Below are positions 1-55,663 of a DNA stretch of 55,663 nucleotides, in pieces (positions within the stretch are counted from its first letter, which is position 1; the number at the start of each line of letters is the position of its first letter). The notes below the pieces were generated by a model, which was not told where the DNA came from, did not search any database, and was given only the letters and a program-made list of their open reading frames with translations. The DNA is from a virus, in the IMG/VR virus record IMGVR_UViG_3300045988_174416; one strand, 5' to 3'. The translations under genes and the position numbers were made by a program.

Positions 1-557
1 GAAAATCAACCGATACTCAAACAATATTCGGAAACGGACACTATACAGGCGGCTCCTTAAAGTCATCAGGAGCAAGAAATGCTAATGGATTATTCTATGG
101 CACAACTGCCTCTGAAACAGTCAAAGTATTCGGTATTGAAAACTTTTATGGCAATTTGTGGAAAAGAATTGTTGGCTGGATTATGGTCAATGGCGTTCAA
201 ATGATTAAATTAACAAGAGGAACTGCTGACGGCTCAACAGTTGACGAATATAATATGTCAGGTAGTGGCTATATTTCTCTTGGTTTAACACCGTCAGGCA
301 CAAGTGGGGGCTATATTTCAGCAGGGTCGCTTGTCGCTCCTTACGGATTTTTCCCTACACAAGCAAACGGCTCATCTTCAACATACTACACAGACGGTAT
401 GTGGTTTAATAACGGTATAACGGCAGCGGCTGTTGTCGGCTGTCATTGCGGCGCTGGCTTGATAGTCGGGGCTTTCGCTACGTCTTTGAACTATGCCCCC
501 TCGAATGCGTACTGGAGCATCGGGTCGTCCCTTTCTTGTAAACCACCTTTACAATAG
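1..557 (+). CDS. Tail fiber / receptor-binding protein, C-terminal part. It continues the ORF that begins at 53517 and runs through the circular junction, and it is the DGR target (VR at its 3' end).
   Basis: Reading frame is preserved across the junction (55608 is divisible by 3). The ORF-track entry 156..557 is the tail of the same frame. It ends ...GCHCGAGLIVGAFATSLNYAPSNAYWSIGSSLSCKPPLQ, where the variable codons lie. Confidence 0.8.
   Translation, partial: KSTDTQTIFGNGHYTGGSLKSSGARNANGLFYGTTASETVKVFGIENFYGNLWKRIVGWIMVNGVQMIKLTRGTADGSTVDEYNMSGSGYISLGLTPSGTSGGYISAGSLVAPYGFFPTQANGSSSTYYTDGMWFNNGITAAAVVGCHCGAGLIVGAFATSLNYAPSNAYWSIGSSLSCKPPLQ
420..540 (+). repeat. DGR variable repeat (VR)
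   Basis: A 121-bp near-copy of 702-822. It differs from it at 14 positions, 13 of which are adenines in the other copy. It lies in frame at the 3' end of the fiber gene. Confidence 0.9.
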
Positions 558-563
558 GGGGAA

Positions 564-583
564 CAGGGGGACTTGTCCCCCTG
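564..583 (+). other. GC-rich stem-loop 7 nt downstream of the fiber stop codon (cagggggac-tt-gtccccctg), a DGR target-recognition hairpin candidate.
   Basis: Perfect 9-nt inverted repeat read directly from the sequence. A GC-rich hairpin in the same position is known for the BPP-1 DGR. Confidence 0.6.
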
Positions 584-701
584 AAACAAAAACCGCACCA
601 CACAAGCGTTTCGGATATAAAAGTTGCAAAAGATACGGACATGTGATACTATATTTTTGTTCGTATCTTGACAACTTTATAAGATTTCAGGGATTTGGAG
701 T

Positions 702-822
702 ACGGCAGCGGCTCATGTCGGCAGTAATTGCAACAATGGCTTGATAGTCGGGGCTTTCGCTACGAATTTGAACAATGCCCCCTCGAATGCGAACTGGAAC
801 ATCGGGTCGTCCCTATCTTGTA
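702..822 (+). repeat. DGR template repeat (TR)
   Basis: Noncoding copy of the VR. It is rich in in-frame-equivalent AAC/AAT triplets, and the A positions are substituted in the VR. It sits between the target gene and the RT. Confidence 0.9.
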
Positions 823-986
823 GAAATTTCCTTATGAACATATAAAATCGTATATATATCGTTTCGTTATATATAACTTTCAAATGTATTCCATATTCCT
901 TACCACTTGGTAAAAATTAGGCTGACAAAGGCGTGGGTTAGTAGGCAACGAAAATCTGCGAGGCTACAAGAAAAACAGAGGGCAAT

Positions 987-2204
987 GTGAGGACTTATAA
1001 ACATCAATTTGAAAAAGTCATTGAATACGGAAATCTTGCAAAAGCCATAAATCGCTCCTCACTGCGAAAAAGGGATAGGGACGATGTATATGATGTATTT
1101 CTTAACCCTGATAAACATATTAAAAAGATTACAAAACAATTACTTGAGCAGACTTGGAAACCTCGCAAACATAGAGCAGAGGTTATAAATGACGGAATAA
1201 CACAAAAGAAAAGGCTTATTATACGCCCTGACTTTTGTTATGAACAAGTTATTCATCATGCGGTTATTCAAGTTATGCAGCCAATATTCTACAAGGGTAT
1301 GTACGAATATTCTTGTGGCTCTATACCGGACAGAGGGGCTACGCTGGGACAAAAATACATAGAAAAATATATAAGAAAAAACAACATTTCAAATCCACCT
1401 AAAAATTGTAAATGGAATAAATCAAATATAAAATATGTCTTAAAATTAGACATTCATCATTTTTTCCAAAGTATAAACATAAATATTCTGAAACAAAAAT
1501 TTGCTAATAAAATCAAAGACGAGCGTATGTTGTGGCTCTTAAATACAATTTTGCAGTCTAACATCGTATCTTTTGAGGGGCAAGATGTTGATATAGGCTT
1601 GCCAATAGGATATTATACTTCTCAATGGTTTGCAAATTGGTATTTACAAGACCTTGACCACTTTATAAAAGAAAAATTGCACATTCGTTGTTATGTTCGA
1701 TACATGGACGATATGATTATGTTTGGCAAGAATAAAAAAGAGTTAAAGTGTTGCCTTGAGAAAATTAAAGAGTTTTTAAAAACATTAGATTTGGACATAA
1801 AAGGTAATTGGCAAATATTCAGATTTGATTATATAGATAAAAACGGCAAACGCAAGGGCAGACCTCTTGATTTTATAGGCTTTAAGTTCTACCGAGATAA
1901 AACAATATTGAGAAAACCTATTATGTATAAAGCGACACGAAAAGCCTCAAAATTAGAGAAAAAAGAAAAATTGACTTGGTATGACGCATGCCAAGTCCTT
2001 TCGTATATGGGTTATTTCAAACATTCAGATACATGGCTAATCAGAGAAAAATATATTGCAAAGAAAATCAGCATAAAAGCCTGCAAATCGGTAATTAGCA
2101 AACATTCCAAATCGTTAAATTTGCAGAAAAAGCAAAATAGTGATAAGATTAAAGAAAAAGGGGAACAAAATGGCGATAACATTCAAAAGAGCAGAAAAGA
2201 TTAA
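987..2204 (+). CDS. DGR reverse transcriptase (GTG start)
   Basis: RT motifs: IRPDFCYEQVIHHAV, LKLDIHHFFQSI, GLPIGYYTSQWFANWYL (the DGR-typical I/LGxxxSQ in place of QGxxxSP), and YVRYMDDMIMFG (YxDD). RBS agaggg precedes the start. Confidence 0.9.
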   Translation: MRTYKHQFEKVIEYGNLAKAINRSSLRKRDRDDVYDVFLNPDKHIKKITKQLLEQTWKPRKHRAEVINDGITQKKRLIIRPDFCYEQVIHHAVIQVMQPIFYKGMYEYSCGSIPDRGATLGQKYIEKYIRKNNISNPPKNCKWNKSNIKYVLKLDIHHFFQSININILKQKFANKIKDERMLWLLNTILQSNIVSFEGQDVDIGLPIGYYTSQWFANWYLQDLDHFIKEKLHIRCYVRYMDDMIMFGKNKKELKCCLEKIKEFLKTLDLDIKGNWQIFRFDYIDKNGKRKGRPLDFIGFKFYRDKTILRKPIMYKATRKASKLEKKEKLTWYDACQVLSYMGYFKHSDTWLIREKYIAKKISIKACKSVISKHSKSLNLQKKQNSDKIKEKGEQNGDNIQKSRKD

Positions 2205-2706
2205 CGATAAACCTGAAAGAGTGGAAAAAGCACTTAATGGTTGGTATATTAGAAAAAGTTTTAAAAGTGAGGAAGTCGTTGACCCTCAAAATGAAGAAAT
2301 AAAAAACATTAAATATAGTTATGACGAGGCATTTTTGACCGATGATGAATATAATATATTCTTAATCGGACAAGAAATATCGGGGGAAAATTATAATTCT
2401 GACGCATATTTGAATTATAAAGCCGCTCTCGATAAACCTGTTATCTATCCTGAAAATGGTAATAAATACAAGCCTCTTTGGGTTAAAAATGCTCAAGGCG
2501 AGGACGGCGTATATATTGATTTTCTACAAAAGGGCGAAATGTTCCCTGAACTCATTTATCCTATTGCTATTTGGGACGCTACTGAAAATCCTGAAAAAAT
2601 AGTTAGCATGGATAAAGAGGCTTTTAAGGCTCTTGTTGGTTATCTTGGTAAAGTTCAAGAAAAATTATACACCGAGTATAAAATTGCCAAAGGGCAAGAA
2701 GAATAG
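2170..2706 (+). CDS. Hypothetical protein, translationally overlapping the RT 3' end. Not Avd-like.
   Basis: ATG at 2170 follows aaaggggaacaaa. 178 aa, acidic. No recognisable motifs. Confidence 0.5.
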   Translation: MAITFKRAEKINDKPERVEKALNGWYIRKSFKSEEVVDPQNEEIKNIKYSYDEAFLTDDEYNIFLIGQEISGENYNSDAYLNYKAALDKPVIYPENGNKYKPLWVKNAQGEDGVYIDFLQKGEMFPELIYPIAIWDATENPEKIVSMDKEAFKALVGYLGKVQEKLYTEYKIAKGQEE

Positions 2707-2717
2707 GAGCGTAATAT

Positions 2718-2948
2718 ATGAAAATACATAGAAAAGCACTTGAAGTATATAAATGGACACCTTTTTGGTTGGCTATTTGCTATCTTATGAATATCTATTT
2801 ATATCACTCAAATCAATGGCGTACTATGGCTCACTTGGTATTTTTCTTTGTATTTTTAATTCCTTACATTTTTGTAAATTGCATGGTTGTTCGCCATATT
2901 TACACAAAATGCAAAAGTAAAGAGAGGGACAATTACTATGAACTTTAA
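2718..2948 (+). CDS. Small membrane protein (2 predicted TM segments); holin/antiholin-like candidate
   Basis: Hydrophobic stretches WLAICYLMNIYLY and LVFFFVFLIPYIFV. RBS taggagcg. Immediately upstream of the holin. Confidence 0.45.
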   Translation: MKIHRKALEVYKWTPFWLAICYLMNIYLYHSNQWRTMAHLVFFFVFLIPYIFVNCMVVRHIYTKCKSKERDNYYEL

Positions 2949-3288
2949 GATAGAGGACTTAATACACTTTTTGATATTCGGCTTTTTGGGCTTGCTCGGT
3001 GGAACTGCCAAATATCTTAATACGCATAGCAGCAAATACAACCTTAAATCCTATACAAGCATGGTTGTTACCTCTGTTTTAGTTGCAATAATTGTATGTT
3101 TTATTGTTCTGCAAAAAACGGATAGTAGCGAATTTTTAATCGCAGTCGGCATTACTTCCGGTTATCTTGGTTCTCGTTTGTTTGATTTGCTTGCAGAATG
3201 GTTTTTAGATAATGTGGAAAAACTACTTAATAGACATAGCCATATAGGAGGCGATGACGATGTTGGGGACGATAGCAGCAGCGATTAA
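2938..3288 (+). CDS. Holin
   Basis: ATG at 2938 after agagaggg. Three hydrophobic segments (LIHFLIFGFLGLLGG, VVTSVLVAIIVCFIVL, FLIAVGITSGYLG) followed by a charged C-terminus DDDVGDDSSSD. Lies upstream of the endolysin. Confidence 0.6.
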   Translation: MNFKIEDLIHFLIFGFLGLLGGTAKYLNTHSSKYNLKSYTSMVVTSVLVAIIVCFIVLQKTDSSEFLIAVGITSGYLGSRLFDLLAEWFLDNVEKLLNRHSHIGGDDDVGDDSSSD

Positions 3289-3517
3289 GTCATTGTGCGA
3301 TATGCTTGCACAATTTGCAGAAACACAAAATACTGCCATTGAAAGACAGTCGGAAACGACAGTCAATAAGTCGTGCAAAAATTCGTCAAAAGCAATAAAA
3401 GCGGCTAACAAGGCTCTTGATATTGCTGCAAAATATATGGATAGTTTTGATAAAAAAGATTTCAAAGACTTTAGAAAATACAAAAAAGACTTTGATAACA
3501 ACATAGGGAGTAAATAA
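3260..3517 (+). CDS. Hypothetical helical protein in the lysis cassette
   Basis: GGAGG at 3247-3251 with 8-nt spacing to ATG 3260. Lies between holin and endolysin. Confidence 0.4.
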   Translation: MLGTIAAAIKSLCDMLAQFAETQNTAIERQSETTVNKSCKNSSKAIKAANKALDIAAKYMDSFDKKDFKDFRKYKKDFDNNIGSK

Positions 3518-4152
3518 TGAAAGAATTTGGCAAAGCATTTGGAGAGGCTGCTTACAAGGTGGCAAGCAAAATGGGAGGCACAAAATCGCAAGGTAAATGT
3601 GCGTTAGCCGTTGGGGACGCTCTCTCTATGGTCATGGGGGAACAAGTTGCAAAGCAATATCGTGGTAATGCTTGGACATGGATTTCAAAAGTCAAAATGT
3701 CTAATTTATGGCGTTTTCTTAAACAGTCTAAAGATACTACAAATCTGCCTGCTGGGTCGCTTGTAATTTGGAACAAACAACCCACCCACCCTTACGGACA
3801 TATTGAAGTTGCAGACGGCAACGGACACCTTTGCTCTGATTTTATTCGCTCTGACAAATTGGCTTTATATAGAAATAATCCTGATAATATTATTCCTTTA
3901 CTTTTTGTACCTGCTGAACTTCAACTACAAAATGTCGGCGATAACCTGCCTGCAAAGGTTAGAGTTATCGCCTCTGTTTTAAATATTAGAGAACATGCAG
4001 GAATGGACGCAAAAATTGTCGGACAGTATAAAAAGGGCGATATAGTTACTATTTGGGCTATCGAAACCAAGTGTACTACTCAATGGGGCAAAAACTCAAA
4101 AGGATTTTTCTGCCTGTTTAATGAAAGAGAGAGTTTTGTAGAACATGTTTGA
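3517..4152 (+). CDS. Endolysin: CHAP-type peptidase/amidase domain plus C-terminal SH3b-like cell-wall-binding domain
   Basis: Cys/His motifs GKCALAVGDAL ... HPYGHIEVADGNGH. C-terminal region KVRVIASVLNIREHAGMDAKIVGQYKKGDIVTIWAIE is SH3b-like. Confidence 0.6.
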   Translation: MKEFGKAFGEAAYKVASKMGGTKSQGKCALAVGDALSMVMGEQVAKQYRGNAWTWISKVKMSNLWRFLKQSKDTTNLPAGSLVIWNKQPTHPYGHIEVADGNGHLCSDFIRSDKLALYRNNPDNIIPLLFVPAELQLQNVGDNLPAKVRVIASVLNIREHAGMDAKIVGQYKKGDIVTIWAIETKCTTQWGKNSKGFFCLFNERESFVEHV

Positions 4153-4291
4153 TTTTGTTTGTAAAAAATGTGGCGAAATTCAAAAACCACAAAAAGAGGG
4201 CGAAAAATTTAATAGTTTTGGTACGACTTGCCAAAAGTGCGGAGGCGAGTTAAAAATACAAGTGCGAAAGCAAGAGAGGGCAAAGAAATGA
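4145..4291 (+). CDS. Small zinc-ribbon protein (48 aa; CxxC...CxxC)
   Basis: MFDFVCKKCGEIQKPQ...TTCQKCGGELK. Overlaps the endolysin stop. Below the ORF-track length cutoff. Confidence 0.4.
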   Translation: MFDFVCKKCGEIQKPQKEGEKFNSFGTTCQKCGGELKIQVRKQERAKK

Positions 4292-4503
4292 TTTTATCAG
4301 CAAAATTAAAGGCACAAGTTAAAACACTTCTGATTAAACTAATCAGAGGCAAGAAAACAAGCATTATTGGAATGAAAGAGAAAGCGTATGATTATGTAAG
4401 AGAACGCCTGCCAAAATGGCTTGTATTTATTTTTGACGGATATATTCGCAACAAAATTGATACTTTATTTATGGAGGCTTTGGCAAGTGTTAAATGTGAT
4501 TAA
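4288..4503 (+). CDS. Hypothetical protein (72 aa)
   Basis: ATGA overlap with the preceding ORF. Confidence 0.35.
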   Translation: MILSAKLKAQVKTLLIKLIRGKKTSIIGMKEKAYDYVRERLPKWLVFIFDGYIRNKIDTLFMEALASVKCD

Positions 4504-5071
4504 ACCTTTAACTTATAAAAGCCGTTTGCAACAAATAGGGGACGGTAACAAGTTCATTCTTGAGGATAATGAGGTTTTTGCAACACATGCAGGTATAATA
4601 TTTGCACCTCGTTATACCTTTACCGACAATATTACTTTTATAAACAATACTTTTGTTGATGTCAGAGCCAGCCACATTCATGATATAGGTTGTGCCACTC
4701 ATAAATTGCTTATATCAAATTTAACCGAGCAAGACTTAATTGAGAGAGGCTTGCTTTATCTGAATGAAAAAGCGACCGAGAGAGAGTGCCGATTTCTTGA
4801 AACACTTAAAAAGGCTGGTAGATATAACGGAAATACCGATGTTTCGGTTTATGTTTGTGATGACATTCCACAAGAATATATCGAAACGATAGATGTCAGT
4901 TTTTCTGAAAACAACCGACTATTTAAGGAAATGTTGAAAACAACCGGAGTAAGTAACTTTATGGCAAATGCAATGGGTAGTGCCGTATATTTGAATATTG
5001 GCTGGGCTACAAAAACCATTAAACCTATGCTCGACATAGACAGGTTGTTTAAAGATATTTTGATTACATAA
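4487..5071 (+). CDS. Hypothetical protein (GTG start after GGAGG)
   Basis: GGAGG at 4473-4477, 9 nt upstream of an in-frame GTG at 4487. The N-terminus of ORF-track entry 4421.. looks like frame noise. Confidence 0.45.
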   Translation: MLNVIKPLTYKSRLQQIGDGNKFILEDNEVFATHAGIIFAPRYTFTDNITFINNTFVDVRASHIHDIGCATHKLLISNLTEQDLIERGLLYLNEKATERECRFLETLKKAGRYNGNTDVSVYVCDDIPQEYIETIDVSFSENNRLFKEMLKTTGVSNFMANAMGSAVYLNIGWATKTIKPMLDIDRLFKDILIT

Positions 5072-5085
5072 GAGAGGAAACGCCT

Positions 5086-5451
5086 ATGAGAACAGAGCCT
5101 ATTAAGCCACAACCTACTTTTGGTGGCTACAATTCCGTACTTAAAACCTTATATAAAAAGGGTAAATTACCACAAGTTAAAAAGGGTTTTTATGGCGACA
5201 GGCTCACTAAAGATAATTGTAGTCTTGAACATTTACTTTGCAGAGAGCAAGGAGGCACAACCGACCTATCAAACCTTGTTTTAGCAAGCAAGCGTAAAAA
5301 CAATGCAAGAGGCAATAAACCCTTAAAGGATTTTATCAACTTAAAGGCTATGGCTGATTACCTAACTCAATTTAAAGGTATAAGGCGAAAAGGTTTTAAT
5401 GGCGATAAGTACATAAAATCTATATTACAGACGGTTTCTGACTTATTATAA
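5086..5451 (+). CDS. HNH endonuclease
   Basis: CSLEHLLCREQGGTTDLSNLVLASKRKNNARGNKP matches the His-Me finger pattern (EH...GG...NL.L...N..RGN). RBS agagagga. Confidence 0.55.
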   Translation: MRTEPIKPQPTFGGYNSVLKTLYKKGKLPQVKKGFYGDRLTKDNCSLEHLLCREQGGTTDLSNLVLASKRKNNARGNKPLKDFINLKAMADYLTQFKGIRRKGFNGDKYIKSILQTVSDLL

Positions 5452-5520
5452 TTGACTTATTTTACATGCTTGATGTATAATTAAGTCGTTAAATCTTTTT
5501 CATTTTGAAAAAACGCTCGG

Positions 5521-5550
5521 AGTGCTGCCTTTGGTGGCACTTTCATTTTA
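5521..5550. terminator. Bidirectional intrinsic terminator candidate
   Basis: agtgctgcc-ttt-ggtggcact forms a 9-bp stem (2 G-U pairs) flanked by an A-run upstream and a U-run downstream. Lies between the convergent + and - operons. Confidence 0.45.
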
Positions 5551-5618
5551 AGGCTATTAGGAGGCGTTTTAAGAGGGGTTATATAGTCTAATGATAAAAT
5601 ATACCTAAAGACATAAAA

Positions 5619-5650
5619 AGTCCCCAAACTTTTTAATTTCGCTGGGGAAT
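5619..5650 (-). terminator. Terminator candidate at the end of the minus-strand operon
   Basis: tcccca...tgggga stem with a long loop, followed on the minus strand by ACTTTTTAT. Confidence 0.3.
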
Positions 5651-5686
5651 TTAATCAATTTATAATAATCCAATAAGGTAAATGTT

Positions 5687-5917
5687 TTAACTATCCTTTT
5701 TCTCTCTTTTTTCAAATTTCAAAATTTTGGCAGTCGGCTTGACAATATGAATAATATCGCCCACATATTTTGTAGGTAAATCAGCAGCAAAACAGTCGCC
5801 AGCGTCAAAATATTCACAGTCAACACAATAATCTTCCGGCATATTTTTACCTATTGGCAATATTTCGTTTCTCTTTTTGCAGTAAGGTTTCTTCATAGTC
5901 ATAACAATACTCGCCAT
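5687..5917 (-). CDS. Small Cys-rich hypothetical protein
   Basis: ORF with CVDCEYFDAGDC. Last gene of the minus block. Confidence 0.35.
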   Translation of the reverse strand: MASIVMTMKKPYCKKRNEILPIGKNMPEDYCVDCEYFDAGDCFAADLPTKYVGDIIHIVKPTAKILKFEKREKKDS

Positions 5918-6018
5918 AATATATTACACATCTTTTGCAATTTTTGCAAGTTTTATTTAAGTTATAGTTTTTAGTGTAATTATTACACCTATAAATATTT
6001 TGAATTGGTCGTCCCATA

Positions 6019-6255
6019 TTACCACTCAATTTTATCTATTTCATCTTGCGTACAATGTCTAACAAATTCCGTCTTGCCTGTATTATCGTTATGTTTACCC
6101 CAAAAGTATGTTTTATATTCGCCCTGCAAAATTTTCAAGTCGTCTTTTGTTGTAGGATATTGACCCATGACAGTACGATTTTCGTTATAAATTAAACACA
6201 AATCATCGCCAAAAACGGCTCTTTGTAGTTTAAAGATTTCGGTCGCTTTGCTCAT
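6019..6255 (-). CDS. Hypothetical protein
   Basis: ORF; 4-nt overlap with the neighbouring gene. Confidence 0.4.
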   Translation of the reverse strand: MSKATEIFKLQRAVFGDDLCLIYNENRTVMGQYPTTKDDLKILQGEYKTYFWGKHNDNTGKTEFVRHCTQDEIDKIEW

Positions 6256-6859
6256 TTTTATTTACCTCATATTGTTGTGTAATCAAAGCCCTCGCCTCTC
6301 TAACTTTATCAGCAATAATTTTTAACCGTTGCTCTGCCGATGTTTCGCTGCCGTCCTCGTTTTTGACAATGGCAAAACCAAACAACTCTGCTGATTTTAA
6401 GATTTGCTCAACATTTTGCATAAGTGCATTGTAAGTATCAAGATTTTTGCGGTTTAGTTTGAACAATAACCTATCAATATCCTGCTTTTCCAGCACTTCG
6501 CCAAAATGATTAAGGCACTTAAAGCACATCTGAATATCGTCCCACTTTTTGCGTTCTTGTAAAAATTCAACGATTAAATTGTAGTATTTTCGGTTTTTCT
6601 TTTTATAAAAATCAAAATTAGCCTTAATAACTCGCCAATACGGCATGTCTTGATGTTTTATAGTATCACGATTTATAATTGCAATACCTGTCTTTTCGCT
6701 GCCGCCTGTCAATGTTAGCGAGCCGTCTTTTTCCAAAATAACCATTTCATACTTTGGGTTATTTGGATTTTTAACCGAGTGCTTTTCAATATATTTCATT
6801 CTTGCCTTGTAGGCTTTTTCTTGTTCCGGTGTTAGTTTTATAGGTGTCTGTTCTTGCAT
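6230..6859 (-). CDS. Hypothetical protein (209 aa)
   Basis: ORF, tightly packed in the operon. Confidence 0.5.
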   Translation of the reverse strand: MQEQTPIKLTPEQEKAYKARMKYIEKHSVKNPNNPKYEMVILEKDGSLTLTGGSEKTGIAIINRDTIKHQDMPYWRVIKANFDFYKKKNRKYYNLIVEFLQERKKWDDIQMCFKCLNHFGEVLEKQDIDRLLFKLNRKNLDTYNALMQNVEQILKSAELFGFAIVKNEDGSETSAEQRLKIIADKVREARALITQQYEVNKNEQSDRNL

Positions 6860-7062
6860 TATGTTTGCTCCTTGTGTTTAAGTACGTTAGAATGGCGTTG
6901 ATAAGCATTGACAAGGGCTAATAATTCCTCATTAAAACTGTCAAAACATTTTTCGCATAAGTCAATTTTAATCTCAAAACCCTTATTATCACGCATACTT
7001 GATATTTCAGTTTTGCTATGGTTTTGTTCGGCAGGCTTGCCGCAGTTATCACATATTAACAT
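6859..7062 (-). CDS. Zinc-ribbon protein
   Basis: CDNCGKP...CEKCFDSF. Confidence 0.45.
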   Translation of the reverse strand: MLICDNCGKPAEQNHSKTEISSMRDNKGFEIKIDLCEKCFDSFNEELLALVNAYQRHSNVLKHKEQT

Positions 7063-7493
7063 ATTTTAATTCCCTTTTGTGCATAATATTTATCAGCATT
7101 TGTGTTTACTCTGCGATAAGTGTCAATAATACCTTTAACTTTTGACCCCTTTTTACTATGCTTTTGCAATTCATAAATACAAAGTTCTCTGAATTGTGCT
7201 GGGTCGCCAAAATCATCATTAAAATTAAGACATAAATCGCCTCTTAAGTGCCAATTATTCAAAAGTCTTGCAAGTTGTGGACGAGTACAATTTGGCATTT
7301 CCGTATAAAAAACAAGTGTATATCCGGCATTTTGATACTTGATAGCCTTTAATAAATCAGTCGGAAATGGCAAACATTCTGATAGGTGGGCTTGTAAATA
7401 ATCATTCAAATTATTGTTTGGGTTATTTTCTACCCACATCATGCCTCTTTTTAGAATTGGCACAATATCAAATAAAGCAGCCATATCTACCAT
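7056..7493 (-). CDS. Hypothetical protein (start taken at MVDMAAL; the ORF-track N-terminus is probably noise)
   Basis: The N-terminal 72 aa of the ORF-track entry are hydrophobic and overlap the upstream gene. Confidence 0.4.
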   Translation of the reverse strand: MVDMAALFDIVPILKRGMMWVENNPNNNLNDYLQAHLSECLPFPTDLLKAIKYQNAGYTLVFYTEMPNCTRPQLARLLNNWHLRGDLCLNFNDDFGDPAQFRELCIYELQKHSKKGSKVKGIIDTYRRVNTNADKYYAQKGIKIC

Positions 7494-7587
7494 AATAATT
7501 TCTCTTTTGCGTTTCCAGCGTAAATAGTCTGAAAAAAGCGTAACTATACAAAATACTGCTATTAAATCAAAAATTGTTTCTAAAATC

Positions 7588-7941
7588 TTAACTAATACGA
7601 CTGTCAACATTTCTAACCGTACCCTTTCCAAAATATTGTAATTTATGTTTTTCAAGTCTTTTGCAATTTTCGCAATTAAAGGCAGTTCCACAAGTATTAC
7701 ACTTGCCACCTCCTGCTTTTGCGGTTTGCAAACCTATTTTGCCTAAATCGTCTTTATATTTTTCTCTCAATGCGTTATATTCGTCTTGCGAAATAATTTT
7801 ATCCTCAAAATCGTTAAATAAGGGAAAACCCTCGCCACAAGGAACACATACATATTCGCAACCTCTAATGACGAATGACGGCATTAAAATACTTCCGCAA
7901 TTAGGACATAATTTAACTTTTCGTGTGTCTGATTTTTTCAT
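7588..7941 (-). CDS. Zinc-finger protein (multiple CxxC pairs)
   Basis: CPNCGS...CVPCGEG...CNTCG...CENC. Confidence 0.45.
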   Translation of the reverse strand: MKKSDTRKVKLCPNCGSILMPSFVIRGCEYVCVPCGEGFPLFNDFEDKIISQDEYNALREKYKDDLGKIGLQTAKAGGGKCNTCGTAFNCENCKRLEKHKLQYFGKGTVRNVDSRIS

Positions 7942-7957
7942 TTGTTAAATCCTTTTC

Positions 7958-9025
7958 TTAAAACGGTACTTGCATTTCGCAGCATAATTCGCTTGCCGCC
8001 ATTTCGTCTATCCAAGACGCCTGTAATGCCTTTTCAATATCAACTTGAGGGGCAAATTCTTTTTCAAATCGTTTCTGAATGTCATTATACCCTGCTATTA
8101 ACTGCGGTCGCAAATCTTCCATACAGTCAAACAAACCTAATGCTAATTCGGTCGCCTCGTCCCCTGCCTTATCGTTATCCATGCAAAGTCCTATGCTTTC
8201 AAACCTACGCCAATTTACCTTTTGCAAGCAACAGTCAGTATTTATGCTATTTGTGCCATTTTGTACTGTAAAAATAGCGGTATGGCTGATTATTTCAGGC
8301 TGGGTAATTTTCATAAGTTGATAAAGATTATAAGCGTCTTTATAACCCTCACAAATAATTCCACGCATAGCAAAATTGTTTCCGGTAACAAGACAAATGC
8401 GGCTATCATAACCACTTATGCGTCTTATCCTCTTTTCGCCTGTATATTCTCTATATTCTGCTCCGTTTGCCTCACAATAAGGAAACATACTTTGTGTAGG
8501 GTCTTTACCTATCGCCCTGCTTGGAAAAACAAGCATGTCCTTTTTCTCGTCATAACCTATGTTACACTCAAGAGCAGTTTTAGGCATGATACTATGTTTT
8601 TCAAACATTTTACGCAGAATATCTTTGCGTCTGAATAACATTACACCGCAGTCCCAGTAATACTCGTCCAATTTGTCTTGAGGTATTTCTTTTTCTTTTG
8701 GTTTTTCCTGTCTTGGTATGCTTGGTGGTGGTGGCGTATATATAGGCGATGTTTGAGCAGAGAAATCCTCGCCATTTCCCTGTTGTGCCTCAAATCGCCT
8801 GCGAGCAATTATGCTCGTTATTTCTTGACCATAATCACAAGCAAAACATTTCAAAATGTGTTTTGAGCGGTTAAATTTAAGGTTATCTGCGGCTCTATCG
8901 CCCCCCATGCCTCTACAAGCAGGGCAAGCCCAAACTAATTCATCGCCTTGTACTTTGTAATTCTTTCCTAATAATGATATAACTTCTTGCTCGGTTATCG
9001 GGTCAGTTTCAAAATCAATTTCCAT
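7958..9025 (-). CDS. DnaG-type DNA primase (zinc-binding + TOPRIM)
   Basis: WACPACRGMGGD...KCFACDYGQE zinc finger. TOPRIM motifs ICEGYKDA and CMDNDKAGDEA. Confidence 0.6.
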   Translation of the reverse strand: MEIDFETDPITEQEVISLLGKNYKVQGDELVWACPACRGMGGDRAADNLKFNRSKHILKCFACDYGQEITSIIARRRFEAQQGNGEDFSAQTSPIYTPPPPSIPRQEKPKEKEIPQDKLDEYYWDCGVMLFRRKDILRKMFEKHSIMPKTALECNIGYDEKKDMLVFPSRAIGKDPTQSMFPYCEANGAEYREYTGEKRIRRISGYDSRICLVTGNNFAMRGIICEGYKDAYNLYQLMKITQPEIISHTAIFTVQNGTNSINTDCCLQKVNWRRFESIGLCMDNDKAGDEATELALGLFDCMEDLRPQLIAGYNDIQKRFEKEFAPQVDIEKALQASWIDEMAASELCCEMQVPF

Positions 9026-9036
9026 TTTTTGTCCCT

Positions 9037-9411
9037 TTATACGTAGTTAAATCTTTCCTGCAATAATGCTTTTATACCTTTTGAAACAGTATCTCTGCTT
9101 AAACAGTTTTCAAGCCTTGATACCCTGACGCCTATTAGTTCCGCTAATTGCCTACGTGTTAAACCCTCTTTGCGACAAACTAATAAAATTGCGTTTTCAG
9201 GTTTAACCAAAAATTGTGCATAGGCTGCTCCCCTTTTGGCGTCTTTTAATGCTTGATTAGCAAGTTGTTGTGGAGTAAGTCTTTTTACAGTATCGTAACC
9301 TTGATAATTGTCTTTATACTTACGATTTACGCAATAACTCGCTTTGTATATTTTGAGAAAAAGTTTTGGATTTTCCTCAATGTTTGTAACATCTATGTAT
9401 TGCTTTTCCAT
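9037..9411 (-). CDS. HTH DNA-binding protein (sigma-70 region 4 / regulator-like)
   Basis: EGLTRRQLAELIGVRVSRLENCL. First gene downstream of the copy-1 promoter/operator. Confidence 0.45.
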   Translation of the reverse strand: MEKQYIDVTNIEENPKLFLKIYKASYCVNRKYKDNYQGYDTVKRLTPQQLANQALKDAKRGAAYAQFLVKPENAILLVCRKEGLTRRQLAELIGVRVSRLENCLSRDTVSKGIKALLQERFNYV

Positions 9412-9431
9412 TTTTCCGTCCTTACTATTTT

Positions 9432-9463
9432 ATTATATCACAAGTTTTGATAATTATTGCACT
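9432..9463 (-). promoter_or_regulatory. Conserved early promoter/operator motif, copy 1
   Basis: Minus strand reads AGTGCAATAATTATCAAAACTTGTGATATAAT. It contains an extended -10 (TGaTATAAT) and the dyad TATCA-N7-TGATA. Confidence 0.6.
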
Positions 9464-9819
9464 CTCTTGAGAAAATTGTTGACATAGTTTGTTTCATTTA
9501 TGCGATTTATTGCATTAGCGTCAAAGCGAATTTGTGTATTGTAACCATTATCAATAGCGTCATACCGTTTAATATATTTCTTCTCTAACTTTGACAACTT
9601 TGTGTAGTTATTACATTCGTCAATTATTGACCAATTAAAAGCCTTACGCCCCCATTCTCTTAAAGCAGAATGAAATTTATCAGTTGCTTTCCGGTTAAAA
9701 GCCTCATATTCATGGTCGTAAATCCGTCTTGCTAAATCTTTTTTCGTTTGTCCTATATAACATTCGCCTGTATGTATATTTTCAGCCTTATAAATTATAC
9801 CGACTATTGTTTTTGCCAT
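9454..9819 (-). CDS. GIY-YIG endonuclease (homing-endonuclease-like)
   Basis: GIIYKAENIHTGECYIGQT ... RRIYDHE ... YIKRYD...GYN. Confidence 0.6.
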   Translation of the reverse strand: MAKTIVGIIYKAENIHTGECYIGQTKKDLARRIYDHEYEAFNRKATDKFHSALREWGRKAFNWSIIDECNNYTKLSKLEKKYIKRYDAIDNGYNTQIRFDANAINRINETNYVNNFLKRVQ

Positions 9820-10253
9820 GATTTTTGATTATCTTTCCCAAGACTGTTTGCAGCCCTGTTATTTCGCTCTTGTAACTCTTTCCAAATCATATCTTTACTC
9901 TGTTCAAATTTATTTATATCATCACAGCCCCATTGAGATTTTGGCAATAAAAACTTGGGCATGTGTGTTAAAGTTAAAAGAGCAAGACAATTCCAAGCGG
10001 CATGTGCCAAGTGCCTATATCCGCTTTCAGCGTCAATTTCATCGCCCTCAAGCCAAGCAAAAAGATGTCTAAAAAGAGCGTCAGTGTATCGTTTTACCCC
10101 ATTATCAACAGTCTGCCAGCCGTTATCACAATATTTGTTTGCTCCAAAAGTGCCGATACAACCGACTTCTTTTAAACCTTTTGCAAAGCCACCAAGCACC
10201 AAGCCCAGTCTAATTTTTCCGTTATCAAGTTTTACTCCTTTTTCAGTTCCCAT
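9804..10253 (-). CDS. Possible MazG-like nucleotide pyrophosphohydrolase (tentative)
   Basis: ATG at 10253 overlaps the upstream stop (TAATG). The acidic helical motif LFAWLEGDEIDAESGYRHLAHAAW resembles MazG-like folds. This is a weak assignment. Confidence 0.3.
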   Translation of the reverse strand: MGTEKGVKLDNGKIRLGLVLGGFAKGLKEVGCIGTFGANKYCDNGWQTVDNGVKRYTDALFRHLFAWLEGDEIDAESGYRHLAHAAWNCLALLTLTHMPKFLLPKSQWGCDDINKFEQSKDMIWKELQERNNRAANSLGKDNQKSWQKQ

Positions 10254-10837
10254 TATCTCACTCCTTTTGCTAATAAATAAGCATGCCAACCTTGTAAATT
10301 TGTTATTCTATCTTGTACCTCTTGACGAGAAATACGCAACCAGTCTATTTTTACGCTGCGATTACCAAATTGAGGATAGTCGCAAACAACCAAATAACAA
10401 AATTGAAAATTTGGATTTATTGTAAAATAGTGCAAAATTTGCAACCAAGTTGTATCAGGTATTACCCTATTTTTAAGGTCATAAAGTCCTGCTCCGGTTG
10501 ATTTACACTCACAAAAACCCTCCATTCCTTTTTCCCAAGCAAGAGCGTCAAAACTTCCGGCAATTCTTGGGTTATAATCAGAATACCATAATGTGTGCAT
10601 TATAGTAGGTTCTACAAGTGTTTGTTTTGCAATTTCAGGCAAGTTCTTAAATATCGTTAAAATTGATGTTTCGCAATTCTTGCCAAAAATAACCGCAGGG
10701 CTTTTTTCCATTTCTTGTGGGGTTTTCGGAGCATAAGGGCTGACAATGCCGATATGCTCCCCAACCGTTGTGCCTGTTAGGCAACTTTTTCTTGCCTCAA
10801 GCCATTCTTCTTTTGTACTAAATTCAACCTTAATCAT
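10253..10837 (-). CDS. YqaJ / lambda-exonuclease-family 5'-3' exonuclease (PD-(D/E)xK)
   Basis: GSFDALAWEKGMEGFCECKS (D...E.K). Start taken at MIKVEFST. Paired with the downstream annealing protein. Confidence 0.5.
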   Translation of the reverse strand: MIKVEFSTKEEWLEARKSCLTGTTVGEHIGIVSPYAPKTPQEMEKSPAVIFGKNCETSILTIFKNLPEIAKQTLVEPTIMHTLWYSDYNPRIAGSFDALAWEKGMEGFCECKSTGAGLYDLKNRVIPDTTWLQILHYFTINPNFQFCYLVVCDYPQFGNRSVKIDWLRISRQEVQDRITNLQGWHAYLLAKGVR

Positions 10838-10838
10838 A

Positions 10839-12098
10839 CTAATACAAGTCCTGTATGCTGCCCTTTTTAACTTCTGCTTTTGGTTGTTCTGCAACAGGTG
10901 GTGTAGGTTGCACTGGAGGAGTTGCAGTCGGTGGTGTAGGAGGTACACTTGCAGTTTTTGGTTGTTCAACTACCGGAGGAGGTGGCGGCATTACATCGCC
11001 TTTTTGTTCAGTTTCCCCAGCCACGATGTCAGATTTCGTATTTTCTGACGCTGGCGGTACAGTTTTATCATCTTGAACTTTTGGCTCGCTCACAGGCTTG
11101 CTATTGACCTCTGCTTGAATGTTTGTCGGCGGTGTCGGTGGCAACTGCGTTTCAACGCTTGGTGTCGGTGGTACAGGAATAGTCGGAGGGGCTGGAATTG
11201 TCGGAGCAGTATTTGTATAATCTGCGTCCTCCATAACTTCCACGCTTTCTCTGCTATTGTCCTCTATTTTATACATCATCATAGCCAAGCGTCTATTATA
11301 ATATGTCATAGCAGCACCAACCTGTTGTGCCTCGCTGGCAGCCATTTTGCGTGGTACATCAAACGGACAAGATACAATTTCGGTTTCTTGTATATTATCC
11401 ATATTGATTACTTCATAATAACATCTATCTTCCATAACTGTAAATCTTGAATACAAACGATTTTCAAGTTCATGTTTTAAGCAGAAGTCAATAATCTGCT
11501 GCGGTTTGTAATAATCATATTTTGCACCGCCGCCAGCACGACCTTTACCCTGCTTGTCAATATCTTCTTTTGACCAAGCAGCACGAACGGCACTGATTTT
11601 CTCAAGAATATTTTTAGGTTTAGTTTCAGCCGTTTTAGGTTCTTCCTTTACTTCTGATTTTGTTTCAGCCTTTTTAGTTGTCTTTTTGGGCTTTTCTTCT
11701 TTAGCAGGAGCAACAGAAGGCGTAGGCACTTCTTTTGGTTGCTCTGCCGCTTTAGTTTCTTCTTTTACCATAGTTTTAGTTTCCTTATTTTCAGTTTCGT
11801 TATCATCATCAATAATAATGCCAGCGTCAATAAAGGTTTTCATAAGTTCCTCGTCTTGCACAACATTGGCTATAAAAGTTCCATTGTTCATTCCGGCACG
11901 ACATTCAGGCAAGGCATGCTCGCAATTATTTGTTTTCTTAAAATAATATTTTGTGCTACCGTCCTCAAGGATTTTTGAGATAACAATACCTCTTACCCCT
12001 AATTCGCCCTCATAGACATCACCCACGAACAAATCTTGATGTTTGTAACTTATGCCTGTTTTGTTAGAATAATTTTTTAAGATTTCTGATTTTTTCAT
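10839..12098 (-). CDS. Erf-like single-strand annealing protein with an extra N-terminal domain and a Pro/Thr-rich C-terminal tail
   Basis: GKGRAGGGAKYDYYKPQQIIDFCLKHEL resembles the ERF core. The C-terminus is PTIPAPPTIPVPPTP... low complexity. Confidence 0.4.
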   Translation of the reverse strand: MKKSEILKNYSNKTGISYKHQDLFVGDVYEGELGVRGIVISKILEDGSTKYYFKKTNNCEHALPECRAGMNNGTFIANVVQDEELMKTFIDAGIIIDDDNETENKETKTMVKEETKAAEQPKEVPTPSVAPAKEEKPKKTTKKAETKSEVKEEPKTAETKPKNILEKISAVRAAWSKEDIDKQGKGRAGGGAKYDYYKPQQIIDFCLKHELENRLYSRFTVMEDRCYYEVINMDNIQETEIVSCPFDVPRKMAASEAQQVGAAMTYYNRRLAMMMYKIEDNSRESVEVMEDADYTNTAPTIPAPPTIPVPPTPSVETQLPPTPPTNIQAEVNSKPVSEPKVQDDKTVPPASENTKSDIVAGETEQKGDVMPPPPPVVEQPKTASVPPTPPTATPPVQPTPPVAEQPKAEVKKGSIQDLY

Positions 12099-12883
12099 TA
12101 CTTAACCACCTCAACATTAAATTCAACACCAAGAGAGTTCAAAAACTGCTCTAATGCAGCACCTTTTGATTTTGGTAATTGCTTAATTGTAACAACAATA
12201 TCAATTTTCTTTTCAAAGGTTTCAGTCGCAGCAGCCACATCGCTTGCCATAATAGCAGCAATTTCAGCCTCACTTTTGATTTGGCTTTGATATGTTTCAA
12301 TAGCCTGCGTTAAATTTAAACCATTATTTAAGTAAATTGATGTAACTTTATCGCAGTCATCGGTTTGCTTTTTAATAAAGTCAATATCTGACTTGCGTTG
12401 ATTATACCAAGTTTCAAGTTGATTTTGAATAACATTAAGAGATACGCTTTTATTACACATTTTTTCATCAAAAAACATTTCAAATTTAAGAAAATTTGAA
12501 TAATCTTTTGTTGCCATAAATAATTCAAATGCTTTTGATATAGTTTCCTTTTTAAGAGCCTTTTCAGCATTTTCCAAATCCTTAACTTTTTGCTTAATGT
12601 CTGCAAGCCCTGTATCGCACAATTTTTCAAGTTCTTTACACTTATCAACATAAGGCTGAATGTACTCCAAAAATCTATTAGTTTTATCAATACGATAGCG
12701 ACTAATACGCTCTTTAACTTTGTTAATTTCTGCAATTCCTGTCTTGACCTCTTTCTTGTTTTCTTCGGTCAATTCGGTAATTGAGTTAAGTTTCTTAATT
12801 TTTGCCTCAAGTTCAGTTTTAACGACATCATATTCGCTTAAAACAGGCACTTGCGGTAGTAATTTGTTTTCATCTTCTGACAT
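12098..12883 (-). CDS. Coiled-coil phage protein (DUF1351-like, tentative)
   Basis: 261 aa, helical, sited in the recombination module. RBS AAGGAG. Confidence 0.35.
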   Translation of the reverse strand: MSEDENKLLPQVPVLSEYDVVKTELEAKIKKLNSITELTEENKKEVKTGIAEINKVKERISRYRIDKTNRFLEYIQPYVDKCKELEKLCDTGLADIKQKVKDLENAEKALKKETISKAFELFMATKDYSNFLKFEMFFDEKMCNKSVSLNVIQNQLETWYNQRKSDIDFIKKQTDDCDKVTSIYLNNGLNLTQAIETYQSQIKSEAEIAAIMASDVAAATETFEKKIDIVVTIKQLPKSKGAALEQFLNSLGVEFNVEVVK

Positions 12884-12915
12884 TTTTAACGCTCCTTATT
12901 TTTGTTTATACTAAT

Positions 12916-12947
12916 ATTATATCATAAATTTTGATAATTATTGCACT
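12916..12947 (-). promoter_or_regulatory. Conserved early promoter/operator motif, copy 2
   Basis: Minus strand reads AGTGCAATAATTATCAAAATTTATGATATAAT. Confidence 0.6.
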
Positions 12948-12957
12948 TTTTAAAAAA

Positions 12958-14595
12958 TTAATTATCCATAATTTTATATAAGTCCACGAACGCCCTATTA
13001 TTAGGGTTTTTGATTTGTTCTAAAAACTTTTTAGCCTTACGCAATTTACGACCATAATACCTCAAAGCCCCTTGTTTTGGGTCAAACTTAACACAAATTG
13101 TATGAAAAACATACCAACAATTTGTCTTTTTTGCCGTTCTAATCATTGGGTATGGGTATTTTTCGTGTGTAAAATCAGGGTCGCCTTTGAATACGAATGA
13201 ACCGTCCTCTCTTACACCATAACACCATTTTCTAATCGGTGTACCTTTTTTGGTTTTTTCGCCTGTATCTTCAATTCGGACAAGGCATGGTAAACCTACA
13301 AATTCATATATTGTGTCATGTAATTCTTTTTGCACAGATTTTAATTTAATCAGTTTTTCAAATTCCTTTTTAGGCTTTGGCGGTCTGCCGCCACCCTCGC
13401 CGTCAATATCAAAATCTAATTTAAAGCCACATTCAGGACACTCGCCCTCTGATACCGGAAAGACAAAACCACAAACAGGACATTCAATTTCATCACAAAC
13501 AACCTCTTTTTCGGGTGGATTTATATATGACCTTATTGCGTCCACTTCAAGGTGTCGGAACGAATTACCAACAAAATCAAGGAAAATACATTTTGTCTTG
13601 CCAATTTCAGGACAGAGCCTCAAGCCACGCCCAGCACATTGAATATATCTGCGTAAAATCTTTGTCGGATTTAAGAACATAACGCACTCAATACTCGGTT
13701 CATCAAACCCTGCTACCAATAAACCGACATTAAAAAGACACTCAATTTCCCCTGTTTTGAATTTTGCCAAGATGTTTGCTCTTTCAGTGTCGCTATTTCG
13801 AGCAGAAACATGGGCAGCCTTAACCCCATTTAATCTGAAAAATTTTGCATAATGTTCCGCAGAGGCAACAGTAGAACAAAATACAATAGTCTTTTTATGT
13901 TTGGCATGGGTTAGCCAGCCCTCAAGAACTTTATCAACTTTATCCGTATCAACAACTATATCATCTATTGCCCCTGTATCGTAATCGCCTGTACTTGTTA
14001 CACGCACTTTTGAAAAGTCAAAAAGGTCAATGGTATAATGTTCCGGTTTAACAAGATAGCCCTTTTCGATAAGAGTTATAATATCTGCCCCATTTATAAA
14101 TTCTTCAAAACCACCTAATAAATAGCCTTTATTATCCCATGGGGTTGCCGTTACGCCTATAACTACGCAACTATCCTTTTTAAAATCGCAAATACGCTCA
14201 AAAGCAGTTCCATTATAGTATTGGTGTATTTCATCAAAAAATATAAAATCAAATTCTGATAGCCATTCTTGATACAACTCCGATTTAAGTCTTGCTCTTA
14301 AAGTTTGCAACATAGCAACAGTTATATCTTTGGGACGAAAACTATCAGCCGTCAGATAACCAAAAGGAAAGTCTTTATCTGCAAAGCGTATCGTTTGCCC
14401 TAATAATTCAGTTCTATCAACTATAATTAAAGTCTTAAAACCTCTCTCTGCTACTCTTTTTGCAAAATCACTCATAGATACTGTTTTGCCTGCTCCGGTA
14501 GCCATGTTAAACAATATGCGATGTTTCCCCTCCATAATTGCTTGCGTAATGCGTTTGCCTGCGTCTTGTTGATAATCTCTTAATTGTATTGCCAT
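12958..14595 (-). CDS. SF2 DEAD/DEAH-type DNA helicase with C-terminal zinc ribbon
   Basis: Motif I NMATGAGKT, motif II FFDEIHQ, motif III VTATP, motif VI QCAGRGLR. Zinc ribbon CPVCGF...CPECGF. Confidence 0.7.
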   Translation of the reverse strand: MAIQLRDYQQDAGKRITQAIMEGKHRILFNMATGAGKTVSMSDFAKRVAERGFKTLIIVDRTELLGQTIRFADKDFPFGYLTADSFRPKDITVAMLQTLRARLKSELYQEWLSEFDFIFFDEIHQYYNGTAFERICDFKKDSCVVIGVTATPWDNKGYLLGGFEEFINGADIITLIEKGYLVKPEHYTIDLFDFSKVRVTSTGDYDTGAIDDIVVDTDKVDKVLEGWLTHAKHKKTIVFCSTVASAEHYAKFFRLNGVKAAHVSARNSDTERANILAKFKTGEIECLFNVGLLVAGFDEPSIECVMFLNPTKILRRYIQCAGRGLRLCPEIGKTKCIFLDFVGNSFRHLEVDAIRSYINPPEKEVVCDEIECPVCGFVFPVSEGECPECGFKLDFDIDGEGGGRPPKPKKEFEKLIKLKSVQKELHDTIYEFVGLPCLVRIEDTGEKTKKGTPIRKWCYGVREDGSFVFKGDPDFTHEKYPYPMIRTAKKTNCWYVFHTICVKFDPKQGALRYYGRKLRKAKKFLEQIKNPNNRAFVDLYKIMDN

Positions 14596-14804
14596 TATTC
14601 TTTTATCTCATAAACGGATTTTATATTTCCGTACCTATCTAATTCTATGTCGTATTTTTCCCTATTTTCAGTTTTCCAAGTTAAATTTGGACAGTTTTTA
14701 TAGCCGCCTTGATACCTTGCCTTATCGCACATTGTCAGGCAATTTGTTATCAAACAGCCGATTTTACTTGGGTATTCAGATTTTTTAAGTTTTATTCTTG
14801 ACAA
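14595..14804 (-). CDS. Small hypothetical protein
   Basis: ORF. Confidence 0.35.
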   Translation of the reverse strand: MSRIKLKKSEYPSKIGCLITNCLTMCDKARYQGGYKNCPNLTWKTENREKYDIELDRYGNIKSVYEIKE

Positions 14805-15550
14805 AATAAGCCTCCTTGAACGTAATCTATTTCAGTTTCTAATAATCTTTTGCGAGCGATTTCGCAATTTTTCGGCAACAATTCTATCATGTGTCCCTCT
14901 CTTGATGTTTCTTTACAAGCCACAACTATTGCCCCTCCACCACCAAAACAGTCAAGCACTTTGTCGCCAATTTTTGTACTTTGTACTATCATCTGCCTAA
15001 AAAGTTCTGCTGGTTTTTCGGTTATATGAATTTTCTTGCCGACAGGATTTTTGACATAGAAAACATCGCTCGCCCCCATGTCGTTTATATAACGCTCTTT
15101 TCCTTTGCGTAACATTAAAATTCTTTCGGTAGATTTCATATAAAATTTGTTTGGTGTAGAATTTTGCTTTAGCCAAGTAAGGTCGTTTTGGAATTTAAAG
15201 CCAACTTTTTCAGCCTTAATTTGCAATTCTGCAAAGTTTCTGCCGTTTATCATAATGTAGGCATGGCAACCCTTTTTAAGCACACGATAGACTTCCGGCA
15301 ACCATTCCTCAAATTTTGGAATGTTTTGTATCATCTGCCCTGTCTTTACTAATGCTTGATTATCCTCGTCTGCATTTTTCTTAACCCAGCGATTACGCTT
15401 TTTGTCGTTTATAGTGCCGTCAGCGTTTACCTTGACGCTGCTTGTCCCTAATTTATACGGAGGGTCAGTAATTATGCAGTCAAAATACTCGTCAGGATAT
15501 TCTTTTAATAGTGTTAAAGCGTCCCCACATTTGATAACTTGTTCAACCAA
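14792..15550 (-). CDS. DNA amino-methyltransferase (beta class; N6-adenine or N4-cytosine)
   Basis: Motif IV IITDPPY precedes motif I VLDCFGGGGAIVVAC. Confidence 0.75.
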   Translation of the reverse strand: MVEQVIKCGDALTLLKEYPDEYFDCIITDPPYKLGTSSVKVNADGTINDKKRNRWVKKNADEDNQALVKTGQMIQNIPKFEEWLPEVYRVLKKGCHAYIMINGRNFAELQIKAEKVGFKFQNDLTWLKQNSTPNKFYMKSTERILMLRKGKERYINDMGASDVFYVKNPVGKKIHITEKPAELFRQMIVQSTKIGDKVLDCFGGGGAIVVACKETSREGHMIELLPKNCEIARKRLLETEIDYVQGGLFCQE

Positions 15551-15551
15551 T

Positions 15552-15884
15552 TTAAGCCTCCAAAACTTCCTTTTTAAGATAATTGATTAAATCTTGTTTA
15601 GTTGCAAGGGTACGCCAGCGTTTTAAGCCATAATCCCAGTTCTCTGCTGCGTCAACTAATTCTCTTACAGTATCTTTAACATCTTCGCTATTTTCTTTTT
15701 CGCTTTCTAACGTTTGAGCCTTTTCTTCTGCGTCTTTTTTATCACTCTCAAGGTCGTTAATACGCTCCTCAATTTCAGTTGCAACAGCAAGTATGCTGCT
15801 TATTGTATCGGTCATTTCCGCAACAGTTTCTTTTAATTCGCCTAATTTTTCTTTTAATGTATTAAGTTCTTCACATTCTGACAT
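15552..15884 (-). CDS. Acidic coiled-coil protein
   Basis: ORF, E/K rich. Confidence 0.4.
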   Translation of the reverse strand: MSECEELNTLKEKLGELKETVAEMTDTISSILAVATEIEERINDLESDKKDAEEKAQTLESEKENSEDVKDTVRELVDAAENWDYGLKRWRTLATKQDLINYLKKEVLEA

Positions 15885-15886
15885 TA

Positions 15887-16942
15887 TTACGCTCCTTTAT
15901 TCATTAAGTGCGGAGGCATTAAACTCATTCCAAATATGCTTAAGTTTTTGCTTTCACACCTTGTCATGTATGTACTTTGGTTATCATCAAAAAATATTTT
16001 CAATTTTCCGTTTTCATCTATACAACGATAAAATTCAGTTAAATATTTATCCAAAAATCTTATGTCAAGCCTTGTAGGTTTATGGTTATATTGTGCCGGA
16101 ATAGGTACGGCAAAATCAAGGGCTTGTTCTCTATTATTTGCAGATACGATAACCTCATTTTCTGCAAATTGTAAAATAATTTTATCATCAATTTTTGAAC
16201 ATTTGTCTGCAACTTCTTTTAGTTGCTTTGCGTCCACTTCAAGCCAATTTGAGAGGGGTTGTTTTACAAGTTTTTTGACCGCCTCAAAAGGAAATCCCCC
16301 TGTTGCTTGACTAAAACTACAAGCGACCTTTTTATCTTCACTTACAATAATTCTTTGTTTTGGATTAAAATACCACATTCCACTCGGAAATTTCTCGGTA
16401 AACAAACGAATATCCGTACCAAAATCTTGTTTTAAATAATTTATTGTGGCAAAATTACCGTCAGTGGACATGAGCATATTTTCACCAAGAGCAAATTTGT
16501 TCATTTGCATTTTTCGGTCAATTAAAACAAAGCAGTCGTCCATTGAAATTTTAATCGCACTGTCAAAATCAAACTTAAAGTAGCAATTATTATTTGCCTC
16601 TGACCTTGATATAGCACATTTGAATTTTGTCTTGCCCTCTTTGATTTCATACATTCCGTTTTTATTTGTAATTGTTACAGTCTTATCAAAAAAATCACAA
16701 ATTCTTGCAAATTCAGTCCAAGCAATATTTATTTCTTCCGTTTCTGCTGGTTGTATAAAATCAGCCACAAGCCTTGCATAATCAACGCCGTTTGACATTA
16801 TGACAGTATAAAGTTCATCGTTTAATGGTTTTATTTGTACTGCCAAATCTCTGCGAGCCGTACCATTTGCGGCAATTTTATCAAAGCATAATCTTTTTAT
16901 TCGTCTTAAATCTGAAATCTTTATCATTTTGACCTTTTCCAT
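15887..16942 (-). CDS. DNA polymerase III beta sliding-clamp homolog
   Basis: STDGNFATI (compare DnaN TDGHRLAV) and C-terminal SIFGMSLMP (compare DnaN VVMPMRL). About 350 aa. Start uncertain: 16942 or 16927, both preceded by aaggtcaaaATG. Confidence 0.55.
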   Translation of the reverse strand: MEKVKMIKISDLRRIKRLCFDKIAANGTARRDLAVQIKPLNDELYTVIMSNGVDYARLVADFIQPAETEEINIAWTEFARICDFFDKTVTITNKNGMYEIKEGKTKFKCAISRSEANNNCYFKFDFDSAIKISMDDCFVLIDRKMQMNKFALGENMLMSTDGNFATINYLKQDFGTDIRLFTEKFPSGMWYFNPKQRIIVSEDKKVACSFSQATGGFPFEAVKKLVKQPLSNWLEVDAKQLKEVADKCSKIDDKIILQFAENEVIVSANNREQALDFAVPIPAQYNHKPTRLDIRFLDKYLTEFYRCIDENGKLKIFFDDNQSTYMTRCESKNLSIFGMSLMPPHLMNKGA

Positions 16943-17006
16943 TTTGACCTTGCAGACTAACACAGGGGTTTCGGGGCAAGCGAAATACCCCTGCTGCTGC
17001 TCGTTG

Positions 17007-17273
17007 TTAATTAAATACGAAATCGTCCTGTCTATTGAGTATGTCCATGTGTCCGGCTGCCTTATAATCAGCAAGGAATTGAGCCACAATAGAGAGAGCC
17101 ACATTATCAGGTAAAAGCCCCCCCCTACTCATTAAAGCGTTGTATTGAGTAGAAATATAGCCTACTTTCATAAAGTCGTTTATGTTTTTAATTTTGGTTT
17201 TCTCACAAAATGAGTTAAAACCTAAATCTATATTTTGTTCGGTTTGGCGTTCTTCCAATTCTTTAACCATTGT
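17007..17273 (-). CDS. Small hypothetical protein containing a G8 homopolymer tract
   Basis: Strong TIR GGAGGACTTTAACAATG. The poly-G run at 17131-17138 encodes ...SRGGLL.... Confidence 0.45.
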   Translation of the reverse strand, partial: TMVKELEERQTEQNIDLGFNSFCEKTKIKNINDFMKVGYISTQYNALMSRGGLLPDNVALSIVAQFLADYKAAGHMDILNRQDDFVFN

Positions 17274-17310
17274 TAAAGTCCTCCGATTTACTAATACACG
17301 CTTGTTATTA

Positions 17311-17847
17311 CTATTTTGGCTGGCGATATTGAGCCAATTTTTCCTTAAACCACTCTTTGTATTGGTCGTCAGTAGGTTTACCTTGTATTGTGCTTGCAAT
17401 GTATTCAATTTGGAATTTATCAGACATTGGAGCATAAGAGAATAAACCCCAGCCAAATTGAGGAACGGTTTTTTGAGTTCCGTCATTTGTTTGGAAATCT
17501 CTATTTGTAATACCGATAATACCTACTTTACCCTCAAAGTCAGAGGTATCGTCCATTTTTTCAATGCCAAATGCTCTTGCAAGTCCGTTGAGGGCGTTTT
17601 GGTGCATTTGAACATCAAAATAATATTGTTGAGATACAATAATGTTATCCTCTGTATTATCAGGAAATTTTACTTTACTTAAAGTTTTAAATGTCAATTC
17701 TACAACATCACGCATTACCGTTTTGTTGTCGTCAGTTTCTTTTTCCTTTTGAAATAATTTTGCAGCAGTAATTACGACAGGGTACACACCCTCCCACACT
17801 GCTTTTGATGTTTTTTCCGGCATAAACCAGTTTGTTAAGTTGCCCAT
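17311..17847 (-). CDS. Hypothetical protein (178 aa), first gene after copy-3 promoter
   Basis: ORF with RBS AAGGAGCG. Confidence 0.5.
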   Translation of the reverse strand: MGNLTNWFMPEKTSKAVWEGVYPVVITAAKLFQKEKETDDNKTVMRDVVELTFKTLSKVKFPDNTEDNIIVSQQYYFDVQMHQNALNGLARAFGIEKMDDTSDFEGKVGIIGITNRDFQTNDGTQKTVPQFGWGLFSYAPMSDKFQIEYIASTIQGKPTDDQYKEWFKEKLAQYRQPK

Positions 17848-17908
17848 GATTTCGCTCCTTTTTAAATTTTGTACTAACTATTTTTATAATCTTTTTCTGT
17901 ATAATTTT

Positions 17909-17940
17909 ATTATATCATAAATTTTGATAATTATTGCACT
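17909..17940 (-). promoter_or_regulatory. Conserved early promoter/operator motif, copy 3
   Basis: Identical to copy 2. Confidence 0.6.
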
Positions 17941-17955
17941 CTTTTGAAAAATTTT

Positions 17956-18153
17956 TTATTTTCCTTTTATTGTTGCTAAATGAAAGCAATTACAATATTT
18001 ACACCAATAAATTTTATATTCACAATTATACTTTTGACCCTTTTCTTTTGCTCCAATTTCTGCGGCATGATATGTTTTATATTTCATTTTTCGTAAGCAA
18101 CCTTGATACAGGTCAGGTTTCTTTTGTCCTTTTTTCATAAAGCCCTCCAGCAA
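17956..18153 (-). CDS. Small basic Cys-containing protein
   Basis: ORF with CKYCNCFH. Confidence 0.35.
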   Translation of the reverse strand: MLEGFMKKGQKKPDLYQGCLRKMKYKTYHAAEIGAKEKGQKYNCEYKIYWCKYCNCFHLATIKGK

Positions 18154-18376
18154 GACACCATACTAATTGTTTGTAAAAGCACTCATAGCCGTAGATATGC
18201 CATTTCAATTTATCTATTTTAGCCTTAACTTTATCGCTCTTGAAAGTCCAGCAGTCCGACAGGCTATGTAAACGCTTTTGATAAATCAAACTATACTTTG
18301 CAAGATGTCTATACATCATATTTAATTCATCATTTATTGCAAGTATTTTGTCTAACATCGCCTTTTCGCTTTGCAT
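18113..18376 (-). CDS. Hypothetical protein (start uncertain)
   Basis: ORF; overlaps its neighbour if the longest start is used. Confidence 0.3.
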   Translation of the reverse strand: MQSEKAMLDKILAINDELNMMYRHLAKYSLIYQKRLHSLSDCWTFKSDKVKAKIDKLKWHIYGYECFYKQLVWCLAGGLYEKRTKET

Positions 18377-18869
18377 TTTCCTTGTCCTGTTCTGCAATTT
18401 TCTTGCGTTCTTTGATATATTCTTCGTTTTCAATTTGCCTTACAACTTCATCAAAATAATTTCTAATTTTTTGAATAGCGTCTTTTGCGTCCGTACTTAC
18501 TTCAACGGTATAACCAAGAGAACGCAGCCACTCATGGCATGCTATTTGATATTTGCTCGGTCTATTGTTCTTAACTTTGTTTTCAAGAAACAATACATCG
18601 CCATTTCCATAAGCATTTTTTCTGCCAAAAATCATCATATCGGGAAAACCGACATGTAGCCCCTCTTTTTTAAGCAGCCTCATTTGAATAGCATTTTGTG
18701 TTTTAATTTGGCTGGTAGGCAGCCCATACATTCGCATAAGTTGAATACTGCCCCCAAGATTAAATCCGTTAGGGACTGCAACCGGAATTAAATCATTTTG
18801 TAAACACCAAGAAACGATTAACGCCTGTTCTTGGTTTTCGTCCATATCTTTAATTCTTTTTACTGCCAT
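18330..18869 (-). CDS. VRR-NUC domain nuclease
   Basis: GFPDMMIF...VLFLENKVKNNRPSKYQIACHEWLRSLGY. Confidence 0.6.
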   Translation of the reverse strand: MAVKRIKDMDENQEQALIVSWCLQNDLIPVAVPNGFNLGGSIQLMRMYGLPTSQIKTQNAIQMRLLKKEGLHVGFPDMMIFGRKNAYGNGDVLFLENKVKNNRPSKYQIACHEWLRSLGYTVEVSTDAKDAIQKIRNYFDEVVRQIENEEYIKERKKIAEQDKENAKRKGDVRQNTCNK

Positions 18870-19032
18870 AGCCCCTTGCCTCCATTTCATCTACAACTTT
18901 TGGCTCATTAAATTGTTCTTGCCTGATTTTTCTTATATTAGGGCAGGCGGTGTAAACATCGTCTTTATGTACACAAACATTACATCCATGGTTGCAAAAT
19001 TCGCCATTATTTGAAGATTTTTCAAAATTCAT
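18850..19032 (-). CDS. Small Cys-rich protein
   Basis: CNHGCNVCVH...CPN. Confidence 0.3.
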   Translation of the reverse strand: MNFEKSSNNGEFCNHGCNVCVHKDDVYTACPNIRKIRQEQFNEPKVVDEMEARGYGSKKN

Positions 19033-19164
19033 TTTCCCTCCTATCTATCGCCGTCTAATCCTGCTTGAAATTCCTCAACATGATACATGTATTTACAAAA
19101 CTCTTTTTCTTCATCAGTTAAGTCGTTCCAATTTTTCTTTTCTAAATCCCAATATCTTTGCCAG

Positions 19165-19389
19165 TCAATTTGCATAAGTGCCTCCTTGCATTTCACACAA
19201 GGCGTTTATACTCTTATCGTTTTTAATCGCCATAACCATTTTATAATATTTTTCATAAAATTGCGACAATTCATTAAAGCGGTTTTCCGCAATAACTATC
19301 ATTGGTTCTTTGTGGTTCTGAAATAACTCTTGAGAGCCGTCTGAATATGTAATCAAAATATCTCTTATTATTTTCTTTGGTTGTGCCAT
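19165..19389 (-). CDS. Hypothetical protein
   Basis: ORF. Confidence 0.35.
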   Translation of the reverse strand: MAQPKKIIRDILITYSDGSQELFQNHKEPMIVIAENRFNELSQFYEKYYKMVMAIKNDKSINALCEMQGGTYAN

Positions 19390-19398
19390 ATTTCACTC

Positions 19399-20034
19399 CT
19401 ATTCTATATTGTAATTGCCCCATTGACTTGCCATAGCGTCAGCAATTCCCCAAAATGTTTTACTTCTAATCTTTGCTCTCTCTTGGGGGTCTTTAATTGA
19501 AAAAGTTTGAACATGTACTTTTGAATAGCGTTTTCCGTCCGCACAAATTACAAATTCCGGTTCTACGATATTAGTAGGTTTCAACAAGGGAAGATTTTTA
19601 AGCCAAAGACATGTTTTCTTGGTCATCGGGTGTCCGTATTCGTAAGGCTGGATTATTTGGTCAGGTTTACGCCAAGCCGATGATATTGCCCCGACTGGAT
19701 TTTCTATTGCAATTTTATCACATTTTGCGTTTGCTATTTGCATGAAAAAATCTATTGCCTCCTGCCTTAATTTTTGTCGCTCTATTGCTTTTTGTCCGTA
19801 TTTCTTAACATCAAACCACCTATTACCTGTAACTGTTAAATAAGTACAAGGTGGGTGGGCTATAATCAGGTCGTACCCCCCCCAGCGATTTCTTTTAAGG
19901 CAGTCGCCCTGTATATGCCATTCAGGGTGTCCACCGGAACAAGGCAATAAATCGCAAGAGTACGCCTCATGCCCTCTGTTTCTGAAAGATATACAAACTC
20001 TTTGACTTTCCTCGCAAGCCACTAATACTCGCAT
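19399..20034 (-). CDS. C5-cytosine-methyltransferase-like protein (minimal; PPC and ENP motifs)
   Basis: LIIAHPPCTYLTVTG (PCQ-like catalytic Cys) and IAIENPVG (ENV-like). No clear FxGxG motif. 211 aa. Confidence 0.4.
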   Translation of the reverse strand: MRVLVACEESQRVCISFRNRGHEAYSCDLLPCSGGHPEWHIQGDCLKRNRWGGYDLIIAHPPCTYLTVTGNRWFDVKKYGQKAIERQKLRQEAIDFFMQIANAKCDKIAIENPVGAISSAWRKPDQIIQPYEYGHPMTKKTCLWLKNLPLLKPTNIVEPEFVICADGKRYSKVHVQTFSIKDPQERAKIRSKTFWGIADAMASQWGNYNIE

Positions 20035-20035
20035 T

Positions 20036-20263
20036 TTAGCCCTTTCTTCTGTCGTTAGTCCAAACCGTACAATGTCCCTCTGAAACAGAATAACCGTTTG
20101 CCCACAAAGATATTCTATATTTTATGAAAGAATATAATTTTTCAATTATTTTCTTATCTTTCAGAACATAACGAGCATAAAAGAAAGCAGATAACAGCCC
20201 AAATTCTTTTTTGCCAGTTTCTTTTTGTGTTTTTCTATCATAAAAAATAATATCAACTTTCAT
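20036..20263 (-). CDS. Small hypothetical protein
   Basis: ORF. Confidence 0.3.
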   Translation of the reverse strand: MKVDIIFYDRKTQKETGKKEFGLLSAFFYARYVLKDKKIIEKLYSFIKYRISLWANGYSVSEGHCTVWTNDRRKG

Positions 20264-21170
20264 TTTTATCCCTTTTTATTATCCTTGATTTCTTAAATAA
20301 TTCGCCCTCGCCTCGTTTATGAGGTATAACCCAAGTATAGCCAGCCACTCCACGCAAGCCTTGTCTATCTTTACCTACGGAATTATCATCAAGTTTTCGC
20401 CAATGCCCCATGACTTCGTAAGCATACGCAGGTTTTTTGACAATTCTTTCCGCAGCAGTCGGGCATAGTTTTTTAATTTTTGCAGCCGTTGCCACATAAA
20501 TTACATCAGACGGTTTATATTTGATTTTTGTAAATTCTCGACCTATTCTACCTCTAACAGTAAAGCCAATGCTATTTTCAACATAAGTAATTTTTGTTCG
20601 CCTAATTCGGCTTAAAGTTGCTTTTACAATATTGTCATAGAAAGCAGGAATATTACCTTTGTTTTCGCCCAAAGAGTAAGCAAATAAATTCATTCGGTCA
20701 GTCATGCCAATTTTTTTATTGTCTTTGCGGTCATAAATATATTCTTTTGTAACAAATACAGTAAGGTATGAAGTAGGCGACACTTCAAAAAGTCCTACAC
20801 CTTTGACAAAAGTTTTAACATAACAATAATCAGCAAGCCCTAATTGCTCTCTTAAATGTTGATGTATTTCGCTTTCGGTATCTTCAATTTCCGGCATAAA
20901 ATCAAACCAGCAATTCGTAAATGGAGGACAAGTTTTATCGTTAAAATTTTCCGCCTCTTTTACATCAAGGGCTGGCACAAAAAACATATTTGCATTTTTG
21001 CAACAGTCTAACATATAATCCTTATATTTGAGTGCAAATTCGTTTGTTTGGGGGATTTCGGCAGACGGATATTTAAAAAATTCCGTACTTGACATTATCC
21101 CCGACCGCTCCTCAAGTAAATTTTCTATTGTAAATTTTAGCGTCTGCATGTTTCCTCCTCTCTTGACCAA
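20253..21170 (-). CDS. Hypothetical protein (305 aa) with a basic His/Arg-rich C-terminus
   Basis: C-terminus reads HWRKL...GKDRQGLRGVAGYTWVIPHKRG. Confidence 0.45.
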   Translation of the reverse strand: MVKRGGNMQTLKFTIENLLEERSGIMSSTEFFKYPSAEIPQTNEFALKYKDYMLDCCKNANMFFVPALDVKEAENFNDKTCPPFTNCWFDFMPEIEDTESEIHQHLREQLGLADYCYVKTFVKGVGLFEVSPTSYLTVFVTKEYIYDRKDNKKIGMTDRMNLFAYSLGENKGNIPAFYDNIVKATLSRIRRTKITYVENSIGFTVRGRIGREFTKIKYKPSDVIYVATAAKIKKLCPTAAERIVKKPAYAYEVMGHWRKLDDNSVGKDRQGLRGVAGYTWVIPHKRGEGELFKKSRIIKRDKNES

Positions 21171-21406
21171 AGAATAACGCTCTTTATTTCTTTTAATGTT
21201 TTATTATTTGCAAATTCATTGCAAAAAGATATTCTATGCGTTGTAAAAGGTTTTTCAAATTCTACATGCAATATGCGGTATTTGCCTAAATGATTATTGG
21301 CATGTTCAAAATACCCTTTTGTGCATTTTGTTCCCAGCCCATTACAAAGCCAATTTAAAATATCATTATCATTCAAATCTTTTATTTTTTCATTTCCTGT
21401 AAGCAT
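21137..21406 (-). CDS. Hypothetical protein
   Basis: ORF. Confidence 0.35.
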   Translation of the reverse strand: MLTGNEKIKDLNDNDILNWLCNGLGTKCTKGYFEHANNHLGKYRILHVEFEKPFTTHRISFCNEFANNKTLKEIKSVILWSREEETCRR

Positions 21407-21705
21407 TTATTTTTTTCCTTTTCCTTTTTAAGTCGGTTTTTGTAATATTTTGCGTCATTCTTACAATACCAAACTTTCCCATTGAGAGTTGATATTGTTG
21501 CGTTTTTCTTTCGGATTACTTCTTGTAATTGTTCTTTTGTGTAGTCTTTATATTTTTCGTAGTCTTGATATTCATATAATCCGTTTGTATAAATACTAAA
21601 ATCAAGGTATATTCCTATCTTTTCAAGTTGTTTTTGAGCGTCTTTTAGTATATTTATAAAAGGTTGAATATCGTCTATTTCAGTTTTATTTTTAGAAGAT
21701 TTCAT
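21382..21705 (-). CDS. Hypothetical protein
   Basis: ORF. Confidence 0.35.
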   Translation of the reverse strand: MKSSKNKTEIDDIQPFINILKDAQKQLEKIGIYLDFSIYTNGLYEYQDYEKYKDYTKEQLQEVIRKKNATISTLNGKVWYCKNDAKYYKNRLKKEKEKNKCLQEMKK

Positions 21706-21712
21706 TTTACCC

Positions 21713-21934
21713 TCACATTTCTTTTATTCCATACCAAAAAGCGATAATCGGAAAGAACAACAACAAAATAATAATATTTCTTACAAAACATAAATTATCT
21801 TTCCAAGTTCGTTTAATTTTGTATGTTTTTAACATTTTTATTTCTTCCGGTAACTGTAAACCCAAAAATATCAAAGTACACATAATCGAAACGCAAAAAT
21901 AAAATTGAATTAAAAATATTATTTTTTCTAACAT
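21713..21934 (-). CDS. Small integral membrane protein
   Basis: Two long hydrophobic segments. Confidence 0.4.
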   Translation of the reverse strand: MLEKIIFLIQFYFCVSIMCTLIFLGLQLPEEIKMLKTYKIKRTWKDNLCFVRNIIILLLFFPIIAFWYGIKEM

Positions 21935-22094
21935 TATTTATTTTCCTTTATTTTTCTAATGTCGCACGAAAATTCATAATTAAAGCAGTCAATATGAAAA
22001 TCTTTTATTATCCTATTTGACCCCTCTGCGTATTCAATACGCACGAAATTGTCTTTAATTTCTTGATTACATCGGTCGCAAATATGCTTATAAC

Positions 22095-22316
22095 TCATTT
22101 TTCCTCCTTTATTCCATATTTTTTATTAAATTCACTTTTTAAATTAAGATAAAAACTAATTGTAGATAGCATTTGAGAATAAATTGTTTGCCAATTTTCC
22201 CAGTGTTCGTAATTCTGCGACCCCTCTTTGAAAAATTTTTTGTTTGTTTGGGCTTGTTTTTGCTGCAATTCTATGTAAAATAATAAATCTTTTATATCTT
22301 TTGGTATTTTTGACAT
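22095..22316 (-). CDS. Hypothetical protein
   Basis: ORF downstream of the A14 tract. Confidence 0.35.
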   Translation of the reverse strand: MSKIPKDIKDLLFYIELQQKQAQTNKKFFKEGSQNYEHWENWQTIYSQMLSTISFYLNLKSEFNKKYGIKEEK

Positions 22317-22346
22317 TGACGCTCCTTTTATTTTTTTTTTTTTTGA

Positions 22347-23678
22347 TTAGCCATTGTATGCAAAATTTTCAGTCAGCCAAGCATACATTTGATTTTTTTC
22401 TATGATATATTTACCGGAATTAGTTTTTACAAATTCCTCGCAAATTTCATTAAACCATTTTTTAAAGCGTGCCTCACTTATCATTCGTTCTCGCACACAA
22501 TAATCTTTTATCTCAATTAAAGGCACTTTACCCTTGCTTTTGCTCTTTTGCTCTGCATATTCACGCATAAATACACAAATTTTTTCATAACTTGAAGTAT
22601 TGTCTTTTATGACATCAAGCGATAGGGCTTTCATTTCTTTATAGGTGTTTACCATATATTGCCAATGGTAAGGTTGAATTTCTAAATCATTCGTCCATAC
22701 CGCCAAGACGGTACAAAACAGCAGGAGTAGAAATTCATCGTCAATGGTAATGTTACACCCAGCCCCCTGTTGTTCTAAAATACCCCAAAGAGCCTCGCTT
22801 GCTGGTATTCCATGTTGATTTCGGTGTTGAGTAAATACTTCTTTTGCAAGAGGAATAAAGCGGTCAAAATTTGGGTGGTAGCGTTTTCTATTCGTATGTA
22901 ATTTGTCTATCGGAGGACAGTTTACATATAATAATCGCCTTGCAATACCACCCTCAAAAGAACTTTGATAGCGTTGTTGCACTTGCCAGTCTTTTAAAAA
23001 TTCTGCCGTTGAAACAAATATAAAATTTGCCCCTACGTTGTATTGAGAGGTAATCCCCTCTGCTCTTGATGTTTTTGATTTTCCCATGCCACAATATCCG
23101 TCAAATAATTGGTTTATTGCAGCAACAAACTCTTTTGCAGATATGGACGGATTTGCAGAAAAAGCGTCCCTGAATAAGCGGTCGCCTGCCTCGTCCACAG
23201 TAAATAATAAATTGTTAGTATAATATTTTTTTATTTGTGCGTAAGTTTCACAAAGTCCTTTTGATGTTATCGGGTCGTCAAAGGTTGTAATTGGCTCTCT
23301 ACCTAACTCTTGATAGGCTAACTCAACTTCTTTTTTTTGACTATCAGTAAGCGGAATTTCGCTTTTTGCCAAAAATTTACTATGCAAAGACAAAGCCCTG
23401 TTATAGCGTGCAATACGCTCCTCGTCCACGCATACAAAAATTTGTTTTAAGGCTCTTAAAGTTCGTGATTTTCCGCTACCTTTTTGACAAAGAATTATAC
23501 AACCTGAATTTAAGCGGATTTCTTGACCGTCCTCATTTTTATATTTAAAATCAAAAGTATTTGCACAATACATCATGTATGACAAAACTATCATTTTTAA
23601 GCAGATTTTCGGTAAATCCACTCCTCTAATTTTGTGCAATTCTTCAACTATTTCATCTATTACTTGTAACTCTGCCAT
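22347..23678 (-). CDS. P-loop NTPase, probably a replicative/initiator helicase (primase-helicase C-terminal-domain-like)
   Basis: Walker A ILCQKGSGKSRT and Walker B LLFTVDEAGD. First gene after copy-4 promoter. Confidence 0.5.
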   Translation of the reverse strand: MAELQVIDEIVEELHKIRGVDLPKICLKMIVLSYMMYCANTFDFKYKNEDGQEIRLNSGCIILCQKGSGKSRTLRALKQIFVCVDEERIARYNRALSLHSKFLAKSEIPLTDSQKKEVELAYQELGREPITTFDDPITSKGLCETYAQIKKYYTNNLLFTVDEAGDRLFRDAFSANPSISAKEFVAAINQLFDGYCGMGKSKTSRAEGITSQYNVGANFIFVSTAEFLKDWQVQQRYQSSFEGGIARRLLYVNCPPIDKLHTNRKRYHPNFDRFIPLAKEVFTQHRNQHGIPASEALWGILEQQGAGCNITIDDEFLLLLFCTVLAVWTNDLEIQPYHWQYMVNTYKEMKALSLDVIKDNTSSYEKICVFMREYAEQKSKSKGKVPLIEIKDYCVRERMISEARFKKWFNEICEEFVKTNSGKYIIEKNQMYAWLTENFAYNG

Positions 23679-23687
23679 ATTAAACCT

Positions 23688-23718
23688 ATTATATCACAAT
23701 TTTTGATAATAATTGCAC
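23688..23718 (-). promoter_or_regulatory. Conserved early promoter/operator motif, copy 4
   Basis: Minus strand reads GTGCAATTATTATCAAAAATTGTGATATAAT. The -10 lies only about 10 nt from the ATG, so the mRNA would be near-leaderless. Confidence 0.55.
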
Positions 23719-23722
23719 GCTC

Positions 23723-24145
23723 TTATAAAACTGCTCTCTGTCTATATTCCACATCAAGTTTAAGCCCTGCTCGCTCGGAAAGATGAACAATTTTTTTTAT
23801 TTTTTGCTCCGGAATAATTGACAATACTTTTTCGGGAATAATTATTTTTTCTATTTCCTGATAACAACATTCGCCAGCAAACATTTTTGTTAAAAGTTCC
23901 AAATCATCACAAAAATAAAGCAGTCGCAACGATATTAAATTTGCTATATTTATTATTTTTGATTTTTTTTCTTCTCGTTCAGGAATATGTAAAGTTTCAC
24001 AAATTTTAAATACCGTTCTACGTGATATTTTTTCGTTAAATTCTCTCTCAATGTATGCCGGAATATCTTTTTTATAAACTCCGTTATTTATCAACTCATT
24101 TACTCGGTCAATAATTTTTCCTGTTATTTTTGATTTTCTTGCCAT
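23723..24145 (-). CDS. Putative DNA-binding protein
   Basis: Basic N-terminus KISRRTVFKICETL is HTH-like. Confidence 0.35.
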   Translation of the reverse strand: MARKSKITGKIIDRVNELINNGVYKKDIPAYIEREFNEKISRRTVFKICETLHIPEREEKKSKIINIANLISLRLLYFCDDLELLTKMFAGECCYQEIEKIIIPEKVLSIIPEQKIKKIVHLSERAGLKLDVEYRQRAVL

Positions 24146-24208
24146 GTGCTTGCCCCTTTTTTGTTAAATCTACCTCTTTTATATCATTAAAAATAATATA
24201 AGTCAAAT

Positions 24209-24466
24209 TTATTTTATCGGTTTTACATCAATATCTAAAATCTCAAGTTGTGGGGGATTAGGTAAGTCATATTCGCTCAAATCCTCCGCAATAGTGCAGC
24301 AGTCAGGAGGGCATAACATCAATTCTTTTTTAATCTGATTTTCTTTAATTTGATGTTGAATAGCCCCTGTAATTGCTATATTTATTTGCGTTATAATACT
24401 AATAAAAAGTATAATAACAAAAAGTCTTTTTAATTGAGATTTTAAAGTATTTTTTTTATTTTTCAT
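24209..24466 (-). CDS. Small membrane-anchored protein
   Basis: N-terminal TM segment LFVIILFISIITQINIAI. Confidence 0.35.
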   Translation of the reverse strand: MKNKKNTLKSQLKRLFVIILFISIITQINIAITGAIQHQIKENQIKKELMLCPPDCCTIAEDLSEYDLPNPPQLEILDIDVKPIK

Positions 24467-24497
24467 TTTCTACACTCCATTTCTTTTTTTATTTTTT

Positions 24498-24917
24498 CTA
24501 CATTTCTCTATAAAAATAGTTTGTATTACCTAATTTTTTGTAACCCGATAAAGCCCCTCCGACTTCGTAATCGTTTTCAATTTCGCTTTTGGTATATCCA
24601 CTACCGGACATTGATAAAAGTTCCTTATCGTTTGATATAGCAACCTCTCTTGTAACAACTTCAAGAAAAATATTTTTTTCTTCGTCATTTATTTTTCCTG
24701 CAATAAAAAATTCATCATACTGGTCAGACAAATTCGCCTCGATAGTATGATCTTCAAAATTATCAAATTTTTTAAGTTCAGGAATATCATTTATTAAATC
24801 ATTAAAAGATAATTCTATTGCCTGCATTTTATTCGCAATTTCTGCTAAATCGTTTTTGTTTACCTCCCAAGAGGGTAATTCAATAATAAGTTTTGTCATA
24901 TTGTTAAATCCTTTCAT
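24498..24917 (-). CDS. Hypothetical acidic protein
   Basis: ORF. Confidence 0.4.
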   Translation of the reverse strand: MKGFNNMTKLIIELPSWEVNKNDLAEIANKMQAIELSFNDLINDIPELKKFDNFEDHTIEANLSDQYDEFFIAGKINDEEKNIFLEVVTREVAISNDKELLSMSGSGYTKSEIENDYEVGGALSGYKKLGNTNYFYREM

Positions 24918-25258
24918 TTTTATTTTTTTTACTACATAAATATTTCAGGGTTGTCTTTTTCATTAGAGATAATAATATTTTGCAATTCTAAAAAATCAAG
25001 TAAGCCGATGATTTTTTCTTGTTCTTGCTCTGTCAATTCTCCGTCTGAATAAAAATCAATTCTATATTGCATTTTATCTTACTCCTTTTCAATTTCAAAT
25101 CGTACACTTTCAAGGTCAAAATCCATAAATTCAGGTGCAAGGTTTATTTCTTCAATAAATTTTGGTAAAGAATAAACCGCAATTTTTGTTTGAGATTTTA
25201 CATCGTCCGTTATGTCATAAACGGCAATTTTTATTTTTTCGTAATCCATGACTGCCTC

Positions 25259-25936
25259 CTATTTAATCAACTGATTTATTTTTGTTTTTGCCTCCTCAAG
25301 AGAAGAAACAAAAAAGCGTGTACGCTCTTTTACTATTTGATTTGATAAAATTATTGCCAATTTACCGCCTAATAAAATTTCAACTCCGGCAATATAATCA
25401 TTATTTTTATAAAAATCATATTCAAACCGCCCTTGAGTATTTGTGCCTATATCCTGCATTGTATCAAATTTATTTTTTAATTTTTCTGCCATAAAATCAG
25501 CAACGGATTTTAACAAAAAATATTCTTCTTTTGTTACCTTTTCGGTAGGACATATAAACCCTTTTGGCGGTATTGTAGTTCTATATTCGCTCGATATGAA
25601 AAACTCAATATCATCAATACAGGGTTTAGCATAGATATTATTTTTCTTAAATTTGCCGTCATATACGGTTCTAAATTTAAAAGTTTTTTCTTTTTCGTTA
25701 TCCCATTCATAACAGTATTTTTGAGTAAATAAATCGTATTTGTACGGTTTATCACAAGTCCATAAATCAGGGTGTATCATTACAAGCCCTGCGTTTTTAG
25801 TTTCAATAACAAAATAATTTTCTTTAGTTTCAACTGTTTTTGATGAATAATTATACATTTTGAGAGGGTGTGTAATATAATTTTCCTCTAAAAATTTTTT
25901 TAATCTTTTTACATAATCTTGTAATTTTTTTGACAT
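25259..25936 (-). CDS. Hypothetical protein (225 aa)
   Basis: ORF with RBS AGGAGCG. Confidence 0.45.
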   Translation of the reverse strand: MSKKLQDYVKRLKKFLEENYITHPLKMYNYSSKTVETKENYFVIETKNAGLVMIHPDLWTCDKPYKYDLFTQKYCYEWDNEKEKTFKFRTVYDGKFKKNNIYAKPCIDDIEFFISSEYRTTIPPKGFICPTEKVTKEEYFLLKSVADFMAEKLKNKFDTMQDIGTNTQGRFEYDFYKNNDYIAGVEILLGGKLAIILSNQIVKERTRFFVSSLEEAKTKINQLIK

Positions 25937-25948
25937 TTTAAAACGCTC

Positions 25949-26194
25949 CTATATTTTTGTGCTATTCACTATTTTTTGTATTTGCTCGGTTGTTTCAAGT
26001 AAATTTTCATCTGATGTAATTTCAAGAATTTTTTTACATAGTTTAAAAATAATTTGTTTGAGAGTTGAAAAGGTTTTTTCTCTTTGTTTTTTCTTAACGT
26101 ATTCTTGCATTAAATAAGTACGGTGTTTTTCTGCAAGTTTTTTATATTTTTTTTCTAAAGTTTTTAATTGTTGCTCGGTTGTTTTTTTTATCAT
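25949..26194 (-). CDS. Hypothetical basic helical protein
   Basis: ORF. Confidence 0.35.
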   Translation of the reverse strand: MIKKTTEQQLKTLEKKYKKLAEKHRTYLMQEYVKKKQREKTFSTLKQIIFKLCKKILEITSDENLLETTEQIQKIVNSTKI

Positions 26195-26251
26195 TTTGTC
26201 ATGCTCCTATTAAATTATATCAAAAATATTGATATAAAGCAAGTATTATTT

Positions 26252-26437
26252 TTAATCTGCGTATGGGTATTTTACCCCTTTATGTTTACGATAATTTCTT
26301 TTAAAATTTTTAATTGCGTGTTGTTCGTCTATTGTAGATTTTCCGATAATTCCGCTAAAAGTATTGCCTCTAAAATCTTCACTAACTACGCATAAATTAT
26401 TTATACCGCCTTTATAGTTTTGGTAAGTTATAAGCAT
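26252..26437 (-). CDS. Small hypothetical protein
   Basis: ORF. Confidence 0.3.
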   Translation of the reverse strand: MLITYQNYKGGINNLCVVSEDFRGNTFSGIIGKSTIDEQHAIKNFKRNYRKHKGVKYPYAD

Positions 26438-27432
26438 AATAGAGCCTCCTTATCTTCTAAAATTTTATTTTTTATTTCGCAATATTCGTTTATAACTTCA
26501 TCAATAGATGTAAATTTATTGTAAACGCTCAATTCATCGTTGAGGGCATTTTTTTGGTATTCAATAAATTGTTCATATTTTTTAAGCCTATTAGCGAAAC
26601 AAAAACGGCTTTCAAGTTGTAAAACTGCCTCCGATGTGTCGGCTTGCTCTAATTTTTCAAGATATATTTTTTTTGTATCCATGATAAGTTTTAATAAATG
26701 GTTGTTTCTTTCAGTAAATGTGCCATTTTTAACGGCATTTTTGACATTATTTAATTTATTATTTCTCAAGATACTTTTTAAGCGTTCTCTATACTGATAA
26801 ACCGGATAGCCGGATTTATCCAAAACATCTTTTAAAACATAATATTTTAAGCCGTTTTCAGTATCATATTTATTTATTTTAATTCTGCCATACATAGTAG
26901 TAATATTAAGAGAGTATTTTTTACCGTCCTTAAATACATCAATAGCACTATAATTTAAAGCATATTTTATATATGCCTCACCCTCAACAATAAAGCGGTC
27001 AAGCATATTTTTATTATTATACATTATTTCATGTTCAATATTTATATTTTTTTTATTGATTATTGCCTCCGGTTTTATTTCAATAATCCAGTAAAAAATA
27101 TTTTCATCTTTTCGGCATGCCTCAAAATCTTTTTTTGTGTTGAATTTTCCTAAATAACTAAACCAAAATTTATAAGTGCTTAATAGGTCAATATTTTTTA
27201 AATCAGGGTTAATTTGAACTATTTTTGTTGTATAGTTTTCTTTGTCCCCATAGTAAGGATAAGAAACAAGCAATAAGTTTAAGTTATTTTCGCTTAACTG
27301 ATGTGTTTTTATGAGGTTATCAATAGTAAATTTCCCTTGCCCTGATATTATGTTAATATCTTCGGGTTTATGCCAATTTATACCAAAATTGTCATGTAAA
27401 ATTTTTTTAATTCTGTCATCAAATTTTTTCAT
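26428..27432 (-). CDS. Hypothetical protein adjacent to the MTase; possible PD-(D/E)xK nuclease (speculative)
   Basis: RKDENIFYWIIEIKPE fits D-x9-ExK. This is a weak assignment. Confidence 0.3.
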   Translation of the reverse strand: MKKFDDRIKKILHDNFGINWHKPEDINIISGQGKFTIDNLIKTHQLSENNLNLLLVSYPYYGDKENYTTKIVQINPDLKNIDLLSTYKFWFSYLGKFNTKKDFEACRKDENIFYWIIEIKPEAIINKKNINIEHEIMYNNKNMLDRFIVEGEAYIKYALNYSAIDVFKDGKKYSLNITTMYGRIKINKYDTENGLKYYVLKDVLDKSGYPVYQYRERLKSILRNNKLNNVKNAVKNGTFTERNNHLLKLIMDTKKIYLEKLEQADTSEAVLQLESRFCFANRLKKYEQFIEYQKNALNDELSVYNKFTSIDEVINEYCEIKNKILEDKEALLCL

Positions 27433-27461
27433 TTTTTACCGTCCTTTACTTTTTTATTTTG

Positions 27462-28532
27462 TTACTCTTTTATAAATTTTGTTATACATACATTTATATT
27501 TGTGCCTTTTCCGCTATTTTTAAACGCTCCTGAAAAAGTTTCGCTGCTTACTGCATATTGATTAAATATTTTTTGAAAATCTTTACATGCTTTATTTTCT
27601 GCGGTTTTAATTGTAGGGGTATGAACTGCAACTAATACACCGCCATTTTTTAACATATTAAAAGCGTGTGTTATGTGTTTAGCGTCCATGTTTTTAGAAA
27701 ATGGAGGGTTCATTAAAATTTTATCAAATTGTCTTTTTGCTTGATATTCCATAAAATCAATATTTTTTGTATCATAACCGCTATTTTTTAATATTTCTGC
27801 TAAAATCGGGCTTAATTCAACGCATACAATATTATTTTTATTTAAGCCTTTTATAAGACTTCCCATGCCTGCGGACGGTTCAAGAATAAAGTCATCTTTT
27901 TTTATTTCTGCTAATTCTCTTATTTTTTCGCTCAACTTGTCCGGTGTAGGGTAAAAATCAAATTTTTCTGATAGGGTTACACCTTTTAAATTTTTGCCTA
28001 TTTTTAATATTTGCTCGTTTGTAAAATCCCCCTGATTTTTAAAAGCAGTGCATTTTTTATATTTTGTTCTTATGCAATTAAAACTTTTTAAAAATTCAGT
28101 TATTTTTTTATAAATTTGATTAGATAGCCATTTTTCAGGTAATACAAGCAAATTTTCATGAGTTTCAATAATATCGAAAACATCTGAAACGGTGTAAAAT
28201 AATTTTGTGCCGTCCTCCTCTATGTATTCGGCTAACTCTTTATAAATTTTATATAAAACGCTTTTTAAGTCCGGCAAATTATAAAAATCTTTTGCACAAT
28301 TCAAAAATGTATATACATTTGATTTTTCGCTTATGTCTAATTGCAAGCATAGCATGCATGCCTCTATAAAATCATCAATATATAGATTTTTATTTGCTAT
28401 TTTATTATAAAATTCATAATCAGAAGTGCATACTTCCATAATTGCAAGTGCAACGGCTTTTTTTAATTGTTCCTCCGTTTCAACTACTCCATAAGAATAT
28501 AAACCATAATTTTTTATTTTTTCATTTATCAT
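27462..28532 (-). CDS. N6-adenine DNA methyltransferase (gamma-like order, NPPF) with a roughly 190-aa N-terminal extension of unknown function
   Basis: DFYPTP...ILEPSAGMGSL (motif I) ... ILMNPPFS (motif IV). Confidence 0.7.
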   Translation of the reverse strand: MINEKIKNYGLYSYGVVETEEQLKKAVALAIMEVCTSDYEFYNKIANKNLYIDDFIEACMLCLQLDISEKSNVYTFLNCAKDFYNLPDLKSVLYKIYKELAEYIEEDGTKLFYTVSDVFDIIETHENLLVLPEKWLSNQIYKKITEFLKSFNCIRTKYKKCTAFKNQGDFTNEQILKIGKNLKGVTLSEKFDFYPTPDKLSEKIRELAEIKKDDFILEPSAGMGSLIKGLNKNNIVCVELSPILAEILKNSGYDTKNIDFMEYQAKRQFDKILMNPPFSKNMDAKHITHAFNMLKNGGVLVAVHTPTIKTAENKACKDFQKIFNQYAVSSETFSGAFKNSGKGTNINVCITKFIKE

Positions 28533-28559
28533 TTTTTTAACGCTCCTATTTTATTATTT

Positions 28560-28799
28560 TTAACCAATTTGCATGCTATATGATAAACAATACATCATAA
28601 TCATGCCTTTTTTGTTCCTGCTCAAATATACATTTTGAGCGGTTTTTTCTGATATTACATTATCTTTTTGTAAACTATCAACAAACATATTGAACTCTGT
28701 TTTTAATTTTATTTTATCGTCTTTGTAAAGTTCTTTGAGGTTGTAACCGTCCATATTAAAACCTTGTTTAATTGTTAATAAATCGTTTTTTACTGTCAT
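28560..28799 (-). CDS. Small hypothetical protein
   Basis: ORF. Confidence 0.3.
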   Translation of the reverse strand: MTVKNDLLTIKQGFNMDGYNLKELYKDDKIKLKTEFNMFVDSLQKDNVISEKTAQNVYLSRNKKGMIMMYCLSYSMQIG

Positions 28800-28801
28800 G
28801 A

Positions 28802-29386
28802 TTATGCCTCCTCAATTTTGCCTTGTTCATTAAAATAATATTCATTTGCAATTAAAGTTTCTTTTACTTGTTCATCACTTCGCAAAAAATCATAATCATT
28901 TGACAAATTATTATATAATTCTCCGCAAGCCTCCAGCCGGATTTTTTCAATATAATTTTTTATTGTGTCAATATGTTTTTCAATTCTTTTAAAATCTTTT
29001 TGAAAATAAGTAATAATGTCAAAATTTACTGTATTTTCATGCGTGTAAAAATTTGCAAGATGATTTTCTTTTAATTCAATTTCACAATAATTTTTTATAA
29101 TATTTATTAGCCATGTTTTATGTTTTATTTCTAAATTTTCAAGCAATAAATTTAATTCAAATTCAGAGCAAACAAAACATGCTCCGCTGCCTTGACAGCA
29201 TGATAAATCATAATAAACAGTAGGATTTAAAAAGCCTTTATCGGCTAAATTTTGCATGTGCGTGTCGTTATTTTCGTAAATGTTCACATCTTCAACATTA
29301 ATATCTCGGTAATTGTTTAAAATTGTTTCTTGTAATTCTTTTGAACATTCTTTAAACTGTCTTAAAATAATTGTTTTTGTTTTCAT
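28802..29386 (-). CDS. Hypothetical protein
   Basis: ORF with RBS AGGAGCG. Confidence 0.4.
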   Translation of the reverse strand: MKTKTIILRQFKECSKELQETILNNYRDINVEDVNIYENNDTHMQNLADKGFLNPTVYYDLSCCQGSGACFVCSEFELNLLLENLEIKHKTWLINIIKNYCEIELKENHLANFYTHENTVNFDIITYFQKDFKRIEKHIDTIKNYIEKIRLEACGELYNNLSNDYDFLRSDEQVKETLIANEYYFNEQGKIEEA

Positions 29387-29413
29387 CTTGTTACGCTCCT
29401 ATATTTTTATTTT

Positions 29414-29614
29414 TTAAACTGTTTTTGTGATAATTTCCCGAACTATTAAGCCCTTGTTTTTAATTGCCATATTTTTTATATAGTCGGCTTTTTGTTCTTT
29501 GTTTAATGGTTTTATTTTGCCTTTTCTTATGTATCGGGCTATGTTTTCCGGTTTTTGCGTGCCTGTCATAAAATAAAATTTTTCATCATCAATAGAAAAT
29601 AAAGTTAATATCAT
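29414..29614 (-). CDS. Small hypothetical protein
   Basis: ORF. Confidence 0.3.
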   Translation of the reverse strand: MILTLFSIDDEKFYFMTGTQKPENIARYIRKGKIKPLNKEQKADYIKNMAIKNKGLIVREIITKTV

Positions 29615-29623
29615 GTTAGCCTC

Positions 29624-30541
29624 CTATTTAAAAATTTTTCTATCTTTAACATTTGGGTTACAAAAATGAACTTGTTTATTTTTATAAAAAGCCCCTGTTA
29701 ATTCCCCATTGCTCATTAAAGCAAATTCTTTTATATTGCCTCTTATGTCGTCATATTCTTTTTTGCTCATGTGTTGTACCATGTCAAAATCCCCGATAAT
29801 TTCATGATAAAAATTATTACAAGATAATTTTTTACCGATTTTTAAATGTCTTTGTTTTAAATATTGTTTTAATTCGCTCATAGTTTTAAAGCATGACTGC
29901 GTGCTATAAAAACATGGGCTTGCTTTGTCCCAATTTTTAACCATGTATTTATAATCAGAATTAAAAATTCTTGAAACGACAAGAGCAATATATTTTCTAT
30001 CAAGTACAAGTTTAAATTTGTTTACTTTTACTTTTATATACATGCCTCCGTTCCCTCTTGCTCCGGTGTGTCCCCATGTCCATATTGTCTTAAAAGCAGT
30101 GCCGATATATTTTATATTTTTAATGTCTAAATCATGCCATGCTCCGCCTGATGTGCTGAAACAATCAATATCTATATAATGACTGCTTGCATGTTCGCAC
30201 CATGTCCAGCCTGTATCGTTATAACTGCATTTTTCAATGTGTGCATTTTGGTAAAATATTTTATTATTATTGCTCCATACTTCTAAAACGTCTGCCGGAT
30301 TAGGTTTTTTAGTACTTTGGGTTCTTGCATTAAATCTATTTTGAATATCAATATACATTTGAACATCTGAAACGGTTAGCCCATGTTCATTTATAAAGGA
30401 ATAGTTATTTTTAATAATCTCAATAATAATATCTTTATCAAATTTATTAAAAATATCTTTATCAAGTTGCCATGCTCTTACATATAGTTCATGGTCATTT
30501 AAAAATTGCTCTACATTAAAATTTTGTGTTATATTTTGCAT
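29624..30541 (-). CDS. Hypothetical protein (start at MQNITQ)
   Basis: AGGAGCG lies 7 nt upstream of the ATG at 30541. Confidence 0.45.
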   Translation of the reverse strand: MQNITQNFNVEQFLNDHELYVRAWQLDKDIFNKFDKDIIIEIIKNNYSFINEHGLTVSDVQMYIDIQNRFNARTQSTKKPNPADVLEVWSNNNKIFYQNAHIEKCSYNDTGWTWCEHASSHYIDIDCFSTSGGAWHDLDIKNIKYIGTAFKTIWTWGHTGARGNGGMYIKVKVNKFKLVLDRKYIALVVSRIFNSDYKYMVKNWDKASPCFYSTQSCFKTMSELKQYLKQRHLKIGKKLSCNNFYHEIIGDFDMVQHMSKKEYDDIRGNIKEFALMSNGELTGAFYKNKQVHFCNPNVKDRKIFK

Positions 30542-30560
30542 TTTGTACGCTCCTTTGCTT

Positions 30561-30788
30561 TTATTCAATATCTAAATTAAAAAGTCTTTTAAATTCGTTC
30601 ATTAGTTCCATGCTTGATGTGTTTATATTGTCCTCTTTTGGTAGTGCCTGCAATTTGTTTATCTCTATTATGTCCATGTCCTCAACTGCTAAAATAAAAT
30701 TAAAAGTTCTATACATCAAATTTGAAAAAGTTTTAAAATCCTGCTCGGACATATTTTGAACTTTGTTTTTAAATTTGTTTAGTGTCAT
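30561..30788 (-). CDS. Hypothetical protein, first gene of the minus-strand block
   Basis: RBS AAAGGACGG. Confidence 0.4.
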   Translation of the reverse strand: MTLNKFKNKVQNMSEQDFKTFSNLMYRTFNFILAVEDMDIIEINKLQALPKEDNINTSSMELMNEFKRLFNLDIE

Positions 30789-30825
30789 GGTTTACCGTCC
30801 TTTATTTATTCACTTTGTACGCTCT

Positions 30826-30847
30826 TTTTATATCAAATAAATTGATA
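30826..30847 (-). promoter_or_regulatory. Divergent fifth copy of the early promoter/operator (leftward early promoter)
   Basis: Minus strand reads TATCAATTTATTTGATATAAAA. The dyad TATCA-N7-TGATA and the extended -10 (TGaTATAAA) are conserved. Confidence 0.5.
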
Positions 30848-30939
30848 TATCTATTATCATTATAAACTAATAAAAACAAATTTCAACCCTTAAATGTTAT
30901 TTTTATTATATAACATTTACAAAACTTTACATTAAATTA

Positions 30940-30972
30940 AAAGCCCTTAATATATAAGGGTTTTGGGCTTGT
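30940..30972. terminator. Hairpin aagccCTTAatataTAAGGGttttgggctt with A/T tracts on both sides (bidirectional terminator-like)
   Basis: Read from the sequence. Confidence 0.35.
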
Positions 30973-31039
30973 ATAATTTTGCTTAAAATTATTAAATTTT
31001 GTAAAAATCATATATTTGTATGAGTTTTTTATATTTCCG

Positions 31040-31180
31040 GCTCTTTGTTGCCTTGTTTCTCTTTTCCTTGTCTTTCCTTACTTTCCTGCTTTGTTTTGTT
31101 CTTTTGCCTTGTCTTTATTGCCTTAATGCCTTGTTAATATGTCTTAAATGCTTATGCCTGTTGATTTTGATAGACTTTTT
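31040..31180. repeat. Polypyrimidine tract with about 6 copies of (T)GCCTTGT / TCCTTG iteron-like repeats
   Basis: ttgccttgtttc...tccttgtcttt...ttgccttgtcttt...ttgccttaatgccttgttaat. The top strand is almost purine-free. Confidence 0.5.
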
Positions 31181-31388
31181 GGGGATTTTATAGGCTTAAA
31201 AGCCTTATGTAGTAATACTTTGAGGGACTTTTGGGACTTTTTAAGGTATAAAAAATATATTTCTCTCTCTCTTAATAATAATAATAATAAAAATTACTCG
31301 GTATTATATAAAAGTATCAAAAAGGTTAAAAGTAAGACTATAAAGGCATTTAAGGGGCTAAAGTCAGGGCAAAAAGGCTTAAAAATCA

Positions 31389-31490
31389 ATAGCCGTAAGG
31401 CTTTCAGGCATACAGGAATAAAAGCAACGGCAAGCCGGACGGCTCAAGAGGGGCAATAAATCAGGGCAAGGGGGCAAAAATCAACCGCAT
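31389..31490. repeat. Imperfect direct repeat unit A (paired with 31650-31735)
   Basis: Shared blocks agccgtaaggc, aataaaagcaa, ccggacgg, caagaggg(g)caa and cagggc. Confidence 0.5.
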
Positions 31491-31649
31491 AAAATCCGGT
31501 TATGGTTTACCCTGCTTAAAAATTAAATTTCAGGCGGTTAGCAAGCCATTTAAGAGGGGTTAAAAGTTCAGATATATAAACATAAGCAAGCAAGCAAAAC
31601 AAAGCCTTGTTACATAATATTTATTATCAGTATGTATCGAAACGATACA

Positions 31650-31735
31650 ACCAATAAAAGCAAGTAACCGGACGGACAAAAGCCCAAGAGGGCAAAAGCA
31701 GCAGGGCTGGAAAGCCTTGAGCCGTAAGGCATAGA
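31650..31735. repeat. Imperfect direct repeat unit B, followed by C9 and C5 tracts (31736-31751)
   Basis: Same blocks as unit A, with agccgtaaggc relocated to the 3' side. Preceded by the perfect hairpin tgtatcg-aaa-cgataca (31633-31649). Confidence 0.5.
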
Positions 31736-31966
31736 CCCCCCCCCTACCCCCTGAAAATCTGCAAAATCAAGCCTCAAACCCCCGATAGTACCCCCAGAAA
31801 AATTTTTCAAATTTCAAATATTTTAAGCCTGTCTATCGCCTCTCACTTCATTGTACCTCACATCGTACTCACTATATAAAATAACTGACATCACATTTCA
31901 AACTTAAATTTTTAACGATTTGCACCAAATAATTGTTGCACTTTTTCAATTTGCACATTATTTTTG

Positions 31967-32026
31967 TGGTATAATAATTGCATAAAATTGTCAAAACTTG
32001 ACAAAAAATTGTTCATCACTTAAAAT
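31967..32026 (+). promoter_or_regulatory. Late-operon promoter region: upstream extended -10 (TGgTATAAT, 31967-31975), then TTGACA (31998-32003)-17 bp-TAAAAT (32021-32026), with an overlapping inverted repeat TTGTCAA-aac-TTGACAA (31988-32004)
   Basis: Read from the sequence. RBS AAGGAG at 32035-32040 and ATG at 32047. Three TTGCAC hexamers lie upstream (31919, 31936, 31951). Confidence 0.5.
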
Positions 32027-32046
32027 TGATAAAAAAGGAGCAAAAA

Positions 32047-33273
32047 ATGAAAGAGAAAAAGGAAAGAAAAATTACTTATAATAAAGTAATGACTTTGCGG
32101 GATTATGCAAACCTTGCTTATTTCTTGGAAACAGGGGAATATGAGCGTGATTTTACTGGCTGCGACCCTAAAGCCTTACTGGAAGAAAAGAAGTACAGTA
32201 TGAGGCTAACAAAAGAGGATAAAAAATTGGTTGATAAATTCTTTGACCGATTTAAACTTGGCGTGTCTGCCGATACTATTTTTGCAAGCATACCAAAGGA
32301 AAAGAAAATTCAGCAGCCTGTTATTATTCAACAGGTGGTAGGTCAGCCAGCCGCACAAACATTACAACCTCCGACTGCTGCAAATGGCGACCCTTACAAC
32401 TCAAAGCCGCCTGTCCTTGATAACGAGGAAACAAAATCAACAAAAGTATATCCTGTTTATACTAATGACGAGCGTTGGGAACTGGCAGAGCAGTTGGAGC
32501 GTGAGGCAGTGGATAAATATAGCGAGCCTTTTGACGAGAATGTTGATAGGACGGATTTTTACTTCGTTAAAGACTGTAATAAGCCTGTAAATGATTTAAC
32601 TAATTTTGAGCCGATGTTGGCTCTTAAAATGATATTTGACGGAAAAGTTGACCCAAGCGAGGTGGCAGAGGTGGCAGGGGCAAAAGGCTCTTGGATTTTC
32701 TCTACACCTTGTACTGAAATGAACGGAATACACCCTGAATTTAAAAAGCGTTATAGTCAACTTACGCCTGCGATGTTGGAAATGCAGCAACTCGGTATTC
32801 AGTATCGCATGATTATGAGCGAGGACGAGCCTGCCGACCCTGAAAAGAAATTTGTTGATTATGCTTTGAGGCTTGGACGAGAACTGGACGAGGTTAAGGC
32901 TAAAGAGATTAAGGATTTGCAAAATTCCTTTATTGATAAAATAGATACGGTTAAAGGCGATACTATTTATCTTGTGTCTGATGACCCTGATGTTGAAACT
33001 CCTGACGAGATAAACTTTACCTACGATAATGCTGACGACCTTAAAAATGACCTTATGATATTGGCTCGCAAATATAAATTTGACTTTGACCAGCCTATTG
33101 ATGTATTCGGCAAAAAGACAAGTTATAGAAAAATTGTCAAAGAATATGAAAAACAATATCCGCATGGCATTAAAGGACTATACTTTAAGACGGCTAAAGA
33201 GGAGTTTTTGGCTGGCAAATTGTTATTAGGTGGGTTTATGGGAGTAGATTTTCAATGGCGAATAGAAAAATAA
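32047..33273 (+). CDS. Hypothetical protein, first gene of the late operon (ATG at 32047; the ORF-track TTG at 32026 is unlikely)
   Basis: AAGGAG lies 6 nt upstream of ATG 32047. Confidence 0.5.
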   Translation: MKEKKERKITYNKVMTLRDYANLAYFLETGEYERDFTGCDPKALLEEKKYSMRLTKEDKKLVDKFFDRFKLGVSADTIFASIPKEKKIQQPVIIQQVVGQPAAQTLQPPTAANGDPYNSKPPVLDNEETKSTKVYPVYTNDERWELAEQLEREAVDKYSEPFDENVDRTDFYFVKDCNKPVNDLTNFEPMLALKMIFDGKVDPSEVAEVAGAKGSWIFSTPCTEMNGIHPEFKKRYSQLTPAMLEMQQLGIQYRMIMSEDEPADPEKKFVDYALRLGRELDEVKAKEIKDLQNSFIDKIDTVKGDTIYLVSDDPDVETPDEINFTYDNADDLKNDLMILARKYKFDFDQPIDVFGKKTSYRKIVKEYEKQYPHGIKGLYFKTAKEEFLAGKLLLGGFMGVDFQWRIEK

Positions 33274-33965
33274 AAATAGCCAATGCAGGCGATTTACAAG
33301 CAAATATAGATTTGTTACGATGTAATAACATTATTAAGAATGGCGGCGTATGGGAACTGATAGGGCATAAAGAGGTGGAACTTAATTCGCACCTCTTTAA
33401 TACCCTCTGCTTTTTAGGAAAATTAAAATTGACTTCGCATTGTCAGGGCAGTAAATTTTATGAGTATAAATTGCAGGCATGCTCGTTTGATAAGGACGAG
33501 AAATATTATAAACAGTTGGCTCGCTTTACTTATAATCGCAAATTTTGGGCTTTGTATGATGTTAAAAGAATATTTGCAAAACTTGGATATGAGGTGTGGG
33601 CTGAATATTACGACAGGATTTTTCCGGCAGCAGAGTGTTCAATGCATGTAAAATGTCTTATATTCCAAAAAGACCGCTTTAGGCTGATTTTACCTTATTT
33701 TTCAAATATTGCAAATTTGCTTACTAAAAATTCTATATATAAACAAATTGTCAGAATAATAAGTGAGTTATATTTATTCGGTAGTAAAAATCCAAAATAC
33801 CCTTATGAAGTATCTTTAGTTTGCGACCCTGATACGCCTCAAATGCCGCCGCAGGCTATATTACCAGTGTTGCAAAGAAAGTGGAACTACCAATTTAAGC
33901 AAATTTCTGATACAGTATTAGTGTGGGCGAACTATGAGGAGGGGCAATATGACGCTATCAGATGA
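33255..33965 (+). CDS. Hypothetical protein
   Basis: ORF with start overlap. Confidence 0.45.
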   Translation: MANRKIKIANAGDLQANIDLLRCNNIIKNGGVWELIGHKEVELNSHLFNTLCFLGKLKLTSHCQGSKFYEYKLQACSFDKDEKYYKQLARFTYNRKFWALYDVKRIFAKLGYEVWAEYYDRIFPAAECSMHVKCLIFQKDRFRLILPYFSNIANLLTKNSIYKQIVRIISELYLFGSKNPKYPYEVSLVCDPDTPQMPPQAILPVLQRKWNYQFKQISDTVLVWANYEEGQYDAIR

Positions 33966-34308
33966 AGAATGGCAAGAGAAAGCGGAGCAAGGCTTAAAGG
34001 AACTTATCGAGGGGGCTACTGTTACAAAGGAGCAAATAGATAAAGACGGCTGCGTACATACTCTTGAGGCAAAATTACCTCCAAATATTGACGCTATAAA
34101 ATTTACTCTTAAAAACCGCTCAAAAGGCAAATGGGCTGACAAGACGGAAACAACGATTACACAGGTCAATGTCAACCTCAATGCCTCTTATAATGAGGTT
34201 AAAGAACTCATGGCAAGAGAAAAACAACGCCTTATTGAAGAACAAAAAGAGGGTGTTATTGATGTTGACTATATTGAGGTAGAAAATGCCGAGAACTCCG
34301 ATAAATAA
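33949..34308 (+). CDS. Small terminase subunit candidate
   Basis: GAGGAGG followed by ATG at 33949. 120 aa, acidic. Immediately upstream of, and overlapping, the TerL start. Confidence 0.35.
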   Translation: MTLSDEEWQEKAEQGLKELIEGATVTKEQIDKDGCVHTLEAKLPPNIDAIKFTLKNRSKGKWADKTETTITQVNVNLNASYNEVKELMAREKQRLIEEQKEGVIDVDYIEVENAENSDK

Positions 34309-36178
34309 TACTGAATACAATAATTATATCAAGTTTATGTTGTTCCTCAATAGCAATAGGGGCTATTGTTCGGCTATTGACCCTGAATATTTTGATTTTG
34401 TTAGTTCTATAAAAGTCTTTCCTGAAAATCTTGCAAGGACTGTTTTATTGGGTACGCCTATATTTAAGCAGCGTGGCATTTATATTTTGCACCGTCAAGG
34501 CAAGGATAGCAAAGTAAAAGGTGGGGAATTTTGGCTTACTCATAACGGAATGGATATTGTACGCAACGAGCCGAGAGAGCATTTTCCGGCATTTTTACAA
34601 GAGCCAATAACTACGCCTGTTCAAGAGGGGGAACAACCGACCGCTTTAGATATTGTTCGTCAAGCAAAAATTGAGTATGACCGCAAGCGAAAAGAGGAGC
34701 AAGAAAAACGCTGGACAAAAGAGGAGGTTGTTCATCTGCTTACAAATGAGGCACACATGGTTGGTCGTATGCTGGGGACAGGTTATGACTTGTTAGAGCC
34801 TATTCATAGCGAATGGATTAAAACATGGGTATTAAACCCTCAAGGATTTCGTGTTACCGTCCACCAAGCACACAGGGATAGTTTTAAATCAACTTGTTTA
34901 AGGCTCTGCATAGCCATTCTGCTTATATTAAATCCTCTTTTAACCATAATTTTATTGCGTAAATCAGAGGACGCAGTAAAAGAACTTGTAAATGGTGTCA
35001 GTAAAATTCTTGATACGCCTTTGTTTCAGACATTTATTAACATTTTACACCCTGATATTGTTAAAAAAGGTGGCTTTAAAAAGACTACTGATACTGCATT
35101 AAGCATTGATACTAACTTAAATACAAGTCTTTCAGGGGAATTTCAATTAAGAGGCTTGGGGCTTGGCTCGCCATTAACAGGTAAGCACGCTGCCCTGATT
35201 ATAACGGACGATATTGTTACTACTGACGATAGAGAGAGTGAGGCTGAAAGACGCAGCACTATTGCAAAGTATCAGGAATTGATGAACATATTATCAAATA
35301 ATAAAGGTTTTTCAGATACTCGCATACTTAACATCGGTACGCCTTGGCATGAGGAGGACGCTTTTGCTCTTATGGAGCGAGGCTTAAAAGAGAAATCCGA
35401 CAGACAAAAAGAACTTGAAGAAATAGACTTAAGAAATTTGTCGCCAAAAGAAGTTAAAGCGATTAAAAGAGAAATCCGACAATTAAACATGTTGCGTGGT
35501 TTGTTTGTATATAATTGCTACCAAACAGGCTTGATGACTAAAGAGGATATTGAGTGGAAAAAGCGTGTATTGAATGATGACGCATTATTCCAAGCAAACT
35601 ATATGCTATCCCTTGTTTCTGACGCTGAAAAACCATTTCCTAAAATTAAGAATGTCGGCAACTATTCAAAAACCTTTTATCAGAACGCTTGGGAGGTTTT
35701 TGCAGCCATTGACGCCGCATATTCAGGCGATGACCGTACTGCCGTTGGTATAGGGGCTTGTAATTGGGAAACAAATGAGGTCATTGTATATGGTCGCATG
35801 TATAAAACGGCTTTGGATAAAAATTATATGGAAGTTGCAGAAGTTTTGTTTGAGTGCGGCGTTTCAAAAATATTTATGGAAACTAATACTGATAAGGGGC
35901 TTATGGGCGATAAGTTTAGAGAATTAGGCTTTGTGGTTGATAGTTACCATGAAAGTATGAATAAGCATACAAAAATTGTCAGCACTATTCGTCCTTATTG
36001 GCGTGAGGAGGGGCAAGAACTGCTGCCAGCAGTACAGTTTGTTGAAGAAACTGACGAAGAATACTTAAAAGAAGTTTGGGGCTATAAAAAAGGCGTAAAA
36101 CACGATGACGCTCCTGATAATTTGGCATGTTTGTTATTAAAAGGTAAATTTGGCTCTTTAGCCGTTAGAGTTAGTTAG
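34286..36178 (+). CDS. Terminase large subunit (with an approximately 130-aa N-terminal extension)
   Basis: ATPase-like LIITDDIV. Nuclease motifs AAIDAAYSGDDRTAVG and a C-terminal HDDAPD. Confidence 0.7.
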   Translation: MPRTPINNTEYNNYIKFMLFLNSNRGYCSAIDPEYFDFVSSIKVFPENLARTVLLGTPIFKQRGIYILHRQGKDSKVKGGEFWLTHNGMDIVRNEPREHFPAFLQEPITTPVQEGEQPTALDIVRQAKIEYDRKRKEEQEKRWTKEEVVHLLTNEAHMVGRMLGTGYDLLEPIHSEWIKTWVLNPQGFRVTVHQAHRDSFKSTCLRLCIAILLILNPLLTIILLRKSEDAVKELVNGVSKILDTPLFQTFINILHPDIVKKGGFKKTTDTALSIDTNLNTSLSGEFQLRGLGLGSPLTGKHAALIITDDIVTTDDRESEAERRSTIAKYQELMNILSNNKGFSDTRILNIGTPWHEEDAFALMERGLKEKSDRQKELEEIDLRNLSPKEVKAIKREIRQLNMLRGLFVYNCYQTGLMTKEDIEWKKRVLNDDALFQANYMLSLVSDAEKPFPKIKNVGNYSKTFYQNAWEVFAAIDAAYSGDDRTAVGIGACNWETNEVIVYGRMYKTALDKNYMEVAEVLFECGVSKIFMETNTDKGLMGDKFRELGFVVDSYHESMNKHTKIVSTIRPYWREEGQELLPAVQFVEETDEEYLKEVWGYKKGVKHDDAPDNLACLLLKGKFGSLAVRVS

Positions 36179-36179
36179 A

Positions 36180-36458
36180 ATGGGTAGAAAAAACAAAAAA
36201 AATAAGAATAGAAGCAATAAAACTTGGGAATGGCGAAAGGTAAACATTGGCAAAGGGTGGACTTTGCTATCGGTTGAGTGTTATTTGCAACACACATGCC
36301 AAAATTGTATTTATTACCGATACTGTAAAACAACACAAAAAGGCTATAATACCCCTGTTTTAAGACAAGTTATAAGAGGTTTGTTTGCCAAATATGGTAA
36401 GCCTCCAGCCGATTTAATTGACAAAGCATGCCAAATTGGATATAATGATTTGTATTAG
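36180..36458 (+). CDS. Small basic Cys-rich protein
   Basis: HTCQNCIYYRYC. Confidence 0.4.
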   Translation: MGRKNKKNKNRSNKTWEWRKVNIGKGWTLLSVECYLQHTCQNCIYYRYCKTTQKGYNTPVLRQVIRGLFAKYGKPPADLIDKACQIGYNDLY

Positions 36459-36783
36459 TGGCAAACAAGGCTATGGCTACTGAAAGTCATTTATAAATGA
36501 AAGTCAGGCTATCCTCAAAGCGTTTGTCCTCATACTCGCTTAACACATTCGGCTCAAATTCTCTTGCGTTGATGTTGACATCAAAAACTTTGTCCGGAAA
36601 AAGCAAGAACTTTGCACGATACAAAGGTCGCACCTTTAATAAGTTCGGGGAAAATGAGGCTTGTTAAGTCTGCGTAAGCCCTACGCAACGATAGTCAGGG
36701 TCGCTCCCTGATAACAGGGCATACTAATTGTTGAAAATTTTTAAAATTTAGGCTATCATCTAAAATAAAAGGGGGAATTTTAG

Positions 36784-38130
36784 ATGTCCTTAACCGATAA
36801 AATAATGAGCCGCATGGGCTACATTAAAAAAATAAAAGAAGATGACGGCTTTTGTGAGGGAGGCGATGTCCTTATTCAAGACGGCAAGGTTGTTGGAACT
36901 CCGTATCACGATTTTTCAACAAATATGCGTAAACCTGTATTACAACCGTCTGAATGGGACGCTGCATACAGGCAGATTTCTTGCGTAGGCACAAGTGTTG
37001 ACCTCATTGCTAACAATATTCAAATGATAGAGCCTGTTTTTTGGGATAAAACCAAAAATCAAGTGGCAGAACGCACAAACGACACACGCTTAAAAGAATT
37101 AAATCAACTGTTTAAAAATCCGTCTGCTGGAGTAAATCGTAAAAAATTTCTTGAAAAATCCTCAAAAGACTATATTTTGCATGGCATTGTGTATTACGCC
37201 TTTATTTTTAAGGGGACAAAGCCTGTTTCTATTAAAATTTTGGACGCAGAGTTAGTATCTGCAACCGCAGATGTCGCAAATAATCGCATTGGCTCTTATT
37301 TGGTCAATAATTCAGGTTCTTTTGACGGAAATTATATTTTTAATGGAACTTATTATCAAAAAGAAGATGATAGAAATTATATTTTAGCACCTTATTGGAA
37401 CGCTGACCCTCAATGCTCATATTTGCCAGCGTCTATTTTACTTGGCACAGGCATTGAAACGCTTATGTATTGGTTTGGGTGTTATCATAATAAAAGTTTA
37501 TTGCAAAATGGGGCAAGACCCTCACTTATATTCCTGATTAAATCTTTATTAAATCCAAAACATAGGGAACAATTAAGGCAAGAAATAAGGGTTAAACACG
37601 CTGGGGCTGGAAATGCCGGAAGTGCCATAATTATTGACGGTTCTGCCGAAAAAGATGTAAAGCAATTCTCACAAAATAATAAAGATATGGAATTTTCGGA
37701 AGTGTTAAAAGCCGCAGAGGACGCAATATATCGCAGACTTGGTGTAAATTGGGTTTTGGGTAAAACTGTTCAAAGTAAAGACTATGAAAAAGGCATGCTC
37801 ATGTTGTTTGATATGACTATTTGCCCTTTGTTTCAAGGTATTTTTAACCATTTATTTGATGTTTACAAATATAAAAATGTCGGGTTTGATGACCTTGAGG
37901 TGTTTTATCTTGAGCAGAATATCCCTGCATTGCGACCAAGATTTTTGTCCATGATGAAAGATTTGCCTACTTTGGGTATATTTACAGTAAAAGAACGCAG
38001 GGGAATGTATAATTACGCTCCTCTTGGCGATTATAGGGACGATGAATTAACCGTTCAAAGTGTTAAAGTTACTCAAAGCGGCATGAATGGCAACAATACA
38101 ACGGAATTTACAAGCGAAAATAACGAATAA
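36784..38130 (+). CDS. Portal protein
   Basis: 448 aa. Sits between terminase and prohead protease. RBS aaggggga. Confidence 0.55.
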   Translation: MSLTDKIMSRMGYIKKIKEDDGFCEGGDVLIQDGKVVGTPYHDFSTNMRKPVLQPSEWDAAYRQISCVGTSVDLIANNIQMIEPVFWDKTKNQVAERTNDTRLKELNQLFKNPSAGVNRKKFLEKSSKDYILHGIVYYAFIFKGTKPVSIKILDAELVSATADVANNRIGSYLVNNSGSFDGNYIFNGTYYQKEDDRNYILAPYWNADPQCSYLPASILLGTGIETLMYWFGCYHNKSLLQNGARPSLIFLIKSLLNPKHREQLRQEIRVKHAGAGNAGSAIIIDGSAEKDVKQFSQNNKDMEFSEVLKAAEDAIYRRLGVNWVLGKTVQSKDYEKGMLMLFDMTICPLFQGIFNHLFDVYKYKNVGFDDLEVFYLEQNIPALRPRFLSMMKDLPTLGIFTVKERRGMYNYAPLGDYRDDELTVQSVKVTQSGMNGNNTTEFTSENNE

Positions 38131-38192
38131 AAATACAAATTGTTGCAAAAAAAATAATAATCGTATATTATTAAATCAAAGAGGGAAAATTG

Positions 38193-38813
38193 ATGACAGG
38201 AAAGATAGACGGAAAACGCATTTTTCTAAAACTGCAAAAGGTCAATGAAAACGAGGTTAAACTTGAATTTGACTTTGAGCGTGATGAGGAAAAATATACA
38301 TACATTATGGCTATTGCAAGCACTCCTGACAAAAACTCTGCTGGGTTTATTGTGGAAAATAAAGCGTTGCTGGACGCTTGGGCTGCAAACAAAGCCGCAG
38401 GCAAAAATGTTGCCGTTTATGAAAAACATGGCTTACCCGTTGGTAAGGTTGTTTCTTGTGAGGAAATTAGCGAGAAAGTATTAGTTGTTTTGGAAATACC
38501 AAAATCAGGCAACGAAAGACTACTTGCTGTTTATGAACAAGGTATTTATGTTGGGCTTTCAATAGGCGGCTGGTCGCTTGACGGCGAGTGGATTGATGAT
38601 GTATTTCATGTAACAGAATTTGATTGGTACGAAGTATCTTTAACTGATATTCCAGCCAATGAAAATGCAACTCTTTTGGAGTTCGCAAATACAAAAAAAC
38701 CTCAAGCACAGGGGGATAAGACGGAGGAAACAGTTATCAAAACTGAAATTTCTAACGCAGATGTGCATACGGCATTAGAAAATGTTATTAAAGCAATAAA
38801 GGGGGAACAGTAA
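38193..38813 (+). CDS. HK97-family prohead protease
   Basis: VGLSIGGW...EVSLTDIPANENA resembles the S78 signature (evSlv..PA). Lies between portal and capsid. Confidence 0.55.
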   Translation: MTGKIDGKRIFLKLQKVNENEVKLEFDFERDEEKYTYIMAIASTPDKNSAGFIVENKALLDAWAANKAAGKNVAVYEKHGLPVGKVVSCEEISEKVLVVLEIPKSGNERLLAVYEQGIYVGLSIGGWSLDGEWIDDVFHVTEFDWYEVSLTDIPANENATLLEFANTKKPQAQGDKTEETVIKTEISNADVHTALENVIKAIKGEQ

Positions 38814-40147
38814 TGAGAAAACATGCTGACAAATTTAAAGTACAATTAGAGGGAACACCGTCTAATCAACCTCCTGTAAAATCGGAGGAAATCAAGTTAG
38901 AAGATATGCAGAAAAGTCTTGTTTCTGCCGTTGAAACTAAACTTGAGGCAAAAGGTGTTGAAATCAAGGACGGTTTAAAAACTGAACTTGAAGAAACAAT
39001 TTCACAGTCTATTGACAAAGTTAAGCAAGAATTAGTTGAATTGCAAAACGCTAATAATGCTAAAACTAAAGTTGATGACGCTACTGAAATTGAAAAAGTG
39101 CAATTACAACGCTTAAATTCTTGTATTAGGGACGGTGCTGAAAAAGTTACCTTACAGCAATACAGAGATTATCTTGTTGAATTGAACAAACAAGTAAGGG
39201 ACGCTATCAACGGAAAAGAAATCAAACTTGACGCTACTATCGCTGGCTTTGCTGGTTTTGATGATAGCAGAGGCGGTGCTTTGATTATACCGGAAGTTGA
39301 CCCTAATATCAGAGAGGACTTTATTGAATATGACGAGGGCTTATTCAATGCTGTCAACTTTGAGCCTGCTATGAGCAGAACTAAAAAAGTTATCGTTGAC
39401 ACAGTTGAGCCGGACGAAAATGTTGCCGCAGTTAAGGAAACACTAGAAAGAATTGGCTACTCTATTGATGACGGTTGCTTTGTTTCTGCAAATTTGAACT
39501 TAAAAGATTATGACGCTCCGGCAAGAATTACCTATGATGAAATCGAAGATACTGCTTTCAGAATTGAAAATTATGTCAATGGCAAACTTGTTAGAGGTTG
39601 TCGTAGAGGCGTAGCAAAAGACCTTTGGGTTGGAAACTCTGCTGAAAAAATCAAAGGTATTATCAATTATGAAAGAGGTAATACTTATGGTAAGGTTGGC
39701 GAAGTTCATGTTGCTACAAGCGGAACTGTAACAATGACCGATATTATGAATTTGTGTATTTCAAATAGATGTAAAGGTGTATTGTTTATTGACAGAACAA
39801 CTTGGGCGAATGTTATCACTGAACAAGACGACAATCATCGCTATAAATTTGAACTTGGCTTTGTTCAAAAAGGGTTAGGTACACAACCTTTCCACGTTGA
39901 CGCAGTTGTACCGTTGTTAAATGTTCCTGTAATTTTTGATGACGGCTTTACACTTCCGGCAGCAGTTGCAGCGAATGTAAAAGCAGCAATTTTGCCTCCG
40001 TCTGCGGTGGCTGGTTATAAACGCCCTGTTGGTCGTTTTATGATACATGACCACTTAAAGAACAGAGATATGTTGCTTACTGAAAGATATGACGCAGTTT
40101 TGACACAGTTCAAATATGTTAAACTCTTAATCGGTACTGCTGCATAA
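38813..40147 (+). CDS. Major capsid protein (HK97 fold) with an N-terminal coiled-coil scaffold/delta domain
   Basis: TAATG coupling to the protease. About 110-aa helical N-terminus followed by a beta-rich body. Confidence 0.6.
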   Translation: MRKHADKFKVQLEGTPSNQPPVKSEEIKLEDMQKSLVSAVETKLEAKGVEIKDGLKTELEETISQSIDKVKQELVELQNANNAKTKVDDATEIEKVQLQRLNSCIRDGAEKVTLQQYRDYLVELNKQVRDAINGKEIKLDATIAGFAGFDDSRGGALIIPEVDPNIREDFIEYDEGLFNAVNFEPAMSRTKKVIVDTVEPDENVAAVKETLERIGYSIDDGCFVSANLNLKDYDAPARITYDEIEDTAFRIENYVNGKLVRGCRRGVAKDLWVGNSAEKIKGIINYERGNTYGKVGEVHVATSGTVTMTDIMNLCISNRCKGVLFIDRTTWANVITEQDDNHRYKFELGFVQKGLGTQPFHVDAVVPLLNVPVIFDDGFTLPAAVAANVKAAILPPSAVAGYKRPVGRFMIHDHLKNRDMLLTERYDAVLTQFKYVKLLIGTAA

Positions 40148-40242
40148 GAAAAATTGATTTGGGGGGATAGGGGCTTTTAATAGCCCCAAAATCCTCAAAT
40201 AAAAACGGTTACTACTTAAAAGGAAATAAAGGAGCAAATATT

Positions 40243-40608
40243 ATGTGCTACACACTTATTGACAAACTTGAAAAGGCTGCTGCTGCAACTAATATCGCTA
40301 CTGTTGGCTACCAAACTTTGTTTTCCGTATTAGCAAACGGAGCAAGCGGTGCTGCAAACTATACTGGTACAAAGGCAGAGGCAGACGCTATCGTTGACGG
40401 AACTACTGTAAATGTTTCTGAAAATTCTGACGGTTCAAACCCTGTTGCATTGGATAAACAATACATCAAGGCAAGAACTCAAGCCGGAACTAAAACTGCT
40501 TATCTTGAAATTGTTTTAACAAAGCCTTATATCGCAAGCATTACGCTACCGACTGGCTTGACAAGAACAGTTGATTTATTGACTTTACCGTCAAACTCAA
40601 AGGCATAG
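40243..40608 (+). CDS. Hypothetical head protein (decoration / Ig-like?)
   Basis: RBS aaaggag. Confidence 0.4.
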   Translation: MCYTLIDKLEKAAAATNIATVGYQTLFSVLANGASGAANYTGTKAEADAIVDGTTVNVSENSDGSNPVALDKQYIKARTQAGTKTAYLEIVLTKPYIASITLPTGLTRTVDLLTLPSNSKA

Positions 40609-40675
40609 GCTAAACCCCTATGCCCTGTTTGATTTTTTGTGATACAATTTTAACAACAAAGCGAGGGACTTTACA

Positions 40676-40972
40676 ATGCAAGTTAAATTAAAACAGGATA
40701 ATTATTATCTCTCTGAAACAGAGGGACAAAAATTTGGGAAAAAGGGCGAAATAATTAACATTGACCCTTTATTCTACAAACATATTAAAGGTATATGCGA
40801 AATTGTTAAAGGCAATTCAGAAGAAAAGAAACCCGATGAAAAGCCTTTAGACAAAATGAATAAGGCTGAATTAGTAGAAAAAGCAAAAGAAATTGGCTTG
40901 GAATATACTGACGATGAATATGAGGCTTTTAATAAGGCTGATATTATTAAACTTATTCAAGAAAAGAAATAA
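40676..40972 (+). CDS. Small protein with a C-terminal HeH/Rho-N-like motif
   Basis: TIR GAGGGACTTTACAATG. MNKAELVEKAKEIGLEYT. Confidence 0.4.
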   Translation: MQVKLKQDNYYLSETEGQKFGKKGEIINIDPLFYKHIKGICEIVKGNSEEKKPDEKPLDKMNKAELVEKAKEIGLEYTDDEYEAFNKADIIKLIQEKK

Positions 40973-41004
40973 CCTTTACATTAAAAGTACACTACACAAT
41001 TAAA

Positions 41005-41038
41005 AAGCCTTGCCTGCAAATGAGGCAGGGCTTTTTAA
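41005..41038 (+). terminator. Intrinsic terminator after the capsid gene cluster
   Basis: aagccttgcct-gcaaatg-aggcagggctt forms an 11-bp stem (1 G-U) followed by TTTTT. Confidence 0.6.
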
Positions 41039-41054
41039 GAAAAAGGAATAAATA

Positions 41055-41786
41055 ATGAACGCTTTAGCAAAAATAAAATTATTGTCTAATAAATATGATT
41101 TGGTTGTCGAGAGCCTTTATAATGAAGTTACTGACGAGGAAAGCGGCGAAATTACTCAAGAGCCTATTACTGATATTGAGGGAACAACTGCGTTATTAAC
41201 AACTGACGGTACAAGTTGGGAGTTTGTTGATGAACAATGGCAACAAATTGATGAAAATATTGACAAAACAATATTATATAGTTTATTTCCGTTCATTATG
41301 TCGGTTTGTAATGCAATTCATAATCCTTTTGTAAAGTGCCTTAATTCACATATTTATAAAGATGTTATTTTGGTTTATGGCGAGAATACAAAAGAAGAAA
41401 TTAACATTACAAACATAAATGATGATATAGATGTTCAAGCAGACGATTATATTATCGTTAAGACTTGCACAAACGAATATCTAACACAAGTTTTAGAAGT
41501 GAGCGATGATACTGTCAAAATTGACAACAGGGGGCTTAATATGCGAGTTAGCGGAAAAGCGGAAACTATTGGACTGCTTTTTGTTGATTTTCCTCCTCAA
41601 TTTTTGGATAATGTATTTGCCATGCTTGCTTTTGATTTGTTCTTGAGAGAGGACAAGGAAAAACGACAAGAGCGTTTGGGTAATTATACTTATACTAACT
41701 TTGAGCCTCATAATTATTATGGATTAGGTTCATATCCTACACATCTTGAGGACGCAGTAAAATATTTTCAACATATTTCAACATAG
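41055..41786 (+). CDS. Head-tail connector / head completion protein (by position)
   Basis: ORF. Confidence 0.35.
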   Translation: MNALAKIKLLSNKYDLVVESLYNEVTDEESGEITQEPITDIEGTTALLTTDGTSWEFVDEQWQQIDENIDKTILYSLFPFIMSVCNAIHNPFVKCLNSHIYKDVILVYGENTKEEINITNINDDIDVQADDYIIVKTCTNEYLTQVLEVSDDTVKIDNRGLNMRVSGKAETIGLLFVDFPPQFLDNVFAMLAFDLFLREDKEKRQERLGNYTYTNFEPHNYYGLGSYPTHLEDAVKYFQHIST

Positions 41787-41797
41787 GGAGGCTGATT

Positions 41798-42358
41798 ATG
41801 TCAGAGGAAAAACAAACTAAAAAAAGAGGCAAAAAATTTGAGGCTGAAATCGGGGCAGAGCCAAAATTTGTGGCAGAAGATACGGCTATCAGAGAGAAAA
41901 AAAAACACACACCGGAACAACTTGTAAAGGCAATAGAAGATGTGTCGGTTGAAATTAACAACGCTTATTTTAGAACTCCTTATAATCGTTGCCCTGACTG
42001 CAATAAGGGTCAAAATGCTGTTATGGGTCATTTCGGGCTTGCTGGGGCAAATAAAATCGGAAATCTTAAAGGCTTTCAAGCGACAATAGGCGATGTTATT
42101 GCTTGGAACTCTGACACTTATAAAGGACTTTCAATAGTAAAAGATAAAAACAATGGTGTTTTTGAACTTGAAACAAGTCCATTCCACACGCCACGCAAAG
42201 AGCCTGCCGTTATTGAAAGAATGGTAGTACCTGAAAAGTATCGTCCTGTTATCAGGCTTATGGCAGAATTTATTGCTAATCCTGATTTGGAGGACGGTCA
42301 AGAATTAGTCAAAATCGGAAATGGGGAATATCCTGATGTTATTAAAGGACAATTATAA
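41798..42358 (+). CDS. Head-tail joining protein (by position)
   Basis: RBS gggaggctga. Confidence 0.35.
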   Translation: MSEEKQTKKRGKKFEAEIGAEPKFVAEDTAIREKKKHTPEQLVKAIEDVSVEINNAYFRTPYNRCPDCNKGQNAVMGHFGLAGANKIGNLKGFQATIGDVIAWNSDTYKGLSIVKDKNNGVFELETSPFHTPRKEPAVIERMVVPEKYRPVIRLMAEFIANPDLEDGQELVKIGNGEYPDVIKGQL

Positions 42359-42758
42359 GATATTAAGCGTATGGAAAAAGCCAGCCGTTGATGATTACGA
42401 GAATAGGCATGCCGACTATATTTTCAAAAAGAAGTTTAGGGGCTTAATTCAGTATCCTATGGGGCAATATTATTCAAAATTACTTGATATTTATGATAAA
42501 GAAACTTTAAGAATGTCAGGGATATTATTTGCTCCTACGTCAGTTAAATTTGACGATAAAATGGTTTTAAGAAATGTTGACGGCAAGGCATTTTCGTTCT
42601 TTTCTATCATTCCTATAAATCAAAATATAGGCATGATTAAAAGGTGTGGCAAAGTTGACCATAACGAATATCGTATAGAATTTATTAACGAGAATGTTCA
42701 ATTTCCTACGGACGAGGACGGCAATGTAATATTCAAAAAGCCGAGCGAGGGGGCTTAA
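42321..42758 (+). CDS. Tail/connector protein (by position; start uncertain)
   Basis: ORF. Confidence 0.35.
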   Translation: MGNILMLLKDNYKILSVWKKPAVDDYENRHADYIFKKKFRGLIQYPMGQYYSKLLDIYDKETLRMSGILFAPTSVKFDDKMVLRNVDGKAFSFFSIIPINQNIGMIKRCGKVDHNEYRIEFINENVQFPTDEDGNVIFKKPSEGA

Positions 42759-42759
42759 T

Positions 42760-43188
42760 ATGAGGACTTTTAACATAGATTTATGGCAAACCTTAAAAGA
42801 AAAATCAACAGGGCTTAACGAGGGTGCTGGTAGCCTCTTAAAAGGTAATATATTTTTTGGCATTGCTCCTGCAAACCAAAAAACCCCTTATTGTGTTTTA
42901 CATGTTCTTGATAGCGGTAATGATACAAACGCTCAAACTCTTTGCCAAAATGACGAGGGCTATAATACGGCTGGTGTTTCAGATATTCAGTTTAGTGTAT
43001 ATGCGACAAATGATATGGCAATAGATGAAATTTTACAGGAATTAAATAGCATGATTAAATCTTTGCAAAATTTGTCAGAATATCGTATTACAAATGCCGT
43101 TAGACAACGTACAAAAAATGCAGCAACTTTTACAAATGAAACAGGACAGGGTTTTACAGAGTTCATCTTTAAATATGAACACTTATAA
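42760..43188 (+). CDS. Tail terminator / completion protein (by position)
   Basis: ORF. Confidence 0.35.
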   Translation: MRTFNIDLWQTLKEKSTGLNEGAGSLLKGNIFFGIAPANQKTPYCVLHVLDSGNDTNAQTLCQNDEGYNTAGVSDIQFSVYATNDMAIDEILQELNSMIKSLQNLSEYRITNAVRQRTKNAATFTNETGQGFTEFIFKYEHL

Positions 43189-43270
43189 TTGTTGCAAAAA
43201 ATAAAATATTGGTTTATGATGATGATAAAGAAAAGTGTAATATCTTAAAAAACAATAAAAGGGGGAACTT

Positions 43271-43936
43271 ATGACTGTAAAACGAGTTATTAACGAGGAC
43301 ACCGGAATTTACTTTTTTGAAATTGGCAGCGAAGTTACAACAGGCTCTTTAACTGCTGGCACACGCTATCTTGTTACCGCCCTTGCTACATCTGATAGCA
43401 CTATTCCAAACGGATTAGCCGTTGGCGACATCTTTTTGGCTCACACTGCTATTACTCTTGGCAATGGCGACAAGGTTAAACCATTAACAATGACAAAATT
43501 CTGTGGTTTTCAAAACATTGACGGAACTTTTGACAAAGAACAAATTGACGTTACTGCAATTTGCGACAAAACTACGACTTATAGAGCAGGTCGCTTGACC
43601 GTTGAACTTTCAGGCACACTTGTTGTAGAAACATCAACAGGCGAAGAAACTGCTACTGATGTTGTTATGGGTAATTTAATTACCTTGCTTTCGCAACAGT
43701 CAGACGGTTCTTATGAAAGAAGTGCCGTAGGAGCAGATGTAAATGTCGCTATTGTATTGACAGAGGGTATCGCTGGAAATGACGTAAAAGATTTAACACT
43801 TTACACTCCAGCACAAATTTCGTCAGGTGGCTTTAGCGGTGGCACAAACTCTGCAAAAACCGCTGATGTATCTTTGTCAGTAACAACAGGCGAATTTGAG
43901 CCGCAGTTCGTTAAAGAAAACAGAATTGCTGCCTAA
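43271..43936 (+). CDS. Major tail protein
   Basis: 221 aa, beta-rich, upstream of the chaperone/TMP genes. RBS aaagggggaa. Confidence 0.5.
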   Translation: MTVKRVINEDTGIYFFEIGSEVTTGSLTAGTRYLVTALATSDSTIPNGLAVGDIFLAHTAITLGNGDKVKPLTMTKFCGFQNIDGTFDKEQIDVTAICDKTTTYRAGRLTVELSGTLVVETSTGEETATDVVMGNLITLLSQQSDGSYERSAVGADVNVAIVLTEGIAGNDVKDLTLYTPAQISSGGFSGGTNSAKTADVSLSVTTGEFEPQFVKENRIAA

Positions 43937-43977
43937 TTGTTAGTACACTATTGCAATAATAAAGGAGCGAGGAAATT

Positions 43978-44370
43978 ATGGCAATAAAAGCATACAACCA
44001 AGTTACATACAAGGCAAAAATCAAATTTGAGGATAATTCTACTGTTGGGGCAACATTCAGGTTGCCTCGCAGTATGGATTATTTTCGTAGTGCCGAGGGT
44101 AATACAAATAAAGACAATTTAATGACATTCTCTAATACTTGTCTTGGTTTTGATAAACCTGTTGATGTTGAATTAGAGGACGGTACACAAATTCAATGCA
44201 ACACTCTTGCAGAGTTACTTGAGTACGGCGTACCTATTGATATTACTGATGTATTAGTACAATGGCATAAAAAACATACGGAAAATGAAAAAGCCAAAGA
44301 GGCTTTAGTAAAAAAGTCAAAATCGGCTGGGAACTCCACGCAAAAGGCTACACCCGACACAAACAATTAA
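43978..44370 (+). CDS. Tail assembly chaperone (G-like)
   Basis: Acidic 130-aa protein containing the slippery heptamer. A -1-frame ORF overlaps its 3' end. Confidence 0.5.
   Translation: MAIKAYNQVTYKAKIKFEDNSTVGATFRLPRSMDYFRSAEGNTNKDNLMTFSNTCLGFDKPVDVELEDGTQIQCNTLAELLEYGVPIDITDVLVQWHKKHTENEKAKEALVKKSKSAGNSTQKATPDTNN
44310..44316 (+). other. Programmed -1 ribosomal frameshift site A_AAA_AAG
   Basis: This is the dnaX-type heptamer, in frame as gtA AAA AAG tca. The -1 frame is open from 44289 to 44621. Confidence 0.5.
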
Positions 44371-44621
44371 GTGAGGTCGAGGCAAAAACGCCAATGTTCG
44401 TAGGCGATAAGAAAAATCCTATCGCTATCGGTAAAAAAGGTCAACTCCTCGCCAATTTAGACGAGGAGTTTTATCAACTGTTAGATGACGCTTACATGCA
44501 TATTTCCGGCTTTAGAAAAATCTCGGCAGACGATGAAACCTTGACAAGTGGCTACATATATGCAACACGATATTTGGTATTACAACTTATGCAGGAGTAC
44601 AACGGTGGCAAATGTTTCTAA
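44316..44621 (+). CDS. -1 frame extension producing a G-T-like chaperone fusion (about 215 aa)
   Basis: Frame 0 is open through 44621. The alternative of independent initiation at ATG 44394 cannot be excluded. Confidence 0.4.
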   Translation, partial: VKIGWELHAKGYTRHKQLSEVEAKTPMFVGDKKNPIAIGKKGQLLANLDEEFYQLLDDAYMHISGFRKISADDETLTSGYIYATRYLVLQLMQEYNGGKCF

Positions 44622-45042
44622 CGAAAATTTAATACTTAAGATAAGGGGAATTTCTGACCGAGTTAAGCAAATTCAAGACGAGGCTGGGGATATTCTTGTT
44701 AGAAATATACGCTCTCAAGCACGACAAAAGTTTAATAATGACCCCAAATATCCTTATGAATTTCACAATAGTTTTCAAGATGATAATGTTGTTTACCATG
44801 ACAAAAATGAGCATGCTGTTTTTGTTGACCACCCAGCCGCTAAAAGACTTGAATATGGTTTTGGCGATATAACTATTCGCCCTAAAAACGCTGAAAAATT
44901 ACATTTTAAAGGGGTAAATGGCGAAGATGTTTACGCAGATGAAGTACATATCAAGGCTACAAAGCCTGTTGGATATGTGCGTGCTGCTATGAAAGAAACC
45001 CAAGAAGATTTAAAAAAGCGATTTAAGGAGGTAATGTCTTAA
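44605..45042 (+). CDS. Hypothetical tail protein (GTG start after AGGAG)
   Basis: AGGAG at 44593-44597, 7 nt upstream of GTG 44605. Confidence 0.4.
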   Translation: MANVSNENLILKIRGISDRVKQIQDEAGDILVRNIRSQARQKFNNDPKYPYEFHNSFQDDNVVYHDKNEHAVFVDHPAAKRLEYGFGDITIRPKNAEKLHFKGVNGEDVYADEVHIKATKPVGYVRAAMKETQEDLKKRFKEVMS

Positions 45043-48000
45043 TGTCTGATGACGCTTTACGCATAGATATTCAAACCATAGGAGGCGAAAGAGCCGTTAA
45101 GATATTGACAACTCTTGCAGATAAGACGCAAGAGGTTACTGATTTGCTGGAAAACACAGGCTGGGGAAACAAAGAAATATCAGCCCTAACAAGAGAGTTC
45201 AATTCATTGTCAGGGGCAATTTCTAATTATTCTAAAGCAGTTCAAGAAGTAAATAAAGCAAATAACGCCGCTGCTATGGGCGAGCAAAAATTGGCTACGG
45301 AAATGAACAGAACTGCTTTGCAGGCTGCAAAATTAGAAATGCAACACATGAGAAACGCTGCGGCTGCTCAAAAAATGGCTACTGCGGCTGAAAAAGCCCA
45401 AGCCCCCTATAATCAATTAAAGGCTGAATTGGCTGCTGCTGAATTGGCTTTAAAAAATCTTTATACAACAGGCGAAAAAGGAACAAACCTTAATGCCGCT
45501 ATTTCGGAATATCAAAGATTATCCGCAGCCGTCCAAGATGTAAATAATAAAATGAAAATGTCTGCGAGTGGCTCATATAGTCGTATGAATGAGGAATTGC
45601 AACAGTATGGTAATCGTCTTAAAGAGGCTATTGCTGCCGGAAACTTAAATGATGTTACTCTTGGCAGAATGGGCGAAAAATATAAAAGATTACAAGGCGA
45701 AGTTGCTGCCGTAGATGATAAATTTAAACAACTTACAGGGCAAATGGAGGACACAGGTAATGAAAGCATGGCTCTTTCTTCCCTGTTTGGTAATTTGGCT
45801 GCTGACGGTATTCAGAGAGTTATAGCCTCTCTTGGTAATATGATAGGCGACATGTCAAAGGCTGGGGTTGCTATGGACGGCATAAAAAACACTATGGCTG
45901 CTGGTGCGAGAGGTTTAAGGCAGGGTGCTGACGAAATGGCATTTACCGCAGACATGGCAGGCAGACTTGGTTTGAATTTACAGTCAACCTATGAGCCTTA
46001 TGCAAAATTTATGACTTCATTTACTCGGTCAGGAGGTACAATAGCCCAGTCAAGACAAATATTTGAGGATTTGTCAACGGCTATGGTATCATTACACCTG
46101 TCCTCTGCTCAAATGGAAAATGTATTTGTTGCATTAGAACAAATGGCAAATAAAGGCACAGTTCAAGCAGAAGAACTTAAAAGACAATTAGGTAACGCAC
46201 TTCCGGGGGCGTTTGAATTGGCTGCTCAAAGTATGGGTATAACTGCTGGGGAACTTATGGACTTAATGAAAAAAGGCGAGGTAATGTCAAAAGATTTCTT
46301 GCCTAATTTCGCTGCTATGGTTAAAGACAGTTTGGGTAAACAAATTGGAATTGCCGTTGACCAGTATAATGCACACTTAAATCGTATGCAGACACAAACA
46401 TTCTTATTGCAAGCCAATGTCGGACAAGCAATGAATAATGCTTTTGTACCTTTTATTAAGATTTGGACAAATGTGTTAGGGCTTGCCAATAGAGTTACAG
46501 GAGGACTTGGGGAAAGTGCTGCTGCGGTTACTGCTATGCAAGCAGCCATGCTTACTGCTGCGACTGCCTCCGTTATTTTTGTAACAAAATTTGGTGTTGT
46601 AAATACGGCTTTAACCGCTATGAAAGCCAATGCTATTGCTGCTGGTAAGGCACTTTGGGCTTTAGTCGCAAATCCTGTTGGGGCGACCTTGCTCGCAGTT
46701 GGTGCGGCTGCTTTATATTGTGCAAATTCAGTAAGTCAGGCAAATAAGTCTTTTGAGGAGGCTGCCGTCCAGCAGCGTGATGTTACAAATAATGTAACAG
46801 GGCTTATCTCTGAATTTACTCAATTAGCAGAAATTCAAAACCGTTCATCAGCACAACAAGAGGCTTATAATAGAAATCTTGAAATGTTACGTTCTCAATA
46901 TCCGGAAGTTTTGCAATATATTCAAGAGCATAGTATTTCTATTAAGAATGTTACAGATGAACAGGCTAAAAATATCGCTAAAATGGCGATACAGTCTGAA
47001 ATGATGAAAGCACAACAGTTATATGTTGATGAATTAAGTAATAAGTGGCTTATTTTCGGAGCAAGATGTAAACAAGTTGGTTTAGGCGTTGTACTTGTTT
47101 TGCAGGGCGTTGGTGCTGGCATAGTACACGTTGTTGTTGCCGTAGGTCAAGCAGTTACAAGACTTGTTTCACTTGCTACAAAGGCTTTTGCAGAGGTTGC
47201 GGAAAAAGGTGCATGGGTTGCGAGCAAAATTGGTGCAAAAGAAATGGCGGTCGCCCTTGATAACGCCTCAAAAAGCATGAACGGTTTTGCAGATAGTGCT
47301 TGGAATGTCGGTAAGGCTACTCATAATTATATCAATAGCGGACTTTCTGGTATGGTTGATTTAATTAAACAAGTTGATTTTGACCGTCAAGATAAGGCTA
47401 TGCAACGCTATAAGGATACTGTTGCTATTCTCGGTCAAGAGGAGGCAAAATTAGCAAGTCAACTTATGTACACCTCAAGTTCGGTTACAGGCTTACATAC
47501 AGGGGGCGATAGCAAGGGTAAAGGAAAAGGCAAAGGAAAAGGAAAATCATCAAGAACTACAAAGGTTGATGACGCTTATGAGGCTTTACAAAAAAGCATG
47601 AAAGCCCATGAAGAAGAAATCAGGCTTATGGCTTTGGCTGGCGATACTGCAAGCGATAGATATAAACGAGTAAGTGCCGCATATATAAGAGAAAAGGCAC
47701 AAATTGAAGAAGTAAATCGTCAGGTTGCCTTATTAACGCAGACGGAGGTTACAGGCTGGGATTTAACCAAGAAAAAGGCAGAGGCAGCCACAAAGACATA
47801 TCAATACCGTTTGGCAAACTCTACGGCTTATACTGCCGCAGAAATTGAGAACGCAAAACAAACAATGAAAAACCTCAATACTGAAATTAAATATCAAGAG
47901 GTATTAAAAAAGAGAGAGGATATTTTACAAATTACAAATCGTGAGGCAAGTAAATTGTCAGATACCCTTATTGATAGCCTTTTGGATTTTGATAGTAATC

Positions 48001-49274
48001 TTTCAGTTTGGGACAGATTTAAAAATGCTGCTTTATCTGCAATTAAATCGGTTGCTACGAGTTGGATTAAAGAAATTGGTAATAGTGTTCTTGCTGGCTG
48101 GCAGGCTGGTTGGGCTAAAAACGGAAGTGGAAATCGCTTTGTATCTGCTTTGTTAGGTGCTGGGTCAGGATTTGCTGGCACACCTCTTGAGGGGACAAAA
48201 GATAATCCTACATATACAGGCACAGGGGCATTAAACGGTGCTTTTGGTGGTATTCAAAAGGCATGGGCAAATGTTAAGCAAAAGTTTGGCTGGGGACAGT
48301 CAAGTGGCTCTCTAACAGGAGCGGCAGCCTCAATTACAGGGGACGCAGACACAGGTAGTATATTATCCACTTTAACAGGACAGGCAACAGGACTTTCAGA
48401 CGCTTTATTGAACGCCACAAATCCAGCAATATCAAGCACAATTACAGGACTTGGGGGAATGGCGTCATCTGCTATTGACGCTGGTATGGGCGTTGCTAAT
48501 GTTGCAAGTCCAGCCGTTTCGGCAGCAGGAAGTATCGCAAGCATGGCTACGGCTGCTCCTATTGCTGCGGCTGGGTTGGGTGCTATGGCTGCCGTTATGA
48601 CGATAGCAAGTTCTGCCTTTACAACGGCTGCTCCTGCTTTAACGACAATGGCTGGTGCTATGGCAAGTTTAGCGGCGTCAGCAAGTACGGCTGCAACGGC
48701 TATGGCGGCTCTTGCAGTTGCTACGGCTGCTGAAAGCGTTGCAAAAATTCCGTTTGTAGGTGGTTTTCTTGCCCCTCTTGCAGCAACTCTTACAGGAGCA
48801 GGAATAGCCGCTGGAACAGTAATGACAGGGGCAGGAATAGCCGCTGGGGCTGCTATGGCTGGCGGTGGTCAAATGATAGGAGGAGCGATGTCAGGACTTG
48901 GCAATAAATTGTCAGGTGTAAGTTCGCTTTCAAAATCCACAAATATTGTACCCCATGCGAAAGGTGGCATTGTGTCCTCGCCTACAATGTTTCCTATGCA
49001 GGGCGGTAATGTTGGGTTGGCTGGTGAGGCTGGCACAGAAGTTATCGCTCCTGCAAAACGCATGGCGAATGGCGATGTAGGTATTGGTGCGGTTGCTCCA
49101 CAAGTTACTATCAATAATTATACAAATGCCGCCGTAGAAGTTAAAAGACGCCCTGATAACAGTACGGAAATTAAAATTGCAGAGTTAAATTCAATGCTTG
49201 CAAGTAGCCGTTCAAACAAAGGTATGGTAGCGGCACAAAGTCGTTTGCAAAAGCAGGGGAGGCAGATAGGTTAA
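45042..49274 (+). CDS. Tape measure protein
   Basis: 1410 aa with helical repeats, a (GK)5 run, and a long Ala/Gly-rich hydrophobic C-terminal region. Confidence 0.8.
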   Translation: MSDDALRIDIQTIGGERAVKILTTLADKTQEVTDLLENTGWGNKEISALTREFNSLSGAISNYSKAVQEVNKANNAAAMGEQKLATEMNRTALQAAKLEMQHMRNAAAAQKMATAAEKAQAPYNQLKAELAAAELALKNLYTTGEKGTNLNAAISEYQRLSAAVQDVNNKMKMSASGSYSRMNEELQQYGNRLKEAIAAGNLNDVTLGRMGEKYKRLQGEVAAVDDKFKQLTGQMEDTGNESMALSSLFGNLAADGIQRVIASLGNMIGDMSKAGVAMDGIKNTMAAGARGLRQGADEMAFTADMAGRLGLNLQSTYEPYAKFMTSFTRSGGTIAQSRQIFEDLSTAMVSLHLSSAQMENVFVALEQMANKGTVQAEELKRQLGNALPGAFELAAQSMGITAGELMDLMKKGEVMSKDFLPNFAAMVKDSLGKQIGIAVDQYNAHLNRMQTQTFLLQANVGQAMNNAFVPFIKIWTNVLGLANRVTGGLGESAAAVTAMQAAMLTAATASVIFVTKFGVVNTALTAMKANAIAAGKALWALVANPVGATLLAVGAAALYCANSVSQANKSFEEAAVQQRDVTNNVTGLISEFTQLAEIQNRSSAQQEAYNRNLEMLRSQYPEVLQYIQEHSISIKNVTDEQAKNIAKMAIQSEMMKAQQLYVDELSNKWLIFGARCKQVGLGVVLVLQGVGAGIVHVVVAVGQAVTRLVSLATKAFAEVAEKGAWVASKIGAKEMAVALDNASKSMNGFADSAWNVGKATHNYINSGLSGMVDLIKQVDFDRQDKAMQRYKDTVAILGQEEAKLASQLMYTSSSVTGLHTGGDSKGKGKGKGKGKSSRTTKVDDAYEALQKSMKAHEEEIRLMALAGDTASDRYKRVSAAYIREKAQIEEVNRQVALLTQTEVTGWDLTKKKAEAATKTYQYRLANSTAYTAAEIENAKQTMKNLNTEIKYQEVLKKREDILQITNREASKLSDTLIDSLLDFDSNLSVWDRFKNAALSAIKSVATSWIKEIGNSVLAGWQAGWAKNGSGNRFVSALLGAGSGFAGTPLEGTKDNPTYTGTGALNGAFGGIQKAWANVKQKFGWGQSSGSLTGAAASITGDADTGSILSTLTGQATGLSDALLNATNPAISSTITGLGGMASSAIDAGMGVANVASPAVSAAGSIASMATAAPIAAAGLGAMAAVMTIASSAFTTAAPALTTMAGAMASLAASASTAATAMAALAVATAAESVAKIPFVGGFLAPLAATLTGAGIAAGTVMTGAGIAAGAAMAGGGQMIGGAMSGLGNKLSGVSSLSKSTNIVPHAKGGIVSSPTMFPMQGGNVGLAGEAGTEVIAPAKRMANGDVGIGAVAPQVTINNYTNAAVEVKRRPDNSTEIKIAELNSMLASSRSNKGMVAAQSRLQKQGRQIG

Positions 49275-49275
49275 A

Positions 49276-49785
49276 ATGGGAAAAGACAATAATGTAATTT
49301 TTGATACTCAAGAAGAATTGTTTGTTAAATCAACGACAGACGGTTTATATATTATGCCTTGGCGACTTTTACATGACGGTTATCAAGTTACAAGACAAGA
49401 AACGGTTGTAAGTGTTGACCCTGACGCTGGTATTCCTATAACTCACTCAAGATTTTCTGCCGGAGGTCGTATAATTTCAGCAAAAATTTATGTTGATACG
49501 GAAGAAACATGGTGGTTTTGGTATGCGAGAGCCACTAATAATAGGGCTTTGCCTTGCTGGATTTATGATGTTAAACTTAATGGCTTTATGCGTTGCTATA
49601 TACTTGAACAGCCTACTGTTGAGCCTGCTGGTAATAGCGTCAAAGCGGTATATGTTCAACTTAAGATTTATGCGTTCTCTAATGCAATTCCGATTAAGAG
49701 ATTTATTACTGAAAATACGCCTGAAAGAATTGTTACAGAGGGTAATGGTGCTTTAGTTTATGATAATGATGAGGTGATGTACTAA
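49276..49785 (+). CDS. Minor tail protein (lambda gpM-like position)
   Basis: Position after TMP. Confidence 0.4.
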   Translation: MGKDNNVIFDTQEELFVKSTTDGLYIMPWRLLHDGYQVTRQETVVSVDPDAGIPITHSRFSAGGRIISAKIYVDTEETWWFWYARATNNRALPCWIYDVKLNGFMRCYILEQPTVEPAGNSVKAVYVQLKIYAFSNAIPIKRFITENTPERIVTEGNGALVYDNDEVMY

Positions 49786-50279
49786 TGCCTATTTTACCAA
49801 TGATAAGTGCTACAAAAACTCTTGATAAAGTTCTTTGCTTGGCGGCTGATATTAAGCATAGTAGTTTTGCAAATGGGCGTTATAGTATTTGTAATGATGT
49901 TGTTGAACATACAAGAACGGACGAAAACGGAAACAAAATTATCTATCAACCATGCCCTTTTTCGTTTAATTTACCGTCCCAAAGTGAAACCGATAATTCA
50001 GGATTTGGTGTTACGAATGTCAATTTGATTAGTTCAAACATTTTAAGGGCGGCTGATAACAGTTTTGAGGATATTATTATACAATGCTGGCTTATTCTTG
50101 CTGATTATGACGGTTCAAGTAATTGGGTAAATTTGGGCGAATATATTTGGGACACCGACCAAACTGAAACTATGGAAACTGTAACAGCCTCTCTCGTTAT
50201 GAAAAATTGTTATACAATAAATGCAGGGCGTTTTAGGGGCAAAAACCCGTCCCTTTTCGTCAACTTAAATCATCGTTAA
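49785..50279 (+). CDS. Minor tail protein (lambda gpL-like position)
   Basis: Position; Cys-containing. Confidence 0.4.
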   Translation: MPILPMISATKTLDKVLCLAADIKHSSFANGRYSICNDVVEHTRTDENGNKIIYQPCPFSFNLPSQSETDNSGFGVTNVNLISSNILRAADNSFEDIIIQCWLILADYDGSSNWVNLGEYIWDTDQTETMETVTASLVMKNCYTINAGRFRGKNPSLFVNLNHR

Positions 50280-50289
50280 GGAGGGTAAA

Positions 50290-50652
50290 ATGGACGAGCA
50301 AAATTTAATTAAATATATGACAACAAAACGCTATAAAGAGGGCGAATATGTTTGTTGGGATTTTGTAAGAGATATTTATAAAGATTTATATAATATTGAT
50401 TTGCCTGAATATCCTGCGGACGAAATACAGGCAGAATTTAAGTATGAATTAACATCAAATATTAAACATAAAAAAATTCCTGTTGGTGAGGCACAGGAGG
50501 GCGATATTATAGTCTTTTCGCTCTTTGCAAATCAGCATGCAGGAGTTATGATAAATAGTGAAAGTTTTATACACTTACCAAAAACAGGCGTACAAGTAAG
50601 CGATATTGCAGATGTGGGGAAAAATTATGTCATTTATAGAATGGAAAAATAA
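50290..50652 (+). CDS. NlpC/P60-family tail peptidase (lambda gpK-like)
   Basis: Cys in GEYVCWDFVRDIY and His in NQHAGVMI. Confidence 0.5.
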   Translation: MDEQNLIKYMTTKRYKEGEYVCWDFVRDIYKDLYNIDLPEYPADEIQAEFKYELTSNIKHKKIPVGEAQEGDIIVFSLFANQHAGVMINSESFIHLPKTGVQVSDIADVGKNYVIYRMEK

Positions 50653-53479
50653 GTTAAAAATCAAAATTTTTGCTCCGGCAACGGTTTGTCATAGACAATT
50701 AGGGCAGTATTTCAGCGAGTTAAAATACTGGGCTTGGTTGCCTGCTTTTATGGTATTCAAAAATGAGCCTGTTGGCGATGACGGCTATTATAAAACCCTT
50801 TTAGTAAACGGTAAAAGAATAAAACCATATACAATAATTCCAAGAAATGCCTTTATTGAAATTAGAGAGAAACCCCAAGCCATTACTGCGTTGATTACAA
50901 GTATAGTTGGAGCAGTTGCAGCCGCTTTATCTGTATCAACGGCAGTTGCAGGGGTTATCGTTGGGGTTGCTGCTGCGTTGGCTATCGGTGGCTTGATTAT
51001 GGGTGTTTCTGCTATTGCTGGAAAGTTTGGAGCAAAACCAAAAGGCAGTTCAAATGGAACGGATAAGCCTATATATCAGTCAAATAGTTCGCCCTCATTA
51101 TCAGGGGCTAAAAACGAATTACAAGAGGAAGTTGTGCCTATTGCTTTTGGGCGTTCTTTACAAGTTTTTAATTATTCTCAATTCTGCATACCTCTTGTTA
51201 AGAGTGGCTACGGCGGTAATAGATACAGGGTTTATAGTGTTGCAGGATATTCAAATGCTCGATACTCTGATTTTAGGCTTGGCGATATTCTTTTGTCAAA
51301 TTATCGTCCGTCCTCTTACAGTTTGCAGCAGGCTAACGGAATTAACTCATTTATAGGCTGGGATAACGCCGTTACTGAAAGTTTTAACAAAGAATTATCT
51401 TTTGACCAGTCGCAAGCGGTTTTTCAGTCTGCAATAGCCTATTATAATGACCAATGTTCCGGTACATCTTTAACTATAACTCAAAATTATAATTTTACAG
51501 GAGTTGCGTATAATTCTTGGACAAATAAGCAAATGGATTTAACGGCAACTTTTGTATCAAACGATTTAGATGTAACACTTTCAACCTCTGTAACAATTAC
51601 AAGAAACGATTTAGTTTATGATAGTGCGACAGGTAGTTATAATGCGACAAAAACAGTTACAATTAGTTTAGGTTCTTACAATATATCTGAATATCGTTAT
51701 ACAACTACAACTCCAAACGGTAACACAAGAGGCAATTCGGCAGAGGGTAATTTGAATTGTTATTTAATTGACGAAACGGTTGCTATTGGCGAAGATACTT
51801 TTGAGGCAAATGTAAATCAAGGCGTAAATAGTTATAATGGCGATAGAAACGAAATTATATCACAGTCGCCCACTGAAACACAATATTGCGACATACATTT
51901 TAACTTCCCTCAAGGTTTATACTCAATAAATTCAAGTTCGGGCAAGCGTGTTCGTGTTTCAATTAGTGCGGAAGTTCAATGGAAACGCAAAGATGAAACG
52001 CAGTGGCATGGAATGAACGAAAGCAATATTGCAAGAATTTATACAAGAGATATTGACGGAAATATAGGCAATTTGAGCAGTCGTATTACAAGAAATGGCA
52101 ACAACTTTACTTTTAAAACTCCTGACGATATAAATAATGCCGATGATAATTTCTACGAGTGTGTAGGTATTCGATTTGCAACGGCAGGGCAATATCAAGT
52201 AAAAGTAATGCCTATTGTATTTACAAAAGATGATTACTGGGTTGGCTCTATTTATATTTCTGAAATTGTTTGGAGGCTTAAATCGGGTATTCCGGTTGTT
52301 GATAGCAGCATATTACCTTATGTTTCTCAAATTGCGTGTACTTTTAATGCTACAACACAATTAGACGGAGAAGTGGACGAATTGGGGGCTATTGTTTTCC
52401 CATATATCACAAACTTAAAGACAGGAGGGCTTGAGCAAAGCAGAAATCCTGTTGACATTATATATTATCTGCTTACTGACCAAGCAAGCAACCCTGACCC
52501 TATGTCGCCTGACCAAATTGACCTTGTTTCATTTAAAAAGGCAAGAGAATGGTGTGAGGCTCATGGGTGTAAATGCGATGGGATAGTTACAGGCGAGATT
52601 AAATATGAAACCGTCATCAATGAAATTGCAAGCAATAATCAATTATATTTCATACCTAACAAATGGGGCAAGGCGGTTTTAAGGGTTGATACGAATGAGG
52701 ACGGACGACCTATTAAAACCTTAATCAATGCTGAAAATAGTTGGGATTTGAGTATTGTTCGCAAAAGAGGTCGCTTAAATCGCCTTATGGCTTTGCGTTG
52801 CTCTTTTATCAACGAAGAAACTTGGTCAGAGGACGAAATAACAGGTTATTGGTATGACGGAGCATGTCATTGGCAGCCGGAGGAGGGTAAAGATGACCAG
52901 TATTATAAACCCGAAAAGAGAGAGTTACAATATATTAAAAATGCTGATAATGTTAAACGCAGAATTGCGTATGAATTAGAGATAGAGAACGAAAAGAACA
53001 CAACAGCAACTTTTAATATTGCAAGAGAAGTTTTAGACTTGGAAATACTTGATAGGGTGCTTGTTGCAGACTATACACGATTAAATGAGGGTTGTTCCGG
53101 TTCTATTGAAGAACTTTTATATAATGCTGACCGTTCGCAAATAATCGGATTTAAGTCATCGCTACCTTTTCCGGTATCAGAGGGCATGACGGCTACAATA
53201 CGCTCGGTTGATATATCGGGCGAGGGCTTTAATGTAAATACTTATGAATTAGTCCCAAATACGGCAACCGTTTCAAAAATTCTTTTCAAAACGCATATTG
53301 ATACAAATACATCAAACTTGAGAGGTCATGGGTTTTATGATGTTGACGGTGCTGAAATTTACTATACAGGCGATTTGTTTATGGCTGGGGTTACTGAAAT
53401 TTTAAGTATGGTTATCAGTAACATAGAAGAAGTACAAGGCGAGGACTTTACCAGCAAAATTACTTGCAGATTATACTAA
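50627..53479 (+). CDS. Tail tip / host-specificity protein: gpI-like N-terminus (Gly/Ala-rich segment) fused to a gpJ-like central fiber protein
   Basis: N-terminal approximately 150 aa with AAALSVSTAVAGVIVGVAAALAIGGLIMGVSAIAG, followed by a large beta-rich body. Confidence 0.55.
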   Translation: MSFIEWKNKLKIKIFAPATVCHRQLGQYFSELKYWAWLPAFMVFKNEPVGDDGYYKTLLVNGKRIKPYTIIPRNAFIEIREKPQAITALITSIVGAVAAALSVSTAVAGVIVGVAAALAIGGLIMGVSAIAGKFGAKPKGSSNGTDKPIYQSNSSPSLSGAKNELQEEVVPIAFGRSLQVFNYSQFCIPLVKSGYGGNRYRVYSVAGYSNARYSDFRLGDILLSNYRPSSYSLQQANGINSFIGWDNAVTESFNKELSFDQSQAVFQSAIAYYNDQCSGTSLTITQNYNFTGVAYNSWTNKQMDLTATFVSNDLDVTLSTSVTITRNDLVYDSATGSYNATKTVTISLGSYNISEYRYTTTTPNGNTRGNSAEGNLNCYLIDETVAIGEDTFEANVNQGVNSYNGDRNEIISQSPTETQYCDIHFNFPQGLYSINSSSGKRVRVSISAEVQWKRKDETQWHGMNESNIARIYTRDIDGNIGNLSSRITRNGNNFTFKTPDDINNADDNFYECVGIRFATAGQYQVKVMPIVFTKDDYWVGSIYISEIVWRLKSGIPVVDSSILPYVSQIACTFNATTQLDGEVDELGAIVFPYITNLKTGGLEQSRNPVDIIYYLLTDQASNPDPMSPDQIDLVSFKKAREWCEAHGCKCDGIVTGEIKYETVINEIASNNQLYFIPNKWGKAVLRVDTNEDGRPIKTLINAENSWDLSIVRKRGRLNRLMALRCSFINEETWSEDEITGYWYDGACHWQPEEGKDDQYYKPEKRELQYIKNADNVKRRIAYELEIENEKNTTATFNIAREVLDLEILDRVLVADYTRLNEGCSGSIEELLYNADRSQIIGFKSSLPFPVSEGMTATIRSVDISGEGFNVNTYELVPNTATVSKILFKTHIDTNTSNLRGHGFYDVDGAEIYYTGDLFMAGVTEILSMVISNIEEVQGEDFTSKITCRLY

Positions 53480-53516
53480 AAAGATGTATTATACAACATA
53501 AGGGGAGGACTTTACA

Positions 53517-55663
53517 ATGTCAATGAACACACCAATAGGAAACATTACGCAAACAACTCCTATCAACTCTTTCCACGAATTGACGGAAATGCAGTTAAGT
53601 CAATATTTGTTAGGCATTAACAATATTGCTCAAGGGGACGGTGCAAGAATTACATTACAAAATCTTATCAAAGGAATTGTAAGTACAGATGAAAACAACC
53701 TTATTACGCTCGATAGCAACGGCAGATTATCGGTAACGGCTGGGGCTTTTAATACTGATACAGGTTGGGCGACTGCTCCTACGATAACTATTGACTGGTC
53801 GGCTGGTACAGTCATGGGTGTAGGGGGCGTATTTTATCTCGGAGGCGTTTTAGTGTCTGCTTTATCAAATTTTATTGCAGATGATATGCCTACCGATGTT
53901 GGAAAACATTATTTATATTACAATACGCAGACACAGGCGTTAGAATGGTCAACAGGTTATCCGACAGTGCAAAGTGATTTTGTTCATCATATTTGCGAAA
54001 TTGTTATTTTGGCTGACGGTAATAAATTTGCAATTCAAACTTGGGGGCTTGGCGGCACATCTGAAAGCGTTATTGAATATTTGAACGCTACGACAGGAAT
54101 GGTCGTATTGAGCGGTGGTCAGATTTCAAATGTTGTTACAGATACACCGCAACAAAGATACCCAGTTATAAACCAAGCAAAAATAGGTTTGGCAAACTTT
54201 TCTCAAATCCTTGCTACAACAAGCACAGGGTCAATATATATGCAAGCAAGAGCAACCGCAGAAAATGTCCTCGCTTGTGAGGGCGGTCAGGCTGAAATTG
54301 TGCCTGTAAATGTTGCGACAAACGCTCCAATGTATAACAACGATTACACATTGACGGCTCTTGAAAGCGGAAAATTTATGAATGTATGGCTCGTTGGCTT
54401 GCCTACTGCTGGCACAACTCCATACACAACAAATTATTTGTATGTTACAGGCGACACGCAATATGATGATTTGGCGAGTGCGGCTGCGGCTGACCCTGCT
54501 TTGGACAGTTCAATGCTGGCTATTGCAAATCAATTTGAAAGATATTGCACAATAGCCCGATTTACTTTAAATTATACAGGGGAGGACTTTAGCGTGATAG
54601 ATTATGGCAGAATTAGTCAAACGGCAGGAGGAGGCTCAAGTAGCGGCGGCGGTGGTGGCACTACCGGAAGTGGCAACGAGGGTATTCCTACATCTGCTTG
54701 TTACAATTTGAGAGTTGAAAGAAGTTCTGACGGCTCTAATTATTCATTAAACTGGCAAGACCCAGCGGACACAATAATTGACAACCATATTTTGTGTACT
54801 TGGGCTAAAACGATTATCGTTAGAAAAGCGGGAGCATACCCACAAAGTACAGAGGACGGTGTTGTAGTTGCGGAAAATACAACAAAAGACGCATATAATA
54901 ATACTGCTTTGGTTGATAATGTTCCAAGTACAACTGTTGAATATTATTACAGGGCTTTCCCTGTATCAGTAAATGGGGTTGTAAACCTTGACCCAAGAAA
55001 CCTTTTTGGAACGACAATTTATGGTTACTATATTGATACGGCTGATAGCAACCCAGCCACAAGAGTACACTATGTAGGTCATAACGAAAACTTTAAGTCT
55101 GCATATATGAATTACACTCTTTCTCGCTTTGTATATAGCGACTGGAAAAATGCGTTCTTTATGCCTCGTCCGGTAATGCTTAAATATGACGGAACGGTTG
55201 ACTATGAGTTAAATCCTGATAATTACGCTCAAAAGAAAGACGGAACTGCGTCAGACATAACAAATACATCTTATGCTGGTAATGTTATGGTCGGATTTCC
55301 TCAAGTTTGGCGTTATTATGAAACTGACGGCTACAAAGACTATTATTGGTTTGCTAATAGGCAAATTAATGACGCTTGGAAATGTTATACGCACATTAAC
55401 AAAGACGGCGACTTAATTCCTGAAATGTTTATGTCCGCTTATGACGCAAGTAACGTATCTGACCAATTACGTTCTTTGTCAGGTCGTGCCCCTTACAATA
55501 ATAGCACGATGACAAACGAAATTCTTTGGGCGAGTGCAAACGGCACTTACTGGACTAACGGAACGCTCGCAGATTATCTGCTTGTTAGAGATTTGCTTGT
55601 TTTAATTGGAAAATCAACCGATACTCAAACAATATTCGGAAACGGACACTATACAGGCGGCTC
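53517..55663 (+). CDS. Tail fiber / receptor-binding protein (DGR target), N-terminal and central part. It runs off the window end and continues at 56-557.
   Basis: TIR GGGGAGGACTTTACAATG. Contains a Gly/Ser linker and an FN3-like domain. No stop codon before the junction. Confidence 0.8.
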   Translation, partial: MSMNTPIGNITQTTPINSFHELTEMQLSQYLLGINNIAQGDGARITLQNLIKGIVSTDENNLITLDSNGRLSVTAGAFNTDTGWATAPTITIDWSAGTVMGVGGVFYLGGVLVSALSNFIADDMPTDVGKHYLYYNTQTQALEWSTGYPTVQSDFVHHICEIVILADGNKFAIQTWGLGGTSESVIEYLNATTGMVVLSGGQISNVVTDTPQQRYPVINQAKIGLANFSQILATTSTGSIYMQARATAENVLACEGGQAEIVPVNVATNAPMYNNDYTLTALESGKFMNVWLVGLPTAGTTPYTTNYLYVTGDTQYDDLASAAAADPALDSSMLAIANQFERYCTIARFTLNYTGEDFSVIDYGRISQTAGGGSSSGGGGGTTGSGNEGIPTSACYNLRVERSSDGSNYSLNWQDPADTIIDNHILCTWAKTIIVRKAGAYPQSTEDGVVVAENTTKDAYNNTALVDNVPSTTVEYYYRAFPVSVNGVVNLDPRNLFGTTIYGYYIDTADSNPATRVHYVGHNENFKSAYMNYTLSRFVYSDWKNAFFMPRPVMLKYDGTVDYELNPDNYAQKKDGTASDITNTSYAGNVMVGFPQVWRYYETDGYKDYYWFANRQINDAWKCYTHINKDGDLIPEMFMSAYDASNVSDQLRSLSGRAPYNNSTMTNEILWASANGTYWTNGTLADYLLVRDLLVLIGKSTDTQTIFGNGHYTGG
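55609..55663. repeat. 55-bp terminal duplication of positions 1-55 (circular closure / assembly overlap)
   Basis: Exact identity read from the sequence. Confidence 0.95.

Follow-up and report, generated by a model that had tools for sequence, protein, structure and literature searches.

A diversity-generating retroelement of the Avd-less subtype directed at the tail-fiber C-terminus of a gut/rumen phage

Adaptive immunity aside, no natural system other than diversity-generating retroelements (DGRs) is known to direct hypermutation at specific proteins. Gut phages commonly carry DGRs, and a further example therefore adds little in itself. The accessory protein Avd is present in approximately 74% of DGRs and is essential in Bordetella phage BPP-1. 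All mechanistic knowledge so far comes from this Avd-dependent system, while a populous clade lacks Avd, raising the question of how Avd-less reverse transcriptases (RTs) prime and stay adenine-mutagenic. In BPP-1, a 7-bp pairing between the template repeat (TR) and the spacer (Sp) that separates it from the RT gene has been shown, as has priming from A56 (PMC6182149). Residues R74 and I181 of the BPP-1 enzyme (bRT) promote adenine mutagenesis, and DGR RTs carry the motif [I/V/L]GxxxSQ in place of QGxxxSP (PMC7826257). Accessory-less elements (Architecture A) make up 29% of curated DGRs (Wu et al., PMC5758913), and Avd is therefore not required for DGR membership; Lineage 3a has been described from Bacteroides and relatives (Wu et al., PMC5758913).

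Here, a 55663-nt stretch of viral DNA (hereafter, the window; IMG/VR record IMGVR_UViG_3300045988_174416) was analyzed. The element that it carries is a clear but ordinary DGR of a well-known class, of the Avd-less subtype, from a gut/rumen phage. In all probability this DGR is functional and resides in a 55.6-kb circular genome of siphovirus type.

Target gene, repeat pair, and reverse transcriptase

The ends of the window are identical over 55 bp (the last 55 nt equal nt 1-55), and the contig is therefore circular, with a length of 55608 bp. The target gene, encoded on the plus strand like all other features described below, is complete only once the window is circularized: its 5′ part (53517-55663) begins with an ATG at 53517 behind a GGGGAGGA ribosome-binding site, the gene resumes at nt 56, and its 3′ part (1-557, with the stop codon at 555-557) encodes a C-type-lectin-fold domain ending in the variable repeat (VR). 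Traced across the contig join, this ORF specifies an 882-aa tail fiber/receptor-binding protein, a tail protein (phrog_5302) at the end of a tail module that includes, upstream, a tape measure protein (45042-49274), minor tail proteins, and a 957-aa ORF. VR (420-540) encodes residues 838-877, in agreement with an earlier sequence-only reading of the window, according to which the DGR targets the tail-fiber C-terminus. The same reading had proposed, by analogy to Mtd, a tip with a C-type-lectin fold; the structural model of the target (pLDDT 96.8) has the DGR variable proteins TaqVP, Mtd, and TvpA as its top structural matches, and thus places VR on a predicted C-type-lectin fold, which, along with the Ig fold, is expected of DGR variable regions. 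Assignment of the target to the tentaclin family was rejected, as tentaclins have their CLec domain at the N-terminus, with Ig domains after it.

A repeat search of the window identified 420-540 and 702-822 (TR) as a 121-nt direct repeat with 88% identity, and re-alignment gave the same 14 differences as had been counted before. When these were tabulated by TR base, 13 of 14 fell at TR adenines, at exactly the positions listed earlier (715, 723, 726, 732, 733, 735, 736, 765, 766, 774, 792, 799, and 815); given 28 adenines per 121 nt, the hypergeometric probability of at least 13 of 14 mismatches at A is 4.7e-9. One of these 13, 815/533, is a fixed TR/VR difference of the IMH/IMH* kind and not a product of mutagenesis, because VR has T at this position in all eight related genomes. 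Recounted in this way, the window mismatches comprise 12 mutagenic A sites, one fixed A/T difference, and one non-A change. In the VR frame, TR contains nine AAY (Asn) codons, seven of which become H, G, A, S, Y, Y, and S in VR; the sequence-only reading was correct that AAY codons had changed but listed only six. Other codon changes in VR are CAT (His) to GTT (Val), AGT (Ser) to TGT (Cys), and the silent CTA to CTT. TR is non-coding and lies 164 nt upstream of the RT gene, the 161-nt gap between VR and TR is devoid of ORFs, and a search of the whole window revealed no further TR-like copies.

The non-A mismatch sets C714 in TR against G432 in VR, the latter being one VR base that adenine mutagenesis leaves unexplained.

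The RT gene (987-2204, GTG start) encodes a 405-aa protein matching Pfam RVT_1 (E 2.6e-15) and phrog_1423 (E 7e-98). Its best PDB match is 8ub7 (E 6e-18), which, judging by residue numbering, we take to be bRT, ahead of group II intron (1e-13) and retron RTs. The protein carries IGYYTSQ at residues 207-213 (I207-Q213) and YMDD at 239-242, and the [I/L/V]GxxxSQ signature is present in 119 of 120 RT homologs. R76 aligns with bRT R74, and I207 is the counterpart of bRT I181. Among IMG/VR loci of the same RT clade, 59 of 73 contain VR-TR-RT cassettes with A-biased mismatches, separated by VR-TR gaps of 60-393 nt. Because it combines the signature motif with a DGR enzyme as its closest relative in the PDB search and with adenine bias across the clade, the RT is of DGR type, as the presence of the IGxxxSQ motif had earlier been taken to indicate.

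Variation among related genomes, conserved DNA and RNA elements, and a proposed mechanism

In a comparison of eight closely related, near-identical genomes, VR differs at 14-22 of 121 nt, essentially all at TR-A positions, whereas TR differs at 0-4 of 121 nt, and the part of the target gene directly upstream of VR shows 22-88 differences per 400 nt. TR thus combines near-invariance with a non-coding, RT-proximal location, and VR occupies the 3′ end of a coding target. Of the 28 TR adenines, 25 lie at repeat positions 6-100 and 26 are substituted in at least one VR, and across the eight genomes 121 of 123 mismatches are at A sites (13/14 in the window and 108/109 in the other seven), so that TR/VR differences are almost exclusively confined to TR adenines. 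Genomes with RTs that are 95-99% identical have VRs differing at 14-21 sites, all of them A positions; RTs of 98% identity also occur in SRR31800472 and SRR31800074. Non-A polymorphisms in TR are each mirrored in the cognate VR in five genomes (L018, L020, L021, L001, and L016), for instance, at repeat position 13 in L018, at 84 and 93 in L020, and at 57, 60, 61, and 63 in L021; a C/T polymorphism at position 93 elsewhere is likewise copied in the VR of the same genome. Since the non-A TR polymorphisms of each genome recur in its VR, TR-to-VR transfer took place after the lineages split, and the flow of information is unidirectional. The earlier description of mutagenic retrohoming as ongoing therefore stands at the level of closely related genomes, whose VRs differ, rather than at the level of activity within a population; from this between-genome comparison, the cassette is probably active in this particular genome as well. 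Contig breaks at or near VR in two genomes (L003 and L019) were discounted as signs of within-sample heterogeneity, as the TR/VR repeat can itself break assemblies.

The two repeats have distinct 3′ ends. The IMH-like end of VR (521-540) consists of GC-rich CGGGTCGTCCC and then TTTCTTGTA, while the IMH*-like end of TR (803-822) reads CGGGTCGTCCC TATCTTGTA. Repeat position 114 is T in 8/8 VRs (T533 in the window) and A in 7/8 TRs, and distant relatives have equivalent fixed 3′-end differences (T/TC vs. A/AA). A GC-rich hairpin (CAGGGGGA-CTTG-TCCCCCTG, 564-583) is located 24 nt downstream of VR; its DNA fold has a predicted energy of −11.4 kcal/mol (z −2.9), and none of 200 shuffled sequences was equally stable. 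In every relative, even at an RT identity as low as 20%, VR is followed by a hairpin with a stem of G5-6 and a loop of 3-4 nt; the stems are conserved and the loops vary. These patterns suggest an IMH/IMH* distinction and a downstream GC-rich hairpin of the kind known from DGRs.

The spacer RNA between TR and RT (823-986) is predicted by RNAalifold to form base pairs with compensatory changes: P1, in which 816-823 (UCUUGUAG), at the 3′ end of TR, pairs with 964-971 (CUACAAGA); P2, a hairpin at 900-913; and P3, joining 932-938 to 954-960. A UAGUA element (939-943) in the spacer is nearly invariant. Cognate helices between TR 3′ ends and spacers average 8.0 bp, versus 6.6 ± 0.19 bp after permutation of partners across 44 lineages; by this measure, the duplex covaries. 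The structured core of the spacer (901-973) is a full-length match to the covariance model of the Rfam RF03021 “RT-18 RNA” motif (60.8 bits vs. a gathering score of 41.3, E 8e-10), and in 11 of 19 related loci the interval from TR to RT likewise contains an RT-18 match above the gathering threshold. Weinberg et al. in 2017 reportedly published this RNA only as lying “near RT genes” and gave it no role. In the present loci it is found consistently between TR and a DGR RT, with its 3′ flank predicted to pair with the TR end; the family, hitherto without a function, can thus be placed precisely and probably acts as the spacer between TR and RT, base-pairing with the 3′ end of TR.

By analogy to BPP-1, these elements can be assembled into a mechanism. 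An RNA spanning TR (702-822) and the spacer (823-986) would fold into the RT-18 structure, with the TR 3′ end (816-823) paired with 964-971, and a spacer adenosine, for which A971 is the candidate, would serve as primer. RT (987-2204) would then copy TR backwards from approximately position 815, faithfully at U, C, and G, but with random nucleotides inserted opposite A. The mutagenized cDNA would replace VR (420-540) at the 3′ end of the tail-fiber gene, the direction presumably being set by the IMH-like VR end (521-540, differing from TR at 533) together with the GC hairpin at 564-583. Fourteen codons, nine of them AAY, would be rewritten on the C-type-lectin tip; the computed number of possible protein variants is 4.9e13, without any stop codon, and drawing on these approximately 5e13 variants the phage may re-tune its receptor binding. 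A promoter/terminator scan of 400-2800 revealed sites no more often than in shuffled sequence and no convincing promoter upstream of TR; no transcription unit can thus be assigned, and the postulated TR-spacer transcript is likewise modeled on BPP-1. Furthermore, the mechanism may differ from that of BPP-1, the only biochemically dissected DGR, because Avd is essential there and no Avd homolog was detected here.

Alternative explanations and the acidic ORF

Could the repeats be an ordinary duplication, drifting or recombining beside an RT that belongs to a retron, a group II intron, or an abortive-infection/DRT defense system? Generic searches point that way: Pfam sees RVT_1 alone, the top NCBIfam matches are a group II intron RT and Drt3a, and the authors who described related Butyrivibrio phages interpreted their RT as an immunity gene. 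However, none of the NCBIfam models for group II, retron, and DRT enzymes reaches its own cut-off, the two top matches falling short by a wide margin (95 bits vs. 300 and 70 vs. 200, respectively), the best solved relative is bRT, and the motif is IGxxxSQ and not QGxxxSP. The Rfam search of the window found neither intron RNA domains nor retron msr/msd, RT-18 being the sole match, and the A-only pattern recurs in more than 60 independent loci. The adenine bias and the co-variation of TR with VR already refute this explanation, which retains next to no probability. Quite improbable, too, is that the cassette was active in an ancestor, its VR/TR pattern since frozen, and that no rewriting occurs in this genome now. 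The element is represented by a single genome sequence, the 400-2800 scan yielded no clear promoter, and the lineage does include decayed members, namely L002, in which VR is deleted with a frameshift, and L121, in which RT is deleted and TR and the spacer remain; yet the RT ORF of the window is intact, with all catalytic and signature motifs, and among the closest relatives TR is strongly conserved (0-4 of 121) against 5-10% divergence in the adjoining target gene. Because VRs diverge at A sites even between genomes with 95-99% identical RTs and recent TR point changes are already present in cognate VRs, VR turnover is faster than background divergence, in support of a functional DGR.

A third possibility is a variant of this best explanation, not a contradiction of it: that the active DGR depends on a cofactor protein that is not Avd. 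The strongest candidate for this role is an acidic ORF (2170-2706; 178 aa, pI 4.8) whose first 35 nt overlap the 3′ end of the RT gene, including its stop. It is conserved: members of a homologous acidic family (pI 4.1-5.2) directly follow or overlap the RT stop in 49 of 67 loci, at RT identities of 33-99%. A degenerate motif search blind to RT retrieved 20 loci, 18 of which have this RT just upstream, and a single-protein query with the acidic ORF, also RT-independent, retrieved 4 loci. With a more central family member as query, 5/5 GenBank phage matches abut an RT, whereas tblastn of the window's own ORF178 against GenBank phages gave no match. Relatives of the ORF match phrog_20201, of unknown function; 7 close homologs were found, and its AF2 model (pLDDT 48) was unusable. 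By size and pI, the ORF could correspond to CH1, an accessory gene of 160-169 aa and pI 4.7 restricted to DGRs without avd (Wu et al., PMC5758913). The association has a second side, as the acidic ORF always adjoins a target-type tail gene too, and linkage therefore does not tell whether its role lies with the DGR or with the tail fiber (e.g., as a chaperone). It is kept in L121 despite the loss of RT, and in L136 it directly follows the target homolog with no TR or RT between them. It also evolves much faster than RT (63% identity at 81% RT identity and 45% at 75%) and has no nucleic-acid-binding signature. A cofactor role for this ORF, possibly as CH1, is thus conceivable but doubtful. A bolder proposal, that a large gut/rumen phage lineage has Avd-independent DGRs in which the “orphan” RT-18 is a self-priming spacer scaffold and the acidic protein of the phrog_20201 family is a new accessory replacing Avd, appears unlikely; if true, the cultured Butyrivibrio phages Arawn and Idris would be the first tractable model of Avd-independent mutagenic retrohoming.

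Comparison with known systems

The preferred reading of the locus as a functional Avd-less DGR also bears on annotation: the tail-fiber tip is hypervariable by design, and this should be taken into account wherever assemblies and host predictions are based on it. GenBank phages include no named close relative, as blastn of window positions 1-2300 against them gave no match. A Z-genome (2-aminoadenine), suggested by a MazZ-like PF18909 match at 9804-10289, would have been striking beside adenine mutagenesis; the idea was dropped as unsupported, with no PurZ/adenylosuccinate-synthetase match in the ten large minus-strand ORFs scanned (approximately 8.0-30.6 kb).

The order target(VR)-TR-RT, previously called canonical, is indeed present, but the prototype has avd between VR and TR, and here there is none. 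No family of the Avd type, a four-helix bundle of the 23S rRNA IVS kind, was among the families listed (top 25 per scan) when 62 small ORFs of the window were searched against Pfam and NCBIfam; this negative is not exhaustive, Avd being poorly conserved. By gene content, the window and the 59 clade loci correspond to Architecture A and are candidate members of Lineage 3 (Wu et al. 2018, PMC5758913), having the same TR-RT core beside a target and lacking avd, HRDC, and MSL genes. They differ from Lineage 3a in that the relatives found here are binned with Ruminococcus or infect Butyrivibrio, and the arrangement would become Architecture E-like if the acidic ORF after RT were CH1. The DGR variable protein of Thermus aquaticus, TaqVP (PDB 5vf4), has 14% sequence identity to the target; it is a bacterial protein that forms no part of a phage tail, and nothing in it corresponds to the N-terminal 510 aa of the target.

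The locus resembles BPP-1 (mtd-avd-TR-brt) in several respects. In both, VR lies at the 3′ end of a CLec-fold tail-fiber gene, TR/VR differences are adenine-only and concentrate on AAY codons, the IMH-like end is rich in GC and has a variant specific to TR, and VR is followed by a GC hairpin whose loop is 4 nt long. Also shared are a structured spacer (approximately 140-165 nt) separating TR from RT, the 3′ part of which pairs with the TR 3′ end, and an RT with IGxxxSQ and with R74 and I181 or their equivalents. The locus differs in lacking avd, VR and TR being 161 nt apart with no ORF between them, in a spacer RNA that is Rfam RT-18 and not RT-10, and in the length of RT (405 vs. 328 aa), which carries an insertion around residues 127-150 and is extended at its C-terminus by a basic stretch of approximately 80 aa.

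The same cassette order as in the window (target, VR, hairpin, TR, spacer RNA, RT, acidic ORF, and lysis genes) is found in the Butyrivibrio phages Arawn, Idris, and Closwp03 (GenBank MN882550, MN882554, and PQ069210), which have different, 31-kb genomes in which the DGR is not annotated. In Idris, a 111-nt TR/VR pair, with VR at 15350-15460 of MN882554.2, has 17/17 mismatches at A, and its RT and target are 44% and 38% identical, respectively, to those of the window. Thus, isolated plaque-forming phages carry this cassette unrecognized, making the Avd-less question testable.

Repeat pair and reverse transcriptase

A repeat search of the window identified a 121-nt direct repeat with copies at 420-540 (variable repeat, VR) and 702-822 (template repeat, TR), and no third copy within the window. 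Base-by-base comparison yielded 14 mismatches, 13 of which fall at adenines of the 702-822 copy, reproducing exactly the coordinates and adenine bias of the sequence-only reading; given 28 adenines in the 121-nt TR, the hypergeometric p-value is 4.7e-9. The fourteenth mismatch, C714 versus G432, adjoins A715 and is the sole non-adenine mismatch in the window; it could have arisen when the reverse transcriptase (RT) miscopied a base other than A, or through a subsequent point mutation, and the TR position itself is C/T polymorphic among relatives. In the frame of the ORF ending at 557, seven of the nine TR AAY (Asn) codons are altered in the VR (to H, G, A, S, Y, Y, and S), such that the change of Asn codons proposed earlier stands, with seven replacements rather than six. 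Among the 13 adenine mismatches, mutagenesis does not account for A815/T533 (repeat position 114), which is T in 8/8 VRs despite a four-fold degenerate codon and is thus not being rewritten. This difference is fixed and of the IMH/IMH* kind (the differing 3′ ends of VR and TR); it adjoins the GC-rich CGGGTCGTCCC, and the equivalent site in distant relatives has T or TC in the VR versus A or AA in the TR. Randomization of the 25 adenines at repeat positions 6-100 was computed to generate 4.9e13 protein variants and zero stop codons.

The RT (987-2204; GTG start, 405 aa) contains an RVT_1 domain and matches phrog_1423 (E 7e-98). Besides YMDD, it carries IGYYTSQ at residues 207-213, corresponding to the [I/L/V]GxxxSQ signature of RTs from diversity-generating retroelements (DGRs), as opposed to QGxxxSP in other RTs (PMC7826257); the signature is present in 119 of 120 RT homologs. 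R76 and I207 align with R74 and I181 of bRT (the RT of Bordetella phage BPP-1), both of which have been demonstrated to favour mutagenesis at adenines (PMC7826257). The best solved relative is 8ub7 (E 6e-18), ahead of RTs from group II introns (1e-13), retrons, and DRT systems; it is a 328-aa RT whose R74, I181, and Q187 match the published bRT numbering. Scores against the NCBIfam models of group II intron, retron, Abi, and DRT RTs all stay far below the cut-offs. The IGYYTSQ motif and the relationship to 8ub7 confirm the earlier assignment to the DGR type.

Sequence flow from template to target

The window was compared with seven relatives (L001, L016, L018, L020, L021, L023, and L024) that have complete cassettes and RTs 81-99% identical to its own. 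Each contains 12-18 TR/VR mismatches, and, with all eight genomes pooled, 121 of 123 are at TR adenines (13/14 in the window, 108/109 in the other seven). Measured against the window, the TR shows 0-4 differences in 121 positions, the VR 14-22, and the 400 nt of the target gene directly 5′ of the VR 22-88. All template adenines but the first and last (26 of 28) are substituted somewhere among the genomes. Every non-adenine TR polymorphism is present again in the VR of the same genome (position 13, C/T, in L018; 84 and 93 in L020; 57, 60, 61, and 63 in L021; 93 elsewhere), which is direct evidence for a TR-to-VR flow of sequence that has taken place since these lineages diverged. Among 73 more distant IMG/VR loci (RTs 33-53% identical), 59 have the VR-TR-RT order and A-biased mismatches, with VR-TR gaps of 60-393 nt and TR-RT spacers of 106-183 nt.

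An unrelated RT beside a chance duplication is excluded as an explanation for this arrangement, and a fossil DGR is unlikely, since the RT is intact, the TR is strongly conserved, and recent TR changes have already been copied into VRs. The element is a real, well-formed DGR of target-TR-RT architecture, lacking the usual helper protein Avd. The sequence-only reading had described its retrohoming as ongoing; the comparisons of relatives indicate that the DGR was very probably active on the timescale separating the sequenced genomes, to which that description is to be limited.

One 96%-identical relative (L002/L013, IMGVR_UViG_3300011008_001490) lacks the entire VR at about 2510-2530 (window 412-542): a 131-bp gap flanked by short AAC microhomologies frameshifts the target C-terminus and leaves TR, spacer, and RT intact. 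The contig could represent a real VR-less allele, produced for example by deletion or aberrant homing, or a misassembly.

Target gene and genome context

The window begins and ends with an identical 55-nt stretch (1-55 and 55609-55663), the signature of a circular contig from k=55 assembly, and the true genome length is therefore 55,608 bp. The VR-bearing ORF does not start within the first bases of the window; rather, the target gene (+ strand, 882 aa) spans the join, from an ATG at 53517 preceded by a ribosome-binding site (GGGGAGGA) to a stop at 555-557. It is the final gene of the tail module, downstream of a 1410-aa tape measure protein (45042-49274), minor tail proteins, and a 957-aa ORF. 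Target residues 499-880 match phrog_5302 ‘tail protein’ (E 4e-83), the C-terminus has no Pfam match, and the consensus of about 2,000 homologs is conserved except at VR-encoded positions. AlphaFold2 modelled the last 371 aa (72 sequences) with a mean pLDDT of 96.8. The DGR diversifies this distal tail protein at its C-type-lectin tip.

The RT is followed by a 178-aa ORF, a holin (2887-3288), and an SH3-domain gene (3517-4152) that is probably the endolysin; shortly 3′ of these lysis genes, a 121-aa HNH endonuclease ORF (5086-5451, +) matches PHROG HNH families (E about 5e-5). GenBank contains no phage with DNA-level similarity, and near-identical contigs in IMG/VR derive from human-gut and rumen metagenomes, as well as a MAG labelled Ruminococcus. 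On the minus strand, a 161-aa ORF (9804-10289) matching PF18909 (dATP/dGTP diphosphohydrolase N-terminal domain, MazZ-like; E 5e-25) adjoins a GIY-YIG nuclease ORF (9454-9819), a dNTP-pool enzyme being a curiosity in a phage reliant on adenine mutagenesis. A 2-aminoadenine genome is unsupported, as a scan of the ten large ORFs on this strand at 7958-30568 gave no PurZ-type match. Two DNA methyltransferase-like ORFs (14792-15550 and 27462-28532, both −) include one N6_N4_Mtase, CcrM-like match (E 3e-29) and one weaker N6-adenine MTase/MTS domain.

Cassette elements and known DGRs

A hairpin, CAGGGGGA-CTTG-TCCCCCTG (564-583), lies 24 nt 3′ of the VR; its stability as DNA (-11.4 kcal/mol) beats 200/200 shuffles, and a GC hairpin (G5-6 stem, 3-4-nt loop) occupies this position in all relatives examined, even at 20% RT identity. 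Its counterpart in BPP-1 is the GC-rich inverted repeat that follows IMH (PMC5758913). The 164-nt TR-RT spacer is conserved far beyond its flanks and contains a full-length match to Rfam RF03021 ‘RT-18’ (901-973, +; 60.8 bits versus a gathering score of 41.3), and the family likewise exceeds the gathering score in 11 of 19 related loci, each time with a TR on one side and a DGR RT on the other. RT-18 was published as a motif near RT genes only, with no assigned role; RT-10 alone was tied to a DGR (that of BPP-1), and the other RT motifs were speculated to serve other DGRs (Weinberg et al.). These matches now give RT-18 a DGR placement, in the TR-RT spacer of this lineage.

RNAalifold, independently of Rfam, arrived at these stems too, with numerous compensatory pair types: a hairpin (900-913) and a 7-bp stem (932-938 with 954-960) enclosing a nearly invariant UAGUA. 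It further predicted a long-range helix that joins the 3′ end of the TR (816-823, UCUUGUAG) to spacer positions 964-971 (CUACAAGA). In a set of 44 non-redundant lineages, this helix averages 8.0 bp for cognate partners versus 6.6 +/- 0.19 bp for permuted partners (maximum 7.25 in 200 permutations), with compensatory sets such as UUACUAA/UUAGUAA, UUUAAUC/GAUUAAA, and UCUUUUAC/GUAAAAGA. In BPP-1, a 7-bp pairing of the TR 3′ end with the spacer brings spacer A56 into place, and the 2′-OH of this nucleotide primes cDNA synthesis at TR G117 (PMC6182149); by analogy, A971 or a neighbour would be the priming nucleotide and copying would start near 815.

The ORF overlapping the RT stop (2170-2706, pI 4.8) is conserved and acidic, and its relatives hit phrog_20201 (function unknown). 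In favour of a DGR link, the RT is followed by a homolog in 49 of 67 loci, all five GenBank phage matches to the family abut an RT, and a protein-motif pattern alone retrieved 20 loci, 18 with the RT just upstream. Against such a link, the ORF also persists without an RT and is always linked to the fiber gene as well: in L136, a related locus with no TR or RT, it directly follows a target homolog, and it is kept in L121, an RT-deleted locus. It may be a DGR accessory, perhaps the acidic CH1 of Wu et al., or a fiber-associated protein. L121 itself (IMGVR_UViG_3300035498_000100, 10373-11262) retains VR, hairpin, TR (12 mismatches over 104 nt), and an RT-18-like spacer, with the acidic ORF directly next; it is a decaying cassette or one using an RT supplied in trans.

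In the prototype DGR, avd separates VR from TR; the 161-nt gap in the window contains no gene, and no Avd-type family was found among the matches listed in Pfam and NCBIfam scans of 62 small ORFs across the whole window; the entire RT clade is equally compact (VR-TR-RT). Wu et al. reported that 29% of curated DGRs have no accessory genes (Architecture A), and that one whole RT lineage lacks avd, profile searches finding none elsewhere in those genomes (PMC5758913). The Avd-less architecture is therefore already known, and the earlier description of the element as canonical is inexact relative to the avd-bearing prototype, and ‘complete’ holds only for this subtype. Points to be taken further are RT-18, assigned to this lineage's spacer; the helix in which TR end and spacer covary; the acidic ORF linked to the RT; and the occurrence of this cassette, unrecognised until now, in cultured Butyrivibrio phages. 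Three rumen phages in culture (Idris, Arawn, and Closwp03) have this cassette type; in Idris (MN882554.2; VR 15350-15460, TR 15592-15702), all 17 TR/VR mismatches are at A, and the RT, 44% identical to that of the window, is annotated only as ‘putative reverse transcriptase’ in the record and was read as a prophage-immunity function in the phage's paper.

Follow-up and report, generated by a model that had tools for sequence, protein, structure and literature searches.

The window that we analysed is a stretch of 55,663 nucleotides from a human-gut tailed phage. Its early and late operons are separated by a gene-free gap of 1,258 bp (positions 30789-32046). On the left, a leftward gene for a 75-aa protein starts at 30788. 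On the right, a rightward gene for a 408-aa protein starts with the ATG at 32047, behind the Shine-Dalgarno sequence AAAGGAG (together, 32033-32049 on the plus strand), and homologues share this start position. The genes by the gap also include one for a DUF4121 protein. The 408-aa protein is of unassigned function: it has no PHROG, Pfam or PDB match, and its AlphaFold model (mean pLDDT 44) is too low in confidence for classification. In relatives, the DNA identity of its gene is as low as 52%.

The only open reading frames within the gap are 31020-31193, 31148-31459 (plus strand) and 31610-31810 (minus strand). Relatives carry 1-nt indels and changes in C-tract length inside the last two, so we consider the ORFs of the gap to be noise. 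A first-pass annotation had already described the gap as noncoding and its ORFs as noise, and the gene starts and the indels bear this out. It had also described several repeats, and our searches found both tandem and direct repeats, the latter tested against shuffled sequences. (Most of the individual features that it listed were recovered as well; its early promoter copy, its iterons, the length of its repeats and its initiator had to be corrected, as described below.) Every relative that we found retains a gene-free gap, of 1.15-1.6 kb, and the layout is kept in at least eight sublineages and in a second, otherwise unrelated phage lineage (lineage B, as opposed to the window's lineage A). 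When we compared the whole gap to INPHARED with blastn, there was no match; microviruses were matched only by a 56-nt query for the conserved block that is described below. Overall, the gap is noncoding, and it is probably not an RNA gene.

At the early end of the gap, 70 nt ahead of the 75-aa gene, is a leftward sigma-70-type promoter (TTGAAA-16-TATAAT on the minus strand, 30886-30859), which agrees with the consensus at 11 of 12 positions. This is the real early promoter. What had been taken for a diverged copy of it is, on the minus strand, a ribosome-binding/leader segment that recurs: 30806-30828 is a degenerate copy of the next gene's segment (family D10) and is 83% identical to 30534-30556. 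A hairpin that had been placed near 30940-30972 is present at 30940-30964, with a 10-bp stem. It has a folding energy of -11 kcal/mol (z only -1.4) and a terminator-like match on the minus strand, and it is specific to the window, as relatives have a different sequence there. At the late end, we located both of the tandem promoters that had been proposed, along with their inverted-repeat operator. The first rightward promoter has an extended -10 element, TGGTATAAT (31966-31975, plus strand), and its TG-N-TATAAT is retained in all lineage-A sublineages. The second (TTGACA-17-TAAAAT, 31998-32026, plus strand) matches the consensus at 11 of 12 positions, and its -35 lies within the operator-like inverted repeat TTGTCAA-AAC-TTGACAA (31989-32005; z -5.3), so that promoter and repeat together occupy 31989-32026. 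This second promoter is found in relatives of the window, L007 and L015 types and is missing from the L003 type.

Between the two ends, the gap has a pyrimidine-rich tract with GCCTTGT-type repeats (31040-31160, plus strand). It evolves quickly and is partly dispensable: in distant relatives it is 31-52% identical, L001 has 48 nt of it deleted, and more distant sublineages have replacements. Over 31040-31180, the sequence is 75% pyrimidine and has a 40-nt period that is repeated 2.2 times. The pyrimidine tract of the first-pass annotation therefore stands, but the (T)GCCTTGT repeats that it proposed as iterons do not.

To the right of this tract, we found an array of six RAYTTTK units (31161-31243, with cores at 31164, 31174, 31185, 31217, 31227 and 31236). 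The units flank the palindrome AGGCTTAAAAGCCT (31192-31205), and their spacing within each triplet is 9-11 bp. The exact sequence GACTTTT occurs three times in 69 nt of the array, versus 17 times in the 111 kb of both strands. The array is 69-90% conserved (69-75% in distant relatives), with lineage-specific variants, such as three to five copies of GTTACTTT in L018, and lineage B has an analogous array of four GTTTAW units. Within the array, GGGACTTTT is present twice at 31224-31241 as copies that are 100% identical (a repeat that was previously noted at 31223-31241). The array is followed by an A+T-rich tract (31244-31330, 83% A+T over 87 bp), which is a candidate DNA-unwinding element. It contains (TC)5 at 31263-31272 and (TAA)6 at 31274-31291; the latter belongs to a tandem repeat at 31273-31294 and is the microsatellite previously described as (AAT)5. 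The position of the microsatellite is fixed throughout lineage A, and its sequence is (TAG)6 in L015 and L018.

Iteron-type origins have at least three direct repeats at helical spacing beside an A+T-rich element. This arrangement is present in the window and is kept in lineage A. The iterons, the palindrome and the A+T-rich tract (31161-31330) look origin-like, with 31161-31243 as the candidate initiator-binding part. On the other side of the ledger for an origin, a formal scan of 30789-32046 for DnaA boxes with at most one mismatch found none, and the eight ORFs nearest the gap have no Walker A motif, so there is no sign of the P-loop initiator that was reported to lie beside the gap. (The nearest Walker A motif is in a 443-aa ORF at 22347-23678. 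The helicase, at 12958-14595, and the primase, at 7958-9025, are 16-23 kb from the gap.) The earlier suggestion of an origin is still plausible, but its grounds in the GCCTTGT repeats and in an adjacent initiator fail.

A purine-rich spacer (31331-31606, 64% purine on the plus strand) comes next and is 38-64% identical in distant relatives. It holds the first copy of a direct repeat (31417-31467). The second copy, AATAAAAGCAA..CCGGACGG..GCCCAAGAGGGCAA..CAGGGC, is at 31653-31707 on the plus strand. The gapped local alignment of the two copies has a score of 31, compared to 16.4 ± 2.6 for shuffled sequences, and none of 500 shuffles reached it. These direct repeats had been described as 60-90 bp long; they are real, but shorter (about 51 nt). 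Further to the right are two palindromes with GNRA-type caps, CAGGGCT-GGAA-AGCCTTG and GCC-GTAA-GGC (31702-31731, plus strand; -15.7 kcal/mol, z -3.1). The first of these is nearly invariant, and the second is replaced in L007 and L010. Finally, 31731-31808 is a cluster of motifs with invariant alignment columns. In this cluster, TACCCCCWGAAAA occurs twice, 44 nt apart (31745-31757 and 31789-31801). There is a run of nine Cs at 31736-31744 and there are runs of five Cs at 31747-31751, 31779-31783 and 31791-31795 (the C9 and the first C5 agree with the first-pass annotation), as well as a perfect palindrome, GAAAAATTTTTC, at 31797-31808. Lineage B has TACCCCC and GTACCCC 46 nt apart, followed by AAAATTTTCA.

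The main signal in the gap is a 42-bp block at 31607-31648, which is the most constrained element of the region. Across 31607-31649, all relatives are 91-98% identical. Where the 408-aa gene is 52-60% identical at the DNA level, the block is 93-98% identical and the right core of the gap is 73-76% identical. On the minus strand, 31634-31607 has the layout of a dif site, that is, two 11-bp arms and a 6-bp central region (PMC5357621). The XerC arm is CATACTGATAA (31634-31624), the central region is TAAATA (31623-31618), and the XerD arm is TTATGTAACAA (31617-31607). As in dif, the arms have partial dyad symmetry around the centre (inner ATAA / TTAT). The variation among relatives is restricted to outer-arm positions.

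A 15-bp palindrome, GTATCG-AAA-CGATAC (31634-31648; z -4.3), abuts the XerC arm and is present as a single copy in the window. The positions that pair in it do not vary among 14 lineage-A sequences, and the palindrome is identical in lineage B. The first-pass annotation had found it as the perfect hairpin TGTATCG-AAA-CGATACA (31633-31649), which proved to be invariant in all relatives, and had missed that it abuts the dif-type core, which is the best conserved part of the region and the most informative one. Judging from its sequence, the block resembles a site at which XerC/XerD, the recombinase that resolves the host's chromosomes, would dock.

We compared the core to known and predicted dif sites. 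It matches several predicted Firmicutes dif sites at 20-21 of 28 positions (PMC3025954 supplement). The core GATAATAAATATTATGTAA matches the dif of Desulfotomaculum acetoxidans at 18 of 19 positions, and a run of 16 nt is identical to the dif of Oceanobacillus iheyensis. (The dif of Oceanobacillus also has the central TAAATA, and that of Exiguobacterium has the octamer ACTGATAA of the XerC arm; PMC3025954 supplement.) With a PWM, positions 7-25 of the core (19 nt) score 23.9 bits, which is within the range of 18.1-27.3 bits spanned by real dif sites. Among 6 million null positions, no score was as high, and the next best site in the window scores 13.8. A caveat is that the full 28-nt match, which is the best in the genome, scores 11.7 bits and is below every dif site in the training set (leave-one-out minimum of 14.8); chance would give about 0.15 hits of this strength in a genome. 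In the XerD arm, the three outermost bases are CAA, versus ACT in the Firmicutes consensus. Our tentative assignment rests on the 19-nt core and on its coincidence with the conserved block.

Similar motifs are known from small phages. In gokushoviruses, noncoding dif-motifs were shown experimentally to mediate XerC/XerD-dependent integration (PMC7062461). In that study, a dif-motif has at least 15 identical bp and a noncoding location; the site in our phage has an identical run of 16 bp and is noncoding. Also, Microvirus proviruses in Bacteroidetes are located at dif-like sites (PMC3091885). We inspected gut microviruses and found closely similar motifs, such as ATACTCATAATATATATTATGTAAAAAGG, in the short noncoding gap after the Rep gene in at least six of them.

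Several other candidate motifs had been checked by eye before we noticed the likeness to dif, which is a reason for caution. As identities for the block, a DnaA box, an IHF site, a CodY box, a sporulation-sigma or phage-RNAP promoter, an N4-type hairpin promoter and a rolling-circle nick site either fit poorly or need a protein that is absent. We also rejected an attP core identical to a host gene, as the 38-nt pattern matched phage-sized contigs only. As for other large phages, the sole extra match on a large contig in IMG/VR (L051) falls inside an ORF, in a genome that is very rich in A+T, and we attribute it to chance.

Lineage B (L022, L024, L026 and L028) has the same gap architecture, and the only DNA that it has in common with lineage A is the 42-bp block (95-98% identity). 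Its TerS, its TerL and its upstream protein are unrelated to those of lineage A, and only one protein is in common across the 8-15 kb that we compared. Because lineages that are otherwise unrelated have the block in common, the block's sequence points to a host-encoded partner.

Given the sequence evidence, our preferred interpretation is that the gap is a cis-acting DNA control region built around a recombination site for the host's Xer proteins. We put the probability of this at roughly 50%. Besides the divergent promoters of the early and late operons, the control region would contain an origin-like module and a highly constrained module of about 210 bp (31605-31815). The host's tyrosine recombinases XerC and XerD would bind the two arms and would swap strands across the 6-bp TAAATA with a partner site. 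If the partner is the chromosomal dif of the host, this would give reversible integration without an integrase, as in IMEX elements and gokushoviruses. If the partner is a second phage copy (from a dimer or from terminal redundancy), then it would give multimer resolution or cyclisation, as for plasmid cer/psi or P1 loxP.

Next to the XerC arm is a conserved stretch of about 170 bp (31649-31815), with 73-81% identity in relatives whose adjacent gene is 52-60% identical. This stretch and the invariant palindrome would be sites for accessory proteins that control the reaction. Specifically, the palindrome (31634-31648) is possibly a site for an accessory factor, and the motifs on the XerC side at 31731-31808 are candidate binding sites for accessory or regulatory proteins. 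A caveat is that the palindrome and the C-run motifs match the core in conservation, which a Xer site does not specifically predict. A broader scenario is that two unrelated lineages of tailed dsDNA phages from gut and rumen, in which we found no integrase, acquired a microvirus-type dif mimic, together with the palindrome and the ~170 bp, and use the host's XerC/XerD. We offer this tentatively and view it as somewhat unlikely. If true, the uses would be passive and reversible lysogeny at dif, dimer resolution of an episomal prophage, and/or cyclisation of injected DNA that is terminally redundant.

IMEX elements have no integrase of their own. In about 47 ORFs of our phage that we scanned with PHROGs and/or Pfam, we found no integrase or recombinase domain, though very divergent ones could escape such a scan. 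We also looked for integrated copies in genome and metagenome collections, with a single scan of each. The matches in genomes are phage-sized contigs in MAG bins, and the bins' assignments conflict (Ruminococcus, Bacteroidales and Elusimicrobia). Among the roughly 40 contigs that carry the region, those that we inspected are free or circular: phage DNA lies on both sides of the block, with no phage-host junction and no copy integrated at dif. Similarly, in the neighbourhoods of the 75-aa gene and of the P0014 gene, all copies are in the phage configuration and none is integrated. We recognised no partition genes or repressor in the phage, which leaves a temperate or episomal lifestyle hypothetical.

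How does the site compare to known systems? The IMEX phages (the gokushovirus EC6098 and other Microviridae, the Vibrio inoviruses CTX, VGJ and TLC, and dif-type double-jelly-roll phages) have a 28-bp motif with the same 11-6-11 layout. As in those phages, the motif is noncoding and single copy, the genome replicates as a circle, no integrase was found, and the motif is horizontally common to unrelated phage groups (PMC12715192). Unlike them, the carrier here is a 55.6-kb HK97-type tailed phage, and we found no report of a tailed-phage IMEX in the literature that we searched. The phage also differs from them in that we found no integrated copy or attL/attR junction, with integration being a prediction here, and in that the site abuts an invariant palindrome and lies within about 170 bp of further invariant motifs.

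The plasmid sites cer (ColE1) and psi (pSC101) also have a dif-like core, with about 180 bp of accessory sequence beside it; here, the conserved stretch that would be the counterpart is about 170 bp long. In cer and psi, the accessory side is the XerC side. Another likeness is the setting, in a noncoding region of a circular replicon, near an origin-like module. At 6 bp, the central region of our site has the length of those in dif and psi, versus 8 bp in cer. Both cer and psi use enterobacterial accessory proteins (PepA and ArgR/ArcA), and we recognised no related binding motifs in our phage. In the loxP/Cre system of P1, which is also a tailed phage, the site for site-specific recombination is close to the packaging genes; here, the block is 1.3-2.3 kb from the start of terS across both lineages. 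In P1, loxP cyclises terminally redundant DNA after injection and resolves dimers of the plasmid-prophage. P1 encodes its own recombinase, Cre, whereas our phage would borrow its host's. Last, the chromosomal dif of Firmicutes has a similar core, but the outer arms of the phage site deviate (11.7 bits for the full site, versus at least 14.8), and the phage site does not lie at the terminus of a chromosome.

Many of the abundant phages of the gut persist in their hosts for years although they have no integrase. If our interpretation is correct, recombination by the host's Xer proteins at a site on a 55-kb tailed phage would be a simple route to persistence, either by passive integration at dif or as a stable episome. 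Prophage finders that rely on integrases would miss such phages. The exploitation of Xer is known so far from small non-tailed phages and plasmids, not from tailed phages, so this would be the first tailed phage of the IMEX type, and the reach of this strategy would widen from ssDNA phages and double-jelly-roll phages to Caudoviricetes. One host machine would be hijacked by both ssDNA and dsDNA phages, whether convergently or by horizontal sharing. The site would also be a handle for host prediction, as it should match the dif of the host.

Alternatively, the gap might be an origin only, like that of the c2-type phages of Lactococcus (Ceduovirus). The block would then be a site for an initiator or a host replication factor, and its likeness to dif would be incidental. 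We consider this unlikely. There is a documented precedent: in phage c2, the noncoding region between the divergent early and late blocks holds the ori, which works via a noncoding transcript that comes from the first early promoter (PE1-T) and primes replication (PMC7150918). The module of iterons and A+T-rich DNA is comparable, and its conservation, with lineage-specific variants, fits an origin. Furthermore, a promoter-like site on the minus strand (31312-31284) and the terminator-like hairpin (30960-30944) could bracket a noncoding transcript of about 330 nt. But the candidate -10 is part of the (TAA)n repeat and disappears in relatives that have (TAG)n instead, and the hairpin is not conserved. 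Unlike in c2, there is no conserved promoter for such a transcript, and there is no sequence similarity to the c2 ori, while c2 has no dif-like element. Although the cumulative GC skew has its minimum at 31-32 kb, the switch in skew coincides with the switch in gene orientation, so this is not independent evidence. The gap's lack of DnaA boxes and of an adjacent initiator, and its distance from the helicase and the primase, also count against an origin alone. In distant relatives, the iterons are 69-75% conserved, versus 93-98% for the dif-like block, and an origin leaves unexplained why lineage B shares the block alone. An origin module and a Xer site may well coexist; they compete only over the meaning of the block.

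It is quite unlikely that the block is primarily about regulating late genes. In this explanation, the block, the pair of TACCCCCWGAAAA motifs and the GAAAAATTTTTC palindrome bind transcription factors of the host or the phage, or they form an unusual promoter or antitermination signal for the packaging operon. In both lineages, the block is 400-640 nt upstream of the first rightward packaging or structural gene, and there are palindromes and paired motifs with a fixed spacing of 44-46 nt, which is typical of operators. Also, the operator-like inverted repeat overlaps the -35 of a late promoter. But the block fits no promoter consensus on either strand, it is single copy (unlike phage-specific promoters), and regulation would not explain the 11-6-11 architecture of dif or the match to the dif-like motifs of microviruses. 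A regulatory role is still conceivable for the motifs that lie downstream of the block.

The first-pass annotation raised the option of structured RNAs, which would come from the plus strand of the purine-rich 31330-31815, with several GNRA-capped hairpins. This is very unlikely. In a single sequence, the plus strand does fold well (z -3.4) and has several small hairpins with GTAA, GGAA or GAAA loops, but the minus strand folds about equally well (z -2.8). Some variants have U-G wobbles that fit the plus strand only (such as GCTC-AAGA-GGGC in L023), and double changes are modestly more frequent than in shuffles (13 cells versus 4.1 ± 1.5). However, the covarying pairs are confined to stems of 2-4 bp that were chosen by the same algorithm, and the hairpins shift register among sublineages instead of covarying. 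The strongest conservation is of the primary sequence, with zero variation. With RNAalifold, the consensus of 13 diverged sequences over 31330-31609 is -0.07 kcal/mol. For diverged copies of the right core (14 lineage-A sequences), it is -15.2 kcal/mol on the plus strand and -26.6 kcal/mol on the minus strand, with covariation terms below 1 (-0.86 on the plus strand). Because of the RNAalifold results and the pair counts on these 13-14 copies, we dropped a large structured RNA. An Rfam scan of 30000-33000 (E up to 10) gave no credible match (the best had E = 0.82 and 19 bits, versus a gathering score of 41), the gap has no tRNA or tmRNA, and no conserved promoter or terminator brackets the region. 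For genome scans, the warning is that a long, hairpin-rich, "structured" noncoding region can be a control region at the DNA level and not an RNA gene. Separately, we counted the modest covariation in a few 2-4 bp stems as a point against a Xer site.

Finally, it is highly improbable that the gap is a pac or cos packaging signal with terminase-binding repeats, as was also suggested: it does lie upstream of the terminase genes (1.9 kb from terS at 33934-34308, and 1.3 kb from the putative terS in lineage B), its C-rich tracts and repeats are of a kind that is common around cos sites, and several long contigs of relatives end within it, but the gap is probably not a terminase site because the block is common to phages with unrelated TerS (no BLASTP alignment) and TerL (phrog_38 versus phrog_2), and because those contig ends scatter (about 30837, 31075, 31377 and 31539 in window coordinates). 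In other words, the block is not specific to one terminase. L007 and L008, which have the same length, are circular permutations, and the ends of the window overlap by 55 nt, which closes it into a circle; no fixed physical end is visible.

The first-pass annotation had described the gap between the leftward early operon and the rightward late operon (1,258 bp, 30789-32046) as noncoding, and we found no credible open reading frame within it. Our preferred description of the gap is a control region that acts as DNA and is organised around a dif-type site for host recombinases. The ends of the window overlap exactly by 55 nt, so the assembly is circular and complete (about 55.6 kb); it represents an HK97-type tailed phage. 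The leftward genes, which include a helicase, a primase, and several DNA methyltransferases, run from about 6 kb to 30788. The rightward genes begin at 32047 and include the small and large terminase subunits (TerS, 33934-34308; TerL, 34286-36178), followed by the portal, the protease, and the major capsid protein (36784-40147). The contigs that bear an identical 75-amino-acid early protein are from human-gut metagenomes. Sigma-70-like promoters and strong ribosome-binding sites (AAAGGAG) suggest a Firmicutes-type host.

We compared the gap across contigs that encode homologues of the adjoining 408-amino-acid protein (26 homologues, with identity down to 43%), together with contigs recovered by DNA pattern. 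(This protein is encoded by the first gene of the rightward operon, at 32047-33273 on the plus strand, and matches no family or PDB entry. Its AlphaFold model is poor, with a mean pLDDT of 44, except for the N-terminal ~80 residues, whose repeated strand-helix pattern might represent a small DNA-binding domain.) All of the relatives' contigs that we fetched have a gene-free gap of 1.15-1.4 kb between divergent operons, and the gap's DNA is 70-76% identical even where the neighboring 408-amino-acid protein is just 45% identical. When the window is compared with the remotest members of its own lineage (lineage A), identity is 93-98% in one block (31607-31649) and 73-76% in the right core (31650-31815). 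The corresponding values are 69-75% for the iterons, 54-82% for the A+T-rich tract, 38-64% for the purine-rich spacer, 31-52% for the pyrimidine tract, 28-64% for the promoter region, and 52-60% for the DNA of the 408-amino-acid gene. Constraint is therefore concentrated in a module of roughly 210 bp and is strongest in a single 42-bp block.

The left half of the gap changes by insertion and deletion. L020 has a 38-nt duplication there. In L001, which is 98% identical to the window, 48 nt are deleted and 15 nt are inserted; the deletion removes GCCTTGT repeats of the pyrimidine tract, which had been proposed as iterons but are not conserved, being replaced in distant relatives. (L001 also has an unrelated 1.65 kb, at 3440-5090, in place of 24629-31149, or 6.5 kb of early genes and the left part of the gap. 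The boundary of homology, near 31150, is immediately left of the iterons.) The unit of a microsatellite changes as well: the sublineage farthest from the window (L015 and L018) has (TAG)6 where the window has (TAA)6, at 31274-31291. The units changed in concert, with the same position and copy number, and both preserve A-R-U as the plus-strand triplet and Leu/Tyr as the minus-strand codons. Assembly breaks tend to occur in this half of the gap. Five long contigs (18-53 kb; L002, L003, L008, L020, and, from a second lineage, L028) terminate at window-equivalent positions of about 30837-31540, all different. These ends are probably assembly breaks in indel-rich, variable DNA rather than physical genome ends.

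Nearly all of the features listed in the first-pass annotation are present at or near where it placed them, and its observation is largely confirmed. Its interpretation is right in part, in that the gap is noncoding and functional and may contain an origin, but it overlooked the key element. On the minus strand, 31634-31607 reads CATACTGATAA-TAAATA-TTATGTAACAA, arranged 11-6-11 like the dif sites on which XerC/XerD recombinases act (PMC5357621). (The dif sites of E. coli and B. subtilis are GGTGCGCATAA-TGTATA-TTATGTTAAAT and ACTTCCTAGAA-TATATA-TTATGTAAACT, respectively; PMC3025954.) The window's site is identical to predicted Firmicutes dif sites at 20-21 of 28 positions (PMC3025954 supplement). 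It matches the Desulfotomaculum dif at 18 of the 19 core positions, is identical to the Oceanobacillus dif over a 16-nt run and in the central TAAATA, and has the XerC-arm octamer ACTGATAA in common with the Exiguobacterium dif.

We scored the site with a weight matrix built from 25 dif sites. At full length, nothing else in the genome scores as well (11.7 bits), but this match alone is not decisive because about 0.15 such matches per genome are expected by chance and no real site scores below 14.8 bits. The 19-nt core scores 23.9 bits, within the range of real sites (18.1-27.3), and none of 6 million null positions scored as high; the second-best score in the window is 13.8 bits. The outer arms are better in some relatives, whose full-length scores are 16.1 and 18.1. 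Among 17 copies, variation is confined to outer-arm positions, and the inner arms and central region are invariant. We put the probability that this block functions as a Xer site at about one half.

A second lineage, B (L022, L024, L026, and L028), also emerged from the pattern search. It shares the window's layout, with operons diverging from a 1.6-kb gap, iteron-like repeats (a GTTTAW array), a tract rich in A+T, and runs of G/C. In this lineage the block lies about 600 nt upstream of a packaging operon, and it is the only DNA that can be aligned to the window (95-98% identity over 42 bp). TerS, TerL, and the first late protein are unrelated to their counterparts in the window; within the lineage B sequence compared, the only protein in common is a MazZ-like nucleotide pyrophosphatase. 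The near-identity of the block in phages that are unrelated elsewhere argues against a phage-specific partner, and a protein of the host is the simplest alternative. Downstream of the block, lineage B has TACCCCC and GTACCCC 46 nt apart and then AAAATTTTCA, which mirrors the window's two copies of TACCCCCWGAAAA 44 nt apart and palindrome GAAAAATTTTTC. The TACCCCCWGAAAA pair, GAAAAATTTTTC, and the invariant palindrome GTATCGAAACGATAC could equally be regulatory sites of the late operon.

Small phages lend independent support to reading the block as a dif site. In a blastn search of GenBank phages, the 56-nt block matched a set of gut microviruses sampled from the faeces of rodents, moose, and marmots. 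Six of the 8 microviruses inspected have a closely similar motif in the short noncoding stretch that follows Rep (for example, ATACTCATAATATATATTATGTAAAAAGG versus ATACTGATAATAAATATTATGTAACAAGG in the window). In gokushoviruses, noncoding dif-motifs were shown experimentally to mediate reversible, XerC/XerD-dependent integration, an ability that evolved in several lineages of microviruses (PMC7062461). In Bacteroidetes, microvirus proviruses are located at dif-like sites (PMC3091885). Work on inoviruses and double-jelly-roll phages documents that unrelated groups of phages share lysogeny elements of this type (PMC12715192). In some microviruses, a hairpin directly precedes the XerC arm: mar38 (L046, about 384-400; CATGTCGG/CCCGACATG) and Alces microvirus MP11 (L045, about 389-400; CTCG-TAG-CGAG). 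These hairpins parallel the window's invariant palindrome. In the microviruses, they may be no more than Rep terminators. Plasmids also have very similar dif-like cores in unannotated DNA: pWY of Prescottella equi (L031, 1495-1525) has CTTACCGATAA-TAAATA-TTATGTCATCC, and E. coli IncF plasmids (L030, 1499-1527) have CATACTGATAA-TAAACA-TTATATAATTT, with the same XerC arm as the window.

If the block is a Xer site, then host XerC and XerD would bind the arms of the core and exchange strands across TAAATA. Three reactions are candidates. First, the phage might integrate at the host's dif, as integrative elements exploiting Xer (IMEX) do; this fits because we found no integrase or recombinase in the roughly 47 window ORFs scanned and because of the microvirus parallel. 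The host dif would be similar to ATACNNATAATANATATTATGTAA, with a central TAAATA. We found no integrated copy: every contig inspected, of roughly 40 with the region, is in the phage configuration. Second, the site might resolve multimers of an episome. This fits because about 170 bp of invariant motifs adjoin the core, much as accessory sequence directly flanks the cores of cer and psi, and because an origin-like module is nearby. We recognised no partition or repressor genes in the phage. Third, and quite speculatively, the site might cyclise terminally redundant DNA, as loxP does for P1. This would account for its location 1.3-2.3 kb from terS in both lineages. If it works in any of these ways, the region would be a novel variation on an already known sort of element.

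The origin-like module (31161-31330) comprises six RAYTTTK iterons, with lineage-specific variants, and a tract that is 83% A+T. It is a reasonable candidate for an origin, and its closest analogue is the Ceduovirus ori, which lies between early and late blocks (PMC7150918). However, the gap contains no DnaA boxes, and no initiator adjoins it (the P-loop helicase-type initiator proposed as its neighbor is not there; no P-loop protein is next to the gap). Also, the change in gene direction confounds the GC-skew minimum as evidence for an origin.

The imperfect direct repeat is statistically real but shorter than proposed, at about 51 nt (31417-31467 versus 31653-31707). The suggestion that it encodes structured RNA is not supported: although both strands fold somewhat better than shuffles as single sequences, Rfam gave no credible match, the consensus fold of 13-14 diverged copies is essentially nil for 31330-31609 (-0.07 kcal/mol) and weak for the right core (covariation terms under 1 kcal/mol), the few double changes are confined to stems of 2-4 bp, and hairpins shift register between sublineages instead of covarying. 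A terminase recognition site, the other suggestion, is unlikely because the terminases of the two lineages are unrelated, the ends of long contigs scatter across the gap, and L007 and L008, of the same length, are circular permutations of each other.

Elsewhere in the window, a DGR-type reverse transcriptase (phrog_1423, E = 6.7e-98; 987-2204, plus strand) lies directly 3' of a tail protein's C-terminal end (156-557, plus strand). The phage probably has a diversity-generating retroelement directed at its tail fibre. The N-terminal domain of a MazZ-like dATP/dGTP diphosphohydrolase (PF18909, E = 5e-25; 9804-10289, minus strand; 8858-9148 in L026) and three ORFs of DNA methyltransferase families (27462-28532, 19399-20034, and 14792-15550) hint at modified DNA. 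ORFs with a GIY-YIG domain (9454-9819, minus strand) and an HNH endonuclease (5086-5451, plus strand) may be homing endonucleases. Finally, in some relatives, namely L007 (5206-8175), L008 (2911-5880), and L019 (5243 onward), TerL has 988-989 amino acids rather than 630, and the long forms match Hom_end_hint and LAGLIDADG, which indicates an intein within the large terminase.
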